From assembly GCA_013265495.1 (NCBI GenBank), contig MU058059.1:3635502-3695501 (forward strand): 60,000 nucleotides of DNA, in the 5' to 3' direction. The DNA comes from Vicugna vicugna (lineage: Eukaryota). The position numbers and the translations under genes are program-made. This document shows positions 1-60,000 of this stretch, one piece after another (position 1 is the first letter of the stretch; each line of letters opens with the position of its first letter). The notes under the pieces were generated by a model that worked only from the letters and a program-made list of their open reading frames with translations, was not told the DNA's origin and searched no databases.

Positions 1-1882
1 AGTTCTTGGTGGCACTAAATCCTCCCTCAGTAATTGTAGCCCCAAACTCGGAGCTGGGAGGCCCTAGAAAAGATGTTTTTAGCCAGTCTGGTGGTGGCTG
101 GGAGGCTGCTTTCATATGGGTTTGTCCAAGCCATAAGTTCATGGGCAAGATGGCTGGGAATTGAGAAGATGAAGCTGTGAGCACATGGGATCTGGAGGCA
201 GAAATAGGAAGGGGAAGCAGTGAGCAAGTGTGTTCTGGAAGTTGCTCTCTAAGTCTTCACGCCTTTAGGTAAATTGGAAGAAGACAGAATTATTTCTATC
301 CATGTGGTTAAAAAATAGTTTTTGGTGCAGACAGCTTTATCCCTCGGAACCCATGAAACTATTTAGAATGACCTTTGAGGGTTCTAGCTTGCTGAAGTCT
401 CACTGTATTAATGTTTCTTAAGGACGTGTATACTTTTCCAAGCACTTTCTCCCACATATACCCCTGGTATTGAGCCATCTCACTTACTAAAAACTCCAGA
501 TGCACTTGCTACTGTCACCATGGCGTGCGCTCAGATTCCTCTCCGCCACATGGGACTTGGCGCTCCTGTTTTCCATGCAGCCCCTTCCTAGAGGAGGGTC
601 ACTCCAGCCGCTCTTCCTTCTGCAGCCTTCCCTGGGCAACTCTCTGTCTACATACTCTTCCTTTTTTCCTCTCTCCTTGTAGCACTTTGTTTTGTGAATT
701 CTCTCCTTTAATTTGTCTCCATTTATATATGTATTTTAAGATTCTCTTCCTCTTGTTACGTGGTCTGCAACCTTAGAGTATAACTATCAAAAGTCGTAAG
801 CAGCTGTAGGTTTTCTTTTCACCCAGCTCCCAGGGCTCAGCCTGGAGGGGTGTCAGTGAGGAGCGTTAGTGGGTGTTTTATGGGCTTCATCCCGCCCCCC
901 TGTCGTGTGCGTTTCCTGCTGCTGTGTATTTGGCCTTTGAAAGTTTCTTTTAACCATGACGGATGTTAATGGGAATGTCGTCGTAGGCTTAACTTAGAAA
1001 TAAGAATTTGTGTAATTTGATATTTCTGACATTTGCTTATTTGCATTTACCTTTTTGAAAGTGTTGAGTCTATCTTAGAAATACTGTAAACGTCAGCAGG
1101 GGAGTCATTTCCACAATACTGTATATATGTTTTGTGTAATTACTGATTCAGTTTTTAGACCCTCTTACTAGATTTATATTACATAATTTAAAACCACATA
1201 GAGCCTCTAAAAACCCTCTTGTAGGCCACTGGAAATCATAAGTGCTTAGAAAAAAATTGAGTGTAATTATTAGGATGCTGGAAAAATACTAGAAATCATG
1301 AGGCTCTATGGTTTCTTTGTAGATTTTATTTTCTTAGAATCATTTTTAAACAAATTGATAAGCTCTTGAATAAGTATTTATTTAAAATCTATTTTAGAAG
1401 AATTAGTTATGTCAGAACATTAATATGGTAGTGAGTTTTTAAGTTGCCTAGAATTTCTCCTATAAATACCCCTGTTGTCTAATTTTAAGAGATATTATTG
1501 TTAAATAATGTGAAGCCTAAATTTATATTTTAAGTAGTTTCAATAGACAATTTACTAGATTTTGAGTTTACAGGCATTGTAATAGTTAATGTTGGCAAAG
1601 TTTTGAAAATTTTTCAAGCTGAAGTTTAGAGAGGGTAATTACAGATGTTTATTTTTTAAATAGCCATTTGTTTATTTTATGGGTTGTTAAAGACTTAGCA
1701 GATAAGAAAGGTAGACAATTTAAAAGTAATTTGAAATCATAAAGTTGCTTCTGGATCCTGACTGTAAGTCTTCCAGTTTGGCTTCTTGGATCCTTCCTGG
1801 TTTTCTTCACTTCGGAAGTTAGGGAACGATAAGAAGCCAACAGATGCAGAGTCAGTGTGACGTGTCCTTTCCTCTTACTCAG

Positions 1883-1986
1883 TAATGCTGCAGCCTTTCG
1901 ACTACGACCCCAACGAGAAGAGTAAGCACAAGTTTATGGTACAGACCATTTTCGCCCCACCAAACTTTTCAGATATGGAAGCTGTG
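1883..1986 (+). CDS. VAPA: VAPA exon 3 (MSP domain; ...[35 protein letters not shown])
   Basis: Pyrimidine tract plus AG at 1881-1882, GT donor at 1987 (gtgagt), 104 nt. The translation is VAP MSP-domain sequence and matches 12983-13086 of the spliced copy. Confidence 0.96.
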
Positions 1987-2422
1987 GTGAGTACGGAAGT
2001 TGAACGGAGTTCACTGGGGGATACTGTTTACACTGTGGGTTTTGTTGTTGATTGAGAAACCCAGTTTTTTAAATTAACAAAACCTGTACATCTGTTCACC
2101 GCAGATGATCCTGACTAACTTAAGAATGAAGGGGCTGTGAAGCAGTGTTTCTCAGGGACAGTTGAGAAGTGCTGCTATTCAGAGTAAAGTCCTGTGACCG
2201 CCAGGGATGTCAGTGCGGCTTTAACGGGTGGCGACAGTAGCTCTTGGGGTTACATGACAAGCCCTGTGGCATTGCTGGGTACGGCCAGCGGGGCTCCTGC
2301 AGCCACAGGCCCCTTGACTGCTCCAGGCAGCCACACCAGCCCGTTCCTTGTCCCTTGAGGTGAAGCTGGTTTGTCACGATCACATCTCTTCTATCTCACT
2401 GTTTGGTTTTGTTTGTTTTTAG

Positions 2423-2503
2423 TGGAAAGAGGCAAAACCCGATGAATTAATGGATTCTAAATTGAGATGTGTATTTGAAATGCCCAATGAAAATGATAAA
2501 CTG
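2423..2503 (+). CDS. VAPA: VAPA exon 4 ([27 protein letters not shown])
   Basis: T-rich tract plus AG at 2421-2422, gtaagt donor at 2504, 81 nt. Identical to 13087-13167. Confidence 0.96.
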
Positions 2504-4879
2504 GTAAGTAGAGAAGATTGGAAGCTGCGATACACCGTCAGTTCCTTTGCATCATCTTGCTTCTGGCGTCGGCCTTGGTGGGTGTGCGATGCAGTGCTCC
2601 ACTTGCTAAGACTCGATGCTTCGGTTTTCTGGGACCTCGATGTGGACGTGCTCTTCATTTGCTAGCATTTTGTTCATTCAGGAAGAAAAATGCTTTTTGT
2701 TACAAGCTGTGTGATGGAGAAGAATCATCTTATTCTACCACAATTTTGTCACTTAAACCACTTCAAGTTCTTTTCTAGAATGAGATAATTAAATTACAGA
2801 CATAAACCACTTTTGGCAACTATATTACCAGGAGATATCCTGTATACTGTATTTACATGGACAAGCAGTTTATTCTGAATTAGGCCACTCCCAGGTGTTT
2901 TGCTCACTATTAGTTTTGGTCAAAATACATTCGGTTTTATTCCTTAGTGAATAATTTTAATGTTGCTTTTTAATCAGTATGAGGCAAATACAGCTTGAGG
3001 AACTGCGTTGTGTATGTGTGGAGTTTATAAAGCGGCCTCTGTATAGAATGGGCTCTGCTCATTTTCTTGGTTCCCCTTTGAAATGGACACTTGGATTTTT
3101 TCTGTGGTTTGTGGGAGAGACCTGGAGAGTGAGTAGGTTGTGTGTGTGACGTAATACATGGAATAATACGGATGCACACAGGTGCTGGCCCGGGTAGGGT
3201 GCAGGCCAGCGTGGCTGCCGCCTTGTCTGGCGGCGCCCGCCCCGTCACAGGGTGAGCTCACAGAGTAAGTGTGTGGGCTCCGGTGTGCTGCTTTTTGGGA
3301 CAGGATGAAGTGAGAAAGTGCCAGAGTGGTAGTTAGGTGTTGACCAAATCTTTATTGTGTTTTTAAATGACTTTTTAAAGGGATTTTGAGATGTTTACCA
3401 AAAATAGAAAATGTGACTACTCATGTCCTTACTGGGAAAGGAGGGTTTGACGCGTGTTGGTGCTTCCTGTTCGGAGTTTACTTTGTTTTTGCCGACTCAG
3501 CTGCCAGGAAGCTGATGGCTTGCACAGCTCCTGTTACTGGAACCGAGAAAACATAGCACGTTGTCTGGGTTGGCGAATGTTATTTCCAGTTTTATTGAGC
3601 TCTGCGTGGCATTCAGCACTGTGTAAGTTGAAGGTGTCAGCGTAAAGACTTATCTTACATGTAGAGTGAAGTGATGACTACGGTAAGTTTATTCAACATC
3701 ATCATTTCGTGCAGCTGCAAAAGAGAGAGTCACCGCTCCCCCTGCCCTGGCCATGGTGGGAAGTCTTAGGGTGTGACTGTTACCAGGTGCATCACTTCTC
3801 CAGTCCTTCCTTGTCTTGCAGTTGGAGGCCTGCGCCTGCTGACCACCCTCATCCAGTTCTTCCTCCCCCTGCCCCCACTTCTGGTGACCACAGATCTGAT
3901 CTCTTCTTATTTCGGGGTTTTGTTGTTGTTACTGATGTTTTAAATATTTTAAGAGTCCACATGCGAGTGCGAGCATACAGTGTTTGTCAGGTCAGTTCCT
4001 GCATCCTTTCACCTTAGTGGTCTTTGGTAATTTTCTTGATGTCTCATTTGGCAGGATTATTTCCATGCCCAGACCTGGAACCAGACGCTTCTTCAAGAAG
4101 CTCTGGGTCTTTCTAGTGGGAGATGGTATTTCAAGACCACAATCTGGACCCTGGGAGTAAGACAAAGAATTCCTGTCAAACCATTCTTCCGGCCAAAGTT
4201 CGATTGGGGGCCTGATTGTCATTTAGGGGCACTTCTTCAAATGCTGAAATTTTCACTGTAAATTACGTCAGCATCACATAAATCACGTAAGATGGTGTGC
4301 ATCCTTTTATTTCTTGAGGTAGTGGCTAGATGTTGTGGTTGGGGTACGTTCTTGAAGGTCTTGGGAAATGCAGAACGTGTGAAACGCACACCACCCCTGA
4401 GGAGAACGGCCGGTCACCTCGTGACCCGGAGGCAGTGCTTCTGGAACGAGTGGCTCGTGCGGCTTGTGTGCTGTGCTGATTCCTGACGGGTGTTTTTAAG
4501 TGTTTGGAATTCACATTTCAAGTTCGCACGTGAAATGAGCCTTCCAGGGCTTCATGTTTGTACAGTTCAGATGTGCAGAGGAGCTGCATCCGGGCGGTGC
4601 TGTCTGCAGCCCAGCAGCGGCCTTCAGCGAGGGTGCAGCAGACACACGCTTCCCGACGTATACTGGATTGGAAGGCTCTGTGCGCAGATGAGCTTGGAAA
4701 AATGCTATCAATACTGTGTCTCCCAATAAATAAGCACACTGCATATTTGCATATTCAAAGCCCTGAGTAAAGAAAATATGGTTAACCTAGTATTTCTTTT
4801 TTCTTTCATATAATACAGTTAACTTCTCATGGAATGCCTGGTGTTCTGTAAAATACACTTTTGGAAACATTAATACTGC

Positions 4880-5175
4880 TTAAACTCATTTTTTTCTAAC
4901 ATTTTTGATTGGTTTATAATCATTTTACAATGTGTCAAATTCCAGTGAAGAGCACAATTTTTCAGTTATACATGAACATATATATATTCATTGTCACATT
5001 TTTTTCTCTGTGAGCCACCGTAAGATCTTGTGTCTATTTCCCTGTGCTATACAGTGTAATCTTGTTTATCTATTCTACAATTTTGAACTCCCAGTCTGTC
5101 CCTTCCCACCCCCGCCCCCTTGGCAACCACTAGTTTGTATTCTGTGTCTGTGGGTCTGTTTCTGTTAAACTCATT
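4880..5175 (-). mobile_element. 5'-truncated L1 3'-end insertion with target-site duplication
   Basis: Antisense L1 3'UTR motifs (ccctgtgctatacagt, ggcaaccactagtttg) flanked by the direct repeat ttaaactcatt at 4880-4890 and 5165-5175. Confidence 0.75.
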
Positions 5176-7134
5176 CTTGTGGTGCTACTAACCTGCAGAT
5201 TGTACAAGAAATCTCAGTGACTGAGAAATGTATTCAAATTGAGTGTGGCCTGGCCCAGACCTGGTTCCATCTGAATGGTTGATTATATGACTTCCTGTTA
5301 AGTCATCAGTTTAATGTTGCATCTCATCCTTTGTAGAAGATATGAAACCTCGAAGTAACCAAATCTGGAGTGTTCATAATAGTACAAAACACACAATTTT
5401 GGGGGTGTATTTGTTACACTAGTTTAGGATGAAACCACGTGTGTATATACACATTCATACACGTGTACGAGTACATGTAGACCCCTCTTTTGTGATGCTC
5501 CGTGTGTTGGTTAGTGCAGCTTGCCATTTCCAGCTTAGTAGTGTTTGGGGGTGAGTGGATACAACGGCCTGCAGACCACAGTACTTGGACACACTGACTT
5601 CTTCCTAGCATGCGTGGACACGGTTAGAACATTGCCGAGCGTCCTTTTTCTGTCTGTCTGTCTTCCGTTTGGTATGAACCTTGACTGTGAGGGAATTAGG
5701 GCATCACTGAGTAGAGTTTTGCCTGGATAAGAGCTGTCAGCGCCACAGATGAGCTGGTACGATGCCATATGACTTACACGTACTGATTACAGGTGACGCT
5801 CCCTTGTTCCAGGAAAACACATTTCTAAATGTGCAAGATTCACAAAAATGTAATGAGAACTGTTGGTATTGTGTATTTTTAGAAGTAGAATATAAAATAC
5901 ATTTTCTTAGTTTATACTTATAATTGCTGTACAGTACATTCCTATAGTGACATGGTTTGACTGTTTTTAGTTTCGTTGTTAGTAGGTTTTAAAAAGTATG
6001 TTATTTTAAGCAAAATTCAATTCAGTTTTTAACTAAGTTTCTGGCAACAACTTGTGGTTTAATACGCAGCTCTGTCCGGATTGGACGTGTAGTTTGTGTT
6101 CAGAGAAGGGAAGCCCTTCTCTGTTCATTGCAGTTAGTGGTCCCTTGCACATTTGCTCTGAAGAGTCCATTGTCAGAATGTGTGATCTTTAGTCCTCGGC
6201 TTGGAAAAACTTGGTTAGTATCCGGAGCTGACGGATAGCACAGCTGCTGCCACAGTTGTTGGTTCCTTCTTCCCATGGCTGGTGTAGGCCTTGTGACGCT
6301 CTGTGAAGCACCGTGTCCCACTCGCCCCTGCCTGCAGCTTCTCACGCACCTATCCGTGCCCCCCAAAGGTGTAGACTGGTATTTCATGGAAGTACATGGT
6401 GTAAGTATACCTCACCTGTTTGAAAATCTGGATCTTCTTAGGCGTGCTGTTAGTTCTTGGGTGTTTACTGTTTCTAAGAACAGTTGGAAAACGGTGAGTT
6501 ATTATTATGTTGATTTCTTTGGGTTTCTTAGGACCCTGATACCGAATGTGTAACTAAGATGATGATTGAAGTATTTGGTCACCTTGTAGGGTAGGAAAGT
6601 TGCCAGCTTTAGAAGTATAGTGATTGAGTCCATGTTTTCATTTTTGAAGTTTAAAGAAGTCATTTTTTGGTGATAAAACAGTCCTAATTTACTAGAACCG
6701 TCATTAGAATATGAGCTTCTTTTTGGGAAATAGCTATTTGATTTGGATCATACTTAGAAGGACCTAGGATTCTGAGAATCCTTTTATTTTAGAATAAAAG
6801 GAGGTACCGTTAACATTATTCCCGGACAGCAGGCATTAGCTAATAGTGCCTTCAGGCACTAAAATGCATTCCTAGCCCTTGGAACCACAGGCCCTAGGCT
6901 GGATGCATGTCACTGAGTTAATGGCCCGCAGCCTCAGTCGAGTTGTGTTCGGGGCTGCTCCTGAGAGCCACTCAGCCCCTCCCCCAGGCTGCTGGTGGCT
7001 GGACGTGGATGGTGTTTTACAAAGTGGGGTTCTCTGAGTTGTTAGCTCTTTTTAGTTATTATCAACTCCATATTTTGAAATCTAATGTCTAATTACTGGT
7101 CGTGTTTTTTCAGGATTGAATGGTTTTATATACC

Positions 7135-7270
7135 TTTTTTTTAATTTGTTTATTTTGCTGGGGGGAGGTAATTAGGTTTATTTGCTTTTGGAGGAGGTAC
7201 TGGGGATTGAACCCAGGACCTTGTGTGGTGTGTTCAGCATGGCTCTGGCACTTGAGCTGTGGCATCCCCC
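7135..7270 (-). mobile_element. tRNA-derived SINE (camelid Vic-1-like)
   Basis: ggggattgaacccaggacc (antisense B-box), gggggaggtaattaggttta and a T-rich tail; similar to the copies at about 10731 and 38490. Confidence 0.75.
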
Positions 7271-8322
7271 TAATTAACCTGTTACTTATGTTTTATCCCC
7301 TTTCACTTCTTTGTATTGAGATAAAAAATTGTTTTGGTTTGTTTTGAGGCCACCAACTCCACTTGACATTTTCCAAGTTTTAAAAATGTGTTGTATTTCA
7401 TTTATGCCCCCATTTAACATCTGTTAATGACATATTTTGTAGGAAAAGACACTGACTTGTCTTAATGAAGACTGAAGGGCTGTCAAGAAGAGGGAATTTC
7501 AGGGGTCCTAGGAATAGACGTTTTATGATTTAAATATGCATTGTTTTCTGTTGAGACAGAGCAGATTGGGAACAGTGTATTATTAATAAGTAAGGTGGAC
7601 TTGTCTTAGTTACATACAGTGACCTGGGTCAGTAAGTATTATTTCAGAGTCTGTACAGCCTTTTTGTATAATAGTATTTTTATGTGTATTAAAGGAATTT
7701 GAGAAGATAGGAAGAGAACTGTGGAGATGATAATGGTATAACTAGAATATTATGTGTGTCCTTGTTTATTGGTTGTGGGACATAGTAGGGGTGTGTGTGT
7801 GTGTATGTGCGTGTGTGTGTGTTTCGGGAGGGGAGTCGTTGAATACAGGAGAGGTTTATAAATCCTTGCAGTTTTCACACGCTTGAGGAAGAAATTAATT
7901 TGACTTAAAAATCGTTCAGGTTGAGTGCTACCGAAGGTAAGGAAGTATGAAGTGCTTATTTTTCGGATATTGACAAGTATTGATTGGTAACAAAAATTCA
8001 GAGCTACACCATTAGAAGGTATTCATTTTAGGACATGAGGCTAGCATAAGTTCAGTAAGGTTTATATACTTAGTAACCGTAATGCCAGTTTAATCATAAC
8101 CAATTTTGTTTGGAAAGTCATATAAAAAGTTCAGAAATGTTACACTTTTTGCTTTAACATAGCTGTTACTTTTATTACTGTTACTTCTTACGTGTAGCAC
8201 ATTTCTGTAGGATAATGTGTATGTTGTAGAGCCTAATGATTTCTGTGTCAGTCATTCCCAGTCCCGTGCAGGAGAAGTCAGAGCTCGGGGTGACTCTGAG
8301 ACTGTTTCCCATGCCGCCCCAG

Positions 8323-8433
8323 GGTGTAGCTCCACCGGCGACCGCCCCGGCTGGCACTCCGCTGAGCAGCACCAGCAGCACAGGCGCGACGCCTGCCAGG
8401 GGACTCAGTGTGTTCAAACAGGAGAAACGGAAG
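8323..8433 (+). CDS. VAPA: VAPA alternative in-frame cassette exon of the long isoform (GVAPPATAPAGTPLSSTSSTGATPARGLSVFKQEKRK)
   Basis: cccag acceptor at 8321-8322, gtttgt donor at 8434, 111 nt, phase 0/0. Resembles the human long-isoform insert between exons 4 and 5 (GITPP...RGLSVLKQEKQK, from memory). Confidence 0.8.
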
Positions 8434-10730
8434 GTTTGTTTTAGGGAGCTGTCAGACACAGGGGTCTGCTAGGGTTGCTGCTTCTGTTCATGCAGTTGCC
8501 TGGCACGTGCGTGGTACTTACTGTGTGCTGCGTGAAGTAATTAGAACTGAAATTGTCAGCTATGTTTGAAGTTACAGTAGGACCAGTTAAAAGTCAGGCA
8601 TGCAGACTATTCTGTTCTAAAAAAGCAAATGCGGCGCTTAATAAAATCTCAGTAGTGAGCAGGACAGATGTGCGAGCAAACTTGACTGTGGCGCTGGCGC
8701 AGGTTCTCCTGTCCCTGGGGTTTGAGCAGACCAGCAAGCGCAGCAGTGAAGGTGGGAGCTGGCGTACGCTGCTCTCCAGGCAAATATTTGTGTTCATGTG
8801 TTTGAAAAAGACAAACGAAATTGCTGCTTTATGTTTTGTTACCAGATGCCAGCAACGGTAACCCTTCTCTAACTGTCACTGTTAGTTGTTTACAAATGCC
8901 CCGGGTAGGGGATCTGTGGCAAAAGCACCAACGATCTTCAGGCCATATTTGCATTTATTAATTTCTCTGTGTGTGTGTCTGTGTGTACACACTGTCCTTA
9001 ACAGTCACTCAGGTAGAACTGAAGGCACCTCAGTCAGGTGACAGTGACTCTCGGTGACGTAGTGGCTGCTGTGTGATTCTCTGTGCCATTTCATGCTTAC
9101 TGGGAGCTTTAGGAACCCCACAGTGGGGACAGGTTGCTTTCACTTTGATTAGGCTTTGCAGGGAATATGTGTGCTGAGGCTGAAAAAAAATCCTTTCTTT
9201 AAATGTCTAATAGTTTAAAAATTTTGTGCGTTTAGTTACTTACTTCTGGGAATCCTAATCCTCGAGAAAAAGTAAATGAGTTGTTTAGAGTGAAAATAAA
9301 TCTTCAGTAACTTTATTATTCAAATACTGCCTCTTTCCAGGGTAAGGCCCTTCCTAAGCCTCCTGGCAGCTTCATGCCGTGGCTCTTGGCTTTAGCCTCT
9401 TAACTCCCTGTACGTACCTTTGGTCCCTCACAGTAGTCAGCAGAACGGAGCCCCACGTTGACATTCTTTTTGCTCCTTTATCCATCCCAAGGCGTCAGTG
9501 AAAAACCTACTTTGCCTTGTATTTTCCCTTTCCCTTTCTGTCCAGTCCCTAAGCCCTCACGTTTTCTGATTACCCCGCAAGAGGAATAACTTGGAATATT
9601 GGAACTGAAATTCTGAAGGTTTTTTAAAAAAATACAGAAGTAAATTCAGCTCATAGACGGAGGGGGATTACTGCAGAGAGTCTGAATAATGTAAAACTGG
9701 AAAATGCACGAAATAGCATGTTTTCTTCTTGTCTTGATATTGTGGCTTTGACCATTCTGAGTTGCAGTGTCAGACGTAATGGTTAGTGTGACGTTACTCT
9801 TCGCCAGTTGCCGAAGAGGCACAGCATGTTGAATCCCCCCGTTGGCTTGTTTCGTGGTCCTCAGGACAGCCACGCTCCCCTTTCTGGACCAGTTGAGGCG
9901 CCCCTCAAGGAACTCGCTGCTTTCTGGAGCCAGACCTCATTGTGGCCCCTGAGAGGAAGCGCGAGGTGCATAGCCTCAGCGAGTCCACCAGGCTCTTCAG
10001 GGGTCCCTCCACCCCCACCGCGTTAGGTCATGGATGCTCTTGCGTGACAGAAGTTAATTTTAAGTAAAGTAGGTTTCTTTGCCTCTGCTGTGTGTGCTGA
10101 CTGGCTGTGGTGGCCTGCGTGGTGCTGAGCACGTGGTACTCATGCACTCAGCGTAACTTCTTGATGACTTCCTTGGCCCACTTTTGGAAAGCGTTTAAGC
10201 TTCACTGTATCCTTGGCATTCTAACATTTATGCTTCACAGATTGATTATGACATTTTTTCTCCTTTTTCTTATAAAAGCAATGTAACAATATTAAGAAAA
10301 ATTTCAGTAAAAAGAAAATCTAATTGTGCCACGGTGAAAAGATACTGATTGACATGTTATTTAAAATCTCAAAGAGTAGAAAGCTAGCCATCAGGTGTCT
10401 AACGAGTAATTGTGGTAAGGCACAGAACAGAATATTGAATGACATTGTGTCATTTAAATAATACCTATATAAAGGATGCATGTATAAACAAATAAAAAAT
10501 GTTACATGTATGCTGACTCTAAAATACGCACACGACAAATGTCGGAAGATGATATATAAGCAGTAGTTGTGTTGGGCTGATGAGAGAATGGGGGCTATCT
10601 TCCTCTTTTCCTCTCATGATTCAATTTTCTGGAACTTCAAGAATTTGTTTAAAAATAGGAGGCTGTGAGGAGTTTGATGAGTCCTCGTTTTAATTTTTTT
10701 TCTCTCCATCTGTTGGCCTCTCATCTCTCT

Positions 10731-10866
10731 ATTTTTTATACTTGTAGTCGGTGGGGAGGCGATTAGGTTTTATTTATTTATTTTTTAATGGAGGGACTGG
10801 GGATTGAACCCAGGACCTCCTGCATGCTAAGCACTTGCTCTGCCCCTGAGCTGTGCCCTTCCCCCA
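10731..10866 (-). mobile_element. tRNA-derived SINE (Vic-1-like)
   Basis: ggggaggcgattaggttt...ggggattgaacccaggacc...ctgagctgtgccc. Confidence 0.75.
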
Positions 10867-11884
10867 CTTCTTACTTTCTTGTCAGCTCTCTGGTATGAGT
10901 GTGGTGTTTTTCTGGAACCTGAAGACTGCTTAGTTGCCGCGTAGCTGGCTCTGGGCCTTTGCCTTCACAGGGAAGGCCACGCCATCCTTGTTTGCAGACG
11001 TTAGTCTGATTCCAGGTTGGAATCTGAGCACACTTGAAAAGTCCCTTTGAAATGAATTCTAGTTACTGCTAGGGAAAGAGTAGGAAGGAGAGTCAGGTAT
11101 GTGCGAGACAGGGTTGTTACTCGTGGTGGGGTGGGCCGGGGGCAGGGGAAGGCGGTGAGGAAAGGGCGAGCGCGCTGGCCCCAGGGGGACGCCGAGCAGC
11201 CTGAGGCACTTGTTCACCACGATTCCGGCGAGCGTCTCAGTGTCTCGAGGCGGAGTGGAGAGTGTTGCTGAGGAGATGAAGGGACCCTCTCTCTGTTTGC
11301 GTCCCAGGTCGTGGAATTGAGTCCCTTTTCTTTTCCCGTGATGCGTGTTTGTGTTCATTATCTTCCCTTCAGTGTTTATTTCCTTCCATTATCTTTTCCC
11401 ACTGATCGAAGTTAGGTTTTCTTTTACGTGTTTTTCGTAGGCAGTCTCCTAATTTTATCGGCATAATTGTGATAATGCCCCCTTTCCCCTAGCACCTCAT
11501 TTGAATGACAGAGTCAGAGCACTGAAAGCTAGCTTCACGTGTGGGTTTTGGCTGGCGTCAGTCACTCAGCGCAGTGCCCGGAGCGCTGGGCTCGGGGGTG
11601 GGTGCGGGGAGCGTGGCTGCCACTCCCCCGGCGCTGCTGTAGGAAGGGGCATCCGAGGGGCTGCGGAGCCTCCCCCGGGACGGATGAGGGAGAGGGCCAC
11701 GTGCCTCGTTTGCTTAACAAACATTTGGTACCTAGAAACCTTCTCAATAACGAAATTGAAAATCGTCAAAACTTCATTGAAATACTTTTTTGGAGAAGAA
11801 GGATGTGGCATTTACGGTTCTTTGTAAGGCCAGTGAGGAGACTGAGTCCATTAAACAGCTCCCTCCGCTGTCTCTGTTACGCAG

Positions 11885-12058
11885 AATGACATGGAGCCTA
11901 GCAAAACGGCGCCCCTGAACGCCGCGAAACAAGACGGGCCGCTGCCCAAGCCGCACAGCGCTTCCCTCAGCGACACGGAGACCAGGAAGCTGATGGAGGA
12001 GTGCAAGCGGCTGCAGGGGGAGGTGCTGAAGCTGTCGGAGGAGAACCGGCACCTGAGG
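11885..12058 (+). CDS. VAPA: VAPA exon 5 (linker and coiled coil; NDMEPSK...EENRHLR)
   Basis: AG at 11883-11884, gtgagt donor at 12059, 174 nt, VAP coiled-coil translation. Confidence 0.96.
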
Positions 12059-12607
12059 GTGAGTGCGCCGGAGGCTGTGCCTGCCTGTCCTGCTTAGCTT
12101 TATCCTCTTGCAGTTCTGTTTTCTTCCCCCAGTTTGATCACGTCCTGGTTGCGGTGCCCCACCCCTAGCCAGAGCCCACAAACCGTCAGAAGAGCCAGTA
12201 CTGCACATGAAGCAGTGTGAGATCAGGTGGACTCTTGGTCGGTGTTAGTGAACACACTGGAGGAATCAGAGTGGGTGCGTAAGCATGAGCTTGCGCCAAG
12301 GAGGTGGAAGCCCTGCCCTGCCGTTCCTCTGGTCGGGGTCTGCGCCCGATGAAGCCAGCTGCCCCGGCAAATGGGCGTCATCACTCTCCCCATGGTCATT
12401 CTATACCTGCTAAGTGTCGTAACAGCCTCCTACTTCAAATGACAGCTGTTTTCTTGATGAGAGACCTTGCCCCGAAAATCATGGACTGTCAGAGACTTTG
12501 CCGTGTGAAAACGTATCAGTAGGAGCAGAGCAGCCCACTCTCGCCGGGGGGTGGGCCGCAGTCACCGATGCAGACACAGCCCCCCTCCCCAGTCCAGCAG
12601 CAGAACC
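11885..12607 (+). repeat. Copy 1 of a 723-bp direct duplication (exon 5 plus first 549 nt of intron 5)
   Basis: No differences from 13168-13890 found by eye (offset 1283). The ORF track shows identical peptides at 12304-12522 and 13587-13805. Confidence 0.95.
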
Positions 12608-12750
12608 ACCACCGACGGAGCGGCGGGCGTCGGCTTCGGAGCCGAGGGTGGCCCCGTGTGGAGCCGGGCCGAGCCGCGCCGCCGCCGCTCCCCGCCCGCA
12701 GCTAGCGAGCCGCCGCCGCGGGCGCGTCCCCGCTCTGCACTGTCTGTCCG

Positions 12751-13341
12751 ATGGCGTCCGCCTCCGGGGCCGTGGCGAAGCACGAGCAGACCCTGGTCCT
12801 CGACCCGCCCACAGACCTCAAATTTAAAGGCCCCTTCACAGATGTAATCACTACAAATCTAAAGTTGCGGAATCCATCGGATAGAAAAGTGTGTTTCAAG
12901 GTGAAGACTACAGCGCCCCGTCGGTACTGTGTGCGGCCCAACAGTGGGATTATCGACCCGGGCTTGACCGTGACTGTCTCAGCAATGCTGCAGCCTTTCG
13001 ACTACGACCCCAACGAGAAGAGTAAGCATAAGTTTATGGTACAGACCATTTTCGCCCCACCGAACTTTTCAGATATGGAAGCTGTGTGGAAAGAGGCAAA
13101 ACCCGATGAATTAATGGATTCTAAATTGAGATGTGTATTTGAAATGCCCAATGAAAATGATAAACTGAATGACATGGAGCCTAGCAAAACGGCGCCCCTG
13201 AACGCCGCGAAACAAGACGGGCCGCTGCCCAAGCCGCACAGCGCTTCCCTCAGCGACACGGAGACCAGGAAGCTGATGGAGGAGTGCAAGCGGCTGCAGG
13301 GGGAGGTGCTGAAGCTGTCGGAGGAGAACCGGCACCTGAGG
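12751..13341 (+). CDS. VAPA: Intact intronless VAPA exon 1-5 coding frame (197 codons) ending at a GT donor. Spliced to exon 6 it gives 249 aa; unspliced it reads to the stop at 13380 (209 aa, no TM anchor).
   Basis: ORF 12751-13380 [29 protein letters not shown]...[18 protein letters not shown] (VAP consensus), with no frameshift or stop. Expression is unknown. Confidence 0.8.
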
Positions 13342-13890
13342 GTGAGTGCGCCGGAGGCTGTGCCTGCCTGTCCTGCTTAGCTTTATCCTCTTGCAGTTCT
13401 GTTTTCTTCCCCCAGTTTGATCACGTCCTGGTTGCGGTGCCCCACCCCTAGCCAGAGCCCACAAACCGTCAGAAGAGCCAGTACTGCACATGAAGCAGTG
13501 TGAGATCAGGTGGACTCTTGGTCGGTGTTAGTGAACACACTGGAGGAATCAGAGTGGGTGCGTAAGCATGAGCTTGCGCCAAGGAGGTGGAAGCCCTGCC
13601 CTGCCGTTCCTCTGGTCGGGGTCTGCGCCCGATGAAGCCAGCTGCCCCGGCAAATGGGCGTCATCACTCTCCCCATGGTCATTCTATACCTGCTAAGTGT
13701 CGTAACAGCCTCCTACTTCAAATGACAGCTGTTTTCTTGATGAGAGACCTTGCCCCGAAAATCATGGACTGTCAGAGACTTTGCCGTGTGAAAACGTATC
13801 AGTAGGAGCAGAGCAGCCCACTCTCGCCGGGGGGTGGGCCGCAGTCACCGATGCAGACACAGCCCCCCTCCCCAGTCCAGCAGCAGAACC
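13168..13890 (+). repeat. Copy 2 of the 723-bp direct duplication
   Basis: Ends ...cagcagcagaacc at 13890 exactly as copy 1 does at 12607; unique intron sequence then resumes (tcacaggc...). Confidence 0.95.
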
Positions 13891-14314
13891 TCACAGGCAG
13901 GTTCTGCACCCCGCACCCCAGTCTCCGTGTCTGTAGTCTCCACGAAGCAGGATTCTGTCTCCTCTGCCGCCCAGACCCAGCGCTGGCCCTCAGACACACA
14001 CGCAGCCCTCCTGCTTGACTCTGAGCGTGTCACAACGCGGTGTTTCTGCTTCATCCTGAACCTCTCTCTCCCCCAAGCCCTGTAAAGTCCTGTCTCTTCC
14101 TTGTGCCTCTGCTGGGCAGGTGCCCTGATGGCAGTGAGTCGGTAAACCGACCTCCGGCCGCCTTTGCCCTGGCTTTGTTTCCGGGCGTCTTTGGCTGATG
14201 GGGCTAGGGTAGGTGTGGCCCGTGTGAAGATGCCGCGGCCCGCCTGGGAGGTGGCGCCTGCACAGACCTCTTCTTTAACTGTGTTAATCTTAGGGGTGTA
14301 TTTCTCAGTTCCGC

Positions 14315-14540
14315 TTTTTAAAATCAGCATTACTGAGATGTAATTTACATTCCGGAGACACCCATTGTGAATGTGTGTACAGTTCAGTGAGTTTAGTAAA
14401 TTTACAGAGTTGTGTAGCAATCACTAGGACCCAGTTTTAGAATATTTCTTTTGAGCTAGAAGGTTTCTCAGGCCGGCTCGCAGCTGATCCCTGTCCCTGG
14501 CCCCAGTCGTGTGCGTACTAGTCTGCTTTCTGTCTGCAGA
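14315..14540 (-). mobile_element. Old L1 (L1MB-like) 3'-end fragment in intron 5
   Basis: ttactgagatgtaatttaca...gtgtacagttcagtgagttt...gttgtgtagcaatcact motif. Confidence 0.55.
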
Positions 14541-14608
14541 TCGTTAGCTCAGTAGCCTTACACGTGTTTGTTCTTCAAACCTCTTTATGTGTGTGTATTT
14601 TTTTCTAG

Positions 14609-14767
14609 GATGAAGGCTTAAGGCTCAGAAAAGTAGCACATTCGGAAAAACCTGGATCAACCTCAGCTGCGTCCTTCAGAGAGGACGTCACCAGCCCCCT
14701 TCCTTCACTTCTTGTTGTAATTGCAGCCATTTTCATTGGATTCTTTCTAGGGAAGTTCATCTTGTAG
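14609..14767 (+). CDS. VAPA: VAPA terminal coding exon 6 (DEGLRLRK...[19 protein letters not shown]), C-terminal TM anchor
   Basis: ttttctag acceptor at 14607-14608, TAG at 14765-14767, hydrophobic tail anchor with a GxxxG motif. Confidence 0.96.
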
Positions 14768-15365
14768 AGTGGCGCATGCAGAGTGCTGTTTCTTTTTTTC
14801 CCTTTTGACCAGAAAAAGATTTGTTCACCTGCCATCTCACTGGTAGTGTGGCCCACGGTGACCATTTGTGTGTACAGCGTCATATAGGCCTCGCCTTCAG
14901 TGGTCTCTTACGGTTAGAAACACAGTCAGAACAGCGTGCTCGGCTCCGGACAGATTGTACGTCACAGACCATCACTAGCAGATGCCAGTTGCACATTCAG
15001 TCCTGTATGAAATTCATAAGTAAAGAATTGTTCTTTCTTTGTGGTTTTAATAAGAGTTCAAGAATTGTTCAGAGTCTTGTAAATGTTATTTTAATAATCC
15101 CTTTAAATTTTATCTGTTGCTGTTACCTCTTGAAATATGATTTATTTAGATTGCTAATCCCACTCATTCAGGAAATGCCAAGAGGTGTTCTGCGGGGAAA
15201 TGGTGCCTCTTACAGTGTAAATTTTCTCCTTTACCTTTGCTAATATCATGGCAGAATTTTCTTACCCCTTGTGAGGCAGTTGTTGACTGAGTTTTTCATC
15301 CTTACAATCCTGTCCCATGGTATTTAACATAAAAATAATAAAACTGTTAACAGATTCTTGCTCGA
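14768..15365 (+). other. VAPA: VAPA 3'UTR (proximal part)
   Basis: AU-rich sequence between the stop codon and AATAAA; the end coordinate is approximate. Confidence 0.7.
15337..15342 (+). terminator. Polyadenylation signal AATAAA
   Basis: AATAAA followed about 30 nt later by a GT-rich element (tgtttgtgtctgtcgtgtc). Confidence 0.7.
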
Positions 15366-18300
15366 TAGCTTGTTTGTGTCTGTCGTGTCTTTAGTCGGGA
15401 AACCAGGGTGCACTGTGTGGTGATTTGAGTTATAAAATGCGTAATTTATCTTACCTTTCGGATATTATAGTGTCTGTGGTTAAAAGCCCTCGTTCTGTTA
15501 AGGAAAGGAATTGATAAAATTTCAGGCGGTTTTTGGTGTTTTGGAAGGTCATAATCCATTTATCTTCAAGGTGATATGAAACAAGTACCATGAGAATCGA
15601 AGTGTGTAGTTTCAGTCAGCTTGCGTGTCTGCCCTGTGGCTCTGTCGCGTCTGCTTTTCCCCGTTCTTAGCAGGGTCTTCCAGTGTTGTCTCAAGGAAGG
15701 TTAGTTCTCCCTGGTTCTAGTTACTGCTTTCTGACCAGCCTAATTGTTCTCCTACAGCGTTTATGCATAGTAGTAGTTACAAGTAGGGTTCTTCCCTGTC
15801 TAGTTTGACACTCAGATTCCCATTATGGAAATTTGGCGTTACTGAACTCAGTGTAAAGCCTTGGGAGTTTCTTTGTGAAACGTGACTTTATCCTTTCCAA
15901 ATCTGTCTGGTAACCATGTGAAGCAGGTTTTCAGTCTCAATATGCCTTTCTGGGGTCTGATAGACTTTCCTGCACTTAGTCTTGTGTCTTCATTTAATTT
16001 GTACCGGCATGGAACATTTTGGAGCCAGGGAAGATGTTCATTTTTTCTAAGTAGAATCTAATACAGGTGAATTTTGGTTTTTGAAAATATGTGTTGGCTT
16101 TGTAAAAGATGCACTTACATCTGAAAGGGAAATTGGATGTTGGGACCTGACTTGGTGCGGTGAAGTATGTTAGGCCCAGGTCTGCGTGTCCATCACATAA
16201 AGGAGTGAATGGTCTGGTAAATTTTGGTTGCGTTTTCATTTCAGGTATGTTTTGGGTTTGTTAGAGCCCATAGACTGCACGTGTGCAGGGGTCACCGCGC
16301 AGCCGCAGTCCGGCCCGTGCACTCCGGCGCGGCCGCAGGGCGCGCAGTGAGACGTGCTTCGTGCTCCGGTAGCTGGAAAAGCAGGTGAGAAACGGGCCTG
16401 CGTCTTCATCCCGTCAGTGCGGGGTCAGTGATTCCTTGGCTTAGAACTCTATGTAATCAGTGTTATTGGTGATGGGTGTCCAGCTTCATACTTCATAGCT
16501 CTCGATTTTTTTTAAGTTCAAGTTCTCAAATGTAGCACAGTCCTGTTTTGTGGGGATGCTGCTTAGAGTTCACCGTGTGGACCCCGTTGTTTTCTGGTTG
16601 AGGAATCTGAGGCCTTTACGAGAGTTGAGAGAGCTTTCCTCGTGTCTCACGGGTGGATAGAGGCAGAGCTGGCCCTAGAAATCTCTCCTGAATCCACTGT
16701 AGCGTCTTTCTCTGGTGACTTTGTAGAGAAAAAAATTTACCCTAATTTGACATGACTGAAATAATGAAGGTAAGATGCTGTTTGATAAGCACGTGTGAGA
16801 TCCCCGTCGTCGTAAGACGGTCCTGCAGGCTGTGGAGTTGTCTCGGGCGTGTCCGCATGCAGGGAAGAGGCTAGAAATCTCGCTCCCAGCTGGTGGTAAG
16901 TAACCGTTGTGAAGTACAGTGTCTTTTTAGGTAGGCATTTTACAGAATGCGTAATGCATGGATAGTTTTTGGGGAGAGTGTGGTCTGGGTAGCACCTGCA
17001 AAATGAAGCTTTCCCGGGCTTAACAGCTTTGCCTGTCAGGAGACGCTCCGACTGTGTCGGGGACTTTGACGGCTGTGGGAAGCGTGATCCAGTCACTTCA
17101 CCAGCGGTGACTCTAAGGGTCCAGCTGTATTAATGGACTGATAACATACAGACTGAATTGTCTGTCTTCACTCCATGCGTGTTGAGGACGTTTTGCCTCG
17201 TCTGCCTGCTGACTCGTGAACGTGGGCATGAGGCAAGGCTGCCAGGGGACCGCGTCCCAGTCAGTAGGCCTTACGTTCCCCTGCGATGCGGCCCGCCTGC
17301 CCGCCCGCCCGCCTCCCGCTCCTCCTGCGCCTGGTGGACCTGGACTCTGCCCGTTCTTGCCTTTACAACAAATTTAAGAATTGTATTCTGAGTGTGGGGT
17401 ATGGCACCTTAAAGAAAGAGAAATGACACTTGAAAAAACTATGTATCAAATTCAGACATTCTGGTCAAAGAAAAAAAATCTTGATTTCTCCTTCAGTTGT
17501 CTCAGAAGTTCCCGAAGGTTGATATTATCTGCTGTGGGAATTACTTCTGGATTGTAGTCATTCAAAACATGCCACTTTGAGAACAAGTTTTATCAACAAG
17601 GTAAGAAGGAAAACAGTTCTTACAGTTTCGTTCCTAAACGTACTCCTTCGGCACTTTGAAAGCACTCCAGTGCCTGTTTTCCCAGAGCTTTGTGCACTCC
17701 TGTTCAGTGGTTTGGGTGTGTGCACAGGTTTTTGAAAATTGCCCTTTATGAGCGATGGGGAGAGATGGCTGGCTGTCGTGTGGAAGGACATCAGAATAAG
17801 GTAAATGATCTTCATATTCTAGCTTTCAGAGGAAATTAAACTATTGCGTGAATAAATAAACTTTAAAAATGTGGTGAAGTGTCATTTTCCTTTCTAAAAA
17901 ACTGAAAGGACTTCGGCAGAGCGTGATGGTTTGTGTATTAATGTCTGTCGGGCAGTAATAGCCAGTGACGGCCTGGGACTTGAGTCCTGGTGGCAGTCTT
18001 TTCTAAGCGACCGTGAGTTTAAGGGCCTTCGGCAGGAAAGGGGGCAGCTGCTTTTTCATTTCCTCACGTGAGAGCCCGCAGTGGTCCAAGCCCGGCTTCT
18101 GGAGAGTTCTCTGCAGACAGTGCGTCTTGGAAGAATGCCCAGCCTGCGGGGGATTGGTGCCGAGAAGTTTGAGCATCCATCCCTAAAGGGAGAGGCTTTC
18201 TCTTCCTGCATTTCTCATTGTAGAAATAATGTGTGCGTTTTAGGGGACTCGGGAAATTACGAAAAGCGATGCCACGGCCTGGCGTCCAGCAGCGCCGGCG

Positions 18301-21300
18301 TCTGCGCGCGTTTACGCCCATGCAGTACTGGTGCTGTCTAGGTGGGATGAGTTACAGACAGCTCTGTAGCCTGGGGTTTTTCCACTTAAGCTGATTTCTC
18401 TGATTTATGGAAAACCAAGTATAAACGACTGCAGAAATACCTGCTTTATTTTTATGATCACTTCTTTGTAAAGTTACAGATGTTTTACCTACAGTGTAAA
18501 GCTTGATTGGCCAGGTAACTCCCTTTCTAATTACACCCTCCTTTTACCACATTCCCTGTTCTCAAACTGAGTTTCTCGTTTTCCAGTTGATCTTGTATGT
18601 AACTCCTACCTTGAAAACAGGTGCAGGAGACCCCTCAAGTCACCGTTCATTTTGTTAGGTTTTAGCCGTGGTGCTCAACTGCGGCCGTGTGTTAACTCAC
18701 AACACTCTTAAAGTGACCTGACACCCGAACGGCGCCTGGCAGATGCTGCCTGAGCTGGTTTGGGGCGGAGACCCAGCATCCATTTGTTTAATCTGCAGGA
18801 GACAGCTGCTCTGTAGGCTTTTAAATGCTAAAGCCAGGCACAAAATAGGTTTCAGTAAGACCTGAGTCCTGCAGTGTAGAGAAACTGCATTTTCAGAATT
18901 CCTTGTATGTCAGTCTTAAAATAAGTTGCAGGAATTACCTTTAGGTGTTGCTTGTTGCAAGAGCTGTCTTAAAGGTTGCGATGTTAAAACACCAGTGAAG
19001 GTTTTTAACTTGCAAATAGATCTGAGCTTTCTGTGCAAAAAGAAGTGATTTGAGAAATTTTGTGGGATTCAGTTTTAATTACTAGTTTGCTGGCAGACAC
19101 CCAAAATGACGACCCACCTAAGGTTTATTTCACCCATCATGTATTTCTTAAAGCATAAAATGGTTTTGAAGGTGCTTGTGTCATGTGCCAGGTTTCATGT
19201 CCTCGGGTAATACCCAGGTCCTGTGGAATAGGTCCTGTTCTTACCGCCATCCTAGGGGACGGGTGGAGAGGCTTAGAGAAATCAGCCATGCTCAGGGTTA
19301 CAGAGCTGTAACAGGGCAGACGTCAGATCCCGATGGGCTGGGCCTGGATCCCAGGCTCTTAACCATGTCATCTACCATGCGAGGGGAGTGACTTGTGTCC
19401 TGTCCAAACCAGGTCTTTACAAAAAAAAAAAATTTCATGCTGCTTTGTGATGTCTTAGATGCAGTGTAAAGGCAGTTTGGTCGTCCCTCCGCGTCTGCGG
19501 GGGCCGGTGCCAGGGGCCCCCACGGAATCCAGAGTCCAGGGATACCCCACTCCCTTGTCCAGAAGGGCGGGGAAGTCAGCGCTCGTGTCCGTGGGTGTGA
19601 CGCCTGCAGGTACGGAGTGCTGACTGCAACACTTCTGTGTAGCATTTCCTTGTGGAACCTTTGGTCCTGGGTTGGTGAAGACTTCTTTTCTCACCTTTGT
19701 CTCCCAAAGAAGTGAGAAGAGGTAACTGCCTGTTAACAATCTCAGCTCTCGAACAAAACCAGCACGAGCATAACTAAACAGGTTTAGTAATCCAGAGTCT
19801 GTGGGACTCAGAGATGGTTCGTGTGAACTTCAAGGCTGGGGAGCAGCGTGTGACCTCAGTCTTTTCTATGTGGTTCTTAAAGATTCAATGATTATATAAA
19901 CCACGTGTCTGAAACCTGGTAATTTATGGTCTAAATTCTAGACACTGTTTATAGCTCTGCGAAGAACAGAGGAGGTAAGTAACGTGCACACTCAGGACCT
20001 TGTGGGAAAATACAGGTCCTTTTTAGGGGGAGAAATTGTTGACAACTAAGTTCTAAGAAAATTCTTGGAGAGTTGAGATTGCAAGTAATTGTCTATTTTA
20101 CATTACTGAGCAGGAAGGATTTCTCATTTTAGTACCTTCCTTGTTTCAAGCAGTAGGGGTTTGTCAGGAGTTATGATACAGTTTTAATATCGTGTTGGGG
20201 GGCAGACTTGTGTGCCATTTTAATCCAGGTGTATGTCCCTAAGTGTGTAATATGTAGATAAATATGTGAGGGTGTGTGTCACACTACTTTGAATTAGATT
20301 TAGGGAAATACTTCCCTTGAAAAATTGAGCTTGAAGGAGAACTGTTGAGAAGCCCAGGAGAGCTTTGCTGCAGAGTGGGTGCTGTTGTGTACTTTGCCAG
20401 AAACTAAGTTTTATGAAATGACTGAAATAAAATCAAGATTTTCTTTTAAAAGTTTAATGATCATGTTTAATTCATCAAGTGCATCCACATCTTCTCAAAG
20501 GAAAGATGCTCTTACACTCTGAGATTGCACCCCCAACCCCTGCCGTGGAATTGGTCAGCCGGGAGATTCCTCGTATGTTTTAAGAAATCGTGGTTTCTTA
20601 CCAAGATTCTTCATTCTGCAATGCAGACATACCTTCTTGAGGATCTTAATTTTTAATTGGGTGAAGTGTTCCTTTGTAAGACACGTGGGTGGAATTTCAG
20701 GGAGGTCTGGAATATGTATATGAAGGGTCTTGATGTGAACTTCATAAAGTGCTAAAAATTTGTGTTCATCCTCAGAACGCTTGCACAGCAAGGCGACGTG
20801 AGGGGACAGGGGCCGTTACTGAGGTCTTAGTGAGTCTTGTAACACCCGTGCGTTTGGTGGAGTTAGTAAATGGTACGCATATTCCCACAGGCAGTGTTCA
20901 AACTAGTTAAGTATGTAAACATTCTTTCCAGCCAATACTCCTACCTCTCGTCTCCAAAGCAGTGCACCGCAGCCAAGGACTGAGCCTCGCCGCGCCGCGC
21001 CCCGCCCCGCCCATGGCGGGGACAAGCTGGGCACCAGCCCGTGGCGGGCTTCTCTCCCCTTTGTGTCTCTTTTGCCCCTTTCCATGACATTGTCCTCAGC
21101 TTTAACGTTTTATTTCTCCATATTTGCTTTAGATGCTTTTGTTCAAGGGGTAAATCATCGAAGTCCCCTTTGTACGCTTCCCTGGTCGCGTTTCCCTGGC
21201 GGACACGCGCCTCAAGTTTATGTCCTTCTTGTCCGTGCGTCAGTCTCTTACCACGCGTGTGTGTGACTGTGTGTGCTGTACTTTCGTGCTTTAAAATGTG

Positions 21301-24300
21301 ACTTCCCTAGTCCTCCTGTCACTTACAAGTCCCTCCTTGGAGGCCCCACACTTCCCAGTACAGCCCTTGGCGTCCCGTGTGTCCGCAGGGCAGGGCGCCC
21401 TCTCCTCTGCCGGCGTGGACCCTGGAGGGACGTTGCCTGTCGCCGCCTTTGCAGGGTTGACACGGTGGCCCGACACCTGCCTGCCCCTCCTGCCGACGCT
21501 GCCCCTCTCACGGCCGGGCCTTGCTCTAGGGCTGAGGTACCAAGGCGGTCAGGACAGTTGGTCTGACAGGTGTCGCCCTCAGAGCCACCGGCTGTGTGCC
21601 TGTGTCCTACGCACACGTGGCCGTAGGAGGGAGCAGAGGAGGTCGAGGACGCGTGTTTATGCACAGGCTGCAGGCTGCGTGGATGCTCCTGTGTGTGTTG
21701 GGCGGAGGTGGTTTTTCTTGCATGTTTTGAAGATGCAGAAATGTCATAAAAATGGGCAACTCCTACTTTTGAAAAACTCAAGGCATGGAACACAGGGCTT
21801 GTGCCCCCACACGCAGAGATGTGCTGGCGCTGAGTTTTACCTGCAGTGCCCGTCACTCCCTGTCTTAAGCTTCTTCCGCCTTAGTTCCCGCACGGTCCCT
21901 GCGTTCATCTCAGTTGCTCACTTTCTCACAGAGGACAAGAACTTGGGGGCGTGGGCTCGTCCAGACTGGCCGGGGGCGGGGTGGGGGAGCGAGCTGGGTC
22001 CTGCCCCAGGCTTGGGTCTTTGCTGCACTGGGCTGCCCCCGACAGGAGGGCAGTGAAACCGTGAGACTGGCTTCATGGTGTTCAATTCAGTAAAAGCGAG
22101 AACTTGCTGTGGTCTCAGGCACTCTAAGGACTGGGAGTAGTAAATAAAAAATTTTCTGCTTTTGAGAATCTTGGCATCAAGAGCGACTCACTGCATCGTG
22201 GCTAGAAGCTGGGGTGTGGCTGCAACGTGGTTTCCGAATTCAAGGTATTTTGAAAGCCAGGCTCTTTATAGCTGGCCTTTCCGCCAGATTATCAGCTACA
22301 GGAGTGGTTTCTAGCATCACAGTGTCAGTTATGGAACGTGAGCAGCTTGGGAAGGAAGCGCTTACGACAAGCCTGGGGTCTGGGGTCACACCACGCCGTT
22401 ATAATTCGGCCTGGTCGCCCTGCTAGGTACCACCCAGGGCATCTTCTCTGCACCCGGCTTTCTCCTCCGTCAGGCGGGATCCTAGCCGTGTCTGAGGAGC
22501 AGAGCTCGGTGTGAAGAGGATGCTCGGGAAATGAGCAGTTGTTCCATTCTGAGTAAATGTCCAGACCCCACAGTCCTACAAGACTTGCCACCCCCGCTCA
22601 CCTGCTCCTTCCTTCTCTCCATCTTGCTGGTCTCTGGGGATTCACGGAACACTCCAGCACGTTGTAGGCTCGCAGGCTGTGTGTGCTGTGATCTCTGCCC
22701 GAGCGCTCCCCCTCTGTGCCCACGTGGCTCGGCATCACCTCCGGGAGGCCTTCCTGGGCCACCCTGGCTGGATTGAGCGCCCCCCCCACAACCGCCACTG
22801 CCGTCACCGTGTGCCCACTTCACCTGTGTTCTGTCTGCTCCTCCACCAGGATGGAGATTCCGTGGGATTTTGTACGTTTTGTTCACTGCTGTAGTCCCTG
22901 TGCCTGGGACAGACTGCATGTCGTAGGTGCTTAATGAATGTTGAGAGAAGCCTTGTGCATGCACCCGGGTTGACAACACAACGCGTGACCTGCTATGAAT
23001 TTTAGTTCACAGAGAACTCGGAAGCCCTGCCCTGGTTCCACACCCCTCCCCTTGAAGCTCCGACCCCAGCAGGACCCTTGCAGCCCCTCCACCTGCAGCC
23101 TCTGAGCAGCCTCTGGCCACCACACTGGCCAGATGTCCGCCTGTCGCTGGAGAAGACACTGCAGGGCGGGGGAGGGGCGCGCTCCTTCCTCGTTCTCGTG
23201 CCTCCTTGGAATCAGCCTTTCCTCTTCCGCTTGCACAGCGGTTCCTGGTCCCTGGAGCCCACCCTGCGAGGGGCCCACCTCTCCACCTGGCCCCGCTCAC
23301 GCCCGGGGACCGCACTGGCCAGTTCCCAGTTCCTGAAACTGTCCTCACCCCCTCTGCCACCCACACTCGCGCCTCTTCCTGGAGGTTGTCGCCACCAGGA
23401 CAGAAGCATCTCAAGAGCGTGGAGCGCAGCGGCCCTGCTCTGCACCACGACCTTCCATCTTCCATGCAGCTGAGGAGCCTCCCCTGGTGCCACGTTCCCC
23501 CCGTGAGCAGCTTTTGTCTCGTCTCCTCAATCAGCTTTGGCTCCGCCGTCCTGGATGATAATCCCTCTGCAGCCCTCTTTCCTCACCACCCTGTCCGGCA
23601 CACGCCCACCCCCTCTGGGTTCACAGGGCATGTTCTAGGTCCAGGGAAGTTTCCAGAAAGTGCAGACAGAGGTCTTTGGGTGGCTCGGGGCATCCCCATC
23701 CTTTTAGTTTAGGGCCCTTTTAGCATCGCACACAAGATGAGCATGTGTGTAAGATCAGACCATCTTGACTAGACGACGGAGCCACGCGGGCCTCGTGCCT
23801 GCTGGAGCTCAGGGGCCAGGCAGGCACCCACGTAACTGTGTGCCGTCGGCAGTCACTGGGAGTGAAGCAAGCCTTGGGCCTGGAGGGGAGGAGGGGCTTC
23901 CTGCGGGTTCTGGGCCCAGGCCCGGGGTAGGTGGCGTGGCTGGCATGGCCGGCGGGCATGCACCTGTGTGCTCTTGTGGAACTTTGTTTCCTCCCACCAG
24001 GGGAGATGGTGGTGACAGGGCTCAGAGGGTCCTGCCAGCCCCAAGGGGCGTGTCTGTGTTTGGCCCCAACCTCAGGAATGGGGGGAACGCGATTGGGGGG
24101 AGCAGGGCCCCTTCCTACCAGATGTGGCTCAGGCATTCCTGGGCAAGGCCCCTGGGAACAGCTTCCCTTCCCTCAGGAGTCACTGGGTGGCCTCAGGCTC
24201 TGCTCCAAAGGGCAGAGGAGCAGGCCTGGGCACCGAGACCCGCGGGCCGGGGCTCCAATGTGCAGCCCTGAGTTCTTTTGTCCATAAATGCTGGTTATTA

Positions 24301-24808
24301 CACGACATCGCTTTGTCTTAGGAAATTCTCCTCAAAATCTCAGCCCCAATATTTTTAACTCTTGTGATGTGTTGGAAGTAAGAATCACAAGACTTCCTTG
24401 GATTCGGGTAACACCTGTGCTTGGCACTCTTTCTAAAACTAGGTCAATAACTGCATTTGGTTTCCTAACCTCCGAAGCCTTGCCAGCTTTGTTCTGGCTA
24501 AATGGTACTGCTGGGTTTTAAGGTAAAGAGGGGTCTTGGAAGTGCTGTATGTCCTCCAGGGCCACCTGGCGGGTGCTCACCGTGGTCCCCAGGTGTCAGT
24601 GGGGTGGGGCTGTATCCCGCAGGAGGAAAGGGCTAACAGATCTTCTAAGAAGACTTGGGCGTGTTGTTTTAATTTGGCATCTCCAACACCCTGTCCCTCA
24701 GACGCTTTCATTTTTCTTGAGGTTAAGTGATAACCAACATTTCGTTTTTACTATTTAAAAGGGAGAGGCTGGCTGGCTCTCAAAATGAATGGTTGTAAAG
24801 TTTGACAC

Positions 24809-24827
24809 CGCCACCAGGTGGCAGTGC
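24809..24827 (+). promoter_or_regulatory. Candidate CTCF binding site
   Basis: CGCCACCAGGTGGCAGTGC closely matches the CTCF core CCACCAG(G/A)(G/T)GGC(A/G). Confidence 0.5.
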
Positions 24828-25624
24828 AGTCTTAAGTCTTGAGTCTGGACCCCGGAAACCCCAGCTAACTGGTTTATCATCTCAAACAACTCAAACTGGT
24901 AAATATATTTTTAATTTAAACTGCAATTACCAACTGAAGGAAGTATTTGTCTTGATTTTAAGGACAGATACAAAACTTACCTCCCTTAGAAGATAAGAGA
25001 TAGTTGATATAAAGCGTTTCCCATTATAAAATTGGGATAATTACAGCGATCAGGGGGGTAAACCCTGGTGGTGTCATTCATGAAGAGATACTACAGAATA
25101 CCTTCAGTTTCATTGCTGACATTCGTTGTAAGTGTTAATGTTTTCAATAATGTCTTCTAACTGCATAAGGTGTGTGTTTATCAGCGTCCGATCCTTCACT
25201 CAAATGTTGACAACTTTCTGATTTAACGATGGACGTGGTTAAATTCTGGGCTCCACGTGTGTCCCCCCTACGCCCACAGGCTAACACGCAAAAGGCCTGT
25301 CTACGTACAAAGTACCAGACTGAACCTCCAACACGGGGAAAGCAAAGCTTAAAAACAACAGAAATTTAAAAAGCTGAAACTCCTGCCTTTTTTTATTGTT
25401 AAAAACATCCGTATATAATTGTCCTGAGTTTACTGTTTGAAACTCGGGTGAGAGGGACCTCACTGACTTTCTTGCTTTTGGATGCTTTAGTTTTTCTCTG
25501 CTCTCAGCTGCCACCGAAGACTTGTCTGGGTTCGTGCACACCTGTTCGGAACAGATCTTACCTAAAATGCACGCTGCCTGTGCTCGAACGCAGCCCCCTC
25601 GCTGGTGCTAAGGGCCAGGGGAGG

Positions 25625-25930
25625 GGAGGTTCCAGATGGTTAATTCCTGAATTTAAAATAGGGCGCTTTCCAGAGTATCCGGATGGGCCCAGTGTGGTCA
25701 CAGGGGTCCTTGTAGCTGGCAGAGGGGACTGTCGCGATGACAGCGCCAGACGGGCTCAGCCCGAGGCTTCGAGTCCAGGGTTGGGGGGGCTACACTCTGT
25801 GGGACCCAGAGGGGACACCGCCGCCCACACTCTGATTTTACCCCAGGAGACCTGTTTTGGATGTGTGACCTCCAGACTCGTGAGGTGATAAGTCTGCGTT
25901 GTTCTGAGCCACCTAGTTTGTGGAAACAGT
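25625..25930 (+). mobile_element. MaLR LTR remnant (MLT1-like)
   Basis: ggatgggcccagtgtggtcacaggggtcctt ... tgacctccagac ... gccacctagtttgtgg resemble MLT1 LTR motifs. Confidence 0.55.
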
Positions 25931-26681
25931 GCTGGTGTTGGCAGTACTACAGGCAGCATGCAGGGTGGGCGGTCCCCGCCGTCTCACGGCTCTGACGGCT
26001 GAGAAATGGCAGTTCTTTGTTTGCTGGAGAAAGTGATCGTTCTCAGCCTCCTCAGGCAGAGGTTGGAGGGACATTCACGTTTAGTCCTGTACTTTCTGAA
26101 ATCCAGTCTTCATCCAATAATTAAAAAAAATCTCTTCAGGCAATGCTGTGGTGTTGGGTTTGGGAGTCATTCACTCTTGCTTCCATCCTTGGCCGGCAGT
26201 GTGTGTGAGGTGACCTGGGGGCAGCGGGTGAGGGGCCCCGGCTCCTGCGGGGCTCTGAGGCCCCAGCCCCTTGGGACCTCTGGGCAGGCTGGGTCTGTGC
26301 GGACAGAGCCTCAGGCCTGCTCCCTCCGCAGCGCTGCCCACCTGTGACCCGTGAAGCCCGCCAGCTGCCGGGCGAGCGGTCCCAAGTTGGCCTGGACCCC
26401 TCCGGGTGGCCTTCAGGGACCTTCCAGGGCCCACTGACCCTCCATTCTCCATCCACCCCCAACTCCAAGTCACATCCAAGTGATGGGTGGTCGGGTCGGG
26501 GGTGGGAATTGATTCAACTTCTCCAACTTTGGTTCTTAAAAAAACTAAAAGAAACTGTAACAGCCCTCCCAGGAGGGAAGCAAGCCTGGTTTTCAGCCTC
26601 TGGCCCTGCTCAAGGGACAAGCTCTAGCACCCCCTTGCCCCAGAGCAGTAAGTCTGGGGACCACGGAGGAACGCGCTTTAG

Positions 26682-26800
26682 CAGAGGTCAGTGAACTATG
26701 GTCCCTGGGTCAAATCCAGCCCCCTGCCTGCTTTTGTAAATAAAGCTTTATTGGGACACACACAGTGCACACTTGAGGAGTTGCTGTACGTGTCTCCGTA
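26682..26800. mobile_element. MER58-like hAT DNA transposon fragment
   Basis: cagaggtcagtgaactatgg...caaatccagcc...ttttgtaaataaagctttattgg. Confidence 0.5.
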
Positions 26801-28554
26801 GCAGAGTGGTTCCCGTCGGTCTCAGGCTTCTGGTGGTGACGCTGCCAGTTAGGGGAGACCTGGGCCGCCCTGCCGGGGCAGCTCCCACAGACGTCCCCCT
26901 GGGCAGAGCCGTGGGAGGACACACAGCCCGCCCAGGCTGCTCATCCGAGTCAGGTCGAGAGACAGGGAGGGAGAAAGGACCTGGGGCTCTGCCTTTGTTA
27001 GGGTCCCAGGTCGTGTGCCTGGGGTTTGGCTGGTACACTCCTTATTGGTGACTCTAAAGCATAAGAGTGGAGATTGGGGCGCAGGGAGGGAGAAGCGGGG
27101 TCACTCGAGTGGTCAGTTACCTGGGTCGCGTGGGACCTTGTGGAAGGGGGACTTGGGTGGGTGCAGGCTCCTTGTGCAGGTGTGTAGCTGGGTGTCTGCG
27201 ACGTGGATGCCTCCACAGTCAGACCTAATTGTCAGGCACTTACCTGTCCCGGGGTGGAGCTGGAACGGGAGCCTGGATCTCTGTCCTCAAAAGTGCAAAC
27301 CCTCCACCCTGGGCAGGTGTGCAGAGGTGCGAATGCCTCCGGGTAAGGAAATCTGGTCCTGTGGCCAGAGTTGGAAGGGAAGGACAGTGTCTCTCCCCTG
27401 TAATCAGAGGAACATCTTTCCCTCCACCTGGCTTGGGAAACCAGTAAGATGGGGATTACCAGCAACCTCCATAAGGGGCTCCTGCTGAAGCCTCTGCCTC
27501 GAAGGGAGAGCAAAGGGTGGGGACCACTGGGAACGCCTGCTTCTCCTTAGGCTGTGTGCAGAGGGGCTGGGTGGGGTTCATGGCGCCATTAGACGGTTTA
27601 TCCCAAGGGTGAGCAGATGCCCTTTCCTGACGTATTTCAGTGGGGAGGAATGATGCCTTGGGACACTTTCAATGAAAAAAAATCTGATTTTGGCTTTTGG
27701 GGAGTAGTTTCAGGTTTGCGCCTTTGCATACCACTTCTGATGATGTTCTTTGACTTCTAAGGGAACGCTTTTTTATTGACCATAAAGAATAAAACAATCC
27801 TTGTGGTGTCCAAACCATGGTCCACAAATTCAGCCTGGAAGCATCTGTAAAAAGCAAACAAACAGGCCAAAAACCGCCACACAGACTTTTAGAGAATAAA
27901 ATATAACTTTTAAGATGTTTACCACTCCGAATAAAGGCATTTTGGAAATCCAAGCAGGCATTACAATGAGCTTTTACAAAGTTAGGGTAATGGATTTCCT
28001 GTGAAATCCACACGGCTGGAGGGCAGGCCTGCCCACCCTCCCCAAGTCACTCTCCCCGCCCTCTGCACCGGCAGCCCCAGCTGCTGTCAGGTAGCGTTTC
28101 GGCCACTAGGACGGTGTTTCCAGGTCTCCTCTGTAGCTGGAGGGGACCATGTGACACCGCGATACAGACCAGTTGGAAGTACCTGGGGGGCTGCTGGACG
28201 TTTCTGGGACATTTCACTTTCTCACTTTACCTCCATCACTTTTATTCCCCCTGACGTTTTCCAGGTTGAAACACGAATGTGGTTGGTTTTATGTCTAGTG
28301 GTCATTTTAGGACCATGAGGTAAAGACTAAGAATTACAGAACGCCTCTGCCATCACCTCCCTGCCTCTCACAATTCACCAGACACATCCCCCCTGCTTCC
28401 AAAACTGGGCAGAGAGGGAGTGGGAGACCAGCCTGGCTGCCAGCGGAGTGGCGGACAGCTCTTCCTGGAGTGATGTCCTTTTGCTGGATAGATCCCTTTA
28501 TCTCTGCATAATGCCTTTTTTTTTTTGATCACTTATTACAGCCTATGTTTTAAG

Positions 28555-28653
28555 GTGTGTGTGTATATATATATATNNNNNNNNNNNNNNNNNNNNNNNN
28601 NNNNNNNNNNNNNNNNNNNNNNNNNNNNNNNNNNNNNNNNNNNNNNNNNNNTT

Positions 28654-28722
<69 letters not shown>
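28555..28722. repeat. (TG)n(TA)n microsatellite spanning a 75-N assembly gap (28577-28651)
   Basis: Directly visible. Confidence 0.95.
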
Positions 28723-28725
<3 letters not shown>

Positions 28726-29754
28726 AATCCATTCACCCACCTTTTGAGTGGAGTGTTCAGTCCATTTACATTTAAAGTAATTGTGATAGTTGTGGACTTA
28801 CTGCCATTTTGTTAATTATTTTCTGGTTGTTTTTGCTGTTCTTGGCTCTTCCTTTCTTCTTCTTTTGCTCTTGTCCCTTCTGATCTGATGACTTTACACT
28901 GTTACGTTTTCTTCCTTTCTCTTCACTTTGTGCGCGTCTTTGGTTTTTGGTTTGCGGTTACCGCGAGGTTCCTATGTCACAGCCTGTGTGTGTCGTGGTC
29001 TGTTTGAAGTTGATGCTTTCTTAAGTCTGAGTGTGTCTGAAAACACTGCGTTTTTACTCTCTCCCACCACATTTTATGTCTTTGATGTCACCTTTCACAT
29101 TTAAAAAATGTTGTGTGTGCCTTAACTAACTATTGTAGACACAGGAGACTCTACTGGTTCTGTCTTTTACCCTTCCTAGTAACTACAGAGGTGCTTGATC
29201 CACTGTCTTTACTACAGTTTTGCCTTTCCCAGTGAGATTTTTTTTTCATTCATAATTCTCATATTTCTAGTTAAAATGCTCTTTTCTGTTCAAAGAAATT
29301 ATTGTTAACGTTTCCTAAAAGGCTACTTTAGTGGTAATGAACCCTTTTAGTTTTTGCTTGTCTGAGAAAATCTTTGTTCCTCCTTTGACTCTGAAGCATC
29401 TCTTTAACTTTAAATTCCGACCTTTTGATGATGGCGGGTCTCGGTGTGGGTCTCCTCGGGTTCGTTTTGTTTGGGGCTCCCTGTGCGTCCTGGACCTGGA
29501 TGCCTGTCTTCTTCACCAGGCTGAGAATGTTTTCAGTCATTATTGCACCCCTGGGCTTGCTGTCCCTTCATCTTTCTCTCCTCCCTCTGGAACTGCTGTG
29601 GTGCAGGTATCAGTAAGCTTGATGTTGTCCCAGAGCTCCTTCAGCAGTCTTCATTCCTTTTGTTGTCCAGGTTGGGTGATTCCCACTAGCCTGTCTTCCA
29701 GATCACCCGCGTTCTCTTCTGCATCGTCTAATCTGCTCTTGGTTCCCTCTAGTG

Positions 29755-29903
29755 TCTTTAGCTCTGATAGGTTCTTTTTAATATTTTGTCTCTCTCTGTT
29801 GAAGTTCTCAGCGTGTTCCTCCATTCTTCTTTAGCTCTGATAGGTTCTTTTTAATGTTTTGTCTCTCTCTGTTGAAGTTCTCAGCGTGTTCCTCCATTCT
29901 TCT
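29755..29903. repeat. 73-bp tandem duplication within the L1 remnant
   Basis: gctctgataggttcttttt... starts at 29761 and again at 29834, with one mismatch. Confidence 0.9.
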
Positions 29904-30769
29904 GAGGTCAGCGGGAATCTTTATGACCATTACTTTTCACTCCTTATCTAGAAGGTTGCTTATCTCTGTTTCGTTTAGTTGTTTTTCTGAAGTTTTGTCT
30001 TGTTCTTTTGTTTGGAACATATTCCTTTGTCTCCTCCTTTTGTGTAACTATTCAAAATACTTGGACACCAGAATTTTGCAAAATTGATTTTGATGAGTAC
30101 CAGGACCGAGACCTTCCCTAATATAAAAACAATGTAGTACAAAAAGGGGAAGTGACAGCTTAGTCTCACATATGAACACAGCTGCAAAAATAAAATATTA
30201 ATACAGAAAATTCAACTGTTATTAAAAAAAAGAATGAATTTTGACTAAATAGACTGTATTGCAGTAACACATGAATGAGTCCCTCACAGAAGGTTTACGA
30301 GTATCATTTATCACATTGCATTTCCTTTGGAGAAAACCCATGGGAGCATGTCAATACATGTTGAAAATTTAACAACCAAATAAAAGCTTTTTAATAGGAA
30401 TGGAAAGAGATTACTACGATGTCATAAAGTCTACTTGGTAGATATTATAAAGCTTACCAATATCTGGTTTCTGTCTCCTTCCAGCCATCCAGAGGGTTAC
30501 ACTTCCCGGCCCCCTTGAAGCGATCCAGGTGGGGTCATGGGAAAGTGGGGTGAGGACTCTGTGCTCTCCCCCTTCACCAGGGGACCCAGGAAACTGGTGA
30601 TGGCAGAGCCACCGGACTGAGACCATCTCCTTTGTATGACTTCACAGAGAACAGTGTGCCTGGAGGTTGTCCAGACCCACAGCTGGCTCTGTGGGAGTGA
30701 GAAATAAATGTGTGAATTCACTGGGATTTTGGAGTTGTTTGTTACCGCAGACAGCATAACCATTTTGGG

Positions 30770-30987
30770 CAGAGGTGTTGGAAAACTTCACCTGCAGAGG
30801 GCCAGACAGTAAATATTTCAGATGTTACAGGACATATGGCCTCTGTCACGACGGCTCAGCACCTCCACTGCAGCGAGAGTGACCGTGGGTGATACTGAAC
30901 CGGTGAGCGTGACCCTGTTCCAGCAAAACTTTATTTATAAAAATGGGTAGAAGATTTTGCCCATGGAACGTGGTTCGCTGACCTCTG
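30770..30987. mobile_element. MER58A-like MITE with terminal inverted repeats
   Basis: cagaggt... / ...acctctg termini; internal gggccagacagtaaatattt and aaaactttattta motifs. Confidence 0.65.
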
Positions 30988-31004
30988 TTTAAAGAAGAAA
31001 GTCT

Positions 31005-31860
31005 TTATTAAGATATCATTAGTTTACAATTTTATGTTGGTTTTGGGTATACAACATATGATTTGATATTTTTATAGGTTATACTCCACATGAAGTTATT
31101 ATACAATGTTTGCTCTATTCTCTGTGTTGCACGTAAGATCCCTGTCTGTATCTTATTTACATTTTATACCTAGTAGCTTGTACCTTTTAATTCCCTTCCC
31201 CTATCTTGCCCCTCCTCCCCACCCCTCAGCCCGGTGGTAAGAACTAGTTTGTTCTCTGTGTCCGGCAGATGAGACGAAGGGTCCCTGTGTGTGTCACTGT
31301 CACCGCGTCTCAGCCCTTGGCTGTCCAAGGTCTGCGGAAGCCGGACCGACAGCAGCGGGGCCCACGGGCTGCTTCTGTTCTCCTGACCCCGTCCCTGCCA
31401 TGGACACTGCGGCCTCCCAGCCCCCTCGGCCAGACAGTGACCGCCCCCGCCCCCGCCCTGCTCACTGGGGTGGGTTTTTCCTCCTTGTCAGTCACAGGGA
31501 GTATCATGCCAGCTTGGGAGAAATTCCTGCTTGTGAGCTTTCCATTTATGACTCGTAGACATTTTAATGCTGGCCATTCTGACTGGTGCGAGGTGATACC
31601 TCACTGTAGTTTTGATTTGCATTTCTTCAGTAATTAGCGACATCGAGCATCTTCTCATGTGCCTCTTAGCCATCTGGATGTCTTCCTTGGAGAAATGTCT
31701 GTTTAGGTCTTCTGGCCATTTTTGGATTGGGCTGTTTGTGTTTTTTGTTATTGAGTTGTATGAGCTGTTTGTATATTTTGGAAATTAATCCCTTGTTGGT
31801 CGCATCATTTGCAAATATTTTCTCCCAGTCTGTAGGTTGTCTTTTCGTTTCACTTATGCA
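31005..31860 (-). mobile_element. L1 3'UTR (about 31005-31260) and ORF2 C-terminal fragment (about 31555-31860), separated by unrelated GC-rich sequence
   Basis: Minus ORF 31488-31673 [33 protein letters not shown] is L1 ORF2p C-terminal-like. Confidence 0.75.
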
Positions 31861-34800
31861 AGTATTGCTGTTTTTAATCCACCCTCCAAACTCCAGCTAG
31901 AGGCATCTTTTAAAAACAAGCGTCTTATCAAGTCACTTCTCTGACTAAAGCTCTCAGTGATTCTGTGCTTTTAGGAAGAAGTCCTGGCCCCGCCTCCTCC
32001 TCCTCCTCTCATCTCCTGCCCCTGCTGATCCGCGGCAGAGTTTTTCACCTTCTTCAGGAAATACAGTGTGTTGGCAGTCTAAACCTCCCTCTGTCCGTGC
32101 AGTTTGGCGGAAGGCTTGCGGAGCGACCACGCCCTTGTGTGGCCCCGAGGTCTGGGGCACGTCCCCATCCTCTCAGCCGGTGGCAAGTTCCTTCTGGCCG
32201 ATGAGACCTCAGGAATCTCACCCCGACCTTTACCAGTTTTCCTGCCTTCATTTCTTAACCAAGAGTGCAGGAGGGGAGGAGGTGGGGTGGCTGCTCCAGG
32301 ATTTAAAAGCACCAAACCCCACAAAATTTATGTGGACATTGTAATTATTACTGTGCTGAATTAATGAACTCTGTCCTCTCCTTTTTTGGCTGGAAGCACA
32401 TAAAAGTCCCAATGAGAGGAAACAGATGTCACTGCCGTGAGCGTTTCCAGAGGGAGCTGCAGTAAAATCCGAAACTCGCCGTAGGAAGGCCGGCTGTGCG
32501 ACGGAGACGCTGCGATGGCCTTTTCATGTGCAGCTGTGTGTCAGAGCAGTTGGTCTGGCCAGCGCAGCCCCCACATCAGAGGAATCCCGGCAACAAAGCA
32601 GTGGGGGTGCTCGGGGGGGAAGCTCATACTGTGCTGCTTTTCTGACTGTGCTCAGTTTTCCTTTTAACCCAAAGCCATGTCGAAGAAGTGAGTGTAAAGG
32701 AGGGCTTGTGGGCTGGGAATTAAACGTGATGTATGGGCCGGTGGGGAGAAAGAGGGTCATCGGGGAGGACGGTCTTCGGTGATCAGCTTATAGGCCCCGG
32801 GAGCAGGCAGCTCCCCGGCTCCCCAGCAGTGGTCGGGACCCAGCGTTAGCAGCCCCTTCAGGGCAGAATTCAGGGACCGCCCTCCCGCTGGGCTCTGCAC
32901 CCCGGGCATGGCCCTGGTGGCGGCTTGGATGCCCAGGGGGAGCCCCTTCTCCACGCAGGCTGAGAAGGGGCGATTTCTTCTCCCCCGAGCAGGGAGGTCA
33001 GTGGACCCTGTCCCTCTTAAAGTTTGCTTTCTTGCTAAACACCGGAGCGTGTGGAGTTCCATCCAGGTTTCAGAAGAGGAGCAGGATTCCTGTATGTGAC
33101 TAGCCTCTCCCCTTTTCCTTCCTGGTCCCCTCTTCTTTTCTTCTCTTCCCACCAGTGCACTTTAGAGACTGCAAATCCAGGAAAACAAGAAGTTGGGTGC
33201 TTCCTAGTGCTCATGGTGGGGAGTCCCACTGGCCGCTCTGATTCTTGGTGGTGGGGGGGTCCGGTGGGGGCGCCCACCCCGAGGTGGTCCCGGTGGGGGA
33301 TCTCTGATGTGCGTGGCGTCAGCCGGCTTTGTGGGCCAGGAGGCCTGTGAGCCGCAGCGGTGCGTGCCGGCCCGGGTGGGCTCCCGGGGGCTCGAAGCGA
33401 GGATGGCTCCATCGCGCACGTCCCCGGAGCGGCTGCTTTGGTAGCTGCCTCCGTTCCTTCAGGCCGCCCGGACCCAAGGGGACTTGAGTGGATAGTGGGC
33501 TGCAGTTTATGGAACGTGAACCCAGCCTCGCTTCCACTTGACGGTTCTGGTTCTGCTGGATTTTGTTTCCCGTATGTTCCGAGGCCACTCTAACAGGACA
33601 CGGCTGGGTGTGCCCGGAGTTTGGTCTGTGGAAGAGCTGTCTGCTTGTCAATGAAAGCATCTGGCCCACGAAAGGCCCAGCTCGTGGGTCCAGGAAACGA
33701 ACTGCAGAAGCCCAGGGAGGGGCCGTGGGATGTAGCGGGAACGGGGGTGAGAGGGGCGGCCGGCTGGTTGAGAACGAGGCTAGTATCCAGCACTGGCACG
33801 TGGTCCCTGCCAAGCGCGTGGGCCACGGCCGTGTTCAGGGAAGTGTGGTGCTGGGGAGAGGAGTGGCCGTCTGGCTCTGGCTGAGTCGGGCCACCCATGG
33901 GCGCAGCTGGGCCCCTGAGGGGCACCTCTTTAAAGAGGGCATCACTGGATGGAGGGCAGCCAGGGCCACGTGGGCCCCCTAAACCTCACTGCACGTGCCT
34001 GGACCAAGGGAGCTGAAGGGCCCCTGGATGGTGCCGTGTGGCCAGCCCAGGCCACGGAGGGGGCCGCCACGGTGTGAGGCCCCCCAGCAGAGCCCTTGGA
34101 GGGCTGGGTGCTGGGTGGTGGGAGGCTGTGGGGTTCTGTGGGACCACCCTGCTGGTCAGCGTCAGGAGGGTCAGAGTAGGTGACTTTAAAGTCTTATCCA
34201 GCGTGGGATTTTAGGATTTTCAAATGAGCAGCTCTGGAGTTTTCATGGGTTTCAGTGAAATTTGAAAAGTTTGTCTGGAGGACTCAAGCTGCCGGTGATT
34301 CAGAAGCGCTGCTGGGACCGCCCCCGGGGTGTGAGCTCTGCTGCGTCCGCTCCGGTGGGTGGGCTGGGGGTGGCCTGCGCTTCCCGGCACCGCCCGCCGC
34401 ACGTCAGTGTCTCCCCGAGCCGGGCGCTCAGTTGGTCACGACGCTTCTTGGACATCAAGGGGTCAGTGGGGAGCCGGTAACCGGCATCCAGCACGTTCCT
34501 CTGCTTCAGCGTTGCCGTCTGAACTCACAGATGTGCTGGGGAGCTGTGCGCCTGCACCTCCCTGGCTGACAGCGTGAAGGGAAATCCAGCCCGACGGCAG
34601 GAAACCCAGTGGACGGGATCGAGTTGGAGGGCCAGTCGTTGCGCGTTTCTGATTCGGGGCGAGAGTGCAGGCTGTTTAAAGTGCAGGCAAACCCTCCTGC
34701 GTCTGCTTCTTGAAAGAGAAACGGAGGGTCAGTGCTTGTCGCCCTGCCGAGGACCAGAAAACTCTCCGACGGCCACAAGAAAAGAAGGGAGAATGAAGGA

Positions 34801-37800
34801 CGTGGCTTCCCCTTCCGTGTAAAGCAGGTGCAGGGCTGCGTGGGGGGAGGAAGCATCGGGTCGTCCGAGCCCTTCTCCCGCCGCCCCACCACTGCCCCGG
34901 CTGCCCTGGGGCTGGACACCGCGCTCTCCGGCCGCGTCTCGCGGGCCCTCGGTGGGGGCTGGGGCACCCACGGGGCACCTGGTCCTCAGGCTGAGTGAGG
35001 ACAGCCAGGGGCTTGCTTAGCAGCTGCCTTCCTTGTAACTCAGGATGTCGTCCGGACAGTCGGTGTTCTCCCAGAGGCTCCTCGACTCCAGCCGGAGTGG
35101 ATGGACTGCTGCCTCAGGGACCACGTCCGTCGGAGGCCTCGCAGCGGGGCCCCTCTCCAGGCTGGTACTTCAGACCAGGCTGTCCAGCTGGGTCACAGGC
35201 CCGGGGTGGGACCACAGGCAGGGGACGCAGGCTTGAGGGGGTCCCTACCAGCCCGTGATGGGGGCGCAGAGCAAAGGGGGGATGCGTGTGCACGAGTGAG
35301 GTGAGGTGGACGAGGTGGGGGCGGGGGCTGGGGGTGAGATAAATGATGAGGAACTTGGGGAAAAGTTGAGCTGGATTTATTCCGACGGCCCCCGACCTAC
35401 GATGTAACGTTACAAATCGCCGTCTTCCAGAGGAACTTACTTCCTGACCTCCGCGCAACTTCCTAAGCCTGGCATGTGTGTGAGAACAGACCCTAGAAGC
35501 CCAAGAAGAGAAAACGGTGGTTTGTACGAATGTGGTTTGAAGCCACAGCTGCCGAAGCGGCCAGTGCCGGGGGAGCTGGACCGGCGTGGACTCCCCAGGA
35601 TGGCCCAGATGGAATTTTCAAGGACAGAATTAAAGAGGCATTTTTGTGGTGGCCACAGGGCCTTGAACTCTGGGCTAAAGGGGAGTTAAAGGGAATTCTG
35701 GACCTGGGGCGAGCCCAGGGCGGAGCGTCAGTGGAGGTCTTGGTCCCCAGAAGTGGGTGTGCATGTGCCTAGCGCAGACCTGGTCCTGCCTCTCTGATCC
35801 CGTGTGCACGCACACCCACAGCCCCGACGCTAGCGGGCGCACACGGTGCTCGGAAATCGTGGCTGATTTAATGAATGAAAAGTGAAATCCTCGCACAAAG
35901 GCAATTGCTCTACGCTCTGAGTCGACAGGAAACCTCCTTCCTGGACTGATGTCTCTCCCAGGTTGTTTTGTGTTGTCCTAACAACACTCGCCCAGTCACC
36001 ATTGTGCCCCCAGTTCCCCCACCCCGAGCACAGCAGCTGTGACTTCTCGGCCCGTGGTGGGTGCAGCTCTGTGTCCAGCGGGTCAGGCCCCAGTGTCCAG
36101 TGTTGGGTGCAGGTCAGGCCTCAGCACCCGGTGTCGGGCCAGGTTGAAGCTAAATTGACTTGAACTGGTACCTAAGTGACCGTGTGCTGTGGTGTGATGT
36201 GTCCTTGTCCAGACACATGAAGTGAAAGGCTCTGAAAAGTCTTCCCTGTGTGAGGCTTGAAGATGGATCATTGTATCTGGCTAATTCACTGGCAGCTAGA
36301 ATGCTGGGGAGATGAAAACGGGGTTCAGCAACACCACAATGGGCCTGCTAACCACACTGGGGATGGCGGTCTGAGGGTCGTGGTGTTGGGGTTCCCTTTG
36401 TGCTGCTCTGCAGCTGGGGGCATCTCCCTCCTTCCTGGGTGTCATTGCTCAGATGGCCAGGTACCTCCAGGACCAGAGGTCAGAATGGCAGGTGCAGAGC
36501 AGTCCTGTCCTGTGCGGATACTGACTGTCCATCAGGGATCCTGCGATCCTTGCTGCCACGTGACACCCCGTGTGCAGTGCCCCAGCAGGTGTGCCCAGGC
36601 AGGCGGCTGCCCAAAGTCCTGGGGGTGTGGGCCCTGTGCATGACCCTCTCCAGGGCAAGGCTGCCCCTCAGCGGCTCCTGAGAACCAAGAGCCTCATCGT
36701 CACCATCGCTTGTCCCCTCAAACAACGCAGTTGGGTGTTGAGTCCACTGGCAATGCTTGATGCCCGAGGTGTCCGAGTGACCGAGACGCCGGGACCTGGC
36801 TGAGACCACGCGGCTCTCACGGTGCCGGCGTGGGCAGGATACCCGGCATAGCGCCTGCCATGTCGCCGGCGGGGTTACTTGTGTGTGATTTTAACTCGGT
36901 TTCATTTCCCTTTACGTTCACGAATCTCTCAGTGCGTTGTTTTTGTGGCCGTAAGAAAATGTACCCCATTCTCTTGGGAGGCAGAGGTAAATCCGATGTG
37001 ACAGCGAGGTGGGAAGTGACAATTACCAGGAGGTGGACGACAGCATCCCTGGCTGCAGAGGACGGATGCCACTCGGAGGCCTTGGTGTTTGCACACGGAA
37101 GCTTGGGCTGCCCCAGCTCCTCACTGTCTCCGGACACACTCCAGGGGCGGCTGGTTTCACACGCACCTGGCCGTGAGCTCTGCCCAGCTCCAGGGCCCCG
37201 GATGACGGCAGGGTCCTTGTGCTGCAGCCCCCGACGGCCAAGCTTGGTTTTTAGAAGCATCTTCAGGGAGTGAACCCACCAACACTTCTTTCAGCCTGGG
37301 TGGGCTTCGTACTCCATCTCAGCGGCTCCAGGTCAGAAGTTATGCCCCAGGCAGCGGCCCCAGGCCTCTGCGGGCAGCTGGGGAGCGTGCCCCCTTCTCC
37401 CCCGGAGCAGGGCGTGAGGGTCTAACGCCAGGGCTTCGACACGCTCACGCGCCCTTTGTCCTGGAGTAAGCCGCACAGCTTCATCTCTGCGGCCGTGCCC
37501 TGCCATCTGGCCCTTTGGCAAAAGCAAAAGAGAATTGTGCATAAGGACTGAGGCGAACCCGCCCCGTGTAGATGACGTGGATAACTTCCTCCAGAGCCCT
37601 CGTCCGCCCGGGGACTCTCCTGTTGCCATGGGAGCTTGACAAACAGGACCCTTGCATTTTCCTCCCGCCTGTGTCCTCAAAAGAACCCATAAATGGGAAT
37701 GTCACGCCCATTCTTACTTCTCTCTTGCCAAACGCACTGTCTCCAGAGCCAACGCTTGTGCGTATTCGGTAAGTCGTCTCTGCTCTTCAGCAGCAGTTTT

Positions 37801-38480
37801 CTCGTTTCTGTGATGATGAGGTTGAGTGAGGTGGTCTTCAACGCCCCTTTCAGGACAAAACCTAGACTGTTGTAGAGACTCCTGAGATCCAGGGAGCACC
37901 TTCGGAGGCTGGAGACACAAACACTGTAGGAGGTGGCCCATCTTCTGCCGGACAGGCGAGGGAGACCAGGATGCAATGACAGCCCGTGGGTTTGAGGCAG
38001 AAATGTCCTTTTCGTAAAGCACCTGCATAAGGCCACATGTGCCGCCCAGAGCTGGGACGTCCTGGTGGTCTCTGAAGGTCCTGGCAGGCTGCCTCCTGGC
38101 CTGTGGAGCCCGGGCTTCTGTTAGAGCAAGTGATGGCAGACTTGAGCCCCAGTGTTTAGACTCTGCATTCTGGGCTTTCCCCCGACGCTGCGTTGTTGCC
38201 CAAGAAATTCTAGACTGAGTCCGTCCATAACTTTTTTCCAAACTGAGGATGGCCCATTTGGGAGTTTCCATCATTCTTGCTCGAGTAAGAACCCTGCATC
38301 TAGACCGTCAGGCCTTGCTCCTCACACTGCCTGTCCCGCCTTCTCCCCACACGTGTCCCCGTTACCAGGTGCTCTTGCCAGAAGGGATTTCTGGTGACTG
38401 CCATTTTCTGTACTTTGTTGCACCTGTGCTCTTCAGGAACATTAAATAGGTAAGCAGTTTTGGAAACACGTCAAGAAAAG

Positions 38481-38638
38481 TGAGCAAGCGGAGGGGACAT
38501 AGCTCGGGTAGAGTGCACACCTAGCATGAACAACGTCCTGGGTTCGAGTCCCAGTACCTCCGTTAAAATAAATAAATAAATAAAAGCCTAATTGCCTCCC
38601 TCCAAATAACTAAATAAATTTTTTTTTAAATGAGCAAG
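38481..38638 (+). mobile_element. tRNA-derived SINE (Vic-1-like) with TSD tgagcaag
   Basis: tagctcgggtagagtg (A-box), ggttcgagtccc (B-box), A-rich tail; tgagcaag at 38481-38488 and 38631-38638. Confidence 0.8.
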
Positions 38639-38689
38639 GCTTCATCTTGATGCATACAAAGAACATCTTTTCCCCTGCATTCTCATGTC

Positions 38690-38835
38690 CATCCTCCCGT
38701 CCATTCATGCATCCACCCAAGAAAGAATGTATTTATCCATCCATCCATCCACCCATCCGTCCATCCGTCCATCCATCCATTTATCCATCTACCTGTCTAT
38801 CCACCCATCCATCCATCTACCCGTCTATCCACCCA
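38690..38835. repeat. Degenerate (CCAT)n tetranucleotide repeat
   Basis: Directly visible. Confidence 0.85.
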
Positions 38836-41800
38836 GTATTGATTGCACACCTACTGTGGGTCAGGCACCCTGAAAGACCTCTGGGTTACAGAATTGAGCA
38901 AAACATACTTGGGACCTCCCCTCGTGGATCTTAAGGTTCATTGGAAGACGCAGAGGAGTAGGTGGACAAGCACAAATCTGTGTGAGGAGTGCTCTGACGG
39001 GGGCGGGGTACCAGGCATGCCTAAACGAACCTCTGCTGCTGTGTTTTTAAGTTCTTGCTTACATTCCAATTCTCCTGAAAAGCGTTCTGTTAAGATTGAC
39101 TTCTCACAGAGATTCTTCTGACATTTGTCACATTCTGCCGTGTACGTTTAGTCTCCCTTTTATGTACTTCTTAGCCGCTTATGCATGCATATGCTTTTAT
39201 TTACGTATACGTGGCTTGATTGCTTGAGCTGGAATTCCCAACGTGGCTGTTTGCAGGTTAACAACGCGGTGGCCTCTCTGGGCCCACGTTACTATGAGAA
39301 CTTGCCCGGGGCTTCTGTGTTTGTTTCGGTGTTGGTGCTGGGGGTGTGGCGTCTGATTCCATCCGCCCTCTGGACGGGGCTGGCTCTCTTAGGAAGGGGT
39401 GTTTGGGCCCAGAAGCCAAGGGAGCCCTTTCTCATGGAAGATGTTGTGAGATGCGGGGCCCAGGGCTCCTGTGACAATGGCTCTTCCATTTCTGCCAGAT
39501 TCCTGCTCGCCTCTGGCATCTCAGGGCTGGTGGCTTTGAGTATCAGGAGACTGTGTGGGCCAGTAAGTGGTGCCAAGGTGGGTGCCCCCCACCCCAGCCT
39601 TCAGGATCACGGGCCAGGCCAGAAGGGGCCTGAGAGGCGAGGAAGGAACCAGTAGGAGCAGCTGAAGTCTCGGGGTGAGCAGGGATGTTTCCTTGGACAG
39701 CCTCAGACTCCTCTGCGGGATGCGGCTGCCGAGGGCCCGGCTGGGAGCCCGCTGCCCACACTCCGCAGACGGCCTTCTTCCTCGGCTGGCTCCCGGGGCT
39801 CGTGATGTCCTTTGCAGACTTTGCAATACCTCATCCATGGGTCAGGTGCTCAGAAGGGAGGCACCTGCCGAGTTCTGTCTGGTGTGTGCAAGGGCTGCAG
39901 CGATCTGGACTCGAAATGTGGCTCCTGCCACTGATGAGCCGTCGCTCCGCCCGGGTGACGGCCCTGAGACTCCAGCCTCCCGCTTTCCAGCTGCCCCACC
40001 TTGTGTGCGGCTTTCCTCTCGGTCAGAACTCCTCCCCCAGTGCTGCCTTCTCATCGGACCCCATTCCTGCATCGCTTAGAGCCAGCTGCTCAGGGAGGCG
40101 CCCCGGGCCCATCCTTCCCTTGTCCCCGCGTTCTCTGTGGAGCGTCCGGAAAACGTTGTCTTGGCTCTTCTCACAGCACTTCTTAGTCTTCTGCCTTTGA
40201 TTAAAGCTGTTTCTGCACGGGGCACACCCCTCCCTCCAGCCTTGCCAGCAGGAGCTATGGCGGAGGAATGTGGCATCACGCAGAGAATCTTGCACTCACT
40301 GGACACCAGATCGAGGTGAGCAGTGCCTCTTCTGCACAAAACCAAGAGGCAAGGATGGCTCGTTTGTGAAATCATTTCTGTCCACATTAAGATTTAAGGT
40401 TCCCATGGCTGCACAACAGCAACCGTGGGGACAAGCGCGTGCCATTTGAGCTGGCATTTAGAGGCCCTCCCGCTGGTTAAGCAGGCAGAGCCCGCCCTGA
40501 ACTCTCACCGAAAGCCTGTTCTTTCAAAAGAACAAACCCAGCATTCTGGGCATAGCTGTCACGGCTGGAAACAGCCGCAAAGGAAAACTGAGAAAACGGT
40601 GGGCTCAATTACCAGCATTAAAACCGCTGAGCGTTTTGAAGAGCATCTCGGTGAAGGTCACTGTAGCCCCAGCATCACCTAGTCCTGGAGGCTGCAAAGC
40701 TCAGGCTGACATTATGTTCTCTCTTGTTTATTTAGTTGGTTTTTGAGGCCAGGGAGAATTAATCCTGCCTAATCCATGCACCATAAGTCCAGCTCAGGAC
40801 GCCAGCTTGGAGTGGGCACCCTGCTGCCTGTGCTGGCCGGGTGCTCGGATCCCAGTGGAAAACGTGCCAGCAGCACATGGTGCCCGCTGTTCTCTCCTGG
40901 GGAGATTCCTTGGCACAGCGCATCCCGAGATCCACTGGACCAGAGCAGCAGGAATTCCCCGCACCCGGGACTTGTGCGCCAGCACGCACAGCTGGAGTCT
41001 GACTGCACGCGGTAAAGATGCAGAACCCACATGGAGCTTTGTGGTTACTAAAATGCTCCCACACCCTGCAGGCTGTCCGATTCTCAGGATCGTCCACCGG
41101 TGGCCAGGGCACGGATCAAATGCTGTGTGGTTCGAGTTCTTTGGTGGCAAACAGCAGAAACCGATGTAGGCTGACTTCAGCCGAAGTGAATTTACTGGGA
41201 GGCTGCAGGGGACTCGCAGAATCTCAGGAACGGTTAAAGACCCGGTGGAGATGGGCCAGCTCACAGTGCCGGCCCATCCCAGGACCCTGCGGTTAGCAGT
41301 CGAGGGTCTGGGGAGAAGCGGCTGCAGGCCCAGCTCAGTCAGCACCCGCCCCGGGACAGAGTCCTGCTCGGGGATCAGCTGGGGAGGGTGCGGTGGGGGC
41401 AGCAGCAGAGGAAGGATATTCCCCAAAATGAATGCGCGAAGCTCTTAGCGCAGGAGGGTCGTGGACGTTGGTGACTCGAAAACCACAGTGCGGACCACTG
41501 TCCCCATTCGAGACCACCTTGAGAATAACCACCCCTCGTTCCATCGTGGTGTCTGCAGCCCGTTTCCTCCCAGATTTGTTCTCAGCACCCCTTCTGTGTC
41601 TCCGGGCTTCAGTGCCTTGCGTCCTGCCCACTCCCCTGCGGGGCAAGTGGGGCTGGGGATTTCGGCTGGCTTCGGGTTTACGCGGCAGGTAGCAAACCAC
41701 TGGGAGGAGAGGATGGTTTGTTCGGGGTCCATGGATCCCTTGTAAGTTACACCCATGGAAGTTCCCAAGGGCGAAGGCCATCTTTTGCTCAAGACGCGAA

Positions 41801-44051
41801 ATTCCTTCTGATGATGCACAGCAGAGCTCAGTGGACCAGCACTGAGGGGCCACGCTCTGGCCAGGGCGGCTGGGCCGTGGCTGGGACCTCTGCCAACCGG
41901 CTCTTCTTCGATGGAGATGAGGACGTGAAGCCAGCACGGCTCAGTAGCGGGGGACTCTCAGCTCTCTGGTTTTAAGGTTCCGGAGCAAGAGGAACAGATG
42001 GGTGTGGTGACAGTCCTGAAGTCGGGTGGTAAATTGGTTGAGAGCCAGGAAACAAGCCTGCTTCTCCCGACTCCAAAGGCATTGGGTTGGTCAGAACCGC
42101 TTTCCTCCAGGCGCTGGGGGTGTTGGGTGAGGGCACTGGGGGCGTGGGCACCTCAGGGGACGTGTCCCTCTCCTGGGGGGTGACTCACAGCCAAGAGCTC
42201 CGCGGGGCAGTGGAGCATGTGTGGGGGCTGGGGCTCAGAAGCGGACCCTCGAGGCTGTGGAAGCCTTGACTACTGGAGTCTGGGGGACAGGGGAGCCGTT
42301 GTGTTTACACTGCCGCAGCCTTTCTGGTTTTTCTCACAGCTTTGGGGATGTGCCTACACCCGCACATCCACACCCATAAGTACCGGGGAGCCACCTGCTT
42401 GATGCCCGCAGAACAATCGCAGGCTGGCTGAGCGTCCCCGTTGGCAGGTCCCGACAGCAAGAGCCGGGGGAAGAGGGGCGTTGCCCGGGAGTCCCCCGGT
42501 CTCCTCCCTCTCGCGGCCCCTCGGCCAGAGCTCCAGCCTGTGCTCACGCCTCGCCAGCCCTGACAGGCGGGCTGGGACCACCAGGGCCAGCTCAGCTGGG
42601 CGAGCCAGGGTTTACTCTTAGGGGTTCCTTTTGTCACGGATGGATATCTGAACAAAGTCGGGGCTCTGTTTGCAAGGGGCTGGGGTCGGGGACTGGAAGC
42701 TGGGTAGGCAGTCACTGTCCCTCTGAAAGCAAGGTCCTGTCCTCCACATCAGAATGAGCCTGTCCATTCCTGCCCCAGCCCTCCCTGCAGAGAGGGCATT
42801 GGTTTCCTGAAAGGCTCGATTCCCGTTAAGGGTTGTGAACCAGCAACACACTGTTGCCTCGTGAGCTCGCCGAGCGGAGGGGACCTGCTTTGTTCCTCTC
42901 CGACAGCGCGTCACCCAGCACGGTTCCTGGTGTGCGCAGAGCTCGGTATTTGCTGGACTGGATGAGCGTTTATTCAGGCACGACCCCATTCACATCTTCT
43001 TTCCTCGTTTATTCTTTTGGTGACTCCACCTGCTGGTCTGGGTTGCAGCTGGAATGGAGAAGGACATTTATTGCCACTGAATGAGGAAGGGTCAGAGTGA
43101 GCAGGCAGGCGGCAGGTGGAGCTCGGAGGTGTTCCCGGAGAAGCAGGTCAGGCAGACGATGACTCCCGGAGGCTCTGGAAGACAAACCAGCTAAGCAGAT
43201 GGGCAGAAAACGAAACGTGCTGTTAATGCAGAAACTTCCAAGTGGCTGCAGGAGCGAAAACCTTCGAGAAGCTGATGAAACTGGCACGTGGACTGCGTCT
43301 GTCTTCATTCACATGGACTTAACCCGGAATGAAAACACGGTCTTAACTGGGATCTTCCGTTCACAGCCTGCGTTATTTTCTCCCTTACTTTCGCCTTTTC
43401 TTTTCGGCCTGGCTTCCTAACTCCTGGGCGTCTCACTCCGGTACATCTGCAGCTTCTCAGCTGGGGTGTGTGTGGGGTGTCAGATGCGATTGCACGGCGA
43501 GCTCCTCCTGTCTCTGGAGTTAGATGTTAAAGAGACAGAAAACAGGGCTCAAGACCACGTGTACCTTGGCTCTGAGTTAGACACCCGACAGCCATGTTCC
43601 TGGACCTCATTATCGCAGCTCCCCGCAGAAGAGCCTCCGGCGAATTCAGATTCAGCGTCACGTCTTCAGCTTTTGCAGAGGGCAGCCAACACAGAGCCGG
43701 ACTTTTGAGGAGCACATCTGGGTGCGCCACAGAAGCACAGTGAGTGACTTTATCCTGTTACCCAAAGTCCTTTTCGTGAGACCCTGCAGGGCGGAGCAAG
43801 GTGTGTTTCCCCAAATGAACTTTCTGTTGCCCTCACAGTGGCGAGGGCGCCCATACTGTCACAGGGCACTCGGCACCGAGCGTGTCCCCAGTGGCAGCGT
43901 CGGCCACATCCCTAGTGCCTCGTATCTGCTCATTTGCTCCCTTCAGCCTGACTTTGATGTTGTTTTTATTATTTATTTTTCTGTCGTGTATCATGGTTGA
44001 TTTCCTAAGTTGCCGCAAACGTTTATGGATATGTGTGCATGTGCTCTTTTT

Positions 44052-44180
44052 CCTACTTACCTACCAGTCTACCCACCCACCCACTTACTTACTTACCTAC
44101 CCATCTACTTACCTACCCACCCACCCACCTACTTACCTACTCATCTACCCACCTACCCACCCACCTACTTACCTACCCAT
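44052..44180. repeat. Degenerate (CCTA/CCCA/CTTA)n tetranucleotide repeat
   Basis: Directly visible. Confidence 0.85.
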
Positions 44181-44829
44181 TATAAAAGAAATGCTTATAT
44201 AAGCAAATACATAAAGACTCAAGGATGTGGAACTGATATATTCCTGTTTGACATTCAAGTGGTTTGGACTGCATTTCAGAAGGTCACCTTTGGTACAAGT
44301 GAAGTTTTAAAATTTGGATCCAGCAAGGCCAGGACAGCATCGTGACCTTACCTCTAAGATGTCCAGGTTACTTTTCGCCTTGCCCACCAGTTCCTTGCAA
44401 GAATCCTAAGGACGTCTTGGGCAGTGAGGAGAGACCTAACCAGGGGTGAGTGGTCTGGGCTCTATAAGCTGGATGGGCTCCTAGCACACGGGGTCCATGG
44501 AGAGGGAGGCCAAGTCCGGCCAGACCAGCAGCCACTGAAGAAATGTGAAACCACCGCACGTGTTTCTCAAAGTCACTCTCCCTTCAGTGCTTGAAGCAGA
44601 TAGGCCTCTGTCATAAACACGCTAATTGCTTATCAAATATTGACTAACACTGAGTCGTTTTCTTTCCGGGCAAGTCACATTCCTAAATCATTAGCAAATG
44701 AGAGGTTTGTGAAAAAATTTGCCAAAGCCTCTGGGTGTGTGTGCACATGGTTAATGGTCAGCAAATAGATAGTTTTCTTTATTGCCTGGAGAGTCTGTTT
44801 AATGTTTAATCTGAAAAATTTTACCACTC

Positions 44830-45080
44830 ACAGGTGGTGTCTAAAGTGGTCACCTTCACAGAAACAGAAAGTAGAATGGGGGCTGCTGGTGCGGGGGAGG
44901 CGGGGAGCGGAGTTCTTGCTCAGCGGGGATGGAGCCTCAGTTTTGCGAGATGAAGAAGCTTCGGTGGTCTGTTGCAGAACAACGTGAACATGTGAACATA
45001 CTTAACGCCGCTGAACTGTACGCCCAAAACTGGGTGAGGTGGTAAATTTTATGTTATGTGTTTTTTACCACAGTTGCGAA
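44830..45080 (+). mobile_element. Old L1 (L1MB-like) 3' end
   Basis: acagaaagtagaatgg...gatgaagaag...ctgaactgtac...gtaaattttatgttatgtgtttttta. Confidence 0.65.
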
Positions 45081-47810
45081 AAATCGTAGAGGACATACGT
45101 GTAGCAAGTGAACATACTTCCATAGATCTTATAGTTTGAATTCTTTTTTGGTTGATGGAATTTTTCTGCTGTGAGAAGAGGCAAAGCTTACAAAGGAAAA
45201 GGCTTCTTTTTCCCTGAATCTTAGGCAACGTCTCAGGCTACTGGTGAGCAGCAGTTAGTTGAACATCTGTTTAGTCTATGGCGGTGTGTCTGTAACGTGA
45301 GTTCACGTGTGTGGAGAATTTGAATGCCCTTCTTTACATTTCACTGGTGGTCATATGTGTTTTCTTGTGCAAAAGGAAATCACAGCAATGCTTATTAATG
45401 TTTCAGCCACTATATAAATCACCCATTAAGGAAGATATTTCTGAATACATACCCAAGAGGAATGAAATTAGGGTCTTGGAGAAATGCTTGTACACCCATG
45501 TTCATAGCAGCAATATTCACAAAGGCCAAAAGGGGGAAGCAACCCAGGTGTCCATCAACAGACAAATGGATGAGCGAAATGTGGCTGAGACAGTGGAGTG
45601 TTACTCAGGCTCGCCGCCCTCGGCTCGGGGCAGGCGCCCCACCCTGGGGCCGGGTGAAGCCCGTGACGGCCGGACCGTGGGGTTGGCCACGCGGCCACAA
45701 GGGCCCGAGGGAGCGGTGCTCGCTAAGCAGCCGTCCTCGTTCTCTGCCTCCGTAGCTACCTCTCCACCTCGTCTTCGCTCAGTGCCTCCTGCTTTCAGGC
45801 TCACGGACCACAAGTTCCCTGGAGCCCGTTTTCCCAGCCACGCCAGAGGCGCCGTGCGCGGGGCTGTCTGTCTTTCCCTGCCGTGCGGGGACGTGGCGGG
45901 CAGTCGGCCCCGGAGGAGGCCCTGGCCGCCCCCCACCCCCGCCCCGACCTCGGACGTCCAGCCTCCAGAAGCCTGAGCGGCACGTTGCTCATGCTTTACC
46001 CCGCAGTCTGCGGTGCTGAGCTAAGACGGGGGCCGTGACATGTCCTCGGGTCCGGGGATGTTCTGAGCTGAAGGGGGAGGAGAAAAATGACTGCGTCTCA
46101 TACATGTTACTGACAAGTGGAGATGAGCTGCATCTTTGATACTTTAAAGTGAGCGTTTTAAGAAACGTGGCGAGTGATGTCACAAGTGCGAATGGGTCAT
46201 GCTCTTCCCAGTGCAGGGGGACCCGCTGTAAGTTCCTCCCGTCTGCCCACAGCATGTGCTGAAGCCCCTCCTCTGTGTCGCGCGCGCGCACGCTGTGTGT
46301 GTGTGTGTGTTTGTGTGTGAAGGGATTGTTCCCTCCTGGAACCAGAGCATCCTTGGAGCCGACGCCAGGCATACTCCGGGTTTTGCCACTCCCCCGTTGG
46401 GTGGCCTTGGGCAAGTGATTAAGTCTCCCTCGGCCTTAACAGGATCAGTGACACGATTTGCAGGGCCCAGTGCAAAATGAAAATGCGGGCCCCTTTCCAA
46501 AGACCATCAGGAGGGCATTCAACCACGTGGGGTCCCCGAGACAGTAGACTGTGCACCCAGGACGTGTGGGTGAGGCCGTGACCCAGCACCCTCAACACAG
46601 CAACCCTGAGGGTAGCCTGGCACGAGTGCCGCACAGGGGACAACACAGGTTGAAACAGACGCCACTCGACCAGGCGCTTGGCCCAGCTGCGCCGGGTCAG
46701 TGGAGCCTCAGGCAAGTCTCCAAGCCCTTAGTGTCCCCACCTGTGACGAGAGGGAGCCACTCACCTCACCCCCCCGACAGGTGCCGGGAGCACCGAAACC
46801 CACGTCCCCGGACACCCTCTGTCCTGAGCAAACTGGGTGCCGGTCCATCAGGTTTCCAGGAGGCAGCCCGTGTACCTCGTTTGCCTGAATCCCTGCCACA
46901 GATCCACGCGTGGGACAGAGGGATCACCTCCATTTTGCAGGCGTGGAGGCTGAGGTTTGAGGGGTCACTCGTGGTAGCCCCAGGGTTAGAACAGGGCCAG
47001 ACTGTTTTCATTCCCAAGCCGGTGCTCTCCCCTGCCCCCGGGGTCCCGGGCATCAGAACCATCACCCCAGAGCCAGCCCAGAGCTTCTGAAGACTACTCC
47101 ACAGCTTGGGGATGGAACCCCAGGATGTGCATCTCCACCAAGCTCCCAGCGGGAGCTTGTGCGCTGGTTCAGGGGCCACATCTGGGGACCACCACTCTGG
47201 TGGGACCAGTGTTCTCGTCTTGTTTGCACCTGGGAGCCACCTGGCGACCTGGGGAGACGCTGACACCAGGGGCCCCACCCCAGGGTTCTGTGTACTTGGT
47301 CTGCGGGGTGGCGGGGCATCGGGGTTTAAAGGTCCCCAGGAGATCCCAGCATGCCGCAGGGGTTGAGGCCGCTGCTCTGTGCCAGGCGGTCGGTCTCCCG
47401 GTGGAAAGAGACACAAGCATCCTCCCTCTTATCTGGAGAGACATACCAAGTCCAGAACGCCATCAGCTTAGAACCCAAATCGGATAGTCAGAGGCGTGCC
47501 TGAGCCCGCATGCAAGATGAAGACAAAACCAGGGCCAAAGAAAACGAACAACAGATGTTTGGGAGACACTGGGGCCTTACGAGTGTTTTCCGTCTCTGAC
47601 TTTGACTCAGATAAGAGGCGGCTCCCCAGGATGGCTGCTGCCCTCATCCTAAGGGACCGGCTTGAACAGAAGGCCCCCCCCAAGTGCGGGCCTCCCCCCC
47701 AGAGGGTCTGAGCTTGCCCCCTTCCCTCAGCCAGGAGGTTCCAACCGCGTGTCTGCCGCACCACTGGCGTCTCAAGGTGCGAGTTGTGCTAAGGTGGGGG
47801 TACTACGTGG

Positions 47811-48030
47811 TGGGGTGGGCGGCCAGATTTAGGAAAAACGAACCCCTAGACAAACAGAGAACAAAATTCCCCCAAGCCAGACGCCCAGGCACATTTAGAT
47901 CTCAGATGAACGATGAAAAGTTTTTAGTGTGTGTCCCGGGGAACACTTGAGATGTACTTGTAGTGAAGAATTATTTGTTGTTTATCTGAGCTTCAATCCC
48001 GCGGGCATCTCGGGTCTCATCCGTAGCCCT
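47811..48030. mobile_element. MER53-like DNA transposon remnant
   Basis: gccagatttag...tcagatgaac...tttttagt...ttgtttatctga resembles MER53. Confidence 0.45.
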
Positions 48031-51000
48031 GTTTGTGGGGCTTGGTTTCTGTCAAGCCCTGCCCCCTCCCTGGCTGCACTCCAGGGCACACTCCTCACGT
48101 TCCCTGCGAGCAGGTGGAAACGCTCGGCATCTCTGCTGTCCTCCCGGAGCCCAGTCCCCAGCCTGGGCTAGGTGGGGAAGGCAGTGTTGGAGCCTGGCCC
48201 CCTTGCTTTGTAGTTGTTTGTTTCCTCCTCTTCCTCTCAGGAGCTTCCTAAGGAGAAACAATCGCAGGGGCTGTGCTCTTGGCTGAACGGTGTGCAGTCC
48301 TGCGACTTGGTCTGATGTCCATCGTGGGATCGCTGACCCTCTGGAGGAATGTGAACAGCTGCGTCAGGCCAACCGGGCCGCTGAGGGCAGGTGGGACCTG
48401 CACTGCTGGGCCTCTGCTGTCGGCCGCCGTGTGGGGGCAGCAGACGCCCGGGGCCTCGGGGCGGAGGGGAGGGGGGCCTGCGGGCACCAGGATGGCTCGG
48501 GGAGCAGGGCAGGCCGTGTGGTCAGAGTCACTTTTCTGAGCTGGGGGTTTACGGAAGGAATGCAGAGCCCTGGGCCCAAGGCGGAGCTGTCCTAGTGTCT
48601 AACTGGTGCTCAGGGCCTCTGGGGAAACCTGGACAGCGTGTGTGAAGGAGGCGGGGAGGGGTGGGGGGCTCTGCGCACAGGTTGTGTTTGGCAGAGTCAG
48701 GAGGGCAAAGAGCGACTTGTAAAGCTCAGCAGAGAGAAGTGAGCTCCATTTCCTCCTCCTGTTTGGCGCCGATTCTGTACTGACCTTTCTGTTCACAGGG
48801 CCCCTCAACAGACAGCGAGGCCGTGCTGTGTTCTAGGGGCCTGAGACCCAGCGCTGCTGAGCTGCGGTGAGAAAACTGCTCTCTGCCACCTCCATTGTCA
48901 CTGCAGTAAATCTACAGACCTGCCCCGAGCCCAGCCGCCTGGACCACCTGGGATTGCGGCTTGTTTATGGGCCCACAGACACACAACGCGGGGGAGCCAG
49001 GGAGGGAGACACAGGACCAACAGAGATGCAGCCTCTCCAACCAGCTGTTGAAGGAGGGGACCACGTGGGCGTCAGGAATGTGAGTATGAAAGAGGGAGCG
49101 TGTGTGTGTGTCTGGATGGCAAGAAGTTCTAGGAGAATTTTGACTTTCCCCCAGCAAATACTTTCTTTTTTATCCTGTCTCTGAAAGGACTTCAGTGGGT
49201 CAGACACTGAGGACCCTCACCTGCTGATTAACCACTGGCCCCGAGTCCTCCCTGGTTTCTCCCCGGGGCCCGTGTCCTCCTGCGGCTACACTGGGTTCTC
49301 ACAGGCCTCATGCGGCCACGGAGTGGGGCGTCATACCTTTATGCCTTCTACTGCAGGCTTGCAGCTCACCCTCCCCCACCAGACATAAAAAGCTGTTAGA
49401 CAGAGGGGTAGGCGTGAGGCAGGTGTGAGGCCCCCTCCCAGATCCCCCACAGCTGATCACGGAAACGGGAAGCACGTTTGTGCAGTGAGTTCCGAAATAC
49501 AGCACATCACCTCCATTACCCCTCTAACCCCAGCACCGAGCGGCGGTGCTGTGCGGCCCTGGCGCCCCTCCAGGAAGAGCCTGACCTGAGACGATGGGGA
49601 GGCCGACGGTGAGGGCAACTTCGTCCCCTCATTTTCACAGCCGGTGTGGGATTCCTGTCCCTGCTGCGGTGCCAAGAGGTGGCTGAACCAGCAGGTCTGA
49701 TGAGCAGGTGTGAAGACGTCTGCTGTGTCATCGGTGCTTTCAGATGATCATGAAAACTAATTGAGACCGACCCCTGTGGCTCTGCCGTGTTCTGTCTACC
49801 CGTCCGGGCAGCTTCTTTAAAAGGAGCGTTTTCTTTCCCTTCCGGTGCATGTGCTGGTCAAATCCGAGACTTCGATAAGTGAAAGAAATAATGCACTTCG
49901 TGGACAAGTTAGAAAAGAGACAAGCAAGAAAGACTGAGGAGAGCCCGGCCCCGCTGTGTTGCGGCCACGGCCATGGCCACGGCTGCCGGCTGCTGGGACT
50001 CACCTCCGACCTTCCTCGTGGGCCGCGCTCAGCGTGACCTATTTTTGCAGCCCTGGGGTCCTTGCCCACACAGTCTCGTACTCGGGCCTTTCCCTTAGTG
50101 TACAGGGCGAGCATTCTCGCCTGCCGTGGAAGTGTTCTAAGGTGATTTTCACGCCTGTAGGCTGTGCCAGGTCAGCATGCTGATTCACTTCTCACCCCTG
50201 CTGTCAAAATGTCTAAACGGAAAAGAGCCAGCCCAGGTCTTCTCTCCTGGGGGAAAGCCTGGGCCTGACTTCGAAGGGACCAGGTCTGCCGCAGGGAGGG
50301 AGGCTCCTGCACCCAGACCCGCTGCCTTGGGAGCCCCGGGGGCCAGCTTCCTCTCCGCATTGTGGAGTCTGTTCGCTTAAGCGTGACCCACAAGTTGAAG
50401 GTATTAATTCGTGTCCCCCTGACCACCCCCAGATGAACACCCGATGTGAAATCAGGAGGGAAAAAAGATGTGCGTCGGAACCACCGCTGCCTGCGCTGCG
50501 GGGGATGCCGGGAGGAAGAGACACGGTTACCTCCCCAGGCCTCAGCCCGGCCTTTTATAATCAGCGTCAGGACGTCTTTCATGGCAGGAACACAAAATGA
50601 GGCTGCGTCAAAGGGACTCCTTCTGAGAAGAAACTGTTGAACAGGCTTGACGGGTGAGCGGAACTGGGAGGGGCAGGGCGGGTGGGGTGGCAGCTCTCAT
50701 TCCCAGGCCTCCGAGAGGCCCCAGCAGCGTTGGTGGCTGCCCCCTTGCACCCAGGTGTCCCCTCCGCCTGCGCCACCAGCTCGAGGCCACTGGCCTTGTC
50801 CGGGGCAGCGCGAGGCGGCGAGGCGGGAATGTCCGTTACATGGCCTCCCTGATTTCTCCCTCGCCTGGTCCTGACTTCTCCTTTGCCCTAATCTGCTAGT
50901 AGATACTCGTCCTCTCTCAGAGACACTCGGGCGTCCAACAAAAACATGGAAAAGAACAGCCCTTTGTTGTCTGCCTTCAGGAACCCGGCTCGGTGAGGCC

Positions 51001-51244
51001 CCAGCACTGAAGGGCTCAGTGACTCACGGTTTCCTTGGCTGGAGCCTCCCAGCACCCAGGGACCTGCTCAGTGCGCATGGGACATGATCTTAGTCACCCT
51101 GAGGTCGTCCCCATGGACCTCGAGTCTCGCCCCACGCGTCTCCTCCTGAGCTTGCACCACTGCTGGCATCAGTTGCTCTTTTTCTTTTTTTATCATGGAT
51201 TTAAAATTTTTTAATTTTTTATACAATTTTAATATTCATTCATT

Positions 51245-52020
51245 TATTTTTTTGTTGAAGTATAGTTTGTTTACAATATTGTGTTAATTTCTGGGGGACA
51301 GTATAATGATTCAGTTATGCACATGTAAATATTCCTTTTCATACTCTTTTTCATTATAGGCCATTACAAGGTATTGAATATAGTCCCCGTGCCGTACAGT
51401 AGGGCCTTGTTGTTTATTTTATATCTAGTAGTTTGTATCTGCAAGTCCTGAACTCCTAGTTTATCCCTCCCCGCCCTCCCTTCCCCCCAAGGTAACCATA
51501 AGTTTGCTTCCTATGTCTGTGAGTCTGTCTCTGTTTTGTAGATAAGTTCATTTGTGTCCTTTTTCCCTAAGATTCCACATGCAAGTGATATCATATAGTA
51601 TTTTTTCTTTGTCCTTTTAGCTTACTTCCCTTAGCATGACGATCTCCATGTCCATCCCTGTTGCTGCAAATGACATTATTTTATTCTTTTTTATGGCTGA
51701 GTAGTGTTCCGTTGTATAAATATACCACATCTTCTTTATTCAGTCATCTGTCAATGGACATTTAGGTTGTTTCCGTGTCTTGGCTATTGTAAATAGCTGC
51801 TGTGAACATTGGGGTGCATGTCTCTTTTCAAATTAGCATTCCCTCTGGATATGTGCCCAGGAGTGGGATTCCTGGGTCATATGGTAAGTCTATTCCTAGT
51901 CTTTTGAGGAATCTCCACACTGTTTTCCACGGTGGCTGCACCAAACTGCATTCCCACCAGCGGTGTAGGAGGGCTCCCTTCTCTCCACACTCTCTCCAGC
52001 ATTTATCGTTCGTGGACTTT
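51245..52020 (-). mobile_element. L1 3' end (3'UTR plus ORF2 terminus)
   Basis: ttgttgaagtatagttt...ggtaaccataagtttg...gattccacat...tttatggctgagtagt...gaatctccacactgttttccac; ORF 51802-52209 is the typical antisense-L1 peptide. Confidence 0.85.
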
Positions 52021-52679
52021 TTAGTGATCAGTGTCTCTTTTAAAATAATCCCTATGGGCCGCGGGACAGAGTGCTATGTTAGCACGTGGGAGCTCCTGGG
52101 GCCGCCTGCCTTTAGGGGCCCCCATCCACATCACACTTATATCTGGAAAGAGAGCTATAGCCCTTATTACGTTTCTGAAAAATTTGGGAAGTTTTTCTAT
52201 AAACTATAAAATTGTGAGTTTCACTTGAAACAACTTCATTTTGCTTTTGTGACCTTTTTTGTGAGCAGGGCTGTAAGGCGAATTCCTAGCTGAGAACTTC
52301 CTGAGTCAAAAGCTGGCATGTTTCAAACTTTGATACGTTTTGAACTCCTGAAAGGGTATCCCAAATTACATTTCTGTCAGTAACATACGGCAGTGTCAGT
52401 GTTTTACCCTCACTGAGACTTGGTTGTCATTAAGCTTTTAATTTATGCTAATAAATAGCCCATAATCACTTAATTTGCACATATTTAATTGTGAACGAGA
52501 GGACTTTTTTTCCCATTTCTATTTTGCGTCTGTGACTGGTGTATATGACCCTTTGCAGAGCATTTAGATGAGTTGGTTTCTTTTTCTTACTCAGTTGCGA
52601 GAGAAAAGCCAGGTTTTCAAAAGTCAGTTACATTTCTCTGATTTGGGGGAGAATTCACCCTTAACTGAGCGTCCTTCCT

Positions 52680-53130
52680 CTGTCCGTGCCGGGGGCCTGG
52701 ATTCTTACGCCCCCTGGGGCGTGTGAGGCTCGGGCCTCCCGCGTCTGGCGCTCGCAGGCATCCGTCTCCCCGCACCCTCCAAGCCGCGAGGCCGCGGGTG
52801 TTCTCCGCCTGCTTCCAGCCCCTTCCTCTTCTGCCGCCGGCCGGAGAAGGCGCTCGGCTCGCAGGGCCACCTGGCCAACCTCCCAGCCGAGCTCGTGGGG
52901 GAGGGAGCTCGTCACACTCACGGGCGGGGGCGGGCGTGGGACCCTGGGACGGGCCGCTTTTACCGTTCTGACGCGCACGGCAGCGGACTTTTTGCAAATC
53001 CAGGCCTGGGCGGAGCGCTGGGAACAGAACGGGCGGCGGTGGCGCTGCAGCGAGGGGGCGGGGGCGGGGTCTTCGCGCTGCAGCACCCGACCTCGGCTCA
53101 GGGCGCCACCCCCAAACCTGGGATCGTCGC
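52680..53130. promoter_or_regulatory. CpG/GC-rich patch with GC boxes; possible distal regulatory element
   Basis: Dense CpG; GGGGCGGG motifs at about 52926 and 53054-53070. No associated gene is visible. Confidence 0.35.
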
Positions 53131-56100
53131 TTAGGAAGTCACGTGTTGAAGGTGTGAGGGCTACTTCTGGAACACATGCTGTCCTGGGAAGGGAACAAGC
53201 TGGAGCCGTTAGCACCTTCTGTAAGCGGTCTGTCGGGCTCGCTTTTGCAGCAGGAGAGATGCTGAGCGAATGAGCCACGCGTCTGATGAAGCAGGAGGAA
53301 AAAGCAGCAGACGCTGGAGGGGCCGGGCGGGCAGCTGACCCACCCACGGTCCTGCCGAGCTGGGGTTCGGATCCAGGTCTTCTGGACTCCAAGACCCGAA
53401 GGCTTGCCTTTGTGACACTGTAATACTGCTGCCACAGTCAAGGTGGCCGAAGGGAAGTCACCCCCGAAAGACCCCCGCGTGCCCCTCTGCGCCTCTGCAC
53501 CCAGCAGGGGCAGCTCCGACGTAGGGGCTCAGCTGCAGTGCTCCCCAGACTCAGGCTCCGGGAGGAGCACGGCCATGGGGTGAGCAGGCGCTCACACCTG
53601 CACCCACGACCCCAGAGCTCCCAGGCGCACTACGCTGCAGAGGCGTGCCTTTCCAGACCCGGGGCCGGGGTGCCGAGAGGCGCTTCCTTCCATGACGTTC
53701 GTGAAAAAGAGTATTTCCTAAGTTCCAAGTGAACTTGGAATGTTTTGCTAGAGAAAAAGGTGACAGGCGTCCTTCAGAGTTCTTCTGGGGCCGAGTGGGA
53801 AAATCCCTGTCTTCTCTGTGGTCCCTTTACACTCAGTGATACACACAGGGCGGCGAGCAGGTTGCAGAAGATCTTGCTGTTGCCTTTCCGCCGGGTGGCC
53901 TGGTGTTTACGGCAGCATTTCTGCGGCAGTTGGGTCGCTGCTTCTTGGAGAAGGTGCCGGAGACTCTCTGAACCAGAAGACCCCCCTGTTCAGTCGGGCT
54001 CCTGTTCAGTCGGGTGTTGAGGAACCAAGGTGGCCGCCTTTTCAGGTGGAGACGGAGCCTCGGGAACCTCGACTCCTCACCCAGCAACTCTCAGAACATC
54101 CTTGTCCAGTCAGGACGAGGTGACAAGACCTGCTCTAGAACAGAGTGAGTGTTTGAAGACCTACCAGGGACCGGGGAGTCAAGAGAAAGGCGCTGCATTG
54201 TCGACAGAATGCAGCTTTAGTTTGTGTCACACGCGTGACTTGTGATTTTCAGACTTCAGTGTGTGTGAAATCGTGAGGGAGCTGGTCAAAGTGGAGACTC
54301 CTCGCTCCGACTCGAGGGGATCTGCCTCATGGCCTGAGCTCCAGAAAAGCTTTAATTTTTAATAAGCAGCTCAGGTCCAAAGCAGAATTCCAGCTGCCTG
54401 GCTAACAGCTTGTCAGAAGAACAGCCCAGGATCTTCTGAACCAAGGATCTTATAACTCTGTTTTAAGGGAAAACTGGAAAAATAACTTGAAAGCCCCAAA
54501 ATACAGAGCTGGGCGGTGAATTACGGTGCAGAGATACCGTGGAATATCGTGCAGCCAGTAAACGTGGCACGCGTACATACTAACGGGAATGCGAGTGAAA
54601 GGTGGGTCCCGGCGAGCACCGGCAGATCGTGGGAAGGTGTAGCGGAAAGAGGTGCGCTTGTCTGCAGTGCAGCTTAAGTGTGCCTGCTGAGTTATTCTAT
54701 AAAGTGTTCACCACAAGCTCAGCGTAAAGACCATCATACGTTTTGCATTTTGTGCTGATACCGGGCTCCAGGACACAGAAGTAACTCCCAGCTGCAGGGA
54801 GCTGCTGGCCAAGCGATGAGGGAAGGGCCTAGAGGGATCTAGAGAAAAACAGCAGGGTTTGGGGCCAGGAGGTTTGTGTTTGAGTTTCAACGTTCCTCCC
54901 AGAGTCAGGGCCCTGGTAAGTATCTTAACCTCTCTTAGTCAGTTTTCAAGCCTTTAAAATGAGACCAGTAACAGCAACAATAACCATTTTGACCTCAAGT
55001 GTTGGGATGATGGTTATATGAGGCTGAGGAAGACGGAAGTTCTTCGTAGGCTATAAAATGATGTGCAAATAAAGATTATTTTCGTAACCTGTTATGCAAA
55101 GCAGAATGGTGAAATGTCAACACTGAGAAGCCTTTCCTCTGGGAAGTGTTTCTTTTTTTTTTTAATCACCTATAATTTTGGAAAGTCCTCTTTGGTCTGT
55201 TTATTTTTATTTTTTTTGATGGAGGTACAGGGGCTCGAACCCTCCATGGGTGTGTCCCCCTGTTTTGCTGGAAAGACTGGCTGGACAAGGGGTCAGTGTC
55301 TCTGACTCCCACGGGAAGGCAGCAAGCTATGCCCTGCTGGAGATGGACTCGGGGAATTTGCCAGGTTTTTCCGGTAAGCCAAGAAGTCCTCGTTAATTTC
55401 GTGGTCATTGCCACCCTGTGTATCGAAGATTCTCTGCTTCAGCGTAAAGCTCCCAAATACGGTGTTTTCACGAGCATGGCTGGGACACCGCCAAGTGCCT
55501 GAGGCGTATAAATATTTACCCGCCAAGCAAACGCACACGGAGATGTGTCTGCCTCGCATCAGTGCAGTGGCCTCTGGCATTGATTCTCAGAGTGAGGCCA
55601 TTTTATGGATTATTTCCAGCTGGGGCGAAGGCAGCTTATCAATGGCCACCAAGCCTGTGAGGGACAGTCTGCCTTTCCTGAGGGAAGGTGGTGCTTTGTG
55701 TACAGAGAGGCAGGGGTGACCCCGATCTGGCCTGAGTGTCCTTACAAAGCGGGGAGGGGGAGAGGAGCACGTGGAGGCGTCAGCTTCAGGCCGGCTGGAG
55801 TTTGACTCTGAGCTTTAGTGCGCTCTGTGACTTCCTGTAAATCATGCACCCTCTCTGAACTCCACTGCCTTCTCTATAAACTAGGAGAAGCTGTCCAGAT
55901 TCTGTGGGGTGCTGTGGGGGTTGGGGGCGCAGGTGCATGCGGAGCATCTGGCCAACAGCGTGCGCTCAGTGATACCATGTTCCTTTCTTTTGAATTATGT
56001 CTTCTTTCTAAACCTTAGGGTTCTCTGCAGTCTCATGTTCCTTCCCCAGGATGTTCCTCTGTAGTCCTGGGGTGTCTGTGTAGTGAAATTGAATCCACAT

Positions 56101-59100
56101 GTTCTTCATCTGTGTGTATACTAAAAACAGCAAAATGTTATTCCAGGAGATTTGTTTGATGTTCAAAAAAAGTGGCAGCTCTGGGAGGGTGTCTGGCGGC
56201 TCCTAAGACATCTCGTCCAACTAGAGTTCAAGGCCACTTGTGTCCCCTCCCTTAGACCAGCCTGGAAGACAACCCATCTGTGTGACAGTAAAGAACGACA
56301 CGGGATTGCATTTTTGCTATGAAACATGACCATAAATATTTTCTCATTGAATCATCACCCACAATAACTGTGAGTGTGTATGTGTGTGAGTCTGTGTGGT
56401 TATGACCTTATTATCCGACTTCACAGATGGGTAAACTGAGTCTTGGGGGATCAAGCAACTCATCCAAAGGCAAAAAAAAACTACCAACTGCTTTTGGCCA
56501 GAGTGAGTCAGACCATATTTCCTGTCTCCACATCTGGAGCAGGCCAGGCTCCCCAGGCCTAGAGATCGGAGGTTGTCAGATGTGCTCCCTGGGGTGTGGT
56601 TTGGCTTGGTTTTTTCTGAGAACCCTGCAGAGGTCTCAGCATTGAGGCAGATCTCATGGACAGATGCATGGGCAGTGAACGAAGCTACCAGGGGTTGGGA
56701 TCCACGCGAAATTTGCAGGCTGAGTGATTGAAGGAAAATCTGGGAGCATCACAGAAGGGAGAGCACTGGGGGTTCAGAGGTGGCTTTATCCCTGGAGGCT
56801 TTCCTTATTTCATTCTGCAGTTTGGATCACGGTCCAGCTGTGCACGTGGCACCGTGCTAGGTGCGGGAGACCCAGGGACGGATGGAGTCAACCGTGAAGG
56901 ATGGAGCCGCCTTCCGGGATGCAGGGCAGCCCTCCGTCTGGTGCTGTGGATTCACAGGTGGTGGTGGGGGGCGCTCAGGGGAGGGAAGGTGCTTTGCTGC
57001 AGGCCGGCCAGCTGGCTGTGAAGTTCCTGGCCTTCCATCTCCTGACGTGGCCCCACTGCCCCCGCGGCCGGCGGCCCCGAGGAGAGGAGTCACCCAACAC
57101 CAGCCTTCTGTCTCCGTAGGTGGGAGGGGCACACAGTCTGGCCGGATGGGGGCACCAACCTCTGGATTTTCCTTCCCATTTCTCTGGCGTGGTTGACGGT
57201 GTCCACCTGCTGGATCCTTGTGGGAGGAAAGCCAGGGCAGCTCCCCTGGAGGACCAGCAGGGACCCAGTGCCCGGTCCCAGGTGCTGATGCTGCACCCCG
57301 AACGTGGGAGCCAGGAGAGCATGCCGGGGCCCGTCTCCCCGCCTCCTCCCTGCGCTCAGGAGGACATAGCCCTGGCCCTGCCTCTAAGTGGCGGCCCCAG
57401 GAGAGTTCAGATTCTGTCAAGTGGTGCCTCATAAACCCAGGAAACAGAGGGAAATAACCCAGAATATACCACAGATGGGGGCCCCGTCCTCACGCGTCGG
57501 GCCCCGGGCCGCCTACACCAAGACACCCGGTCACTTCATTTCAGCAAAGAGCCCTTTCTTCCCGAGCCAGGACTTTATGTCTTTAATCTTTCCCAGAAGA
57601 AAAGAGTTCTTATTACGCCTCCATCTTATCACATCGCTGGGCATCATGAGCACGCTGCTATCGCCGCTCCCCTCTGAGTAACCGGCCCTGAGTGATCCTG
57701 GCCCGTCTCAGGAGCCGTGCTCGAGAAACGACGACCCCGCGGTCACGCGGGCATCAGCAGAGGCCACCTCGCAGGCCCTGTGGAGTAACCCGCCGGGTCT
57801 TTGCCGGCTCTTCCTGATAAACAATGATGCAAACAGTTCTCTGCCCAAAACTCCGGCAAAGAGAGCCTTTCTGCACAGACACGCTTTGGCACCTGCAGCC
57901 AGAGCCCGACATCCTGCAGCAACCTCATCCTGATGTGTGGCCTCTCCTGTTGGCTTCGTGTCCTGAATCAAAGCCACAGAAGGGAGCAGAGGTGCAGCAC
58001 CTGGTGTCTTTGGTGGCCCAGGAGCAAGCAGGTGTTATCCCTTCAGGTGTCGAGCGCTGTTGGGAAGACAGCTTGGTGACAAAGGAGGCATTGTCTTCTG
58101 ATCTGCAACCTCAAGATAAGGACAGATATCAGAACAGCCCGGCAAGGGTAATGGCTTTGGGAACGGCCGTGGGGCTGAAGGCTGGAGACGCCGATGCTCG
58201 GATAGGCGCTCAGATGGCGGAAGTGCCTGGTACTTGGGGAGCACCTGGCTCTCCCTCCAGCAGATGCCTCGTGCCCAGGGGCACCCCCAGGGAGACTTAA
58301 TTGCTCCCGGGGAGGGTATGCCTGGCCATTGGTGCAGATTCTGTTTGCACTCTCCAGGAGATTTTCATGGGCAGCCAAACCTCTCCCTCTGATGAAAATC
58401 ACCCAGTCTGGTGGGATCAGGAAGGAACAGACAAGCTGGTGACTCTGAGGGACTGAGGCGTGAGCGAAGGGCAGAGAGGAAGATGGTGTCGGGACAGGAA
58501 CAGAGCAGTGGGCTTGGGGCTAGATGTGGGGTGCAGATGACTTTCTGGAGGAACAGGATGGCGGTGAATTTGGCAGGAGCGCCGCATGGAAGTTGGGCGG
58601 GAAGGAGACCAGGGGCAGAGGCGCAGGGAGAGACCGCTCTGAAGACTGGTGAGTTGGCAGCCCGTCCTCAGAGCCAGGGGTGGGGGCCCACTTTGGTGCA
58701 CAGAGCAGCGTAGGTGACATCAGGCAGTCGAGGGAGCATCTCGGCTGCAGCGTGGAGGAGGGATTGCCCAGCAAGACTGGGGCCGGAGGCCCCCACTACG
58801 GTGGCCTGAGCAGGTAAAAAGCACACTTGCAAGGAGAGGACCTGGAATCCACAGGTTGTGCCAAAGCCTAGCCGAATCCAGCTGCTTATGAGCCGCCTGG
58901 GCTGACACCATCTGTACGACTGAGGTCCACTCACCTTTGTGGGGGTGATTTTCTAGGGTCTGCTTGCTGTGAGGTTTCAGGCCTCTGAACGTCCCCTGCT
59001 GGGATCAGCTTTGTTTAGATTTTATACTCTGTTGTTTTTGGCAAAACCCTTTTGGTTTAGGAGAGACGAAGACAGTCTGTCTCAGTGAAAGTTTGTCCAA

Positions 59101-60000
59101 GAGCTGAGTTATCTGTGTCAAAAGGGAGGTCACGTCAGGGGAGAGTAGCAGGGGACTAGGTCCGTGAGGGTCACACGATGACACCTGGCATCGATTTCAC
59201 ATGCCCAACCAAGGAAGCTTGGCGGCACGAGCCTGGGTCCCGTCAGTCAAGGTGGATGCTGGCGGCACGGTGGGCGGGGGTGGCTGACGGCGGCTGCCAG
59301 TCTCCCTCCCGGGGCAGCCCACGTGGGTCTGCTCCGTGGAGACCGGTGAACAGAACGAGGGCCAAACCAAATCTGTTTCTGTTGCCTTTGGCCCTGACGC
59401 AGCAGAGAGTGGAAATACTGGTTTGGCATTGCAACACTTGCTGGTTTTCCCGTGGGCAAATGGGATTTCAGGTCATCGCAGCTTTCTTTTTCCTTCTTTT
59501 CTGTCTTGTTTGAGTGCACATGTGATCTTTAAAATCGGATGAAAAACAAAGCTGTGCTTGGAAGAGAAACCCGGACGGTGTCATCCCGAGGGCTGTGTGA
59601 GTGGTTTTGGTCACAAGGAACGAGGCCTGGGCGGCCGGGTGTGCAGACAGCTCGGAGAACACGGCCTAACCGCGTCTGGCTGGGAGAGGAAGTCAAGTGT
59701 AAAACAGAGTAGAAAGTTCTTTCACAAGGTGTCCAGGAGGGCCTCGGCAGGGCTGGCTCGATTAAGCAGTCTTCCTCAGTGGAATCTGGGGAACAAAGAG
59801 ACGCTCAGAGAAGCATGTGGGCCACGGAAACAGGTGGCCCGGCCACTTCACCCCAGGGCTCATGCGTGAGTTCTGAGCCTCTTCCTTCCGTTTTCTTTGG
59901 AGTGCTCCCCAGGCTGGCGCTGTGTCTGGGACACACTGGCGGCATCTGACGGTGGCCCGTGCTGAGGGCCCCAGCGGGAGGGCTCAGTGCTGTCGGCAGA

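What the first reader, a model, noticed from the sequence alone, without database searches (positions are those of the whole stretch)
12751..14767. Possible nested two-exon VAPA gene sharing the parent's last exon
Seen: the fused E1-E5 frame is open from ATG 12751 to an intact gtgagt donor at 13342 in phase 0, matching exon 6. 591 + 159 nt = 249 codons plus stop, a complete MSP, coiled-coil and TM protein. Inference: if transcription starts near the CpG-rich copied 5'UTR, the locus encodes a second compact VAPA. It could also be an intermediate of cDNA-mediated intron loss should the upstream exons decay.
Basis: partly seen in the sequence, partly recalled or inferred. Interest (0 to 1): 0.8.

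Follow-up and report, generated by a model that had tools for sequence, protein, structure and literature searches.

The report
Pseudogene-derived VAPA block inside VAPA intron
An intron of the VAPA gene holds a fused, still readable copy of the gene's first five exons that appears to have been copied very recently from a processed pseudogene elsewhere in the genome during DNA repair, and nothing yet shows that it works as a second gene.

Summary
The structure is as described. Window 12608-13341 is an intron-less 5'UTR+E1-E5 block in VAPA intron 5. ATG 12751, the gtgagt donor at 13342 and exon 6 (14609-14767) give 249 codons plus stop.

The genome holds a classical processed retrocopy, R, on another scaffold, with a target-site duplication and a poly(A) tail. 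The nested block (N) carries R's bases at 13 of 13 sites where R differs from the parent between 12634 and 13062. From exon 5 onward N is parental (2 of 2 sites), and 724 bp are 100% identical to exon 5 plus the intron start. N has no poly(A), no target-site duplication and no promoter, and its 5' junction is untidy.

Best reading: a very young chimera made by homology-started, microhomology-ended repair synthesis that copied R into the parent gene and duplicated E5 plus 549 nt of intron. Its open frame is inherited from R.

Expression is untested. An assembly chimera in this short-read draft remains a serious rival.

The parts
11885..12058 (+). Parental VAPA exon 5 (first copy of the duplicated exon)
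   Evidence: acgcag|AATGAC acceptor and GAGG|gtgagt donor. Identical to 13168-13341.
12059..12607 (+). Segment A: first 549 nt of intron 5, first copy
   Evidence: 100% identical to 13342-13890. Holds pyrimidine-rich AG sites at 12131 and 12591-12599.
12608..12611 (+). Junction bases 'acca' that match neither the intron continuation (tcac at 13891) nor R or the parental UTR in register
   Evidence: If an 8-nt deletion between two CCGA repeats of the UTR is allowed, identity to R reaches back to 12609 and one base stays unexplained. The 40-nt junction string occurs once in the 2.03-Gb assembly.
12612..12750 (+). Copied 5'UTR, R-type, lacking the first ~80-84 nt of the transcript; one-base deletion in a G run after 12637 is private to N
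   Evidence: R-type at 6 of 6 UTR sites (12634, 12647, 12660, 12689, 12727, 12739). In-frame TAG at 12703-12705. 5'UTR+E1 has GC 0.75 and CpG o/e 1.12.
12751..13167 (+). Fused coding exons 1-4, R-type
   Evidence: R-type at 7 of 7 sites (12772, 12791, 12825, 12847, 12983, 13029, 13062). These give M8V, I14T, V33I and V78A relative to the parent. The parent's residues match solved VAPA chains.
13168..13341 (+). Second copy of exon 5, parental type, ending in the same donor
   Evidence: Parent-type at 13182 (T) and 13283 (A), where R has G and C. Part of the 724-bp exact repeat.
13342..13890 (+). Segment A', second copy of the first 549 nt of intron 5
13891..14608 (+). Remainder of intron 5 (B), single copy, with an interspersed repeat at about 14307-14498
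   Evidence: only the window locus matches at full length; 38 of 40 matches are dispersed repeat copies.
14609..14767 (+). Exon 6 coding part (TM anchor), shared by the parent and the hypothetical nested gene; TAG at 14765-14767
14768..15367 (+). 3'UTR up to the poly(A) site used by retrocopy R
   Evidence: R aligns to 14608-15367 and is followed by 11-12 A.

Best explanation
N (12608-13341, plus the duplicated 13342-13890) is a very young, promoterless insertion-duplication in VAPA intron 5. It is a chimera of two genomic sources. The 5'UTR-E4 part was copied from the unlinked processed retrocopy R, or a near-identical copy. Exon 5 plus 549 nt of intron are the parent's own sequence, duplicated. 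Inferred mechanism: a broken end or collapsed fork at or just upstream of exon 5 invaded R through the 174-nt exon-5 homology. Repair synthesis then ran leftward through E4-E1 into the UTR. The nascent strand switched back to the VAPA chromatid by microhomology 549 nt inside intron 5 (break-induced replication or SDSA with template switching). This gives I4-E5-A-[UTR..E4]-E5-A-B. It is what a retropseudogene-to-parent conversion looks like when only one end resolves by homology. Had the other end resolved in exon 1, introns 1-4 would have been lost. Functionally N is most likely inert: it is transcribed only as part of intron 5 and its open frame is inherited from R. Its one predictable effect is a second, identical exon-5 donor in the pre-mRNA. 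Use of that donor would retain a stop-containing segment. Shown: the anatomy, the mosaic of R-type and parent-type bases, and the absence of retroposition hallmarks. Inferred: the repair pathway, the young age and the lack of function.
For: (1) N=R≠parent at 13 of 13 informative sites from 12634 to 13062, then N=parent≠R at 2 of 2 sites in exon 5. That is one switch point, between 13062 and 13182. (2) R is a bona fide L1-type retrocopy on a 37-kb scaffold: E1-E6 plus 3'UTR, AATAAA, 11-12 A, and a 14-15-nt target-site duplication. (3) R carries ~80 more 5'UTR bases that match the parent and are absent from N, so R cannot descend from N. (4) The four N/R amino-acid changes are derived: the parent residues I14, V33 and V78 are those of solved VAPA chains, and M8 is seen in 2cri. 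(5) N versus R shows 0 substitutions in 557 nt, and N versus parent shows 0 in 724 nt. If N and R were independent copies, about 5 R-private changes would be expected in those 557 nt from R's 3'-half rate of 9/933 (Poisson P(0)=0.005; Fisher p=0.03). (6) N has no poly(A) and no target-site duplication. It has 1-4 unexplained junction bases and a -1 slip in a G run, as expected of error-prone repair synthesis (the link to that pathway is recalled). (7) N-private 31-mers (starts 12578-12637) physically tie the junction to R-type bases at 12634, 12647 and 12660. Those starting 13152-13166 tie E4 to the parent-type T13182. (8) The parent's own exons 1-3 are kept distinct from R at all 17 sites, so the assembler did not simply blend the copies. 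(9) No other long near-exact repeat is present in the 60-kb window.
Against: The assembly is a scaffolded short-read draft with N runs of 16-1421 nt. In such drafts the 100% identities can come from collapsed repeats placed twice, so 'very young' may be overstated. None of the 14 DNA runs that hold the stretch exceeds a 0.91 share of the sampled words. A genome with parent + R but without N would give 0.941. The shares therefore give no positive sign of N in other animals and lean slightly against it. The polarity of the six 5'UTR sites is unknown because no outgroup was available. The R-parent differences are oddly clustered, so a uniform-rate expectation is crude. The junction does not show clean microhomology.
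Confidence: 0.5

Rival explanations
1. Assembly chimera. N does not exist in the animal. A short-read assembler or gap closer threaded R-derived reads (which share exon-5 words with the parent) into intron 5 and placed the E5+A unitig twice.
For: The assembly is a scaffolded short-read draft with sized gaps. N consists only of sequence exactly equal to R or to the parent, apart from 4 junction bases and one homopolymer indel. No public DNA run reaches the word share expected if N were present (max 0.91 against 1.0; no-N expectation 0.941). False duplications are a known class of assembly error (PMC9516828, search listing and abstract start only). An earlier unchecked AI note reports another parent gene in this genome sharing a defect with its retrocopy (e1-7855719).
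Against: A graph artefact needs shared words at both joins. The 60 words across 12578-12637 and the 15 across 13152-13166 exist in neither the parent locus nor R, so reads with these combinations must have been present, or two independent errors plus a polishing change are needed. There are no Ns at either join. The junction is unique in the assembly. The parent's exons and R are otherwise kept apart at 17 of 17 sites. No other spurious-looking exact duplicate is present in the window.
Confidence: 0.25
2. Direct RNA-templated copy of the parent's own partly spliced transcript. A nick at 12607|13891 primed reverse transcription on a nascent VAPA pre-mRNA with introns 1-4 removed and intron 5 retained. 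The bases shared with R would reflect a common source allele or assembly collapse.
For: This one-step model explains the layout exactly: the insert ends precisely where the duplicated intron segment ends. There is no poly(A) or target-site duplication, as in class 2 templated insertions made from RNA (PMC5110952, passages). RNA-templated break repair is reported in human cells (PMC12065846 and PMC11390984, search listing only).
Against: N would then carry the parent's bases. It carries R's at 13 of 13 sites, four of them derived amino-acid changes in a very conserved protein, while its exon 5 and intron part are 0/724 diverged from the parent. A functional parental allele 2.3% different in exons 1-3 is implausible. 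Three R-type UTR bases are linked to N-private words, so collapse cannot explain all of them.
Confidence: 0.1
3. Working nested gene. Whatever its origin, N is transcribed from a start in or near the copied CpG-rich 5'UTR, splices 13341 to 14609 and makes a 249-aa VAPA variant (V8, T14, I33, A78).
For: Intact ATG, frame, donor and shared acceptor. The copied UTR+E1 keeps CpG o/e 1.12 at 75% GC. One GC box at 12692. MSP domain intact.
Against: N has no parental promoter and lacks the first ~80 nt of the transcript. No TATA was found. N lies inside a transcribed intron. It is too young for selection to have acted, and dN/dS 0.40 (4 nonsynonymous, 3 synonymous) is inherited from R. Five RNA runs hold 0.25-0.26 of the words, which fits parent mRNA alone (0.30) rather than parent plus R/N-type mRNA (0.53). 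However, these runs carry other organism labels and are contigs, so this is weak.
Confidence: 0.08

Closest known systems
Interlocus gene conversion from a retropseudogene to its functional parent (Casola et al. 2012, as cited in PMC5470649, passage read)
   Same: The donor is a processed pseudogene and the acceptor is the parent gene. A tract of pseudogene-type bases appears in the parent locus, and homology (here exon 5) brings the two together.
   Different: Here nothing in the parent is replaced. The tract is added inside an intron, spans four exon-exon joins, and comes with a 723-724-bp duplication and a non-homologous junction.
Sub-model of reverse-transcriptase-mediated intron loss: conversion of genomic DNA by intron-less processed pseudogenes (PMC3652778, passages read; the authors searched for traces and report 'no convincing results')
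   Same: An intron-less pseudogene acts as template on its parent. If both ends had resolved by homology, introns 1-4 would be gone and the flanking exons would look pseudogene-like, exactly the trace that paper sought.
   Different: No intron has been lost. This is at most a half-completed event, in one draft assembly.
Class 2 templated sequence insertion polymorphisms / break repair with distant templated patches (PMC5110952, passages read)
   Same: No target-site duplication and no poly(A). Junction with extra or ambiguous bases. The donor is still present elsewhere. The insert can contain several spliced exons.
   Different: Class 2 insertions land seemingly at random and are thought to be RNA-derived patches joined at both ends by end joining. 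Here one end is homologous, the target is the donor's own parent gene, and a flanking duplication results.
Microhomology-mediated break-induced replication / fork stalling and template switching (recalled: Hastings et al. 2009, Lee et al. 2007; not read here)
   Same: Template switches, a duplication of several hundred bp, a short untidy junction, and a frameshift slip in newly made DNA.
   Different: The first switch used real homology to a dispersed retrocopy on another scaffold. The pathway is not demonstrable from sequence alone.
L1-mediated processed retrocopies and chimeric retrogenes that borrow host exons (PMC5470649, passages)
   Same: Intron-less coding block inside a host gene intron, on the same strand, with a donor that could splice to a host exon.
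   Different: N lacks every L1 hallmark. The host is its own parent, and the 'borrowed' exon is the parent's own last exon.

Membership tests
L1-mediated processed retrocopy (applied to N) | 3' poly(A) tail after a polyadenylation signal | tested here: not met
   N ends in exon 5 followed by intron sequence identical to the parent; no A tract.
L1-mediated processed retrocopy (applied to N) | Short target-site duplication flanking the insert | tested here: not met
   Instead there is a 723-724-bp repeat made of exon 5 plus intron. The 5' junction has 4 unmatched bases.
L1-mediated processed retrocopy (applied to N) | All introns of the copied stretch removed | tested here: met
   E1-E5 are joined exactly at the parental exon borders.
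L1-mediated processed retrocopy (applied to R on scaffold C6441) | Poly(A), target-site duplication, full splicing | tested here: met
   11-12 A after AATAAA, (a)gaagttcatgcacg on both sides, E1-E6 plus 3'UTR colinear. That the flanks are L1 is recalled only: Pfam found nothing in 11 of 11 flank ORFs, though dispersed copies exist.
VAP family protein (MSP domain, coiled coil, C-terminal TM anchor) | MSP domain | tested here: met
   PF00635, E=7e-32, residues 15-117. Solved VAPA chain 6tqr_A at E=3.4e-120.
VAP family protein (MSP domain, coiled coil, C-terminal TM anchor) | Coiled coil and TM anchor present in the product | tested here: inconclusive
   These would come from exon 5 and the shared exon 6, which are identical to the parent's. 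No predictor was run, and splicing of N to exon 6 is unobserved.
Retropseudogene-to-parent gene conversion | Contiguous tract in the parent locus carrying donor-specific bases, bounded by acceptor-type sequence | tested here: met
   13 of 13 donor-type sites, then 2 of 2 acceptor-type sites.
Retropseudogene-to-parent gene conversion | Non-reciprocal replacement of the homologous acceptor sequence | tested here: not met
   Parental exons 1-5 are all still in place and of parent type. The tract is an addition in intron 5.
Class 2 templated insertion / template-switch repair product | No TSD or poly(A); junction with microhomology or untemplated bases; donor retained | tested here: met
   Whether the bases at 12608-12611 are filler or slippage is ambiguous.
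Class 2 templated insertion / template-switch repair product | Template was RNA (class 2) or DNA (break-induced replication) | not testable with these tools
   R's DNA and a transcript of R would leave the same product.
Functional nested gene / retrogene | Own transcription start and spliced transcript | not testable with these tools
The RNA word shares are indirect and come from other organism labels.
Functional nested gene / retrogene | Purifying selection on the copy | tested here: inconclusive
   4 nonsynonymous and 3 synonymous differences from the parent, dN/dS 0.40, all inherited from R. There are zero N-private coding changes.

The most novel reading that the evidence does not exclude
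N is real and is a half-finished conversion of a gene by its own processed pseudogene. It would be the first direct structural trace of the long-proposed but unsupported route to multi-intron loss in mammals, in which a genomic retrocopy rather than free cDNA is the template. As a by-product it would have created a complete, spliceable second VAPA reading frame inside the gene that could become a compact gene if it gains a start site.
Probability: 0.4. Interest if true: 0.65.

Novelty: new variant of a known kind. Interest (0 to 1): 0.45.

Why it matters
How introns are lost several at a time is still argued. The reverse-transcriptase model has a sub-model in which processed pseudogenes convert their parents, and a dedicated search found no convincing trace of it (PMC3652778). 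If it is real, this locus shows a retropseudogene finding its parent by homology and laying down four exon-exon joins in it. That makes the sub-model testable by genotyping relatives and looking for the completed product.

It is also a caution for annotation. Variants that look specific to one copy can belong to a third copy elsewhere. An intact nested frame can arise with no selection at all.

Tried and rejected
1. Read laying. No read or contig evidence was obtained.

2. Word shares, compared with expectations:
- Parent locus only: 0.683.
- Parent + R without N: 0.941.
- With N: 1.0.
- All 14 DNA runs (12 organism A, 1 B, 1 C; studies P1-P5) lie at 0.83-0.91.
- RNA shares of 0.25-0.26 (5 runs) fit parent mRNA alone (0.302) rather than 0.531. 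Those runs carry other organism labels.

3. Exact look-up of N's read-through ORF (209 aa) and R's ORF (249 aa): neither of 2 is in the collection.

4. Homology search with a 109-aa ORF spanning the junction: 231 candidates, none at E<=0.001.

5. Junction 40-mer in metagenome contigs: 0 matches.

6. Earlier findings: near, relatives and by-sequence look-ups returned nothing.

7. Literature for a nested or self-inserted VAPA retrocopy: 1 paper holds 'VAPA' and 'retrocopy', and by its title it is unrelated. Searches listed no case of a retrocopy-derived block in its own parent's intron. They cover open-access text only.

8. 'R descends from an N transcript' is rejected, because R has ~80 nt of parental 5'UTR that N lacks.

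9. 'In-frame tandem VAPA-VAPA protein by exonising N' is rejected. TAG 12703-12705 is in frame, and candidate acceptors at 12596/12599 would include it.

10. An alternative haplotig without N: none in the assembly.

11. Pfam on 36 long ORFs elsewhere in the window: 0 of 36 hit.
Full report
**Observation**

The window is a mammalian VAPA locus on the + strand. It lies in a 2.03-Gb, 12,405-scaffold assembly. Unchecked earlier notes of this scan call the genome a camelid.

Parental exons:
- Exon 3: 1883-1986.
- Exon 4: 2423-2503.
- Exon 5: 11885-12058.
- Exon 6: 14609-14767.
- Exons 1 and 2 lie 18 kb and 1 kb upstream of the window.

Inside intron 5, 12608-13341 is an intron-less block made of 143 nt of 5'UTR and then E1-E5 joined exactly at the parental exon borders. 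ATG 12751 opens a frame that runs to 13341. There the parent's own gtgagt donor follows. With exon 6 this gives 750 nt, i.e. 249 codons plus TAG. The product has an MSP domain (PF00635, E=7e-32) and aligns to solved VAPA chains.

- 13167-13890 equals 11884-12607 at 100% over 724 bp (one base is a chance match). The layout is therefore intron 4 - E5 - A(549 nt) - [UTR, E1-E4] - E5 - A - B - E6.
- N has no poly(A) and no short target-site duplication.
- Four bases (acca, 12608-12611) at the 5' junction fit neither side in register. Allowing an 8-nt slip between two CCGA repeats leaves one unexplained base.
- An in-frame TAG (12703-12705) closes the frame upstream of the ATG.

**A second copy changes the story**

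Searching the whole assembly with the block gave 11 matches:
- N itself.
- The five parental exons.
- Four VAPB exons at 76-81% identity.
- A 99% match on a 37,283-bp scaffold, C6441.

The C6441 copy (R) is a textbook processed retrocopy. It has a longer 5'UTR, E1-E6, and 3'UTR to an AATAAA site. It also has 11-12 A and a 14-15-nt direct repeat of the target on both sides. Its flanks are a dispersed repeat. That this repeat is L1 is my recollection, since Pfam found nothing in 11 of 11 flank ORFs.

A three-way alignment of the spliced parent (P), R and N shows:
- R differs from P at 26 of 1574 positions.
- In the part that N covers up to exon 3, N has R's base at 13 of 13 such sites. These are 12634, 12647, 12660, 12689, 12727, 12739, 12772, 12791, 12825, 12847, 12983, 13029 and 13062.
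- In exon 5, N has P's base at 2 of 2 sites (13182, 13283).
- N's only private features are a one-base deletion in a G run after 12637 and the junction bases.
- R has about 80 nt of parental 5'UTR that N lacks, so R cannot come from an N transcript.
- The four amino-acid changes shared by N and R (M8V, I14T, V33I, V78A) are derived. Solved mammalian VAPA chains carry the parent's residues.

**Inference on origin**

N matches R with 0 substitutions in 557 nt. It matches the parent with 0 in 724 nt.

Suppose N and R were independent copies of one mRNA. R's private changes should then be absent from N. At R's 3'-half rate (9/933), about 5 would be expected in those 557 nt, and none is seen (Poisson 0.005, Fisher 0.03). 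The R-P differences are clustered, so this is a rough figure: 10/225 in the 5'UTR, 7/140 at the start of the 3'UTR, and 0/460 in the rest.

The simplest account is that N's left part was copied from R after R had diverged, and its right part is the parent's own.

Co-location with the parent, on the same strand and abutting exon 5, argues that exon-5 homology brought R and VAPA together. I therefore favour this sequence of events (the pathway is inferred, and its literature is recalled):
- An end at or just upstream of exon 5 invades R.
- Synthesis runs through E4-E1 into the UTR.
- The strand switches back by microhomology 549 nt into intron 5, duplicating E5+A.

The one-base slip and the untidy junction fit error-prone repair synthesis.

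The elegant alternative is a nick at 12607 priming reverse transcription on the gene's own partly spliced RNA. It explains the layout in one step. It does not explain why N carries R's bases.

**Is it real?**

This could not be tested with reads.

Indirect points for reality:
- The 60 31-mers across the junction and the 15 joining E4 to T13182 occur in neither the parent locus nor R. A word-graph cannot invent them.
- They link the junction to three R-type bases.
- There are no Ns at either join.
- The junction is unique in the assembly.
- The parental exons are not blended with R.
- The window has no other long exact duplicate.

Points against:
- The assembly is a gapped short-read draft. Repeats placed twice are identical by construction in such drafts.
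- All 14 public DNA runs holding the stretch have word shares of 0.83-0.91.
- That is above the 0.683 expected from the parent locus alone, so an R-type copy is in all of them.
- It is not above the 0.941 expected without N.
- N is thus either rare or private, under-represented in contigs, or an artefact.

I put the artefact at about one in four.

**Function**

Features that argue against N working as a gene:
- It lacks the parental promoter and the first ~80 nt of the transcript.
- It sits in a transcribed intron.
- It has no private coding changes. Its dN/dS of 0.40 (4 nonsynonymous, 3 synonymous) is R's history.

The copied UTR+E1 is still CpG-rich (o/e 1.12), so a weak start cannot be excluded.

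Five RNA runs hold 0.25-0.26 of the words. This is what parent mRNA alone predicts (0.302), not parent plus R/N-type mRNA (0.531). These runs are contigs from other organism labels, so the evidence is weak.

The likeliest molecular consequence is a second, identical exon-5 donor in the pre-mRNA. Using it, or exonising N from the pyrimidine-rich AGs at 12131 or 12591-12599, would bring in stop codons.

**Comparison with what is known**

- Retropseudogene-to-parent gene conversion is documented (passage in PMC5470649 citing Casola 2012).
- Break repair by templated patches without L1 hallmarks is documented (PMC5110952, passages).
- A pseudogene-templated sub-model of intron loss has been proposed, but its authors found no convincing trace (PMC3652778, passage).
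- My searches listed no retrocopy-derived block inside its own parent's intron. They cover open-access text only.

N is not an L1 retrocopy (two hallmarks tested and not met). It is not a classical conversion either, because nothing is replaced. It works like a one-ended, template-switching version of the latter.

**Verdict**

- The nested-gene reading is possible but unsupported.
- The origin is reassigned to the processed pseudogene R.
- Reality awaits read evidence.

Noticed in passing
L002 731-2315 (-) = G000:C6441:22806-24390: Processed VAPA retrocopy R keeps an intact 249-codon frame with 5 nonsynonymous and 4 synonymous differences from the parent (dN/dS 0.37). Whether it is an expressed retrogene is open.
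   Followed up: partly
R versus parent, window 14772-14907 and parental 5'UTR (L003 1420-1644): R-parent differences are strongly clustered: 10/225 in the 5'UTR, 7/140 in the first part of the 3'UTR, 0/159 in exon 6 coding, and 0/460 in the rest of the 3'UTR. No explanation was found.
   Followed up: no
window 14307-14498: Interspersed repeat in intron 5 with at least 38 copies at 72-86% identity on other scaffolds.
   Followed up: no
window 29755-29903: Two adjacent copies of a ~75-bp unit at 98.7% identity.
   Followed up: no
window 28577-28651; L003 1790-1893; L018 several: N runs of 75, 104 and 16-1421 bases indicate a scaffolded short-read assembly or withheld stretches. One of them sits just inside parental intron 1.
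   Followed up: partly
window 21000-27500 and 32000-50700: GC-rich stretches (GC 0.55-0.64) carry many long open frames, but 0 of 36 frames of 150 aa or more had a Pfam match. They are probably non-coding CpG-rich DNA.
   Followed up: partly
Together with N, this could mean recurrent retrocopy-to-parent transfer, or recurrent mixing of retrocopy reads into parent loci by the assembler.
   Followed up: no
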